Notes under the pieces: generated by a model
Told to the model about the DNA's origin: nothing
Database searches by the model: none
Seen by the model: only the letters and a program-made list of their open reading frames with translations
Made by a program: the position numbers and the translations under genes
Shown: piece after piece, positions 1 through 64,000 of the stretch
Layout: each line of letters starts with the position of its first letter
Position numbering within the stretch: position 1 is the first letter of the stretch
DNA from: the human T2T-CHM13v2.0 reference genome, Homo sapiens
Length of the DNA stretch: 64,000 nt
Assembly: GCF_009914755.1 (NCBI RefSeq)
Contig: NC_060948.1
Direction: 5' to 3' (one strand)

Positions 1-3000
1 GAAGGTGTAAGAATAAGAGTCACCACACTGAATATTAGGTTTGGTTATGTTCTCAGGTATATGGCACAATATCACCTGTAGCCAGAGAGAAGGCAAGAAA
101 GTCACATCAACTATGTATGTGTGGGTCCAGTAAAATGTCACAATACACTTTGTGGTAGGACCCTGGCAGAAGAGCCATATCATCTGGATGCTGCTTTCAG
201 TGATATATCAAAATCCACTATGAGGGCAGGACTTTGGAAAGAAAGGAGACTCACTTAGCCTAGGCAACTGACCCAAGTATACGTCACAATGGCCCTTATA
301 TGCAGTACCAAGTCTGGAGAGTGACCTTAACTACATGCTGTGTGCAGCAGTACATCACTATTTCCCTGTGGTCAGGACCCAGGAAAAATTGAAGAAGCAT
401 CACCTAGGTGCTGAGCCAAATGATATGTTCCAATTCTTCCTGTTTGCAGAGCTCAAAAACAAGAATCTCATCACCTGGGTGCAGTACCCAGTTATGTGTC
501 ATATAGCAGTGTAAGTGCAGGGCCAAGGCAGTAGAAGGGACTCACATAACTTATGTGATATGCCTAGATTTAAGACACAATTCTCCTTGTAGGCAGTTTT
601 CAGGCAGATAACTTACATCACTTGGGTGATTGTCCCAGTGACATATAAAAGTGCCCTTTGCAATGGGAGCTCTGGAAGCTGTTATATACGGCACGTAAGG
701 AATATATATGGTACAATTTAATCTGTGGCCTAGGAGTAGAAAAGAGTCAGATTATTCATATGCTAGGCAAAGTTGCCTCTCCTTTTTATGTTCTCAGAAA
801 GATTTGGAAATAAGTTTCACATCCCACAAAAGTATTTCTTCTGTGTATGTGATTCAATTTTTTCTGTGACTTGGGTTGAAGTAGAGGAGTCGCAATCTCA
901 ACAATGAGCAAGATGCATGTACAAGAGCCCCAATCACACTTGAAGATGGTTTTCCAGTAAGGGAGTCACAGCACTACAGGCATGTTGAATCATGGTTCAT
1001 ATGTTACTAAGTCACCTGTGAATGAGATCCACATATGAGAGTAATTATTTCAATCTTTCACTGCTTTTTATGTGTGAGATTTAGTACCTCATTCCTAGGC
1101 CCTGTTCATGTGTAAGAATGTCAATTGTGTCAGCTAAGTGTGCATGCAAGGGTCACATTGTCACCGCGTTGCTGGTTTCTGTTATTACACTCTTTGCATC
1201 ATTAAGGTTTTATATGATATACCTGAGTGTTATAATCCTTCATGAAATTTATACTAGTGAAAAATACAGGACTTTACCCATTGCCATAAGACTGGCTGTG
1301 AGAGTCTCTACTGGATTGGGCCAGGTATGAGAATTATTATTGTGCATGTGTGCTTAAACCACATATATGTCACAACTGGACCTGTGAGCAGAAAAAAAGT
1401 CAGGAGAGTCACATTACCTTGGTGCTGAGCCAGTTATATAGTATAATCTTATTTGTAGGCTGGGACCAATCAGAAGAGTCACATCACTTCACCTGGGTGC
1501 TGAGCCAGTGAAAGAGTGTATACTCATTTTTTGGCTTGGCCTAGTCAGAAGAGTCACATCACCTGGGTACAGCCTAAAATAGTATGTCACCAAGCCCATT
1601 GTGGACAGGAAAGAAGAAAATGAGGAATGTCCCACAACCTAGGTACTGAGCTCTGCAATATGTAATAATCTCTTCTCTTGAAAGAGTCTAGAATATGAAG
1701 GAGATCTACATCACCTAGGTATTGCAATCAGCAGTATGTCACAACTTCTATGGTGAGCAGGGCTCAGGCAGGAGAGGATAGTCAGATTTTCTAATTATTA
1801 AGTAAACTGATATTTCACAATGTCTTCTGGGGGCAGGGCACAAATAGGAGAGAAAAATCACCTAGCTTATGGGCCCAGAGATATGTGATAATATTCCCTG
1901 TTTTCAGGGTCAAGGTAGAAGAGTCACATTATTATAATTCTAACCCAGGGATATGTCACAATGAATCCATGGGAAGGAATTTAAGGCAAAAATCTCAACA
2001 TCTGAGTACTAGGCCTCATAATATGCCAGAACTCCTTGTCTTTCAGGGTGACATGATTTGCTGTGAGCTGGGTGTGAATATGAGAAACACAATCTCATGT
2101 GTTTCCAGGATCATTTGATGACACTCTACAGCTTTGAAAGGCTTTGTACAGCCTTCATGAGAATTGCAAACCACTGTGAGGCCTACATGGTTGTACAGAT
2201 TCATGATCTTACACATTACCCAAAAGAAAGATATAATAGTTAACATATCCTCTGTAGGCTGGGTTCAGAAATAATATCCATGATTTTCTTGAGAGCTGGA
2301 TCCAGAAATAAGTCACCATCCCATTTGTGGCCAGATCAACATATGAAGATCACAATTCCAACTTTGTACTCTATTCACTTTTAGACTCAGAAACTTAATA
2401 GTGGGCTTTGTACATGTGGGATGGTGACAACATTGCTTTCACCTGGGTATCTAATGGAGAGTCCAAATCTAAATTTTTGCTCATCTCTTTTATAAAACTC
2501 TCTGTACAACACAATAAATGTAGTCATCATGAGTTAATTTCTGTAAAGTTTTTGAATTTGATAGAAATATAAAACCCAGGACCTCATCTATTGCCCTAAG
2601 CCTAGTAATGAAATGTAAAATATATCCTATTGGCCGAATCACAGGATAGGTTTGTCCATCATGCCTGTGAACTGAAGTAAGGTATATGATATATTTACAT
2701 TTGTGGGCAAAAAAAAACTAGGCAGGAAGGTAACATCACTTACATGCTGTGACAAGCATCATGTCATAATGTCCTCTGTAAGAATGGTATATGAATTAGA
2801 GTCACATTAACTGGGTGTTGGATCCTGCAATATGACAAAATCCCATATGTGGAAACAAACCAACCTAGAAGTGAGAACAAAAATGCCAACAGAATGGGCC
2901 CAGGATATGTCAAAATATGTTCTGTGGCTTTGGGACAGGCATGAAAGTCACATTATTAGGGTGCTGGGCCCAGCAATATGCCACAACTCCCCATATATGT

Positions 3001-6000
3001 AGGACCCAGGCAAAAGAGTAACATTATCTGTGTGCTGGCCCCTGCAATAGTCAAAATTTTTGTTTTTCTATTAACATGAGTGTTGTGTTCAGCAATATGT
3101 CACAATCCTCTCATTGTAAAGACCAGGCAGGAGAAGAGATTCATTTCACTTAGGTCATGGTCTCAGAGATATATCCCACTGTTCTCTCCATGCAGGGATC
3201 AGGTAGAAAGAAGAGTCATATCACCTATGTGTTTCTCTAGTTAAATGTCACAATCTGACATGCAGGCAGAAACCAGGGAGAAGAGCCACATCACCTGGGT
3301 ACAGCCTCAAGTAATATGTCACCATGCCCAATGTAGACATGTTCAAAAAAAGAAAATCACACCACAAGAATTCTGGGCTCAATAATATGTAATAATTCCC
3401 TCTTTATACAGAGTCCATGACAAAGATTAGAGCCATATCACCTAGAATTTGTGCTCAGTGGTATGTCACAATTTCTTCAATGAACAGGATCCACGCAGGA
3501 GAGGAGAGTCATATTACCTAGATACCATATCTAGCAATATGTCACAGAGTCCCCTGTGAGCAGGGCACTGGCAGGAGAGAAATGTCACCTAGCCAATAGG
3601 CCCAGAGATATGTGAAAATAACTGTTGTTTGCAGGGCCAAGACAGAAGAGTCACATTATCATCGTTCTGATCCAGTGATAGGTAACACTGCCCTCATGGA
3701 AAGGAATTTAAACCAAAAAGTCTCAATACCAGTATACTTGGCCAAGGGATATGACATAATCTCATCTTTAAATGTGGCAGCATTTTAGCTGTTATCTAGT
3801 TATATATATGACAGTCACAAACTCCTGAGTGTCCTTGCCATTGTATGATACTCTCTACAACATCTGAAAACTTTATACAACACGCATGAGTGTTGCAAAA
3901 CTTGCTGAGTCCTACACACTTATATGGACTCATAATCTTCCATATTGCCATAAACCGAGGTATGTCAGGCAACATGTCTTCTATCGGCTGGCATCAGAGT
4001 TGAGACCATTATTAGGGCTGTGAGCTGGGTACAGAAATGGGATTCACCATCTCACCTGTAGTCAGATTCACTTATGAGAGTCACAATTTGAACTTTGGGT
4101 TGTATTGACTTGTTTGATTCAGGACCTCAACAATAAGCTTTGTAAATGTAGGATGTGAGCTAATGTTGTAAAATTCTGTGATCTTTGAACAAATGTGTAA
4201 TGGAGGACCTTAACTATTGACCAAAACCTAGGGGTGAGAGGCAAAATATCTCCTATTGGCTTAATCACACAGCGAACTTGATCATCATGTCTTTGAACTG
4301 AAGCAAGGCATATGTCATAATCTCATTTTTGGGGAAAGACTAGGCAGAAGGTTAACATCATTTAGGTGCTGTGCCAAGCAACTTATCCCAATGTCTTCTC
4401 CAGGCAGGGCCTAAGAAACGGAGTAACATTAACTGGGGGCTGGAACCCTCAATATGACACAAAACCATGTGGAAGAAACCCAGCAAACTGATCAGTGGCA
4501 AAATACATATAGAATGAGCCAAAGATGTGTCAAAATACTATCTGTGGCCCTGGCACAGAGAGAAGAGTCTCATCCTTAGGGTGCTGGGCCAAGCAATATG
4601 CCACAATTCCCTCTTTATGCATGACCTAGGCAGAAGAGTAACATTATCTGGGTGTAGGGTCCCGAAATACAGCAAAATTCCTGTTCATGGGCACTCTTTA
4701 GCAACAAGACAAGAGTCACACAACCTGAGTACTGGGCTTCTCAATATCTCACAGATCTCCGATTGTAAAAGCCCAGACAGAAGTGAGTCAAATTACTTAG
4801 ACTGTGGGTTCAAAGAGAGGACCCAATGTCTTTAGTAGGCAGGGCTAAGGCAAAAAAAGTGAATCATATCACCTAGGTGTTTTCTTTAAGTATACGTCAC
4901 AATTTAATGTGTGGGAAGAAACCAGGCTGAAGTGCCACATCACGTGGTCCTGGTTCCCAAGATATTCACAAATCCCCCTTAGAAAAGGACCCAGGCAAGA
5001 GAGTTACATCACCTAGGAGCAGGTTCCTCCCTGATGTTACAATGCTCCATGTGGGCAGCCCATGAAGGAATTCACATCATCTAGGTGATAGGCCTAGAGA
5101 TATGTCACATAACCTTCCTGAAAGCATGGCCCTGGCAAAAGAGTACCATAACCTTTGTGCCTCGTCTAGCAATATGTCACTATACAAGTGGGCAGGTTTC
5201 AAACAAAAAAGCCATATCATCTATATAATAGGCCCTGTAATATGTCATAATATTGTCTTTTATGCATGGTCGTGGAAAAAAAATCATCATTACCTGTGTG
5301 CCTTGCCTATGAATATGTCACTCTCCTGCCCTGTGTGTAGGGCCCATTCCAGAGAGGAAAGTTACATCACCTCAGTGGTGGACACATAATATGTCACAAG
5401 GTTGTCTAGGGGCAGGGAGCAGGCAAGAATGTAATGTCACCTAAGCACTGAATCCAATGATGTCACAATCCTTAATGAGATCAGGGCCCAGGCAGAAGTG
5501 TCACAAAACTTCAGTGTTGGCCCAGGTAAATATCAAAATCCTTTATGTAGGCTGGAACTAGTCTGAAGAGTGAAATCACAAAAGTGCATGGAAAAGCTTT
5601 ATATCACAGTCACGATAAAATAAAATTCTAGGGATTATTTTAAAATACCACATGTGTCTTGTTTTCATGTAGAACAGTAGCCTTTATCTTCTGTGATGGT
5701 AAAAATCTTTACAGTTAGCTAAGTGTTCATAAGAGACTCACAATTTACTCTTTATGAGAGGCCTTGTTATGACACTCTCCATAACTTAATGCCTTTATAA
5801 CTTAATGGTGTTATAAAATGTGTAAGTGTTGTAATCTTCTGTGACTTTGTTAATAGTAGGAGATGCTTGACATCACTCATGTCTCTAAACCTAGTTGTAA
5901 GAGTCAAAATTTTTCCTATTGACTGTGTCCACATATGAGAGTCATTGTCATGCCTGTTAGCTGTGTCCAGGTATATGTCACCATGCCCTCAGTGGTTATT

Positions 6001-9000
6001 AAACAGGGAGGACACAGCATTACCTAAATCCTAAGCCAGAAATATTCCAATGTACTCTTTGTAGGCAAGACTCTAACAGAGAAGTCACAGAATTTAGGTG
6101 CTATGCCCAGCTATATGGCATAATATCCCTTGTGGAGAGTGTCCAGGCAGGAGAAGAGAGTCATATCACCTACATGATGGATCCAGAGATATATCACAAT
6201 GCCTCCTGTTGTAATGACCCCAGAAAAGAGTCATATCATTTGGATGTAATGCTTAGAAATGCTACACTTTTCACTTTAAGCAGGGTTCAGTCAGGAGAGG
6301 AAAGTCACATAAGCTAGATGATATGTCCAGAGATATGTTATCATCCCTTCGGAGGGCATTGTTAAGACAAAAGTCAAATCACCAAAGTTTTGGCCCAGTT
6401 ATATGTAAAAATGTCTTATCTAGGCTATAAATAGGCAGGATTATTAAATCATTCAGTAGCTGGGCAAAAGTAAATGTCATAATAACACTTGTGGAAAGGT
6501 TCAGGGTTGAGAGTCACAATACTGTACATGTTGTGGTTCCTGGTACAAGAGTCATTATTATGCCTTTTATCTCGCTCACATATATGGCAGAGTATCACCT
6601 GTGGGGAGGGAGAGGAAACAAAAGGAGAGTTACACCACTTAAGTGGGTGCATGTCCAGTGAAATGTCACAATTCTCCTTGTAGGTTGGATTCTTGGAGAA
6701 GATTCAGTCAACTGGATGCTGGTTTCAGTGACATATCTAAATCCTCCCTGTTGGCAAGGCTTAGGCAGGAGAGGAGAGAAACTGCATATAGACACCTTGC
6801 CTTTATAAGTGTCAAAATGGCCCTTGTGTGTAGGATCAAGTCAGGAGAGTGACCTTACCTTGGTGCTGGGTTCAGCAATATGTCAAAGTCTCTCTGTTTG
6901 TCAGAGCCAAGGCAAGAGAGGAAACATCACCTAGGGCCTGAGCCATTTAATATGTTACAAAGCTTTTTATTGGCAGAACTCCCCTCAGAAAAGTTTCACA
7001 TCACCTGAGTGCAGTACCCAGTTGTATGTCACAATACACCATAAGTGTAGGGCCAAGGCAGTACAAGAAACTCACATCATTTACATGATGGACCTAGATA
7101 AAAGCCACAATGCTCTTTATAGCTAGGGTTTAGGCCAAGAGTTCACATCAGCTCACTGCTGGTACCAGTGATACATAAAATGCCCCTAGTTGCATTGCCA
7201 AAAAGTTGTTATACATTGCTTAAGTGCTGGTGCACATATGTCAGAATTTCTAGGTTTTCAGCCTAGAAAGATTACTCAAAATACTCAGATGCTGGACAAA
7301 GTCAAACTTCACAATCACACATTTGAAAATGTTCAGAAATAAATTTTACAGTCCCACACAACTGCTGGCTTTGGGTATGACAGTCAACACCTCCTATGAG
7401 TTGGGTCAAAGTAAAGGAGTCATAATCTCAACAATGGGCAAGATGCATGTGTAAAAGCCCCAACCACATTGAAGGTTGTGTTCCAGTAGGTTAGTCATGC
7501 ACCACAGGTCTGGAGAATCATGGTTTAAATGTCACCAAACCATCTGTGGATAAGACTCATGTACGACAGTAACAATGTCAAGCTTTGTCTCCTTATGTGT
7601 GTGAGATTTTGTAACTCATTTGTAGGCTCTGTTCATGTGTGAAAATTACAGCTGTGTCAGCTGAATGTGCATAATACCTAGTTGGTGGTGCCTGTTATGA
7701 CACTCTTTGTACCATGCAGATGTTATATGATACACCTGCATAGGATACTCTTGTCTGAATTTTATTGGGGGAGATCTAGGACTTCACCCATGGCCATAAA
7801 CTGGCTATGAGAGTCAAAATATCTCCCTTGGCTGGGTCCATGCATGAGAGTTATTATTGTGCATATCAGTTGAATCCAGGTATATGTTAGAATTTCATCT
7901 TTGGACTGAGACAGTATAGAAATGTCACATCATCTGGTGTCCTGAGTCAGAAATATATTAATCTTATTTTTAGGCAGCATCCAATCAGAAGAGTCATGTC
8001 ACCTGGGTACAGTCTCAAATAATATATCATCTTGACCACTGTATACAGGTTGAAAAAATAGAGGATAGTCACAGTCCCTAGGTGCTGGGCTCAGCAATAT
8101 ATTATAATTCCTTCTCATGGCAGATTCCATCACAAAGAGAAGAGTCATACCACCTAGGTTTTGCATTCAGTGGTATGTCACAATTTCTTAGGTAGGTGAG
8201 ATCCAGGCAGGAGAGGAGAGTCACATTACCTAGATGCTGTATCCAGCATAAGCTCAGTGTCCCCTGTGAGAGCGCACTGTGAGAGGAGAGACATATAACC
8301 TAGCTGATAGGCCAAGAGATATGTGACAATATCCCCTTCTGGCTGGATCCATGCAGAAGAGTCACCTTTTTATGATTCTAACCCAGCAATATTTCACAAT
8401 GCACCCACGGGAAAGAATTTAAGCCAAGAATCTCAACACTGGGGTGCTAGACTTTGTGATATAACACAATCACTTCATCTTTTAGTTGACACCTTTAACT
8501 GTTAGCTTGGTATGTATATAAGAGTCACAATCTCTTGTGTGTTCTAGGTCATCCTATGAGACTCTCTACAACATCTGAAGGATTTATCCAAAATACCTTA
8601 GAGTTGCAAGCCACTCTGAAGCCTACATACTTGTTTGACTCAAAACATACATATTGATATAAACCTTGTTATGATAATCGACAGATCTCTTATAGGCTGG
8701 TTTCAGACAGAAAACGCATTATGGTGCCTATAATCTGGGTCCAGAAATGAGTCACCATCTCATCTGTAGCAAGATCCACATATGAAAGTCACAGTTCCAT
8801 CTTTGTATTTTATTTACTTCTTAGAGTCAGAATTTCAACAGCGGGCTTTGTGAATATGGGATGCTAAAAACTTTTTCTCTCACCTGCATTTGTAATCAAG
8901 GGTCACGATTTTAATCTTTTGCTGGGCCCTGTTATAAAACACTGTGTACCACCCAAGTTTATAGAATATGAGTTAGTGTTGTAAACTTCTGTGAGCTTTG

Positions 9001-10650
9001 TACAAATATGAAACTCATAAACATAACTAGTGCCCTAAGCATAGTGATGAGAGGCAAAAATCTACTATTTGTGGAATGCCAATTATGTTTGATCATTATG
9101 TCACTGAGTTGAAGCAATGTAAATATCATGATCTCATTTTTAGAAAAAAACTTGTTGGAAGGGTAGCACAACTTATTTGCTGTGGCAAGCAATATGTCAC
9201 CAAACCCTCTCTAGGCAGGGTCTAGAAAGGAGGATTACATTACCTGGGTGCTGGAGTGCTAGACCCAGCAATATGACACAATCCCAAATGGGGAAAAACA
9301 AGCCCAAACAAATGAAGAGACCAAAAACGCCCACATATTGGGCCCAAGATATATAAAAATACTTTCAGTTGCTCTGGTACAAGCAGGAGAATTACACCAT
9401 GAGTGTGAGGGGCCAAGCAATATGCCATAATTGTCTCTTTCTGCAAGACCCAGGCAGAAATGGGACATCATCTGGGTGCTGTACCCTGCAATACATCAAA
9501 ATTTATTTTCATTGGCATGGTTTTGGGAAAAAAAAAAGAAGAGTCACTTTATCTAGGTATTGGACATAGCAAAACATCACACCACATCATTGTAAGGGAT
9601 CAGGTTGAATAAAAGATACACATGACATATGACACAGGCTTAGATATATGACCCAATGTCCCAAGTAGGCAGGGCTCAGTCAGAAGAGAAGAGTAATATC
9701 ACCTAGGTGCTTCCCTGGGTATATAACACAATCTAATATGTGAGGTGAATTCAAGCAGAAGAGTCACATCACTTTTATACTGGGTCCTGAGATATATCAC
9801 AATGCTCCCTTAGGACAGGACACATTTAGGAGAGTTACAACAAATAGTTACAGGTTTCAGGTTTCACATTTATGTTGCAATGCTCCATGTGGGCAGGACT
9901 CAAGCAGTGAATTATATCACGTAGACCCAGGCCAAGAGATTTGTCACAATGCCCTCTTTAGAAGTTCCTATCAAAGGAGTTCGAACACCTCTGTGCCTAG
10001 CACTCATACATCACTACACCACACTCTGTGCAGAGCCCAATCTAATGAGGAGAGTCATATCACCTGAGTGGCTGACAGAGTGATATGTCACAATAATTTC
10101 TGTGGGCATGGCTTAGGAAAAAAAGTAACATGATCTAGGTGCTGGATGTAATGATTTGTCATGATTCTTACTGGGAGAAAGGCCCAGGCAGGAGAGTCAT
10201 ACCACCTGAGGTTGGCCCAGGTGGGTACCACAATAACACATGTGGGCTGAAACCAGTGTAGGGATTCAAATCACACAGGTGCTTCACAAAAATTTAAATT
10301 ACAAACACACTGGCAGAACATTCCCAGGGTAAGATTTACAATAACACACATTACTTGTTTTGATAAGTGACAGTCATCTTCATATATTTGTGAAAATGAC
10401 ATTCCTTACTGTCATCTGACTCTGCATATGAGACTCACAATTTCACCTTTCTGCTGGGTTCTGTCATAAAACTCTCTGTATAAGCAGAGGACATTATAAA
10501 ATATCAGACTCTATTATAATCTTCTTTGAACTTTTTTATTACCAGAAAGAGACTGAATCACTCTTGTTTCAAAAGCAAGTTAAGAAAGTCAAAATTTCTT
10601 CTATTTGTGAGGTCTACATATGACAGTTATTATCATGCCTGTGAGATGCT
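1..10650 (+). repeat. Diverged beta-satellite (BSR/Beta, ~68-bp Sau3A family) array with higher-order structure
   Basis: Recurrent degenerate matches at ~68-72 bp spacing to the beta-satellite consensus (GATATGTCACAATGCCCCTGTAGGCAGAGCCTAGACAAGAGTTACATCACCTGGGT), e.g. tatgtcacaat and gagtcacatcacctaggtg throughout. One long unit at 1-6495 and a shorter unit from 6496 that is truncated at ~10650. Confidence 0.92.
1492..1763 (-). other. BPY2/VCY2-homologous segment inside the beta-satellite unit (non-coding paralogue)
   Basis: Minus 1608-1492 translates LSTMGLVTYYFRLYPGDVTLLTRPSQKMSIHSFTGSAPR and minus 1763-1690 translates ALLTIEVVTYC*LQYLGDVDLLHIL. These match my recollection of BPY2 (QSKVGLLTYYVKLYPGEVTLLTRPSIQMRLCCITGSVSR and VLLTEGIMTYCLTKNLSDVNILHRL). 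A stop codon is present and there is no complete ORF. Confidence 0.7.
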
Positions 10651-13440
10651 TGTAAGTTGAGCATTGAAATATAAGCTCAACAAGGTACTCTTAAGGCATT
10701 AATCTGTTCCTTACCAAAATTCATAAAGAATTATAAAATGTTATTGCTTTTTACATTTCTAAGTCATCATTTTAGTTAAATATGTAATTTATGATAACCT
10801 GGAATTGTATTTCTTTACACAAGGGGTGTTTTAAACCCCTAACATGTAACATCCTTCTCAAAATCAAGCTTTAGCTACAAAATTATCTTTCTTAATTTCT
10901 GGCTTTTGGATGCTACAGAGGGCCCATGGAGTATCCACGAGAGAGTTAAACTGGATTATATGACAGGATTAATTACATAGAATTTCCAAAATGGTGTTCA
11001 ATATTCTTTAGATGATGTTTTGATGACTAATACTAACACATGTTCCAAAATTATGTGGTATTTCTAATATCTGAAGTATATGCTATTATCAACAATTAAG
11101 GTTGTTACAGTATTTTAAACCATAGAAATAATAGAAATTTTTGTCATGTTTCTGACTGTAACTACCCTGGACATTTTCTTATAAACAGATGATTGTTGTC
11201 TTGTTTTAATTTTTTATAAAAGCATTTTCTAATCAGCTGTAGATCTTTGACAGGTGCTCTCACTTGCAGGTTTCTGATAACTTTGGAGTCTGTGACACTG
11301 GCATACAGGAAAAACTTACAGGACTCTTAAAGAGCTAAAATATCCATGAATATCAAACAAAAGAAGTGTTAACTGAATGGACTGGACTAATAGAAAACTG
11401 AAGTAATCTTTTTGCCTTTTACATGAAACATTACTGATTCTTGTATTGTTTACCAGAGTCAAGGAAACAGCCATTAATATTTGAGTAAGGTGTACTCCTG
11501 TGTACACAATTTGAAACATGTTTGTCTTTCTCTGCAGGGTTTTTCCAGAATTTCAAAAATAGTTGTGAGTGTTCTTAACTTATGGCAATATAGGTGTTTG
11601 CATCAGAGCAATAATAGTCCAATTTCTTTTCCAACAGAAGAGAACTGGAGAAACTGTTTTTTTACCAAGGCCTTGACTGAAAAAGAAGCTTCCCTGTAAG
11701 GAGTCAAGTTCAACTTGCAGAGCCAAGAACACTTCGGTGGCAAAATTGGCTTCACACCTCATCTAAACAGTCCTTTAGCAGGGTTCCTTATGTGTGGTAA
11801 GTAAAGAATGACATTACTGAGAGGCCCAACAGCTCCAACTTTATGTTGGGACCATAAGGAGAGAATCACCCAACTGAAAAGTATTTGATGGTACAAACCC
11901 ATGGCTGGGGTTGACTTTAGAAAGTCCTGTCTGAAATTTCTTGTGGAACAGAGGTCCATCAAAGCCAATATAAAAGACTTATACAGAAATATTTATTCTT
12001 GCTGCACTTTATGAAAATAATAAGGTCAAGTATAAGAGTAAAGTTTGTCTTACAAACAACTCAGTCCTATCTTGATTTGTTTTTTTTAACAGAAAAGAGG
12101 ATTGGATAAAGATAATATTTCGCAATTTATTATAGATTTGTCATTATATTTTAAACGCATTGGTTTTGAATTTTTGCCTACATTTTAGAACAATCCTGCT
12201 TATTTCTGTGACTCAACTAGTGATCTTCAACTGCAGCCCCCCCGCCCCCCACACACACACAAAAGGAGTTGGTAATGTAAACATCTGGATTAACATTCTA
12301 GTTCTGGACAATTTTCCTGCAAATTCTGCAGAGTGATGGGAATAAATAAAGTGCCCACCCAAATTTTATAACTACAACGGTAGCCACTAGTTTCCTCAAT
12401 GTGTCAGTCATTCTTTTCTCTTCCTTATGGAAGAAGAACTCAATTCCACAACTTTATCTTAGCATTCAGCTCGTGATAAAGAGTCCATACAATGCCCTGA
12501 GACAAATTTTTCTCCCAACCTCAATTCCAAGCTTCTGGTTGACACTGTAGAAAAAAATAGAAAATTTGAGAAATCCAGAGGCAGGTGATAACAGAGGTAA
12601 ACAGCATGGTGCAGGTGAGCATAATTAATTTCCACTGATTAAGCCAAGCCTCTGATTTCATGGATAAAGATTATGCTACTATCCATACTATAAATGAGGT
12701 CTAGTGAACTCCAGAACTACCAACAGCAGGGGAGATAGGGAACATGTGGTTAAGAGCAGATATTTCCACCCCCCAGGCCTCCCTGTTAACACTATTCAAA
12801 GCTGCCTTGACACCCATGGGTGGCAGCCTGTTACAATCACTGGGACTTGGGTATACAAGGATTGAAGTGGGAAAAATAATATTCCTTCTCTTATAGCTCA
12901 ACATACTCTGGGAATTTGCTAGGAAGAGAAAAGAACCAGGGACACCTGCTCCTCTCTCTCTTTCTAGATAAATAGTCATTCATCTTTAGTCTATACCCAT
13001 TTTGAATGCATCCTGAACCCTTAGAATGCCTTTGAAAAAATGCTTACTTTTCATTTTTTCTCCTCTGTTTGCTGTTTACAGAGAGGTAATCACGTCTCCA
13101 TACTTTGGGTTGTTCCACTTCAATGCATCCTCCAAGTTTGGAAGAGTTAATTTCCAAAACATTAAACTGGATGGCTTAGGATTGGACCCAGGAGAAAAGA
13201 ACCCAGAAGACTGATATGCTGTCCAAAGGGTAAATTTTTGTTTGTTTGTTTGTTTGTTTGTTTTCCCTGTTGGGCTTTTGGCATCCCTCTCCCTATGCAA
13301 ACTGGTGAAAGACCTTGAATTTTTTGAACTGTCCATTCAACTTTTCCCTTGTTTCATTTAAATACGTGTTTCTTAATTACCCAGTTTGATTCTCTTCACC
13401 TTCAGGCTATCAAACTTCAAAGAGTCACACTATCAGAGCA
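10651..13440 (+). mobile_element. ERV1 MER4-group internal sequence fragment (non-coding, no LTR seen)
   Basis: Motifs typical of MER4-group internals: ccagagtcaaggaaac, gttcttaacttatggcaatata, ggagaaactg..ttttaccaaggc, and ttcaggctatcaaacttcaaa near the 3' end. Subfamily not determined and boundaries approximate. Confidence 0.7.
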
Positions 13441-15100
13441 AGAATTCATCTTACAGGTTCTCTCAGAGGCTGGCTTCAGTTTTTTCTTCTTTTAACCCTT
13501 TGATGAGAATGCAGTGTCTTGGCTGGTGCTGGTGTATTGGAAATTGTAGATATTGTGCCTGTGCTAAGATACCTCTTATAATCTTTGTTAAAGAGCAGGT
13601 TAGCACTTTTAGAAAAACATGTGCTTTTAATATCCAGTTTACAGACTGTATGTCACCTTTATTGCCTGCTTTTGCCAAACCCATGTCTCCCTGGGTTGGC
13701 TAGGGGCACACGTTCACTGGAACCCTCAGGTAGCCTGTTGATCCTTCCTCCAATGCAAAGTGTCAGTAAGGTATCACCCAAGTTTCCTCCTAAAATGTGA
13801 TTTCAGGAGGTCACAGAAGCACATTCTGCTCTAACTTATTGACTAATTAATCAATAATTCACTTAATGTTTCAAAATGGCTGTGAACCTTGACACTCTTG
13901 ATCTCCTTCCTCTAGTAGGGCTGTATTGGTGGGAGCCATCCTGATTTATTTGTGGAAAAACTAGCAGGTAAGGCAGGGTAGGAATAGGTCAAACCACCTA
14001 GGCCGGCATCCCTCAGGGCCCTTTGAGTCCTCTGCAGGCAAGCGGGCTCAGTGGAGTTCCAGGAACTTTATCTACTTTGGTGCCCAGAGACCCTAGCTGG
14101 ACCCCCAAGACAGGACTACTCCTTCAGCAACCTGCACCTACTGGTATCTAGGAGGCGAGCATCCATTTATCTTTGTGAATGTGGCCTTCTGCTTCATTTC
14201 CATTGGTTGTTCTCTTGGAAGAAGTGCCTAGGGAATACTGGGCCTGTGTTGGAGGTTTTCTAAGTGCAAAAGTCAATAAGAAAGTCTTAAAATATAATTA
14301 TAGTATTTTCTGCATATTTCTATCTCAGAGTTACTTTTGCTCAAAAATGTGTAAAAACATATATTAAAAAATTTACCCTTCACATTATTTTAATTAAGTC
14401 ATCATACAAACCTTTATTTTCCTGAAATTTATTTTCATGCCAATCATTGAATTTTTGTTTCCTTCATTGTTTAGATTATTACCTGTTTTAGAGGCAAAAT
14501 TTAAATAAAATAATATGCTACACAAATACTAACAGATGACACCAATTTATTTAAAATGTAATAGGATTTCTTAAATGAGTAAGTAATTTCAGTAAACTTA
14601 GTTTATGTTACTTGCATAAATTATTTTACATCTTATTCTTAATATTAAGAAAAGATATTTAGGCATGCAATGCACTTGACAAATTTTTAAATTAGGCAAC
14701 TTAAAACATTGTATTGGACATGATAAGTAATACTATTCTCAAATATTTTATTTTAGATGTTAACATACCTGACAATTGATATTCATATTATCTATGAAAG
14801 TGACATTATGAACATACTTATATAGTTGCCAAAATTTAGAAGAAAAAATCTATTCTGGTCTTCAGTAGTAATATTTAAAGTTTACAAAAATGAGATTAAA
14901 TTTACTGCCTGCATTACCCACCAAAACTCAAACAGATTCATTTACTTGTTCTTTATCTTTCAGTATCTGAAAAAATATTACCAACATTACTGGGTTTTAC
15001 TACTGGCAGAAGCCGGGTTTTCATGGAGCCTGATGCAACATAACCACTCTTTATGTATCAGTAAACTGCCCAAAATCTACCCAGAACTGAAGACACATTG

Positions 15101-15331
15101 AAACCTCCCCACCTCCCGGTTTCAAGTGATTCTCCTGCCTCAGCCTCCCGAGTAGCTTGGATTGCAGGCGCCCACCACTACACCCAAATATTTTTTTTGT
15201 TGTTGTATTTTTAGTAGAGATCGGGTTTCAGTATATTGGCCTAGCTGATCTCGAACCCCTGGTATCTGGTGATCCACCTGCCTCAGCCTCCCAAATTGCT
15301 GAGATTTCAGATGTGAGCCACCACACCCAAA
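15101..15331 (-). mobile_element. AluS fragment lacking its 3' end and poly(A)
   Basis: gtgattctcctgcctcagcctcccgagtagc ... gtgatccacctgcctcagcctcccaaa..gtgagccaccacaccc. Confidence 0.9.
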
Positions 15332-16552
15332 CCAAAGAATGCTTTATGAAATTTTCTGAAGAGAAAATTAAATGTTATATCCACAGTTGACAACAAACGG
15401 ACAAACAAAAAATGTAGAATTAGCCCAAGATTATTCTAAGCAAAGCACAATAAGATTTTAAATAAATGAGTTTAATAGAAAGCTGAGGAAATAGAATTGC
15501 TTTCAAAATCTGTGAAGTTTTTTTATTTTGTGGTAAGTTATCGACACTTGTAAAATTATCTGTTTCATTCTAATATTTTTGTTTTCTTCTCAAAGTAGGT
15601 ACAGAGCCAAAAATAACTATGATTACTTGCTATAGATCTGTTACACACCCAAAGTTTATTTTACAGTAATATATATTTTACTTTTAAATTCACGTAAATG
15701 AAAACTAAAGGTCTTTATGTGTTTAGCAGACCAGAGATGTCACATGTTTAACAGAAAAAAGTAGAATAAAATTTTGTAAACTGTTGTTGAGAATTCAGAA
15801 GAAAGTAGCACCATTATACTGATATAATTTCCATTAGAACCATCATAATAACCTTTAGTTACAAGAAAAACATAAATTTAAGTTGTAGAAACCATATTTT
15901 CCAAATTATTTTAAGTTAAGGACCACTGACAAAAGAATCACTAGAGATGTTATTTCACTGTCACCCAATAGTATATTGTTACCATGTGTTACCTACAATC
16001 TTGAGTAATATAGGATAAGTTAACATCAGTGGCAAGACACACATTTAATGTAAAATAACCTCAACATACACACACACAAAAACTTCTGGTTAATTAGAAA
16101 AAATTAAGTCCAAGCATTGTCATTGAAAAGGTATTTTGAAATTCACTGTATTTTAATTACCTTAATTTTCAAATGGTAAAGCAATTTTCCTCTAAAATTC
16201 AAATTTTTCTGATACTATGTATAATATTATCCTGATCACTTACCACACTCCCATCATCCTGTCACTATGATACTGTTATAAACCAACCAATAATTGGACT
16301 TTTCACTTAGAAATTTCTCATGTGTCTTAGATTTCAGTTTTCTTAATCTTCCATCACAAAATATATACATTTGTACATCTAATATGGAAGAACCTCTCGT
16401 AACTCTGGTGCAGCAATCATTCTCCATGTTTTTTCACATAAATTCTAGAAATGAAGACACAGGAAGATATATAAGAGTTAAATTACATCAATATTTGCTT
16501 TTGAAAAAATATTAAATTATTTTAATATAAAAATGTTGTTTCTATTATAGGA

Positions 16553-19500
16553 AAGTGATCAAGATTGCTGAATAGAAGCAGCTAGCCTGTGTAGTTCTCA
16601 TAGAAAGAAATGTAAGGTGTGCATAAATACATCACCTTCAACTGAAACTTCCAGGTACTTGCATTGGGAACAATCAAACAACTTAAGTTATGGAGAATGG
16701 AATAAAGCAAGAAAGGACAATAGGCCACCTGGGAGCAACATGAAGCCAAGAAAACCTCCACATTCAATGAAGCAGTGGGTATATATATGACCCTGGGAAT
16801 CCATGATTCTCCCACAGATCTTTGCAGCTGTCAGGTAAGGAGATCTATTCATGTACCTGCTTCATCAAGATCTTCAGTTTAACATACAGAAATAAATGTA
16901 GTCTCAAGAGATCAGCTACTGAGGCCCTTGCAGAGATTCAAAAGCCTTAGGTAATTGGGCTTTCCAGGCTTCCCAGAAAAAGTAGTTGCAACTCGAGCAA
17001 AGGAGGATGCAACACTTCTGTAATTACCCATAGAAAAGAGGCAGAATCCAGGAGGTTGAGCATTGATGATCTATAGAACTCATGCCCACAGTGCCCCACA
17101 GTGTAAGACTTACTGGCTTAGCATTCTGCTCAACCATTGGCAGTAGCACTATACCTCCCTGAAATGGAGAGGAGGACCAGAAAGTCGAGTGGGACACCAC
17201 CTACCAGAAAGTTGAGTGGGACACCACCTTAGCTGCTTGGGCAACTTAGCCCTTCCAGCCTTCAGATTTTAAAAAGCCCAATCTGACATAGGGCAGAATC
17301 TCCTAGCACAGTACAAATGCCCTAAAAAGACATGGTCAGACTCCTTATTAAATCAGGTCCCCAATCTCATTTCTTAACACTGGAAAGCACTTCCTAACCA
17401 GTGTGTCCAGTTACCACCATTGGTGCTGTTTGGTCGATGGAATTTTGAAATATCTTCGGGATATATTTCCTAGAGGAAAGAGTGAGCAGCAATTTTTCCT
17501 ATGTGTATGACTTAGCTCTTCCAGCCCTCTGGCTTTAAAGAATCCAAATAAGCTGGGGATGGAAGTGGTACCTCTGCACATCAGAGATGTACTAAAAAAA
17601 TGTGGCTAGACTGCCTTCTTATGTGGCTCCCCAATAATGTTCTCCTTACTGAGTAAGAAATTTCGACAAGAGATTCCAGCTACCTCCTACAGGTGCTATT
17701 GAGCTGGAAAGCGGTCTATAACTCCCTAGGATAGAGCTCCCAGAAAAAAAAAAAGTGACACACTGAAATTGTTTAGTTTTGCAGCATTCACTGGTGGTAA
17801 CTTCAAATACTGGAAAATCTGAGGTGACTAGGAATTTCAGTGGACTGCTAGCACACTGAAGCAGCCCTTCAGAAAAGTGGCCAGATTGTTATGAGATTGC
17901 CTGTCTTCATATATTCTCACTGGGCAGGTTCTCCCAGCCTGGGCCACTAGCCAATCACTGCCAGAGCTATTGAGACAGTAGCAACTTAGCAATTCCCTGG
18001 ACAGAGATTATAGCAGCAACTGAAAATATTTCTGCCACTGCCTCTGCAGTAGATGTGTCCTTGCTACACTCAGACTAGTGAAAAATCCAAAACCCTAAGT
18101 GCCTTATTCAAACAGCAAACAAGCTGCAGTTTTCCCAAGAAGAGGCCAGTCCATTCACCGTGGGTCCCACAAACTACCCACTGCTCCTCACCATCCCCTA
18201 ACTTGACTAAAATCACAGATCCTCCATCATGGGCTGACTGCATTGAAGTATTGCTGACCTACATCTCTCTGAGATGCAGCCTCCATAAAACAAGCAAATG
18301 AAATAAACCTCCAGAAAACAAACAAAGCAAACAAGGGCAGCAAGCTAGCTCATTTGGTGACCAGAGGGTTTGGTGCAAGAGTATCTGTAGTAAATTGTGG
18401 CTAATGATGGCCATTTCTGTAGGATCAAGTTTTTCCCATAAGAGACTTTAGCCCTAGGGAACTGTTGGACCTAATTACTGTACTATAGCCTTGCAAATCA
18501 GAAGCTTATCCAACTGAGTACTCCTTGGTTTGCTGTCCCCTCCCAGGCACCCAGTCTGGCACCCAGATCCTTGCAGGGAAGTCTCAGGCACACTGGGAGC
18601 CCATACGATACCATCTGCAAGGTGGGTCACACATGATGCTTGAAGAACTCCAGCTAGGCAGCCCACGTGATTGCAATAGCCCACGTGTTTCTTTCCTACA
18701 CTGCAGCTTCCTATGAAAACATGGCAACTCCTTATATTACTTTGCTGGCACATGTCTTGAAAGCAGATTTGTCTTTGCTTTGCCAACCAGCAAATGGAAA
18801 TGCAGTATGGTCCTGCCACCCCAGCAACTGCCATTGTATATAAAGCTTTGGTGGGCATAGAATCAAAAAGCCTCACCACTACCTTTGTGCTAACACTTTG
18901 TAGAGAAAAGGATATGCTCCCACACTCTGAACAATTACTTCTCCTTTGGGGGGCAAAAATAAGGCTTCAAAACTTCTTTGGCCAGCATCCTGCCATATGC
19001 TAACACCACCTTTTGTGCAACAGCCCACACAGTCTCCAGCAGGTACACCTACTCCTATCCCAGCTACTTTGCTCCCACTACTGAGATGAATAACCAAAGA
19101 CAGGCAGAAACTCCGTACACACTAGCACTCTGCTGAAACTGCAGCAACTTAGTCCCAGAGTGGCAGACTCCAAATATCAAAGAGACAGGGAAGAGAATTG
19201 GGTCTCAATACAAATTGCCCTCATTATGCAGACTCTGAGTTGTGAGCTGAGCATTTCCCCCATCCCCACTACACACACACAGATGCATAAAGAAACCTCT
19301 CCCAGGAAGAAGGACTGTTGGATGAAAACACCTTATGCCACAATCAAATACTCAAGAATATCAAAAAGAAAAACAAACAAGCAAACAAAAAAAACCCCTC
19401 AATCAAAGTTCAACAACCCCAAAGATATGTCCACGAAGATGAGTCAAAATCAATGCAAAAATATTGAAAACAAAAATGCCAGAGTGACTTGTTTCATCCA

Positions 19501-20818
19501 AATAACCAAATCACGTTTCCAGTATGGCCTAAGATGACAGAAGTAGAATTCACAATGTGGAAAGAAATAAACTTCACTGAGTTACAAAACTAAGTTGCAA
19601 ACCAATGCAAGGAAGGGAAAAATGCAGAAACTGAGAGATAAAACAGCCAGTCTGGAAGAAAATGTGGCCAACGTGATAGAGCTGGAAAACGCAATTCAAA
19701 AACCTTATAATTTATTCAAATATTAACTGCAGAATAAGCCAAGCAGAGGAAAGAATACCTCAGACCTTCAAGACTGGCTGTCTGAAATAATACAGATAAG
19801 AATAATGAAAAAAAGAATAAAGAGAAATGAACAAAACCTCTGAGAAAATATTTAATTTTGTAAAGAAATCAAATATATGATTAAAGAGAGTGCCGGAAAG
19901 TGATGGGGAGAATGAAAACAACTTGAAATACATATTTTGGTATATTATCCATGAGAACTTCCCCACCTAGATAGCCAGGAAGACATTCAAATGTAAAAAA
20001 TGTGGAGAACCCCAGTAGGATACCCCATGAGAAGGTGATTTGCAAGACATAATCATGAGATTCTCCAATGTCAAATTGAATGAAAAAAATTATTAAAGGC
20101 AGCTAGGGACAAAGGCCAGGTCATCTCTAAAAAAAGAACCCTTCCAACAAACAACAAACATTTCAGATGAAATTCTACAAGTAAAAAGAGATTATGGATC
20201 AATCTTTAACATCCTTTAAAAAAGAATTCCAAGAAAGAATTTTATATCAGACCAAAGTAATCTTCAGAAGTAAAAAAATAAATATGATCCTATGTACATA
20301 ACTAAACACTAAGGAAATCTGTTACCACAAGACATTACTTACAAAATTTTCTGAAGAAATCACTAAATAAGAAAAAGACTGTTGCTGGTCACTACAAAAA
20401 CACATGAAAATACATAAACTGCTGACACTATACCACATAAACAAATGTGCAAAATAGCCAGCTAAGATTATAGTGACAGAAACAAATCCACACATATGAA
20501 TACTCTCCTTAAATGTAAATGGACTATATGCCCCAATTAAAAAGTTGATGATAAGCTAAATACAGTTTTAATATCTAATGGTATGCTATAATTGAGAGAC
20601 TCATATCAAATAAGTTCAAAATAAAGTGAAAGAGGTGAGTCTACCAAGCAAATAGAAAACAGAGAGAAGCATGGTTTGCAATCCTAGATTCTGTCAAAAC
20701 AGACTTTAAATCAACATAGATTTAAAAAGACAAAGAAGGGCATTACATAATAGTAAAGAGCTACATATCCATCCAACAGAAGAGCTCCCAGATTATAAAG
20801 CAAATACTTAGAGACCCT
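16553..20818 (+). mobile_element. Old primate L1 (L1PA13-16/L1P4-like): long 5'UTR, degenerate ORF1 and start of ORF2 endonuclease, 3'-truncated
   Basis: 5' end resembles caagatggccgaatagaagcagct. ORF1-like start MSQNQCKNIEN at ~19439 and ORF1 motifs (gagaacttccccacctag, gcagctagggacaaaggccaggtca). EN start-like acagaaacaaatccacacatatgaatactctccttaaatgtaaatgga at ~20477 and aaagacaaagaagggcattacataatagtaaag at ~20727. Confidence 0.8.
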
Positions 20819-20829
20819 CCAATATGTTA

Positions 20830-21845
20830 AATTAAATGTTCTTCAACTGTAATCCCCTTTACATTGCATTTGTTCGGTATTGTTTCTGATGTTTAACACA
20901 ACATGAAGACTTGTTAGTAGGTTTATCACATTTTTAGCACCTGTAGAACTTCTATCTAATATGAATTATTTTAATGTTTAAATGAGGTGTGAAAACAAGC
21001 TCAATTCTTTTCCACACTCTTCACATTTTTGGGGGGTTTCTGTTCAGTGTGAATTATCTTATGATTAGTAAGGTCTGAGAATCACTGAAATGTTTTATCA
21101 CATTCTTCACATTTGTAAGCTCTCTTCCATATGAATACTTTTGTTGTTAATAAGGGTTGAGGAGCAGGTAAAGGCTTTGCCACATCTACACAGATGTAAG
21201 GTTTCTCTACAGTATGAATTCTCTTATGTTTACTAAGGGTCAAGAACCACGTAAAACTTTTCAACATTTATCACATTTGTAAGATTTATTTCCAGGATGA
21301 ATTATCTTATGTTTATTTAGGTCTGAGAACCACTAATAGGGTTTATAACATTCTTCCCATTAGTACAGCTTCTCTCCAGTATGAATTATCTTATGTTTAG
21401 CAAGTTCTGAGAAGCATCTAAAGGCATTGCTACATTCTTTGCATTTGTCAAGTCTTTCTACAGTGCAATTTCTCTTGAGTTTAATATGGGTTGAGGAACA
21501 GGTAAACTTTTTGCCACATTCTTTCCACTTGTAGTATTTCTCTCCAGTATGAACTTTCTTATTTTCAGTAAGGTTTGAGAAATTTTTATTGCATTTGCCA
21601 CTTTACTTTACATTTGTAACATCTCTTTGTAGTATGAACTTTCTTCGTATAGTAAAAACTGCAAACATCCTACTGTCTTTGCAACATTTTTCACATTTGT
21701 AGCATTTCTCTCTGCCAAAAATTTTCTAATATTAAGTGAATATTGATCAGAACCCTAAAGCTTTACCATATGTATTACATTGACAGGGTTTGCTATGGGT
21801 AGTTGACAAACCTTGATGAAGCCCATTGTAATTGCATTTCTGCCA
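20830..21845 (-). pseudogene. KRAB-ZNF (ZNF736-like, ZNF91 family) pseudogene, C2H2 finger array
   Basis: About 9-10 degenerate 84-bp units with HTGEKPYKCEECGK-type linkers (ORF 21082-21267: LSKHKRIHTVEKPYIC). The first finger reads FGREKCYKCEKCCKDSR, close to ZNF736 FSREKCYKCEECGKDCR as recalled. Multiple stops and frameshifts. Confidence 0.88.
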
Positions 21846-22950
21846 TATTGGGGGAAATTCAGCCAGATATTGGGTGAAATTCATGCCAAATATTTCACGT
21901 AGGTTATTTTCTATATTTGCTAAGTGTTGGCCAGTCTGAGAAATAAAGGGACAGAGTACAAAAGAGAGAAATGTAAAGAAGCGTGTCCAGGGGAGACATC
22001 ACATGTCAGCAGGTTCTGTGATGTCCCCTGAGCCATAAAACCAGCAAGTTTTTATTACTGATTTTCAAAAGGGGAGAGAGTGTATGACTAGGGTGTTGGT
22101 CACAGAGATCATGTGCTTCACAACATAATGGAGTATCACAAGACAAATGGAGGCAGGGTGATATCACAGGACCACAGGACCAGGGCAAAATTAAAATTGC
22201 TAAAGAAGTTTCAGGCATGCATTGTCATTGATAATATCTTATCGGAGACAGGGTTTGAGAGCAGACAACCGGTCTGAACAAAAATTTATTAGGTGGAATT
22301 TCCTCATCCTAATAAGCCTGGGAGTGCTATGGGAGAATAGGGCTTAGTTCATCTCTACAGCTCGACCATAAAAGACAGCCGCCCCCTGAAGTGGTCATTT
22401 TAGAGGCCTACATTCAAGGATGCTTTCTCTTTTTCAGGGATGTTCCTTGCTGAGAGAAATAATTCAGCGATATTTCTTCCATTTGCTTTTGAAAGAAGAG
22501 AAATATGTCTCTGTTCTGCCCAGCTCACTGGCGGTCAGAGTTTGAGGTTATCTCTCTTGTTGCCTGAACATTGCTATTATCCTGTTCTTTTTTCAAGTTG
22601 TCTAGATTTCATATTATTCAAACACATTTGCTCTACAAACAATTTGTGCAGTTAATGCAATCATCACAGGGTCCTGAAGTGACATACATCCTCCTCAGCT
22701 TACAGAGATGATGAGATTAAGTGATTAAAGACAGGCACAGGAAATCACAAGGGTATTGATTGGGGAAGTGATAAGTGTCCATGAAATCTTCATAATTTCT
22801 GTTCAGAGATTGCAGTAAAGACAGGCATAAGAAATTACAAAAGTATTATTTTGGGGAACTAATAAATGTCCACAAAATCTTCACAATTTATGTTCTTCTG
22901 CCATGGTTTCAGCTGGTCCCTCCATTCAGGGTTCCTGACTTCCCACAACA
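21846..22950 (-). mobile_element. 3' LTR (MER11 family)
   Basis: Minus strand begins tgttgtgggaagtcaggaaccctgaatggagggaccagctgaaaccatggcagaagaacataaattgtg, the characteristic MER11 start. Confidence 0.92.
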
Positions 22951-22968
22951 TCTCTCCCTTTCTTTTTA
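22951..22968 (-). promoter_or_regulatory. Polypurine tract of the provirus
   Basis: Minus strand aaaaagaaagggagaga immediately precedes the TG of the 3' LTR. Confidence 0.85.
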
Positions 22969-22979
22969 TATAAATTTAC

Positions 22980-25013
22980 CATGGTGATGAAGACTTGTTT
23001 GTTCTTTCAATTTTGATGCAGGATTCTTTGACGGGTCCAGCACTCTAAAAACAAGCCAATTTAACAGACAAACATAATTCCAAAATTTGCTACAGTGGAG
23101 CCCCCAGTACACTTAATCCAAGTCATGAGGTTTAGTCCATAAAGATTTTCTGCCAGCTGATCTAATGCCTCAGCTCCAGGCACAATGTATAAGGTAGCTT
23201 GAGAGCCTTCAAAAATTTGTTTCTCTAATTTAGTTATGTCCAATGTTAAATTATCTCCCCTTAACAGAAGGTGTCCTTTGAATAATTCCCATGAATGATC
23301 AGTGTCTTTATGGGAATACGGGGTTATACAGAAATCCGAAGTATTCCAATCACACTGCATTTGCATGTGATGTTCAAGACTCACCACCCAATCTCCAAAC
23401 CAAATAACAGACTGTCTTAAATCATTAATTTGATTTGCCAATTTTTGATTGATGCCTTGTTGAGAATTCCACATTTGGGTGGAATTGTCTTGCCAATCAT
23501 TAACAAAATGAGCAGTTTGAATGGATTGGTGTAATGCCATTACAGCAGTGGTGGTCATTGCAGTGACTGTAATTAGGCCTGTGATATCCATCATTAAAGT
23601 GACAACAAATCTCTTAGATCTTTTTTAGAATTCGCTGTAGCACTTCATTAATTAAGGGTATTGAGGGGGAAGATTCCCAAGGTCTGGGAAAAGTTACCAA
23701 AATCCAGATTCCTTCTCAAGTTTGAATAAACATTACACTTTTCCTGGAGTCAAAATGGGAGTTAATACAAGTGTGTAAATAACAATTAATGCATTGGACA
23801 GTTTGATTGTTCATCCAAATTTTGATGTTTCCCACTAACAGCACGTAAGGAGGCTTAACACAACTCTGTATGGGAACAGTCAAGTTGGAGGTAAGTAAAG
23901 CAGAATGTCTGGATCTACATTGATACTGAGAGAGTGGGATGGTAGTGGGGACAAAAGACAGAATAGTTTTCCCTTACTCGCAGTCCAGACATGGCAATAG
24001 CCAATTTCCAAAGTTCTGGGTGTTCTGGGCTCAGAATGGGGAGTATCATAGGAGGCCTGGCTTGGGGGAGGTGATAATGCCTATATCTTCCCATTTTAAG
24101 GGAAAGAATGAGCTGAACCTCCTATGCAAAGTAGAATGATGATTCTCGTTCTCCCCTTAAGAAATAAATAATGCCTCCAGGCATTCCCTTCCACCAGAGG
24201 AGCAATTGTTTTGTAAATAGCCCTTTGATGCCCAGTCTATTACAAAACTATATGAGTCATTTTTCAATATTACTGCATGTGATTTAACACAATCTTCCCA
24301 AATTAAAGTTTTAGATGGGCCCTCAAAATTTTTAGAGCATGGTTTTCCTGCAGGTTTATATTGAAAATATGGGGTATTTCCCATTACTCCCCCTTTCATT
24401 TATTTTAAAGGAGAAATGGAGAGGCTGGAGATGAAATGTCCCAGTTTCTCTGTAGCTGATCTTTCCAGAAGATAAGCAGCCCAGACTTGAGTTTCTAGAC
24501 AGGTACAACCAGGTGCTTGTCTGAGGCACAGAGTGGGGTATTTGTAACCTATGGTAACATTAAATTCATTGCCTTCTCCTGGCTGAGCAGGACAATGGTC
24601 ACCTGTAGCTCCAGGCATCCACACACTATTGTTAGTGTAGATTTCTGCAGGAGCATCAATCCAAGTGAGAGGCCGAATCCAGGAAGAAAAGGCACATAAG
24701 CCCAGTAAGAATAATTATGTGTAGCAGGTAAATCAGTGTGAGAAGAAACTGGTGAGACAGAAAGTATAAGGAGGAGAATCATTAAATAAAACTTATTGTA
24801 AGTGAGATCGAATGTTGAAGGAGGAAGAGAACAGAGGGATGTTATTTTCAGGCTAATAGAAATGGTGAGATTTTTAGGTTTGTAAGGAGAAAAAGAAAGG
24901 TAATCAGAAGTAGGATTAGTTAGATGGTTATCCATCGCCCTCAGGGAGGAATGAATCAGACCCACTGTGATTTTGTGTTCCTGCTTCTGAGGAGTTGGCA
25001 CAGATCTCACCAC
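22980..25013 (-). pseudogene. env: HML-8 env remnant (frameshifted)
   Basis: Signal-peptide-like LMILLLILSVSPV, then HNYSYWAYVPF and FQYKPAGKPC. Furin site KRSKR|FVV at ~23610. TM segment QGINQKLANQINDLRQSVIWFGD and CDWNTSDFC (ORF 23061-23594). Confidence 0.9.
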
Positions 25014-25059
25014 TTCTGAGGGCAGTCTCTGACACAGACATCTTTTCTCTGTGGTTTTT

Positions 25060-26010
25060 GTTTCATGATCTCCTGGTGAAACACAAGCATATCCTCTTTC
25101 CCATGTTAAGTAGAATTGGAGACAATATTTAAAGGTTTGGGGAAATCCTGTAAGGTAGTAATGACAACAATTAACTCTGCCTTTTGAACAGAGGTATAAG
25201 AGGTAGAAATAAGTTTGTCTGTAGGTCTTAAATAATTAACGTTACCCCAGTTTTTGGAAGTCATTTAAAGTTTTGAAAGAATCTCTACTAATTTGAAGTT
25301 TTTGAGGTTGAATACTTTGTTTACCGACCACCATTCCTAAATATTGAACAGGAGTGGTCTCTTGAATTTTATCCTGAGTGATGTGTAATCCAGCTCCTGC
25401 AACACAGTGGCTGAAAATTTGATAACAGTCAATTATTTGTTTATCAGTGGGGGCAGCAATTAAAGTATCATCCATACAATGAAGAATATAGGCCTTGGGA
25501 AATTGGGCTCAAACTGGTGAAAGCACTTGTCCAACATAAAGCTGGCAGATTTTAGGGCTATTCAGCATTCCCTGAGGAAGTACTTTCCATTAATAATGAG
25601 TTGCAGGCTCTTGATTATTGATAGATGTTACAGTAAAAGCAAATTTTTCACAATCCGATTTATGTAAAGCAATATGAAATAAACAATCTTTAAGATGAAT
25701 AACTATGAGAGGCCAATTTTTAGGTATTAAAGCTGGGGCAGGCATGCTGGGTTGGATGGCCCCCATAGGTTTAATTACAGCATTAATGGCCCTTAAATCT
25801 GTTACCATTCACCATTTGCCTGATTTCTTTTTTACTAGAAACAGGAGAATTCCAGGGGGAAAGACAAGGTTCCACATTCCTAAGTTGTAACTGTTCGGAA
25901 ACCAATTGAGTTAAAGCCTCCAGTTTTTCTTTAGAAAATGGTCACTGCTGAATCTAGATGTGTGTGTCAGATTTCCACTGTAAAGGGATAGGATCAGGAG
26001 GCGTGGCAGC
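25060..26010 (-). pseudogene. pol: HML-8 pol remnant (RT N-terminal part, RNase H fragment, integrase C-terminal fragment)
   Basis: [37 protein letters not shown] (YMDD motif decayed), QKAELIVVI (RNase H) and a WGRGYACVSPG-like segment at ~25075-25107. Confidence 0.88.
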
Positions 26011-26018
26011 AGCCACCA

Positions 26019-26362
26019 CTAAAAAGGATAACCTAAACCAGCCCTGTTTTCTATTATAGTAACTGGGAGGGGTTTAGTAACCCCTTCATGGTTTGGACTG
26101 AGACTGAGTCCAGGAACAAACCCCATGTTCTCCATCATATGCTGACTGGGAGCAATAGAAGAGTTATGTGGAATATTAATTTCAGCCTCAATATTTACTA
26201 GGCCCTCAAACTTCATTCCTTGAATGTGTATGGTGCAGGTGGGCCATTGTTTAGAAATTATATTAATCCAATAAGCAGCTTTTCACTGCCAGAGCCCATC
26301 CCAGGGCCACCTGTCTTATCTCCTTTGTTAAAAATGATATTAGGTAGTAAAAGTAATTGAGC
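26019..26362 (-). pseudogene. pro: HML-8 pro remnant (dUTPase C-terminus, deleted protease, G-patch)
   Basis: AQLLLLPNII (dUTPase end), KFEGLVNIEA (decayed LVDTGA) and the G-patch-like MMENMGFVPGLSLS...RAGLGYPF. Confidence 0.82.
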
Positions 26363-27551
26363 TTGTTTAACAGTAGTAAAAGAAACAGGAGCTTCACCTG
26401 GGGCACGCAACTTATCCTAAGCTCTCGTAAACACCTTTGTTACTTGTTTAGCAGTAAGAGCATCAAAGTTTAATTGGGCATAAGTATCAAAGAAACTATC
26501 CGAGCCTGTGAGCTGAGCCTGAGTAGTTAGAATGTCATTGGTCTGATTTAGCTGAGCCTGTAGATGGGCCTCCTCTGCCCACTAGGCTGAGACAGAGTTA
26601 GAACAGCTTTTTGCCAAAAGGCCACAGTCTAAAGGAAGCAAAATGACCTAAGTACAAAAAGTTTGAAATACCATTTTAACATAAGGAAAATTAGGACCAT
26701 ATTGAGTACAAGCATCCTTAAACTTTTTAAAAAAGTAAGATTGAGCGGGGCATATTGACACAGGCCAGTTGAGGAACCAAAATAACAGGAGGGTGAGGGG
26801 CTACAGTGGATGGGGGAGGGCCTGGAGAATTATAGGTAAATTGTAGTTTGGCCCTGGAGCCATTAGCTTATACTGGAGGTGTGAAGAGAGAAGAATTAGC
26901 ATATCAATGGTCCTGGGCTGTGTGAATCACATCCGTGGGAGCTTCAAGTATTGGTTCTTTGTGAAAAGAAGTAAGATAAGTAGGGGGTAACATTAAGCCA
27001 AAGTTACCAGACTTAGACATTGAATTGTCAGCATGTTGGGGAGGAGTAGCCAAAGGGAGAAGCTGATCAGATAACAAAGGCTGTGTGGGAGAGGAAGGCT
27101 GAGGAAATGTCAGAGAAACTGAGGAAAAGGCAGAAAACTGTGGCAACTGCAGGGGATCATGAGATCGGCAAGCCACTAAGATGACATGCACCAAGGCTAA
27201 ACAACCCCAAACAGTGATAGGAACATAACTTCCTTCTGGGACCAGCTCCCAGAATGCTATACCAACACAATCTCATATTTCTACATATACGGTTCCTTTT
27301 TCAGGAAACCAAGGACAGAATTTTTCCACCACCCTGAATAGAGTGACCATATTTTCCATGGTTACTCAGATCCTTCCCTGTTTCAACAGGTCTACGTCTA
27401 AGGGTCCTTTTTCAGGAGACCAAGGACAGAATTTTACCACTGCCCTGAATGCAGTGATCATATTTTCCATGGGCACTCGAAACCTTTTCTGTTTCAACCA
27501 GAGTTTAATATAGAAGAGATAGGTATAATGTTTATACTCAATGTGACCCAC
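26363..27551 (-). pseudogene. gag: HML-8 gag remnant (MA to partial CA)
   Basis: GHIEYKHYTYLFYIKLWLKQ...FCPWSPEKG (betaretroviral MA) with the start codon decayed to GTG. CA-like KDACTQYGPNFPYVK at ~26700. Confidence 0.85.
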
Positions 27552-27686
27552 AGTTATCCCAGACCATACACAGACTATTCACCACTCATCAGGGAGTCGA
27601 ACACGCATATCTGTGGACCAAACTGATGATGTTTCTCTGCACCTAGCAAAAGGAATCGGGTTCCCTCATGTACTTAGGAAAAGAGA

Positions 27687-27704
27687 AAGAGAACGTGGCC
27701 TCCA
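27687..27704 (-). promoter_or_regulatory. Primer-binding site (decayed TGGCGCC-type)
   Basis: Minus tggaggccacgttctc lies 2 nt after the 5' LTR end. Confidence 0.6.
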
Positions 27705-27706
27705 GA

Positions 27707-28817
27707 TATTGAGTGAAATTCACCCCCAATATTTCATGTAAGTTATTTTCTATATTCCCTAAGAGTTGGCCAGTCTGAGAAATAAAGGGACAGAGTACAA
27801 AAGAGATAAATTTTAAAGCTGGGTGTCCAGGGGAGACATCAAATTTTGGCAGGTTCCGTGATGACCCTGAGCCACAAAACCAGCAAGTTTTTATTAGTGA
27901 TTTTCAAAAGAGATGACAGTGTATGAATAGGGTGTGGGTCACAGAGATCACATGCTTCACAAGGTAATAGAATATCACAAGGCAAATGGAGGCAGGGTGA
28001 GATCACAGGACCACAGAACCAGGGTGAAATTAAAGTTGCTAATGAATTTTTGGGCATGCATTGTCATTGATAACATCTTATCAGGAGACAGGGTTTGAGA
28101 GCAGACAACTGGTCTGACCAAAAATTTATTCGGTGGGAATTTCCTCATCCTAATAAGCCTGGGAGCACTGTGGGAGACTAGGGCTTATTTCATCCCTACA
28201 GCTCAATCATAAAAGACAGCTGCCCCCAAAGTGGCCATTTTAGAGGCCACTTTTTAACATAAGGAAACATAGACTCAGGGATGCATTCCTTTCTCAGGGA
28301 TGTTTTTTGCTGAGAAAAATAATCCATCAATATTTTTCCCATTTGCTTTTGAAAGAAGAGAAACATGTCCCTGTCCTGCCCGGCTCACTGGTGGTCAGAA
28401 GTTAAGATTATCTCTCTTGTTGCCTGAACATTGCTGTTATCCTGTTCTTTTTTCAAGTTGTCCAGATTTCTTATTGTTCAAACACACTTGCTCTGCAAAC
28501 AATTTGTGCAGTTAACGCAATCATCACAGGTTCCTGAGGCGACATATATCCTCCTCAGCTTACAGTGATGATGGGATTTAAGGGATTAAAGTAAAGACAG
28601 GCATAGGAAATCACAAGGGAATTGATTGGGAAAGTGATAAGTGTCCAGGAAATCTTCACAATTTCTCTTCAGAGACTGCAGTAAAGACAGGCATAAGAAA
28701 TTAAAAAAGTAGTAATTTTGGGGAACTAATAAATGTCCATAAAATCTTCACAATTTATGTTCTTCTGACATGGTTTCAGCTGGTCCCTCCATTTGGGGTT
28801 CCTGACTTTCCACAACA
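27707..28817 (-). mobile_element. 5' LTR (MER11 family)
   Basis: Direct repeat of ~21868-22950. Minus strand starts tgttgtggaaagtcagg. Confidence 0.92.
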
Positions 28818-28968
28818 CTGCCCCTTGTAATTACCAACACATTGGTAGTCTTTCTTTCAATGTAAATTATTAAAGCCACAGGTTCCATATTTTCTTAGAA
28901 TCACTTTTTAAATGAACCCTTCATGTCTTGATCTGGTAATATCTCTGCAGTAAAATGAAAAGATCAAG
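28818..28968 (-). pseudogene. 5' part (tether/spacer) of the ZNF736-like finger exon
   Basis: Minus translation SFHFTAEILPDQDMKGSF...VILRKYGTCG...KDYQCVGNYKGQ resumes as KCNYNGLHQGLSTTHSK on the other side of the provirus. The splice acceptor reads ttttcAT instead of ttttcAG at 28970-28969. Confidence 0.85.
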
Positions 28969-29534
28969 ATGAAAAAAAACCTCACAAAATTTATCCCTCA
29001 TTAGACTTAGGTGAATACACTTTACAAATATATAATTAAACAAAACACACTAATGAGGTGACAATAAAATACAACAGACCCTAATTTCTTTATAGACATA
29101 TAAACTTAACAGGAATACAATGACCAAAATGCCTTTGTGAGAAGTCTAAGAACCAGTTAAGCATTGCAGCTCCCCAAGTGAGCAAAATGAGAACAACCAC
29201 ATTGAAGTGCAATAAAAGTGTTCCTTATTTATGCATGACAGTCATCATCATTCTATGATGACTTTAAATAGAGACTCCCAATTTCAGTCTCCACCCTCCA
29301 AAAATAAATAAAATAGTGGCACCTGGTCCATACTTCTGGCTTTTTGAAAACTTACCAAACAATAATTTTTATATTTTATGACAGTGTTGAAAAGAAAGGT
29401 GGTATACTTTAACAGTTTGGGACAGCTGAGATCAAAGGTAAGTGACTGTTACAAGAGAAGAAAGACTTCATTGTCACAGAGAGACAATAGATGTAGCAAA
29501 TGACTACAGGATCCCAATAAGAAATATGGAGAAT

Positions 29535-29812
29535 GCCAGGAGTGGTCACTTATGCCTGCAATATCAGTACTTTGGGAAGCTGAGGCAGGCAAATCACCTG
29601 AGGTGAGAAATTCAAGACAAGCCAGATTAACATGGTGAAACATTGTCTCTTTAAAAAATTCAAAAATTTGGCAGCCATCATGGCAGCTGCCTCTAATGTG
29701 AGCTGCTCAGGAGGCTGGGGCTGGAGAATCACCTGAACCTGGGTGGTGGAGGTTACTGTGAGTCAAGATTGAGCCATTGCACTGCAGACTGAGCAACAGG
29801 AATGAAACTCCA
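29535..29812 (+). mobile_element. AluS (diverged)
   Basis: Full dimeric Alu with tcacctgaggtgagaaattcaagac. The tail has become (GAAA)n. Confidence 0.9.
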
Positions 29813-29834
29813 ATGAAAGAAAGAAAAGGAAGGA

Positions 29835-29886
<52 letters not shown>

Positions 29887-29898
29887 AAAAGAAAGAAA
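29813..29898 (+). repeat. (GAAA)n microsatellite from the Alu tail
   Basis: Long near-perfect aaag run. Confidence 0.95.
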
Positions 29899-29902
29899 GG
29901 AG

Positions 29903-30200
<298 letters not shown>

Positions 30201-30249
30201 ACCAACATGGGGAAACTTTTTAAGTTACAAAACACACAAGATCGGAGAA

Positions 30250-32285
30250 AACATTTATAGAAGAGTCTTAAGAGACTCAGATATCTCTAGTCTAAAATAT
30301 TGGTATCATATTCGCACAGAAAAAAAGCCACTTAAGATTTTAACATGTGGCTTTTTACTATACAAATTGCCATCTAAGATTACAACATATGGAAAACATC
30401 AAGATAATATGGATCAAGCAAAGACAAAAATGAATATACAGAACACAATTATTTAAAAAATGGAGATTTTAAAATTACTTATGACAATTTGAATTCAAGT
30501 CTGATCTATTTTCAAAAGAAAAAAATAAATTATCCTAAAATATCAATATTACCATCTCGAGGAGTAAAATGGAAATAAAGAAATCAAAATGGAATAACCA
30601 AAAGGAATTCACAAAAAATAAAAATCACAAAAAGTAATAAAAACTGTAGAGTAGAAGTACCAAAAAAACTAACAGGGACTTCAACGTTAGTAAAAAATGT
30701 AAGAAAATGAAGAAGCTCAGCAAATGACAACTAAGATTAACACAAAGATATTTCTAACAAGACACAACATAAGCAATGTTTTGAAATTGACAGACAAGAA
30801 GAGAATCTGGAATGCAAGAAGATAAAAGAGACATGTTATTTATATGCATGCTTCTGCAAAATTACCCGTAAATTTATGAACATAAATCATTTGGGCAAGA
30901 AGGGAGTAGGATGACATAGTTAAAACTCTGAAAAAAAAAAAAAAAAGTCTAAGCAAGAATATTATACCCAGCCAAAGTATCCTTTTTTATCCTTTGGGTA
31001 AAAAAGTCTAACTATATCATGATCTATATCAAGATCAAACTATGTCGTGTTTTCAAGAGACTCACTTCAGATCTAATAATAATAAAAATAATGAAAATGG
31101 CAGGATGAGAAATACATTCAAAGCAATGTTAACCAAATGAGAGGAAAAGAGGCAACAAGTTATTAAGTTGAAAACTCTCATATTTCATATAATTTACATC
31201 AAGGCAATATTTACAAGAGACAAAGTAAGACATTCAATTGTAATAAGAGGGTTCATTCACTAACAGCCTGTAAATATATGAAAGTTTTCTGAAATACATT
31301 AAGTAAACATTGACAGAATTGAAACCAAAATGGACAGCAATATAATAATGGAAGTGTAAATCAATATCTCACTTTTAGGAATAAATAAAGCAAGACAGAA
31401 TATCAATGAGGGAGGAAACAACTTGAATGTAATGTATAATAATTACACCTAACAAATATTTATAGAAAACAGAATACCCATTTTTTTTTCAATAGCTAAT
31501 AAAACATTTTCCTAGATGGACCATGAGCGACACCACAAAAGAAGAGCTAACATTTTTTTAAATTAAAATTTTACAATTATTTATAGACCAAATGGAATAA
31601 AACTAGAAATTCATAACAGAATTTTTTTTTTTTTTGAGATGGAGTATTGCTCTGTTCCTAGGCTGAATCAGCGGCACAAATTCAGCTAACTGCAACCTCC
31701 AACTCATGGGTTCAAGCAATTCATCGGCATCACCCTTTCAAGTAGCTGGGAATACAGGCCCACAAACCACCACTTGTCCCGAGTAGCTGACAATACAGTC
31801 ACACAAACAACCATAAAGTACATTTTTTTTTATTTTAGTAGAGACGGGATTTCACCATGTTGGCCAGGAGGATCTCAAAATCCTGAACTCTCCATGCACC
31901 CTCCTTAGCATTCCAAAGTGCTCAGCCTATAGGCATGAGCCACCACACCTGGCCAACAACATATTTTGGGCATGCTCTTTTTAAGGGTTGGAAGACATAA
32001 TATTTTGATGTGTCCATGCTGCTTAGTGTAACTCAGATATAAAACACACCCCTTTTCAATTTTAAATTTGAGTTTTCAAAAATAGAAAAAAAAACCCCAC
32101 TAAATTATTTAAGATCTTAAGGGACCGTGAAAAACCTGACAAACTTTAAGAGAAGAAAAATATTAGAAGCATTACACATAACAATTTTCAAACACACACA
32201 CACAAATCTGCAGTAATCAAAGCACTTTGGTACTGGTATAAAGGTGGAATACCAAAGCAATGAAATAGAATGTAGCACAGGTGTA
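30250..32285 (+). mobile_element. Ancient L1M fragments (ORF1/ORF2 remnants) in the ZNF intron
   Basis: A-rich, with gagtaggatgacatagttaaaactctgaaa, caagagactcacttcaga, gacagaattgaaa and gtaatcaaagcactttggtactggtataaa. Boundaries approximate. Confidence 0.7.
31622..31955 (-). mobile_element. Alu (heavily diverged, small internal duplication)
   Basis: Poly(T)-gagatggagt ... atgagccaccacacctggcc. The agtagctg...tacag segment is duplicated at ~31741-31810. Confidence 0.88.
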
Positions 32286-32845
32286 TACTCCTGAATAGAG
32301 AGGAGAGACATGCCACCTGTATTTTACATTCAGCCGTTTGTCACATTCCCTTTATGACACAGGCAGGAGAGGAGAGCTACTTTACCTAGATGCTAGTTTC
32401 ATTGATATTTCAAAATGTTCTCTGGGGGCAGGGTACAGACAGGAAAGAAAAACCACCTACACATCCAGTTTCAATTTTAAATTTGAGTTTTTCAAAAATA
32501 GAAAAAAAAAACAAAAAAGTTATGTAAGATATTAAGGGACCATGAAAAGCCTGACAAAAAATATTAGAATCATTACACATAAAAATTTCCAAACACACAC
32601 ACACAAATCTGCAGTAATCAAAGCACTTTGGTACTGGTATAAAGGTAGAATACCAAAGTAATTAAATAGAATGTGGCACAGACATATACTCTTGAATAGA
32701 GAGGAGAGACAGCCACATGTCACATTTCCTTTGGGCTTAGGACACAGGCAGGAGAGGAGAGCTACATTACCTAGTTGCTAGTTTCAGTGATATTTCAAAA
32801 TGTTCTCTGGGAGCTGGGCACAGGAAGGAGAGAAAAACCACCTAG
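32045..32845. repeat. ~0.4-kb tandem duplication spanning the L1/beta-satellite junction
   Basis: tttcaattttaaatttgagttttcaaaaatag...aaaaaccaccta occurs at ~32045-32459 and again at ~32460-32845. Confidence 0.9.
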
Positions 32846-33217
32846 GGAAAGACCCAGATATATGTGATAATATCCTCTGTTTACTGCACCAGGCAGAAGA
32901 GGAACATTATTATGATTCTGACCTGGTGATATGTAACAGTGCACCCATGGAAAGCAATTTGAGGCAAAATGTCTCAACACCACTGTACTAGACCCTGTGA
33001 TATGACACAATCCCATCATCTTTGAGGATGACAGGTTTAACCTTTAGTTGAGAATGTATATTAGAGCCACAATCTCACATGTGTGCTCGACCAATACAGG
33101 ACACTATCAAAAACATCCAAGGGCTTTATAAAACCTGTATCAGAGTTTCAAACCTCTCTGAGGCCCAGGTGTTCATTGCCCTAAACCCAGTTATGACACT
33201 CAACATCTGTTCTATAG

Positions 33218-33546
<329 letters not shown>

Positions 33547-35537
33547 GGAACACCCATTATCATGCTTGTGGACTCAGTTCAGAAATGAGTTACCATCCCA
33601 CCTGTGTCCAGATCCACATAAGGAGGTCCAAATTCCAACTTTGTGATGTATTTCCTCATTAGACTCAGAACTTCTACAGTGGGCTTTGTAAATGTGGGAT
33701 GGTGACAACTTTAATTTCATCTGGGTTTGTAAACAAGAGTCCCAATCTGAACTTTTTGCTGGGCCCTGTTATAAAACGCTCTACCACCAGAGTTTATACA
33801 ATGTAAGTTAGTGTTATAAACTTCTGTGAGCTTGGTAAAAATATGCAACCCAGGACTTTACCTATTGCCCTAAGCCTAACACTGAGAGGAAAAATATTTT
33901 TTATTGTCTGAATCCCAATGTAAGTTTCATTATCATGGCTGTGAACTGAAGAAAGGTATATGTCATCATCCCATATATGAGCAAAAAATTAGTCAGAAGG
34001 GTAATATCACTTAGATGCTATGTCAGGGAATATGTAACAATGCCTTTTCTAGGCATGGTACAAGAAATTGGGTCAAATTAACTGAGTCCTAGACCTGTCA
34101 ATATGACACCACCCCACATGTGGAAAAAAAACAGCCAAGTTATGAGAGCCAAAACACCTACATAATGGGCTTAAGATATGTCAAAATACTTTCATTCGCT
34201 TGAGCTCAGGAAGAAGAGTCACATCATAGAAGTGCTAGGCCCAGCAATACACGGTATGTCATAATTTTCTCTTTATGCAGAAGCAAGGTTGTAGAGTGAC
34301 ATCATCTGTGTTATGGGCCCTGCAATAGGTCAAAATTCATTTCATTGTGGCATAATTCAGGAAAAAAGGGAGAGTCACATATTGTGGGTGCTGGGCTGAG
34401 TAATGTGCCAAAATCCCCCTATTGTGAAGTCCCAGGCAGAAAATGAGTCACAGCACTTAAGTCATAGGCTCAGAGATGTGTCATAATGTTCCCAGTATGC
34501 AGGGCTCAGGCAAGCAATGAGAGCCATATCACTTACGTACTTCCCTTGGAAGATGTCACAAGCCAACATGTGGTCAGAAATCAGACAGAATAGTCACATC
34601 ACTTGGCTACTGTATCCTGAGATATGGCACAAGAATCTCTTAAAACAGCACCCAGCAAAGAGTTATTTCACCTAAGTGCAATTTCTCTGCTTATGCCACA
34701 ATGTTCCATGTGGGTAGGGCCCAAAAAATGGGTCATTTCACCTAGAAGATTGTCCAGAGATATATCACAAGACCCTCTATGTGGCATAGCCCTGAAAAAA
34801 GAGTACTACTACCTGTCTGCCTGGCCAAGAAATATTTCAATCTCAAGTTTGGCAGGGCCCAAGCAGGAGAGCTACATACCCTAGGTGATAGGTCCAGAGA
34901 TATGTCAAAATGCAGTCCTTTGGGCATGGCTCTGGCAAAAGAGTATCCTTGCCTGTGGGTCTGGCTTGGCAATATGTCACTATACTTCCTTTGTGCACGG
35001 CCCATTCTGGAGAAAAGAGTTACATCACCTATGAGGTGGACACAGAAATATGTCACAATGATTTGGGTGGGCATGGCACAAGCAAGAATGTAACATTAAC
35101 TGGGTGCTAGATCCAGTGGTATATTGCAATCCTTACTTGGAGAAAGGCCCAGATAGGAGAGTCGTATCACCTAGAGTTTGGCCTAGGTAGATATCATAGT
35201 CCCATAGAACCATTCTGCATAATCAAATTATAAAGGAGTTTCGCAAAAATTTATATCATGATCACATTTTCAGAAAATTCCAAAGGTGAGATTTACAATA
35301 CCACACATCTTGCTTTTATGTGTGACAGCTGGCTTAATCCATGTGAGATAATGACAGCCCTTACTCACAGCTTTGTGTGTTTACAGGACTCACAAATTCA
35401 CCTGTGTGTTGAGTCTGTATAATCTAAAGACTTTGTAAAATATGTGTGAGTGTTGTAATCTTTTGTGCCTCTGCAGAAGATTGTGATCCAAGACATCATG
35501 CCTGTCCCTAAAGTTAGTTATGAGTCAAAATATTCTC

Positions 35538-36062
<525 letters not shown>

Positions 36063-36614
36063 TTTTTTCTCTATTGGCTGAGTCTACATATGAGATTCAT
36101 TATCATTCTTGTGAGCCATGCCTAGGTATATGTTACAATACCCTCTGTGGTTATGAAGCAGGCAGAACAGCTACATCACCTAAATTCTGGGCTAGAAATA
36201 CTTCAATATTCTCTTGGTAGACACGGTGCTATCAGAAATTTTACCTATCTTGTGTGCTAGGTTCAGCTCTGTGCCACAATGTCCTTTGTGGGCAGTGTGG
36301 TAGGACGGGAGAGTTATGTAACCTAAATGATTGGCCCAAACATATGTCACAATGCCACCTGTTTGCAGGGCCCAAACAAGAAATTCATATCATTTGGATG
36401 CAATGTTTAGAAAAGCTAAAATTACCAAAGGAAGCAGGGTTCAGGCAGGAGAGGAGAGGCATGTAACCTAGAAGATGTGTCCATAAATATGTTACAATCT
36501 CCCCCTGAGGACATTGTTAAGATAGCAAAGAGCAATCACTAATATATGTGGCACAGCTATTTGTCAAAAACTCATTTATGAGCTCTACCTAGGCAGCAAT
36601 ATTAAATCACTCAG

Positions 36615-37200
36615 TGTTGCAGAAACCAGCCCCACACCACCCAGCAGGTTCCCTGAGTCCAGCGGAGACAAAGGAGTTAGAAAGAAACAGAATAAGCATT
36701 TAAAAGGTTCATCCAGGGGACCAGAGCATCGGAGGATTGCTCACAGCCCTGAGCACTTTGGCTCTGCCTAATGAATTGGTTTACAAGCTATTTATTCTTA
36801 GGTCAGATGGGAGGGGTAGGAAGGGATAAGAAAAGGAATAATCAATGAAGGAGAACTCATGAGTCATTCAATAAGATGTATAGCATTGGAGATTTCTGTG
36901 AATTTCTTTGAACAAAGGCATGTGTCTAAACTACTTAAGATGTTTAACCTATCTGGACTGAAATGGGTGGGAATGGGTTTCAGGAGGAGCCACGATGTAA
37001 GATTATACTCCATTACTTCGAGGGAATGCTATCTCCCTGATCAACCTGTGGAAAGCCACGGAGCTGTTATGCTCTTGGGGCATAAAGACATGAAGGCAAT
37101 AAGAAGACATTTCTCCTCAGAGGTCACCCATGGCTTCCCATGGGTGTGTCACACAGAGGAGACCAACCCATCTGGCACCCCAGAAACTCTCTTTCCCACA
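36615..37200 (-). mobile_element. Solo LTR, LTR14C-like (HERV-K14C)
   Basis: 586 bp with TG...CA ends. Minus strand starts tgtgggaaagagagtttctggggtgccagatg. 6-bp TSD actcag (36609-36614) / attcag (37201-37206). Confidence 0.82.
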
Positions 37201-40200
37201 ATTCAGGAGCTGGGCAAAAGTACATGTCACAATTACACTTGTGGAAAGGTTTAAGAATAAGCATCAGCATCCTGCACCTGTCTTGAAGCCAGGCATATGA
37301 GTTGTTATTAGGCTTTTGTTATTATCTCTGTTTTATTGCACAGTATCATCTGTGGTGATAAAGAAGTCAAGAAAGTCACCTCACCTATGTCGAGATGGCG
37401 CCAGTGAGATGTCACATTCCACCTTCTGGGCAGGACCCTGGCAGAAAAGTCACATCACCTGTATGCTGATTGCAGTGGCATATCTAAAATTCCTCTCTCG
37501 GCAGCACTCTAGAAAGAGAGGAGACTCATTTAACCTAATCAATTAGCCTACATATATCTCACAATGTCTGTGATGTGCAGTACCAATGCTGGAGAGTGTC
37601 TTCACATTGTTTCCAGCCCCAGCAACATGTCACAATCTTCCTGTGGTCAGGTCCCAATCAAAAGTGAAGAAACATCACATAGGTGCTGAGCCAAGTGAGA
37701 TGTTACATCACTTTCTGTTGACAGAACCCAAAAAGGAGAATCACATCACCTATGTGCAGTACCCAGTTATTGTCACAGTGCACTGTGAGTGAAGGACTAA
37801 TGCAGTAGAAGGGATTCACATCACTTATGTGGTAGACCTAGATATGAAACACAATTCTCTTTGGAGGAGGTTTCAAGCAGATAATTCTCATCACCTGGGT
37901 GATGGTCCAAATGATGTATAAAATTGCCATTTGTAGGCAGAGCCATGAAAGTTGTAATATATTGCTAGGTTGCTTGTTCCACATAGGGCATAATTTCTTC
38001 TGTGGTCCAGTCCTAGAAAAAAGAGTCAAATTATTCATATGCAGGACAAAGTTACCTGTCACAATCACTATCTCAGAAAGTTTTAGAAATAACTTTCACA
38101 TCGCACATAAGTCTTGGTTTTGTGTATGTGAGTCAACACTTTCTATGAGTTGGTCAAAGTATATGAGACACAATCACAACAATGGGCAAGATTCATGAAT
38201 AGGAGGCCCAATCTCATTTGAAGATTGTGTTCCAGTAGGGTAGTAACAGCCTTACCAGTGTGTTGAATCATTCATCATCAAAAGACCCATGAAATTCTCT
38301 ACTACCAAAGAGTTTATACAATATAAGTTAGTGTTGTAAGCTTCTGTGAGCTTGGTAAAAATATAAAACCTAGACCTAATCTAATCCCCTAAGATTAACA
38401 CTGAGAAGCAAAAGATATGCTATTGGCTGAATCCTAATATAAGTTTGATCATCATGCCTGTGAACTGAAGAAAGCTATATGTCATAATACCACATGTGGA
38501 CAAAAAACTAGGGAGGAGGGTGATATCGTTGAGTTACTGTGCCATACATAACATCATAATATCTTCTCTAGGTATGGTATAAGAAATTGGGTCACATTAA
38601 CTGGGTGTTGACCAAGCAATATGACATCATTCCACATGTGGAAAAAAACCCAACCAAGTTGTGATAGCCAAAACACCTACATAATTAGGCTAAGATGTCA
38701 AAATACCTTCACTGGCTCAAACACAAGCAGGAGAGTCACATCATAAGGGAGCTGGGCCTAGCCATATGCAATATGTCATCATTTCCTTTCTATGCAGAAC
38801 CAAAGCAGAAGAGTGATATCATCTGGGTTATGGGCCCTGTAAAAGGACAAAATTCCTTTTTTGTGGATACAGTTCAGGAAAAAGGGGAGAGTCACATATC
38901 ATGAGTGCTAGGCTCAGCAATGTGCCAAAATACTCCAACTGTGAAGGCCCAGGCAGAAAATGAGAGTCACATCATTTAGATCATGGTCTCAGAGATATGC
39001 CCCAATGTCCCCAGTATGCAGGCCTCAGGCAGAATAGGAGACCCGTATCACCTAGTTGCTTCCCATGGATTGTATCACAAGGTATCAGGTGGGCAGACAT
39101 CAGACGACAGAGCTACGTTACTTGGGTGTTGGGTTCAGAGATATGTCACAGGATCTCTTAGGACACCACCCAAGTTAGAGATTTACATCATGAACATGCA
39201 TGTTCTCTGCTTATGCTGCAATATTCCATGAGTTGGGCCCCAAGGAGGGAGTCACTTCACCTAAGTGACAGATAGGCCCAGAGATATGTCAGTCACAAAG
39301 TCATCTATGAAGCATAGCCCTGGCAAAAGGGTACCATCAACTGTGTGCCTGGATTAGAAACATGTCACTCTTCAGGTTGGGAGGGCCCAAGCAGGAAAGC
39401 CACATCACCTAGGTAATAGGCCGAGAGATGTACTAAACTGCCCTCCTTAAAGCATGGCTCTAAGGATGGTACTCTGGCAAAAGAGTACCATTTCCTGTGT
39501 GCCTGGGCTTTCATTATGTAACTATCCTTTCTTTGTATAGGGCCTATTTCAGAGAGGATTTACATCACCCATGTGGTGGACACAAAAAACTGTTACAATG
39601 GTTTTGGTAGGCATGGAGCTGGCAAGATTGTAACATCGTGTGGATGCTAGATCCAGTGATATATCACAACACTTACTTAGAGAAGGGCCCAGGGAGTAGA
39701 GTCACCTCACCTTGAGGTTGGGCTAGGTAGAAATCAAAATCCCACATATGCCTGGAACAAGTGTGGAGAGTCAAATTACTCATGTGCTTGGCAAAAATTA
39801 ATATCACAATCATACTGTCAGAAAATTCCAAAGATGAGATTTATAATATCACAAATGTCCTGTTTTCATGCGTGACATTTGACTTCATCTATGTGTGATG
39901 AGGACAGTCCTTACTGTCACCTGGGTGTGCATACAAGACTCACAATTTCACCTGTGTCCTGAGCCCTGCTTTTACTCTGTCTGTAATAACTCAAAGACTT
40001 TGTAAAATATGTGTGAGTGTTGTAATATTTTGTAACCTTTGTACAAAAAAGGTAATTTAGGACATCAAGCATGTCCCTAAACCTAGTTGTGAGTCAAAAT
40101 GGCATCTATTGGCTAAGTCTACATATGAGAGCCATTATCATGCCTGTGAGCCATTCCTAGGTATATATTACAATCCCCCCTGTAGTTTTGAAGCAGGCAG

Positions 40201-42126
40201 AACAGTCTCATCACCTAAATGCTGGCCCAGAAATATTCCAATTATCTTTATGTAGGCAGGGTTCTGTCAGAAATGTCACTTAAATTCTGTACTAGGTCCA
40301 GCTCTGTGGCACAACATCCCATGTTGGCAGTGTCCAGGCAGGAGAGGACTGTCATATCACCTAAATCATGGGCCCCAAAACATGTTGTGATGCCTCTTGT
40401 TGACAGGTCCCAGGGAAGAATGTCTTATCATTTGGATGCCAAGTTTAGAAATGCTCCAATTACCAAAAGAATTAGGGTCCAAGCAGGAGAGGAGAGTCAT
40501 GTAACCTAGACAATAGCTCCAGAAATATGTTACAAGTCTCATGAGGACATTGCTAAGATAGTACGTTAAATCACCAAGGTGCTTGCCCCAGGTATTTGTC
40601 AAAATCTTATTTGTGAGCTATACCTAAGCAGTATTACAAAATCACTCAGGAACTGGACAAAGGTATATGTCACAATTCCAATGGAAAAGTTTAATAATAA
40701 AAGTCACCACCCTGAAAATGTCCTGGATTTTGGCATATTAGTTGTTAATAGGCTTTTTTTAATGGTCTCAGGTATATGACACAATATCACCTGTGGCAGA
40801 CAGAAAGTAAGAAACTCACATCACCTACATGGTTGTGGGTCCAGTTAGATGTCACAATCCACCTTGTGGGCAGAACACTGGCAGAAGAGTCACACTACCT
40901 GGATACTGGTTTTAGCAACATAGCTAAACCCCTTCTGTGTGCAGGACTTTGGCAAGAAAGGAGACTCACTTTACCTAGGCAATTGACATAGATATATTTC
41001 ACAATGTCTGTAAAGTTCAGTACCAAGCCTGGAGAGTGACTTCACCTTTGTGCTGGCTCAAGCAATATCTAACAATATCTCTGTGGTCAGAACCCAGGCA
41101 AAAGCAAAAAAACATCACCTATGTGCTGAGCCAAGTGACATGTTACAATGCTTCCTGTTGGCAGTACCCAAAAAACAGAATCACATAATCTGGGTACAGT
41201 TTCCAGCTACATGTCACAATGCACTGTAAGTACAGGACCAAGGCAGTAGAAGGGAGTCACATCACTTAGGTGATGGACCTAGATATAAGACACACTTTTC
41301 TTTGTATGCAGGTTTCAGGCAGATAATTCACATCACCTGGGTGATGGTCACAGTGATTTATAAAAGTGAACTCTGTAGGCAGAGCCAAGGCATATGTTAC
41401 CTATTGCTTAGGTGTTTTTCCTCATATGGCACAATTTTATCTGTGGTCTGGTCCTAGAAAAGTGAGTCAAATTATTCATGTGCTGGGCAATTACACTCTC
41501 AGAATCATTCCGAAATAAGTTTCACATCCCACATAAGTGCTGGATTCATGTATGTGATTCAATACTTTCTGTAAGTTGTGTCAAAGTAGAGGGGTCACAA
41601 TCTCAACAATGGGCAAGATTCATGTATAAGAGCCCCAATTTCAATTGAAGATTGTGTTTCAGGAAAGGAGTCACAGCCCCACAGGTGTGATGAATCAAGG
41701 TTCACATGTTACCAAATCACTTGTGAATCAGAGCCATGTATGAGAGTAGTTACTTAACCTTTGGCTGCTTTTTAAGTGTGAGATTCAGTACCTCATATAT
41801 AAGCGCTGTTCATGTGTGAGAAAGACAATCATGTCAGCTCTGTGCACATATGATGGTCACAATCTCACCTCGGTGATGGCCTCTGTTATGAAACCCTTTG
41901 TCCCATTGAGGTTTATATGATATACTTTAGAGTTATAATTTTTCTAGAAACTTATAATTGTAAAAATCCCAGGACTTTATCCATGACTGTGAGACTGGCT
42001 ATGAGAGTCAAAACATCTCTACTGACTAGGTCCAGGAATAAGACTTTTTATTGTGCATGTTTGTTTAACCCAGGTATATGTCACAATCTTGGCTGTGAGC
42101 AGAGACAAGACAGGGGAGTCTCATCA

Positions 42127-42243
42127 CCTGGGTGCTGAGCCAGTGACACAATATAATCTCATTTGTAGGATGGGCCTAGTTAGCAGATTCACATCACTTG
42201 GGTAAATCGTCAAAGAGTAAGTCATCAAGCCCACTATAGACAG
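42127..42243 (-). other. Second BPY2-homologous segment in the satellite unit
   Basis: Translates LSIVGLMTYSLTIYPSDVNLLTRPILQMRLYCVTGSAPR, 23/39 identical to recalled BPY2 residues 63-101. Confidence 0.7.
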
Positions 42244-42266
42244 GGTAGAAGATGAAGAGGAGAGTC

Positions 42267-42568
42267 CACTGGGTGCAGTAGCTCATGTGTGTAATTGCAG
42301 CACTTTGAGAATCCAAGGCAGGCAGATCACGAGGTCAAGATTTTGTGACTAGTCTGGCCAACATAGTAAAACCCATTCTTTACAAGAAAGACAATAATTA
42401 ACTAGGCCTGGTGGCAAGCACCTGTAATACCAACTACTCAGGAGGCTGATAAATGAGGATCACATGAATCCTAAAGATGGAGGTTGCAGTATTTCGAGAT
42501 TGTACCTCTGCACTCCAGACTGAGGTACAGTGTGAGACTCTGTCTCAAAACAAAGACAAAAACAAAAG
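42267..42568 (+). mobile_element. AluS (diverged)
   Basis: ctgggtgcagtagctcatg...cagatcacgaggtcaaga...gagactctgtctcaaaa, with TSD-like agaagatgaagag / agaagacgaagag. Confidence 0.9.
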
Positions 42569-45500
42569 AAGAAGACGAAGAGTATCACTTAACCTAGGTG
42601 CTGGGCTCTGCAATATGTAATAACCACCTCTCTTGGCAGGGTCTAGAATATGAAGGAGAGTCACATTATTTAGGTTTTAAAGTCAGCAGTATGTCACAAT
42701 TTCTTTGGTGTGCAGGACGCCGCAGGAGAGGAGAGACATATTACCTAGATGTTACACCAAATGATATTTCACAATGTCTTCTGGGGGCTTGACACAGGCA
42801 GAAGAAACAAATCACCTAGCTTATAGGCTAAGAGATATATGATAATATCCCCTGTTGCCAGGTCCAGGCAAAATAGTCACTTTTTATGATTCTAACCCAG
42901 CAATATGTCACAACACACCCATAAAAAGAAATTTAATACAAAAAGTCTCAACACCCGGGTACTAGGCCTAGTAAGAGGCCAAATCTCCTTGTCTTTTAGA
43001 GTGACCCTAATAACTGTGAGTTGGGTATGTATATGAGATTCACAATCTCCCGTGTTTCCTGGACCATTGTATAATACTGTACAACATTTGAAGTCATGTG
43101 TGAGAGTTGCAAACCACTCTGAGGCTTACATGTTCCTATGGATTCACAACCTTACATATTTTCCTAAAGCCAGGTATAATAGTCAAAATTTCTTCTGTAG
43201 GCTGGGGTCAGGAATGAGACCCATTTTTATATTTGTGAGCTGGATCCAGAAGTGAGTCACCATCCCAACTGTGACCAGATCCACATATGAAAGTAACAAT
43301 TCCAATGGTGTACTGCATTCACTTGTTAGACTCAGGACCCTAACAGTGGGCTTTGGACATATAGGGTGGTGGCAGCATTTACTTTCACCTGGGTGTGTAA
43401 TCCAGAGTCCAACTCTGAAATTTTGCTGATCCTTGTCATAAAACTCTGTGTTGTACTTAAGGAGATTTTACATTATGATTTAGTGTTGTAAAGCTCTGTG
43501 AGCTTGGTACAAACATGCAACCCAGGACGTTACCTATTGCCCTAGTCCTAGCAATGAAAGACAGCATATCTCCTATTGGCTAAATCCAAATATAAATTTG
43601 ACAATCATGCATGTAAACTGTAGTAAGTTATATATCATAGTCCCATTTGTGGACAGAAAAACTAACCCAGAGGGTAATATCACTTAGGTCCTCTGACAAG
43701 CAACATGGCACAATGACCTCTCTAGGCAGGGTGTAAGAATTAGAGTCACACTTACTGCATTCTGGACTCAGCAATATGGCACAATCCCACATGTGGGGAA
43801 TAAAAAAGAAAAAAGAACCAGCCAAATGGTAAGAGCCAAAACAATGGGCCCAGGGTATGTCAAAATACCTTCTGGTATTCCGCACAGTCATGAGAGTCAT
43901 GTTATCAGGGTTCTGGGCCCAGCAATATCCCATAATATTCTGGATATAGAGGACCCAGGTAAACGAGTAACAGTATCTGGGTGTCGTACTCTGCAATGTC
44001 TGTTCTTGGCATGGTTCAAGAGAAAAAGGAGAGTCAAATAACCTGAGTCCTGAGCTCAGCAGTACATCAGCATCCCCCCATTGTAAAGACCAAGCAGAAG
44101 AAGAGAATCACTTCATTTAGGTCATGGGCTCAGAGATATATCCTAGTGTCCCCAGTAAGCAGGACCCAGGAAGAAAAGGACAGTCACATCACCTAGCTGC
44201 TTCCCTACTTATATGTCACAATCTAAGAAGTGGGCAGAAAGCAGGCAGAAGAGCCACACCATCTGCATACTGCCTCAAGTAATATCTCACCATGCCCAAT
44301 GAAGAGAGGTTTAAAGAAATAAAAAGAGAATCACACTACCTGGGGGCTGGGATCAGCAATGTGTAATAATTACCTCTCTTTGTTGGGTCCAGGACAAAAA
44401 AAAAGTCATGTCACTTAGGTTTTGCACTCAGTGGTATATCAAAATTTTTTCAGTGGGCAGGATCCAGGCAGGAGGGATGAGTCACATTACCTAGATGCTA
44501 TATCTATCAATATGTCACAGTGTCTCCTTTGGGCAGGGCATGGGCAGGAGAGACAAATCATCTAGCCAACAGGCCTGGAGATATGTGAAAATATTCTCTG
44601 TTTGCAGAGCTCCTACAGAAGAGTCACTATATCAATATTCAAACCCAGTGATATGTAACAATCCCCTTATGAAAAAGGAATTTCAACCAAACAGTCTCAA
44701 CACTGGTTTACTTTGCCAAAGTTATGACACAATCACCTCATTATTAAGGATGACACCATTAACTGTTATCTAGTTGTGCATATGATAGTCAAAATCTAAC
44801 ATGTGTGCTGTTTATTGTATGGCACTCTTTACAACTCCTGAGATGTTTATAAAACATGTATGAGGGTTCCAAAACTCTCTGAGACCTACATGCTTATATG
44901 GATTCATGATCTTACGTATTGCCCTAAACTCAGGGATAACAGTCAACATCTCTCCTATATGCTGGCTTCAGGGATGAGACTACTATTATGCCTGTGACCT
45001 AGGCCCAGAAATTAGTCATCATTTCACCTGTGACCATATTCATTTATGAATGTCACAATTCTAACTTGGTGCTGTATTGACTTGTTAGGCCCAGGACCTC
45101 AACAATGGGTTTTGTAAATGTAGGATAGTAAAAACTTTTATTTTCAACTGAGTGTGTAGGTGAAAGTCACCATTTTAACTTTTTGTTGGGTCCCATTGTG
45201 AACCTTCCTGTACCACTCAAGAAGTTTTTATGATATGAGTTAGTTTTGTAAGCTTCTGTGAGATTTGTACAAATATGCAATGGAAGATCTTTCCTATTGA
45301 CCAAAACCTAGTGGAGAGAGGCAAAATATCTCCTGCTGGTTGAATCCCAATATAAGCTTGATCACCATGTCTTTGAACTGAATCAAGGTATATATCATAA
45401 TCCCACTTGAGGGCAAAAAACTAGGCAGAAGGTTAATATCACTTAGGTGCTGTGCCAAGCAATATGTCGTAATGCCCTATTTAGGCAGGGCCTAGGAAAT

Positions 45501-47190
45501 AGGGTCACATTAGTTGATGGCAGGAGCAAGCAAAATGATACAACCACACATGAAAGAAAGCCAACAAAGTGGTCAGAGACAAAAAAAACCTACAGAATAA
45601 ACCAAAGATATGTTAAACTACCTTCTGTGGCTCTGGCATAGGCAGAAGAGTCATATCATTAGGGAGTTGGGTGGAGCAATATGCTATAATTTTCTCTTTA
45701 TGCACGACCTATGAAGAATAGTAACATCATGTGTGGGCTGGGCCTGAAATATGGCAAAAGTCCTTTTCATGGGTGCTATTCAGCAACAAGTTGAGAGTCA
45801 CATTACCTAAGTGCTTGGCTTATCCATATGTCACAGTCTTCCTATTGTAAAGGCCCAGAGATAAACAGAGACTCACATCACTTAAGTCATGGGCTCAGAG
45901 ATATGGCCCAATGTCACCAGTAGCCAAGGCTCAGGCAGAAAGAGGGAGTCATATTACATAGGTGCTTCTTTATTTAGATATCACAAATTAATATAAGGGT
46001 AGAAACCACGTTGAAGAGCCACATGATCTGGTCCTGCATCCCGAGATGTTCACAAGTCCCCCTTAGAACAGGACCCAGGAAAAAGACACATCACCTAGGT
46101 GTAAATTCCACCCTTATATCATGAAGTTCCTTGTGGACAGGGCCAAGCAGGAAGTCACATCACCTAGGTGATAGGCTCAGATATATGTCATAAAGCCTTC
46201 TTTAAAGCATCACCCTGGCAAAAGAGTACAATCACCTTTTTGCCTGGCCTGGCAATGTGTCACTATTCAAGTGGGCAGGTCCCAAGTAGAAAAGCCATAG
46301 CACCTATATGATAGGCCTGTGATATGTCAAAATGTCCTCTTTTGTGCATGGCCCTGGCATCCTCTTTTAAGTGATGGACACAGTGATAAGTCACAATGAT
46401 ATCTGTGGGCATAGTGAAGGCAAGAATGTAATGTCATCTTGGTGCTGGATCCAGTGATGTCACAATTTTTACTGATAGCAGAGACCAGGAAGAAGAGTCA
46501 TATCACTTCAAAATTGGCCCAGGTAGATATCAAAATTCCATATATAGGTTGGAACCAATCTGAAGAATGAAATTACACAGGTGCTTGGGGAAGATTTATA
46601 TCACATTCACAGTGTAATTAAATTCAAGGGATTAGATTTACAATACTACACATGTCCCGTTTTTAGGTAGGATAGTTGCTCTCATTCATCTTTGATGTTG
46701 AAAGTCCTTACTGTTATTTGAGTATGCATATGAGTGTGCATCATAATTTTCTCTGTGTGCTAGACATTATTATGACAGCTTCTATATAGCCCAAGGGTGT
46801 TATAAAATATCTGTGTTTGTTATAATTTTCTGTGACCATTTTATCAGAAGAAGATCCTTGACAATACTCATGTTGTGACAAAAGTCAAAATTTATCTTAT
46901 TGGCTGGGTCCCCATATTACAGTCATTATCATGTTTGTTAGCTGTGCATAGGTAAATGTCACCATTACCTCTGTGGTTGTTAAGCAGGGAGGACAATCAC
47001 ATCACCTAAATTTTAAGCCAGAATTTTTCCAAAATTCTCTTTGATGGCAAGAGTCTAACAGAAAATTCACAAGACATGGGTGCTAGGCAAAGCTCTATGT
47101 CATAATGTCCCTTGTGGTGAATGTCCAGGAAGGAGAGTAGAGTCATATTACCTAAATCATGGCCCCAGAGATATGTCACAATGCCTCCTG

Positions 47191-48456
47191 TTAATAAATG
47201 GTGCAGGCAAAACTGGCTAGCCATATGCAGAAAGCTGAAACTGGATCCCTTCCTTTCACCTTATACAAAAATTAATTCAAGATGGACTAAAGACTTACAT
47301 GTTAGATGTAAAACCATTAAAACCCTAGAAGAAAACCTAGGCAATACCATTCAGGACATAGGCATGGGCAAGGACTTCATGTCTAAAACACCAAAAGCTA
47401 TGACAACAGAAGCCAAAATTGACAAAAGAGATCTAATTAAACTAAAGGGCTTCTGCACAGCAAAAGAAACTACCATCAGAGTGAACAGGCAACCTACAAA
47501 ATGGGAGAAAATTTTTGCAACCTACTCATCTGACAAAGGCCTAACATCCAGAATCTACAATGAACTCAATCAAATTTACAAGAAAAAAACAAACAACACC
47601 ATCAAAAAGTGGGCGAACGACATGAGCAGACACTTCTCAAAAGAGGACATTTATGCAGCCAAAAAACACATGAAAAAATGCTCATCATCACTGGCCATCA
47701 GAGAAATGCAAATCAAAACCACAATGAGATACCACCTCACACCAGTTAGAATGGCGATCATTAAAAAGTCAGGAAACAACAGGTGCTGGATGGGATGTGG
47801 AGAAATAGGAACACTGTTACACTGTTGGTGGGACTGTAAACTAGTTCAATCATTGTGGAAGTCAGTGCGGTGATTCCTCAGGGATCTAGAACTAGAAATA
47901 CCATTTGACCCAGCCATCCTATTACTAGATATATACCCAAGGGATTATAAATCATGATGCTATAAAGACACATGTACACATATGTTTATTGCAGCACTAT
48001 TCACAATAGCAAAGACTTGGAACCAACCGAAATGTCCAACAAACACAGATTGGATTAAGAAAATGTGGCACATATACATTGTGGAATACTATGCAGCCAT
48101 AAAAAATGATGAGCTCATATCCTTTGTAGGGACATGGATGAAGCTGGAAACCATCATTCTCAGCAAACTATTGCAAGGACAAAAAACCAAACATCGCATG
48201 TTCTCACTCATAGATGGGAATTGAACAAATGAGAACACATGGACACAGGAAGGGGAACATCACACACTGGGGACCATTGTGGGGTGGGGGGAGGGTGGAG
48301 AGATAGCATTAGGAGATATGCCTAATGTTAAATGGCGAGTTAATGGGGGCAGCACACCAACATGGCACATGTATAAATATATAACAAACCTGCACGTTGT
48401 GCACATGTACCCTTAAACTTAAAATATAATAATAATTTTTTTTAAAAAAAGAAAAA
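47191..48456 (+). mobile_element. 5'-truncated L1PA (about L1PA3-5): ORF2 C-terminus, 3'UTR and A-tail
   Basis: [25 protein letters not shown] ... [19 protein letters not shown]. The 3'UTR has the G-rich tract and cctaatgttaaatggcgagttaatggg. In-frame stops are present. Confidence 0.95.
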
Positions 48457-51400
48457 GGCCCATGCAACAGAATCATGTCATTTGGATGCAGTGCAGAGAA
48501 ATGCTACAATCTTCACTGTAATCAGTGTTCAGGCGGGAGAGGAGAGACACATAACCTAGATGATGAATCCAGCAATATGTTATGATCTCTTCTGAGGACA
48601 CTGTTAAGACACAAGAGTCAAATAATTAACTATATGTCCAGGTATATGTCAAAATGTCATCTGTGGGCTATAACTAAGGAGGATTATTAAATCACTCAGG
48701 AGATTGGCAAAGATAAATGTCATAATAATACCTGTAAAAAGGTTCAGGGAGGAGAATCACCATCCTGCACATCCTGGCTCCAGGTACAAGGGTCATTATT
48801 CAGCCTTTGATCTGGCCTCACATATATGCTGCAATGCCTCCTGTGAACATGGAGAAAAAAGGAAATTCCCATCACCTGAGTGGGTGCTGGTCAAGTTTAA
48901 TGTCAAAATCCTTGTAGTGTACAGGCCTCTAGAAGAAGAGTTACATCACCTGGATGCTTATTTCAGTGATGTATCTAATCCTCCACCGAGGGCAGGGCTT
49001 AAGCAGGAGAGGAGACAATCATCACCTACGCAATTGGCCTGGATATATATCACAACGGCCCTTATGTTTAGGACCAAGGCAGGAGAGTGAACTCACCTTG
49101 TGCTGGTTTCAGCTGTATGTCACCATCTCTCTGGTGGTCAGGACTCAGTCAAGAGAGAATAAGCATCACCTAGGTGCTAAGCCAAGTGTTATGTTATATA
49201 GTTTTTTATTGGTAGAACACCCCCAAATGAACAGTCACATCACATGGGTGCAGTACCCAGTTATGTGTAACAATGCACCAGAACTGCAAGGCCAAGGCAG
49301 AATAAGGAAGTCACATACTTATATGATGGACCTTGATAAAAGCCACAATGCTCTTTGTAGGCAGGGTTCAGACCAAGATTTTACATCAGCTGAGTGCTGT
49401 GTTCAGAGATATGTAAAAGTGCCCTTGGTCCCATTGCCAAAGAAGGTGTTGTATATCACTTAGTTGCTTGGTGCACATATGTCACAATTTGAACTGTGCT
49501 CTGGGTCTAGAAAGGAGAGTCAAAACAATCAGATGCTGGACAAAGTCATACTTCTCAGTCACACACTCGAAAATGTTCAGAAATACATTTCACAGTCCCA
49601 CACAATCCTGGCTTTGGGTGGGAGAGTCAACATCTACGATTTGGTTTGAAATACAGAAGTCACAATCTCAAAAATGTGCAAGATGCATGTATAAGAACCC
49701 TAATCCCACTTGAGTATTGTGCTCCATTAGTAGAGTCAAAGCACCACAGGTTTGCTGAATAATGGTTCATATGTCACAAAACCACCTGTGGATCTGATTC
49801 ATGTACAAGAGTTACAATTTTGAGATTTTGACTGCTTATGTGTGTGAGAGTTAGTACCTCATTTATAGGCTCTGTTTATGTGTGAGAATGAAAACAGTGT
49901 CAGCTGGGTGTTCATCCAAGACTCAAAATAGCATCTGATTGTTGGTGCCTGTTATAAAACTCTTTGTACCACTGAAGATTTATGTGATATAACTGAGTAG
50001 CACGGTTTTCCATGAATTCTTACAGGTGGGAGGTCTAGGACTTTACCCACGGCTGTAAGAGTGGCAATGAGAGTGGAAATATCTCCTTTGGCTGGGTCAA
50101 TGTATGAAAGTTATTGTTATGCATATTAACTGATTTAACAAATAAGTCTCAATTTTACTTTTGGGTACAGACAAGACAGAAAAGTCACATCATCTGGGTC
50201 CTTACAAGGCATATATTATAATCTCCTCTGTAGGCAGAACCCAGTCAGAAGGCTCATATCACCTGGGTACAATCTGAAATGATATGACATCATGCCCACT
50301 GCATACATAGTTGAGAAAAATAGTGGATAGTCACAGCCCCTAGGTGCTATGCTCAGCAATATATTATATTTCCCTCTCTTGACAGAGTATGGAACAAAGG
50401 GTAGAGTTACGTCTCCTAGATTTTATACTCAGTTGTATGTCACAATTTCTTTAGTGGGGAGGATCCAGGTAGGAGAGGAGATTCACATTATCTAGATGCT
50501 ATACCTAGCAATATGTCACAGTGTCCCCTGTAGGCAGGGCACTGGGTGGAGAGACACATCACCTACCTGGTAGGCCCAGAGATATGTGATAATATCCCCT
50601 GGTTCCAGGATCCAAGCAGAAGAGTCACCTTTTTATTATTCTAACCCAGCGATGATTCACAATGCAAACATGGTAAAGAATTTAAGCCAAAACTTCTCAA
50701 CAACTAGGAGTACTGGGCCTAGAGATATGACACAATCTCTTCATCTCTTAGCATCACACCTTTAACTGCTAGCTTGGGGTGTATGTGAGAGTCACAATCT
50801 CATGTGTTATCTGGATCATTGCATGACACATTCTACAGCATTCAAAGGGTTTATGCAACATGCATGAGAGTAGCAATCCACTCTGAGGCATGCATGGTTG
50901 TATTGACTCACAATCTTATATACTGCTTTAAACCCAGTTATAATAGTCAACATCTCTCTTATAGGGTGGGTTCAGATGGGAGACCAATTATTATGCCTGT
51001 GATCTGGGTCCAGAAATTAGTCACCCTCTCATCTGTAGCAAGATCCACATATCAAAGTCAAAATTCCATCTTTGTACTTTATTTACTTGTTAGACTCAGA
51101 ACTTCAACAGTGGCCTTTGTAAATGTGGGATGGTGACAACTTTGTCTCTCACCTGCAAGTGTAATGAAGAATCATGATCTTACCCTTTTCCTGGGCCATG
51201 TTACAAAACTCAGTGTACCACCCAATAAGTTTATAGAATACGAGTTAGTTTTGTAACATTCTTTGAGTTTTGTACAAATACGCAACTCATAACCTTAACT
51301 GTTGCAGTAAGCATAGAGATGAGAGGCAAAATATCTACTATTGGTGTAATACCAATTTAAATTTGATCATCATCACTCTGAATAGAAGCAATGTAAATTT

Positions 51401-53346
51401 AATATCCAGTTTTTAGGAAAAAACTTGACAAGAGGTTAGCACAAATTAGGTGTTTTGCCAAGCAATATGTCACACTGCCTCCTCTAGGCAGGTGGTAGAA
51501 ATGAGGGTTATATTAACTGGACACTAGACCCAGAAATATAACACAATCCCAAATGTGAAAGAAAAACAGACAATTGATGACAGCAAACACACCTACAACA
51601 TGGGCTCAAGATATGTTAAAATACTTTCTGTTGCTGTGGCACAGGCAGGAGAATTACATCATCCGCGTTACAGACCTAATAATATGCCATAATTCTGTCT
51701 TTATGAAGGACCCAGGCAGCAGAGGAACATCATCTGGGTGCTGGGCCAGCCAATATGTCAGAATTCCTCTTCATAGGGACAGTTCAGGAAAATATTAAGA
51801 GTCATATTATGTAAGTATTGGGCTTAGTATTATTTCACGTTACCCCATTGTAAAGCCTCTGGCAGGAAAACAGGTTCACATCTCTTAGGACATGAACTCA
51901 GGTATATGGCCAAATATCCCAAGTAGGCAGGGCTCAAGCAGAAGAAAAGAGTCATATCTCATATCATGTAGGTGCTTCCCTAGGTATATGACACAATCTT
52001 ACACGTGAGGTGAAAGCAGGCAAAACAGCCACATCACCATGATGTTGGATTCTGAGCTATGTCACAAGGCTCCCTTAGGACAAGACCCAGACAAGAGAGT
52101 TAGAGCAAATAAGTGCAGTGTTTGCCCTTATTTTTCAATGCTGTATGTGTGCAGGACCAGAGCACGAAGTCACATCACCTAAGTAATAGGTCCAGAGATA
52201 TGTCACAATGTCCCACTGAGGCCCTGGTGAAGGGGTACCATTACGTTTGTGCCTAACCTAGCAACATGTCACTATACAGGTAAGCATTACCCAAGCAGGA
52301 GAGCAGAATCCCCTAGATGAAGTCTCAGAAATTTGTCATAATGCACTTTGTAGGACATGGCCATAGCAAAAGAGTACCATCAGCTTTGTGCCTGGCCCAG
52401 CCATATGTCGCTATACCCCACAGTGCACAGGGACCATTATAATGAGGAGATTTATGTCACCTAAGTTGTTGACACAGTCATATGTCACAATAATTTCTGT
52501 AGGCAGGGCTCAGGCAAAAATGTAACATGACCAGTGTCCTGGATCCAGTGATATGTCACAATTCTTACTGAGAGCAAGGCCTAGGCAGGAGAGTCACATC
52601 ACCTAGAAGGTGGCCAAGGTACACATGACAATAACTTACATGGGATGAAACCAGTCTGGATAGTCAAATCACATAGGTGCTAGGCAAATATTTATGTCAC
52701 AGTCACACTGGCAGAAAATTCACTGGATGAGATTTACAATACCACACATATCCTGATTTCAGGACTGACATCTGGCTTCATATATGTGAGATGGTAACAG
52801 TCCTCACTGTCGGCTTGGTGTGTATATGAGACTCACAATTTCACCTTTCTGTTATGTTCTGTTATTACACTCTCTGTACAAGCCAAGGGCTTTATAAAAT
52901 TTCCGAGGCTATTATAATCTTCTGTAACCTTTCTTTAACTGAGAGAGACTTAATCACTCATGTTTCTATAGCAAGTAATGAGGGTCAAAATTACTCCTAT
53001 TTGTGGGGTATGAGAGTCAATACTATGCCTGTGAGTTGTGCATAGTTATATGTCACAATTTACTCTGTGGTAATGAAACAGGCTTGACAGCCAAGTCACC
53101 TAAATGCTGAACCAGAAATTTTCAAATATTCTTGTAGGCAAGTTCCTGGAAGAAAAGTTGCATAACTTCTGGGTTACACCCAGATGTATGGCACAATGCC
53201 CCTTTTAAGCAGTGCCTAGGCAGAAGAGGAGAGTCATATAATCTAAATGACTGGCCAAGACATGTGCAACAATGCCTTCTGTTGAAAGGACCAGGCAAGA
53301 GAGTCATGACATTTGCATGAAGTGCTTAGAAATGCTACAATCCCCA

Positions 53347-53420
53347 AGGCAGAGGTTGTAGTGAGCCGAGACTGCAGCACTGCACTGCAACCTAGGTGAC
53401 AAAATGAAAGAAAAAGAAAA
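53347..53420 (+). mobile_element. Severely 5'-truncated Alu with TSD
   Basis: ggcagaggttgtagtgagccgaga...ggtgacaaaatg plus A-tail, flanked by aaatgctacaatcccca / aaacattacaatcccca. Confidence 0.88.
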
Positions 53421-55457
53421 AAACATTACAATCCCCAGTGGAAGCAGGATCCAGTCAGAGGAGGTGAGACAGGTAAACTAGATGATGGATTCAGAGACAT
53501 TTTACAATCCTTCCTGAGGATATTGTTAAGACAGGAGAGTCAAATCACAAATGTGACCAGCTGAGGTATATGTGCAAATCTCATTTGTGGACTGCACCTA
53601 GGCAGGATTATTAAGTCACCCAGGAACTGGGCAAATGTATATGTCACAGTAACACTAGTGAAATGCTCCAGAAACAGGAGTCACCTTCTTGTATATGACC
53701 TGGCTCCAGATTTAAGAGTCATGATTAGTCCTCTTATCTCATCTCAGGTATATGGCAAAATATCACCTGTGTGCAGAGAGCAAGTGGGAAGGTCACCACA
53801 CCTGGGTGGGTGCTGGTCCAGTGAGATGTCACAATCCATCTTCTGGGCAGGACCCTGGAAGAAGCATCACATCAGCTGGATACTGTTTTTAGTGATATAT
53901 CAAAATTCCACCTGTGAGCAGGGCTTAAGAAAGAGAGGAGGGTCACTTCACCTAGGCAATTGGCATAGATATATGTCACAATGGGTGCTATGTGCAAAAC
54001 CAAGGTATAAAAGTGACCACACCTTGGTGCTGGGTTTATCAATATGTCACAATCTCCCCTGTGATCAGGTCAAGACAAGAGAGTAGAAACATGACCTAAG
54101 TGCTGAGCAAAGTGATATGTTGTTACAAAGCTTCTCATTGGTAGAACCCAAAAGGGAGAGTCACAGCACCTGGGTGCAGAACCCAGTTATGTGTCTTAAT
54201 GCACCATAAGTGCAGGGCCAAGGCAGTAGAAGGGAGTCACAGTGCAGTTTGTAGGCAATCCCAGGCACCTATGCTTAGGTGTATGGTTCAATTATGTCAC
54301 AGTTTTGTCTGTGGTTATGGCCTAAAAAGGAGAGTCCAGTTATTCAGAAGCTAGGCTAACTTTTGTCTTAAGCGCACACCAGGAAATATTCAGATATAAG
54401 TTTCACAGTCCCATGAAAGTCCAACATTTGAGTATTTGAGTCAACACACCCTATCAGTTGGGTTGAAGTAGAGGAGTCACAATCTCAACAGTGGGCAAGA
54501 TCCATGTATAAGATGCCCAATTCCACTTGAAGATTGTGTTCCAGTAGGGGAGTCACAGCCTCACAGGTGTGCTGAATTATGCATCACCAAAAGACCCGGG
54601 GATCAGATCCAAGTATGAGAGGAACAGTTTCAAACTTTGACAGCTCTTTTGTGTGAGATTTAGTACCTATTTTTTTGGCTCTGTTCTTGTGAGAGAATGA
54701 CAGTCGGGTCAGCTGAATATATATCCAAGGGTCTCAATAGCATCAGATTGCTGTCCCTGTTATGAAATTATTTGTACTACTCAGGCTTTATGTCATATGC
54801 CTGAGTGTCATAGTTTTCTGTAAACTTTATAAAATTAGTAGACACATTTCTTTACTTATGGTCATAAGACTGGTTATGAAAGACAAAATATCTCTTCTTT
54901 CTGGGTCCAGTTATAATAGCTGTATTTATCCATGTCAGCTGAACCCAGATCTGTCACTGTTTCTCCTGTGCGCAGAACCAAAACAGGAGAGTCTCATCAC
55001 CAGGATTCTAAGCTCACAATACATTATAATATCTTTTTCAGGCAGTGCCAAGTCAGAAGAGTCATGTCATCTGGGTACAGCCTCAAGGTGCTAGCCTCAG
55101 CAATATTTAATAATGCCTTATTTCGCAGACTCCAGAATAAAGAGGAGAATTGCATTATTTAACTTTTGCATTCAGCACTATGTACCTATTTCTTTAGTGC
55201 ACATTACCTAGGCAGGAGAGAGAAGTGACATTTCCTAGATGCTACATTAAAAGATGTCACAATGTTCCTTGGGAGCAAAGCACAGGTAAAATAGACAAAT
55301 CACCTAGGGGATACTCTTGGAGATATGTGATAATATTTCTTGTTGGCAGTGCCCAGGCAGAAGAATGCACATACAGGAAACAATTTAAGCAAAAGCTTTA
55401 ACACGTGGCTACTAGGCCCAGTGATATGACACGATCTCAATGACCCAATATCTCATC

Positions 55458-64000
<8,543 letters not shown>

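What the first reader, a model, noticed from the sequence alone, without database searches (positions are those of the whole stretch)
1492..1763. Beta-satellite unit translates antisense into BPY2/VCY2-like peptide: a testis gene possibly built from satellite DNA
Seen: minus 1608-1492 reads LSTMGLVTYYFRLYPGDVTLLTRPSQKMSIHSFTGSAPR and minus 1763-1690 reads ALLTIEVVTYC*LQYLGDVDLLHIL. Both lie entirely within degenerate 68-bp monomers; the PGDVTLL codons are the reverse complement of the monomer core agaagagtcacatcacctggg. Recalled from memory, not searched: BPY2 residues 63-101 are QSKVGLLTYYVKLYPGEVTLLTRPSIQMRLCCITGSVSR (23/39 identical, ungapped) and residues 27-51 are VLLTEGIMTYCLTKNLSDVNILHRL (12/25). 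The similarity ends at a donor-like CAG|GTGAAG. Inference: most of the BPY2 coding sequence was exonised from one copy of this satellite higher-order unit, and the copies here are its non-coding sisters. BPY2 has been proposed to be a de novo gene, but I do not know whether a satellite origin has been described explicitly.
Basis: partly seen in the sequence, partly recalled or inferred. Interest (0 to 1): 0.85.

Follow-up and report, generated by a model that had tools for sequence, protein, structure and literature searches.

The report
BPY2 gene built from beta-satellite
This stretch of the Y chromosome is a non-coding sister copy of the testis gene BPY2, and both are made of decayed beta-satellite repeats read backwards, so a protein-coding gene seems to have been assembled out of satellite DNA.

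Summary
Window minus 1608-1492 and 1763-1690 translate as stated. They lie fully inside repeats that a profile built from canonical 68-bp beta-satellite arrays on chr1 recognises (272 of 272 bases; 131 window hits at E<1e-3, 0 in 5 shuffles).

I rebuilt the BPY2 coding sequence from the same genome: 4 exons, GT-AG introns, 106 codons. All satellite hits in that 20-kb locus are antisense to the gene. They cover 190 of 321 coding bases with the canonical profile and 274 of 321 with a family profile trained elsewhere.

All six BPY2 splice junctions fall on three fixed positions of the antisense monomer, and those positions carry AG or AG|GT in most canonical monomers.

Window minus 9016-33 is a collinear paralog of the BPY2 coding unit at 74-77% identity. 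Its start is ATA, it has frameshifts, and it has lost three splice sites.

Corrections:
- Monomers are 71 or 76 bp, not 68.
- The exons span several ~1.7-kb units, not one.
- The second peptide matches BPY2 only at monomer level.

Six literature searches pairing BPY2, VCY2, its chr8 homolog or 8q11 with satellite terms found no statement of a satellite origin.

The parts
1492..1608 (-). Open 39-codon frame that is the positional paralog of BPY2 coding exon 3. The exon-equivalent part is 1598-1493. The donor-like CAG|GT is kept and the acceptor AG reads AA.
   Evidence: Nucleotide identity is 84 of 106 with no indel. Peptide identity is 24 of 39.
1690..1763 (-). The neighbouring monomer read in the same frame, with one TGA. 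It resembles BPY2 exon 2 only because both are the same kind of monomer. Its positional counterpart in BPY2 is intronic.
   Evidence: It matches L009 4765-4839 at 60%, with the same stop. It matches exon 2 (L009 1961-2032) at 50%.
33..9016 (-). Collinear non-coding paralog of the BPY2 coding unit.
   Evidence: Identity is 74.5-77.1% over blocks of 4968, 2757 and 1480 columns.
6489..6558 (-). Counterpart of BPY2 exon 1 (approximate ends). The first ATG reads ATA, there are 5-nt and 3-nt deletions, and TGA stands where BPY2 has TTA.
   Evidence: This agrees with the disablers that Cao 2015 describes for other copies.
4291..4410 (-). Counterpart of BPY2 exon 2. The acceptor is kept, the donor GT reads AC, and there is a 2-nt insertion.
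   Evidence: Nucleotide identity is 87 of 118.
717..735 (-). Counterpart of BPY2 exon 4 (approximate ends). The acceptor AG reads AC.
1409..1562 (+). A 75-bp tandem duplication of one monomer (2.1 copies), shared with the copies at chrY 23797727 and chrY 8153318.
   Evidence: 75-nt longer exon 3 region in these three copies; clade support 1.0.
54..10279 (+). Block of degenerate beta-satellite-like monomers, interrupted every ~1.3-1.8 kb by stretches of ~0.4-0.7 kb that the profile does not recognise.
32298..55435 (+). Second beta-satellite-like block in the same orientation.
55640..63973 (-). Beta-satellite-like block in the inverted orientation.
42127..42243 (-). Second BPY2-exon-3-like open frame in the window (56% identical to the first, no stop).

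Best explanation
What the window holds. Window 1-10.3 kb is a non-coding paralog of the BPY2 coding unit, read on the minus strand. It belongs to the Yp copy of the AZFc 'green amplicon', the copy that also carries the pseudogene BPY2DP.

What it is made of. This unit, BPY2 itself and their relatives on chr8 (47.0-47.3 Mb) and chr7 are an old, decayed array of beta-satellite-like monomers. The monomers have stretched from 68 bp to 71 or 76 bp. They are organised in ~1.7-kb units and in larger duplicated blocks.

How BPY2 relates to it. BPY2 is transcribed antisense to these monomers. The antisense strand of a beta-satellite monomer already carries three useful signals:
- two pyrimidine-rich ..TCTAG| and ..CTACAG| acceptor-like sites;
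- one ..CCAG|GTGATGT donor-like site;
- a frame reading ..GIVTY......GDVTL.. that in the local family consensus runs 46 codons without a stop.

Proposed route (inferred). BPY2's four coding exons were cut out of such monomers at exactly these positions, so exon 2 and exon 3 each encode one copy of the monomer peptide. A few changes in one copy then joined the pieces into a 106-codon frame: an ATG in the GTGATG core, a GG-to-GT donor for exon 1, indels that set the frame, and a TAA.

Shown here: the satellite homology, the antisense orientation, the exon and splice-site mapping, and the broken state of the window copy.

Inferred: the order of the enabling changes, and that the ancestral unit never coded.
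For: 1. Canonical reference. A 26-nt motif finds 219 genomic sites against 0 for the reversed control. Among the 100 places listed, the hits are on chr1 128.1-128.6 Mb, chr3, chr5, chr9, chr13 and chr14. In the four of the twelve chr1 loci run through TRF (L011, L014, L018, L022) the period is 69 by TRF, the consensus units are 67-69 nt, and the consensus carries GATC.

2. Homology. The trimer profile of 120 chr1 monomers gives 131 window hits at E<1e-3. It gives 0 in 5 shuffles.
- In the 20-kb BPY2 locus it gives 91 hits, all on the minus strand, covering 10656 of 20000 bases.
- The family consensus (71 nt) shares 56 identical positions with the canonical one (68 nt).

3. Exon coverage.
- Canonical profile: e1 0/78, e2 65/118, e3 106/106, e4 19/19.
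- Family profile, trained only on window 30001-64000: e1 31/78, e2 118/118, e3 106/106, e4 19/19.
- The family profile gives 100 hits, all antisense, and 0 hits in 10 shuffles.

4. Splice-site mapping.
- The e2 and e3 donors map to the same monomer position.
- The e2 and e4 acceptors map to a second position.
- The e3 acceptor and the e1 donor map to a third.

5. Those positions in the monomer sets.
- Donor GT: 104 of 120 canonical and 124 of 205 local monomers.
- Acceptor AG at the ..CTACAG| site: 92 of 120 and 90 of 205.
- Acceptor AG at the ..TCTAG| site: 74 of 120 and 22 of 205.

6. Antisense consensus translation. It reads ..RGIVTYLCTDHPGDVTLV* for canonical and ..EGIVTYFWAQHLGDVTLLPGP.. 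for local monomers. BPY2 e2 holds EGIMTYCLTKNLSDVNIL and e3 holds VGLLTYYVKLYPGEVTLL.

7. Window copy. It is collinear with the BPY2 unit at 74-77% and is disabled.

8. Tree of 24 exon 3-exon 4 segments (SH-like supports).
- BPY2 is sister to BPY2DP (1.0).
- The window copy groups with chrY 23797727 and chrY 8153318 (1.0).
- chr8 copies are interleaved among the chrY copies.

9. Pre-existing frame. The majority consensus of the 23 paralogs of exon 3 is open and 26 of 34 identical to BPY2.

10. Agreement with print. The exon 1 and exon 4 features match the text of Cao 2015: ATG against ATA, TTA against TGA with an upstream indel, and TAA against AAA.
Against: - Exon identification. No annotation tool gave me the BPY2 exons. 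I inferred them from GT-AG logic, the 106-aa length in Cao 2015 and the agreement listed above.
- Exon 1. The first 47 nt, including the ATG, lie outside every significant satellite hit. Their likeness to the monomer's GTGATG core is by eye only.
- Internal repeat. BLASTP finds no alignment between the exon 2 and exon 3 peptides, so the repeat is not significant at protein level.
- Coverage. With the family profile 28% of the BPY2 locus stays unrecognised, in gaps of 197-494 bp. The units therefore also hold something that is not recognisably satellite.
- Family features. The local monomers have lost the GATC site and the 68-bp length.
- Splice mapping. Profile coordinates of the acceptors differ by about 2 columns from my direct count against the consensus. 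The sameness of the positions does not depend on this.
- Selection. I found no sign of protein-level constraint in exon 3. BPY2 differs from the paralog majority in 2 synonymous and 8 non-synonymous codons.
Confidence: 0.85

Rival explanations
1. The window copy and its relatives are decayed pseudogenes of an old BPY2-like coding gene that was amplified. Coding came first, and the repeat structure is gene amplification rather than satellite.
For: Of the 29 genomic matches to the 39-mer, 17 have no stop. The majority consensus of exon 3 paralogs is open. Splice-like sites are shared by many copies.
Against: - The open frame and the splice-like sites are properties of the canonical satellite consensus itself, on chr1 where no such gene lies.
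- The periodicity is 71 or 76 bp across tens of kilobases, on both sides of the exons and in the introns.
- The copies differ from BPY2 in the way Cao 2015 describes for non-coding homologs in apes, monkeys and marmoset: ATA at the start and AAA at the stop.
- Codon differences show no constraint.
Confidence: 0.05
2. The local 71- or 76-bp repeat is an unrelated tandem repeat family, and its likeness to beta satellite is chance or convergence.
For: It has a different monomer length, no GATC site and 0.2-0.7-kb unrecognised spacers. TRF at default settings does not call an array here.
Against: - A profile made only from chr1 arrays gives 131 hits at E<1e-3 in the window, down to E 3.8e-19. It gives 0 in shuffles.
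- The two consensus sequences share 56 identical positions of 68, in the same order along the whole monomer.
Confidence: 0.03
3. BPY2's 106-codon frame is not a functional protein. The locus would be a testis non-coding transcript spliced out of satellite DNA, like its chr8 homolog BEYLA, so no gene was 'built'.
For: - No Pfam family matches the exon 2 and exon 3 peptides.
- Exon 3 has 2 synonymous against 8 non-synonymous codon differences from the paralog majority.
[quoted passage not shown] It detected no selection signatures in the five gene families shared among great apes.
Against: Cao 2015 (Results text) cites western blot and immunostaining of the protein in testis, and the binding partners MAP1S and UBE3A. 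I did not see those primary papers. Three copies in AZFc score alike.
Confidence: 0.15

Closest known systems
De novo origin of VCY2/BPY2 from non-coding autosomal sequence (Cao et al. 2015, PMC4370482)
   Same: The gene, paralogs and disablers are the same. These include chr8 BEYLA, chr7, BPY2DP and the 8.5-kb duplicate in the 5'UTR. The conclusion that the sister copies are non-coding is also the same.
   Different: That paper never uses the words satellite, RepeatMasker or tandem (0 occurrences each). It treats the precursor as generic non-coding DNA. Here the precursor is identified as antisense beta-satellite-like monomers, and the splice sites are mapped to monomer positions.
Canonical beta satellite (Sau3A family, BSR; 68-bp monomers on acrocentric short arms and chromosomes 1, 3, 9, 19 and Y; review PMC8125562, section 2.4 read)
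   Same: Monomer sequence homology holds along the whole unit. The arrangement is head-to-tail, with higher-order periodicity.
   Different: The local monomers are 71 or 76 bp, lack the GATC site and are about 30% diverged from each other at the ~1.7-kb unit level. They are interrupted by unrecognised spacers. They lie in euchromatic segmental duplications beside ZNF736 and TRIM60 pseudogenes.
Complex beta-satellite structures in the 19p12 zinc-finger gene cluster (Eichler et al. 1998; seen only as a reference-list entry, paper not retrievable)
   Same: Beta-satellite blocks are interleaved with KRAB zinc-finger genes. Here ZNF736P7Y sits between beta-satellite-like blocks.
   Different: I could not read the paper. 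No coding exon made of satellite is known to me from it.
Exonisation of interspersed repeats such as antisense Alu (recalled general knowledge, no call)
   Same: A repeat whose antisense strand carries latent splice signals supplies exons.
   Different: Here the source is a tandem satellite. It supplies nearly the whole coding sequence of a gene, not one cassette exon.

Membership tests
Beta satellite (BSR / Sau3A family) | Sequence homology of the monomer to canonical beta satellite | tested here: met
   A profile from 120 chr1 monomers gives 131 window hits at E<1e-3 and 0 in 5 shuffles. The consensus sequences share 56 identical positions of 68.
Beta satellite (BSR / Sau3A family) | 68-bp monomer length | tested here: not met
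   Spacing modes are 71 bp (55 of 195) and 76 bp (34 of 195). Only 6 of 195 spacings are 68 bp.
Beta satellite (BSR / Sau3A family) | Sau3A (GATC) site in the monomer | tested here: not met
   GATC is present in the canonical consensus and absent from the local consensus.
Beta satellite (BSR / Sau3A family) | Head-to-tail tandem arrays with higher-order repeats | tested here: met
   Of the adjacent monomer spacings, 195 fall within 55-95 bp. Nested periods are ~1.63-1.76, 3.1, 4.8, 6.5 and 9.66 kb. The arrays are interrupted by unrecognised gaps of 197-494 bp.
BPY2/VCY2 protein-coding gene (for the window copy) | Intact 106-codon frame with ATG, four exons and GT-AG splice sites | tested here: not met
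   In the window copy ATG reads ATA, there are frameshifts in the exon 1 and exon 2 counterparts, and three of six splice dinucleotides are lost.
BPY2/VCY2 protein-coding gene (for the window copy) | Positional homology to the BPY2 unit | tested here: met
   Window minus 9016-33 is collinear with the BPY2 unit at 74-77%.
BPY2/VCY2 protein-coding gene (for the window copy) | Testis-specific transcription | not testable with these tools
   No expression data are available here.
De novo gene from non-coding DNA (for BPY2) | Non-coding homologs with shared disablers in paralogs and outgroups | tested here: inconclusive
   Human paralogs carry disablers. Only BPY2 and BPY2DP, 2 of 24 rows, have the TAA at the BPY2 stop position. 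Outgroup species were not available, so that part rests on the text of Cao 2015.
De novo gene from non-coding DNA (for BPY2) | Evidence that the new frame is translated and functional | not testable with these tools
   Only citations inside Cao 2015 were seen.

The most novel reading that the evidence does not exclude
The antisense strand of a beta-satellite monomer may be a ready-made exon module. It carries two acceptor-like sites behind pyrimidine runs, one AG|GT donor-like site, and a frame that stays open whenever monomer length is a multiple of three or splicing skips the junction.

Decayed beta-satellite arrays in transcriptionally permissive testis chromatin would then act as a nursery. 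Spliced transcripts and new reading frames would arise from them repeatedly.

This would explain several things:
- BPY2 itself.
- The spliced non-coding relatives on chr8 (BEYLA) and in the green amplicon.
- The report that bonobo and human BPY2 proteins come from separate genomic regions.
Probability: 0.35. Interest if true: 0.75.

Novelty: new variant of a known kind. Interest (0 to 1): 0.62.

Why it matters
BPY2 is one of the few Y-linked, testis-specific genes with no homolog. It lies in AZFc, the region most often deleted in infertile men. Its de novo origin from non-coding DNA is in print, but the nature of that DNA is not stated in anything I could search.

Showing that the precursor is antisense beta satellite gives a concrete mechanism for gene birth. 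The repeat itself supplies splice signals and an open frame, so only a handful of changes are needed.

It would be a rare documented case of a classical tandem satellite supplying nearly a whole coding sequence.

It also has practical consequences:
- The BPY2 protein is partly an internal repeat of a satellite-encoded peptide.
- Dozens of near-open sister frames exist on Y, chr8 and chr7.
- Probes, antibodies and read mapping for BPY2 can therefore cross-react with those sisters.

Tried and rejected
- TRF at default settings calls only a 75-bp, 2.1-copy repeat at 1409-1562 and no array. Relaxed TRF and lag autocorrelation were needed to see the 71- and 76-bp periods.
- The canonical profile does not reach exon 1 (0 of 78). 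A search limited to 800 bp gave only a weak neighbouring hit at E 0.0073.
- BLASTP of the exon 2 peptide against the exon 3 peptide found no alignment at E<=100.
- Pfam gave 0 families for the three 39-residue peptides.
- Codon-position counts against 18 paralogs (128/102/175) are not independent, and I draw nothing from them. Five rows with gaps were skipped there. The first attempt skipped every row.
- Genome DNA searches score only 40 of 218-256 candidates. I therefore cannot say whether this divergent family also occurs on chr19 or elsewhere.
- Altemose 2022 and Eichler 1998 could not be fetched.
- No structure or complex prediction was tried. The spliced protein is not a letter-for-letter translation of a locus, and a fold would not bear on the origin.
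Full report
**1. The observation**

The two translations are exact. Minus 1608-1492 is an open 39-codon frame. Minus 1763-1690 has one TGA. The codons for PGDVTLL are the reverse complement of agaagagtcacatcacctggg at 1545-1565. The frame ends at CAG|GTGAAG.

**2. Finding BPY2 without typing it**

The genome that holds the window can be searched. The 39-mer finds 29 places at E<=0.001: 23 on chrY, 5 on chr8 and 1 on chr7. Of these, 17 have no stop. Each of the three AZFc amplicon copies holds three hits.

Around it, GT-AG logic gives four exons of 78, 118, 106 and 16+3 nt:
- exon 1: L023 9821-9898
- exon 2: L009 1958-2075
- exon 3: L009 4930-5035
- exon 4: L009 5728-5746

Together they make 106 codons and one terminal stop. 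That is the length Cao 2015 gives in its Table 2 footnote.

The exon features agree with that paper's text:
- ATG where other copies have ATA
- TTA where others have TGA, next to an indel
- TAA where the chr8 copies have AAA

These coordinates are still an inference. No annotation tool confirmed them.

**3. Is it beta satellite?**

A 26-nt motif hit 219 genomic sites, against 0 for the reversed control. Among the 100 places listed, the hits are on chr1 128.1-128.6 Mb, chr3, chr5, chr9, chr13 and chr14. In the four of the twelve chr1 loci run through TRF (L011, L014, L018, L022), TRF gives arrays of up to 44 copies with period 69, consensus units of 67-69 nt, and a consensus carrying GATC. This matches the definition of beta satellite in the review PMC8125562 (section 2.4).

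From 120 chr1 monomers I built monomer and trimer profiles.
- In the window, the trimer profile gives 131 hits at E<1e-3. It gives 0 in 5 dinucleotide shuffles. It covers 16788 of 64000 bases, including all 272 bases of the finding.
- A family profile was grown only on window 30001-64000. It has a 71-nt consensus with 56 positions identical to the canonical 68.
- Local monomer spacing peaks at 71 bp (55 of 195) and 76 bp (34 of 195). Only 6 of 195 spacings are 68 bp, and the GATC site is gone.

So this is a diverged relative of beta satellite. It fails two textbook features, length and Sau3A site, and it passes homology and tandem order.

**4. BPY2 exons against the satellite**

In the 20-kb BPY2 locus all hits are antisense to the gene.
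- Canonical profile: 91 hits, 53% coverage.
- Family profile: 100 hits, 72% coverage, and 0 hits in 10 shuffles.

| Exon | Canonical profile | Family profile |
|---|---|---|
| 1 | 0 of 78 | 31 of 78 |
| 2 | 65 of 118 | 118 of 118 |
| 3 | 106 of 106 | 106 of 106 |
| 4 | 19 of 19 | 19 of 19 |
| Total | 190 of 321 | 274 of 321 |

The ATG end of exon 1 is the weak spot. It sits between two strong hits. By eye it resembles the GTGATG core of a monomer, but no test supports that.

**5. Splice sites**

I mapped the six junctions onto the family profile.
- The exon 2 and exon 3 donors share one monomer position.
- The exon 2 and exon 4 acceptors share a second.
- The exon 3 acceptor and the exon 1 donor share a third.

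The junction contexts line up with the antisense canonical consensus ..TCTTGTCTAG|GCTCTGCCTACAG|GGGCATTGTGACATAT....CACCCAG|GTGATGTAAC.

Frequencies at these positions in the monomer sets:

| Signal | Canonical monomers | Local monomers |
|---|---|---|
| Donor GT | 104 of 120 | 124 of 205 |
| AG just before the donor | 95 of 120 | 114 of 205 |
| AG of ..CTACAG| | 92 of 120 | 90 of 205 |
| AG of ..TCTAG| | 74 of 120 | 22 of 205 |

The profile numbering of the acceptors is about two columns off my direct count. The coincidence of positions is not affected.

Among the 23 non-coding paralogs, the exon 3 acceptor AG is kept in 10, the exon 3 donor GT in 14 and the exon 4 acceptor in 14. These are my counts from the table. 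These signals are therefore old and belong to the repeat. They are not BPY2 inventions.

**6. Reading frame**

The antisense consensus reads ..RGIVTYLCTDHPGDVTLV* for canonical monomers and ..EGIVTYFWAQHLGDVTLLPGPCPQRAL* for local ones. BPY2 exons 2 and 3 each contain one such motif in the same monomer frame. BLASTP does not find this internal repeat.

The majority consensus of the 23 exon 3 paralogs is open and 26 of 34 identical to BPY2. BPY2 differs from it in 2 synonymous and 8 non-synonymous codons. I see no sign of constraint, but the sample is small.

**7. What the window copy is**

Window minus 9016-33 is collinear with the BPY2 coding unit at 74.5-77.1%. It is equally close to the duplicate in BPY2's 5'UTR (74.7%).

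The positional counterparts of the exons are disabled:
- Exon 1, about 6558-6489: ATA at the start and two deletions.
- Exon 2, 4410-4291: donor AC and a 2-nt insertion.
- Exon 3, 1598-1493: acceptor AA, donor kept, no indel.
- Exon 4, about 735-717: acceptor AC.

It resembles exon 2 only as one monomer resembles another.

In a tree of 24 exon 3-exon 4 segments, BPY2 pairs with BPY2DP (support 1.0). The window copy pairs with chrY 23797727 and chrY 8153318 (support 1.0). Those three share a 75-nt monomer duplication. chr8 copies are interleaved. The spacer at 2008-2726 is 86% identical to chrY 23796624.

The window copy lies 37.8 kb from the BPY2DP exon 3 homolog. The chrY 23797727 copy lies 35.4 kb from BPY2 exon 3 (coordinates). 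The window is therefore the Yp counterpart of a unit upstream of BPY2.

**8. Repeat architecture**

Self-alignments give offsets of ~1.63-1.76 kb at 68-70% identity, then 3.1, 4.8, 6.5 and 9.66 kb, the last at 76%. The BPY2 exons span 5.9 kb, which is several basic units.

**9. Literature**

| Search terms | Papers found |
|---|---|
| BPY2 + 'beta satellite' | 0 |
| BPY2 + 'beta-satellite' | 0 |
| BPY2 + satellite | 31 |
| VCY2 + satellite | 3 |
| LINC00293 / BEYLA / satellite | nothing relevant |
| 'beta satellite' + 8q11 | 0 |

Of the 31 papers, I checked passages in four. None links the gene to a satellite.

Cao 2015 has 0 occurrences of satellite, RepeatMasker and tandem. I read its Results parts 1, 2 and 4. 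Tomaszkiewicz 2023 has 0 occurrences of satellite. I read its abstract and passages.

Subscription papers, supplements and genome-browser repeat tracks were not searchable, so the point may be known informally. According to the hub's note, NCBI's masking covers only 13% of this window and lists no masked stretch in 1-20000. That suggests routine masking does not flag these monomers.

**10. Verdict**

It is a new variant of a known kind: de novo gene birth, here from a classical satellite.

Noticed in passing
window 20919-21786: An 84-bp tandem periodicity (about 10 copies, 63% matches) lies inside the annotated ZNF736P7Y pseudogene. This is the zinc-finger repeat itself. The pseudogene sits in the 22-kb gap between the two beta-satellite-like blocks.
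   Followed up: no
window 55435-55640: The beta-satellite-like monomers switch strand here, from plus before to minus after. An inversion junction therefore lies inside the window, next to the interspersed repeats masked at 56546-60889.
   Followed up: partly
window 2008-2726 and similar gaps at 653-1345, 3697-4388 and 8447-9162: About 0.7-kb stretches recur between monomer blocks and are not recognised by the canonical satellite profile. The one tested is found only on chrY 7.47-8.15 Mb, AZFc, chr8 47.0-47.27 Mb and chr7 56.8/65.58 Mb, among the 40 of 256 candidates that were scored. Whether it is very decayed satellite or a separate element is open.
   Followed up: partly
window 27280-27498; 22726-22895 and 28590-28756: There is a 111-bp tandem duplication. 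There are also two separate 91-92-bp, two-copy repeats with similar consensus units about 5.9 kb apart. All lie outside the satellite blocks.
   Followed up: no
L009 5060-5075 (chrY 23833259-23833274): About 25 nt after the exon 3 donor of BPY2 there is another monomer-phase acceptor-like site, ..CTGCTTACAG|G, followed at once by TGA. If used after exon 3 it would give a 101-codon frame. This is only a sequence observation.
   Followed up: no
window 35824-36065: AT-rich simple repeat, (AT)n and derivatives, about 240 bp.
   Followed up: no
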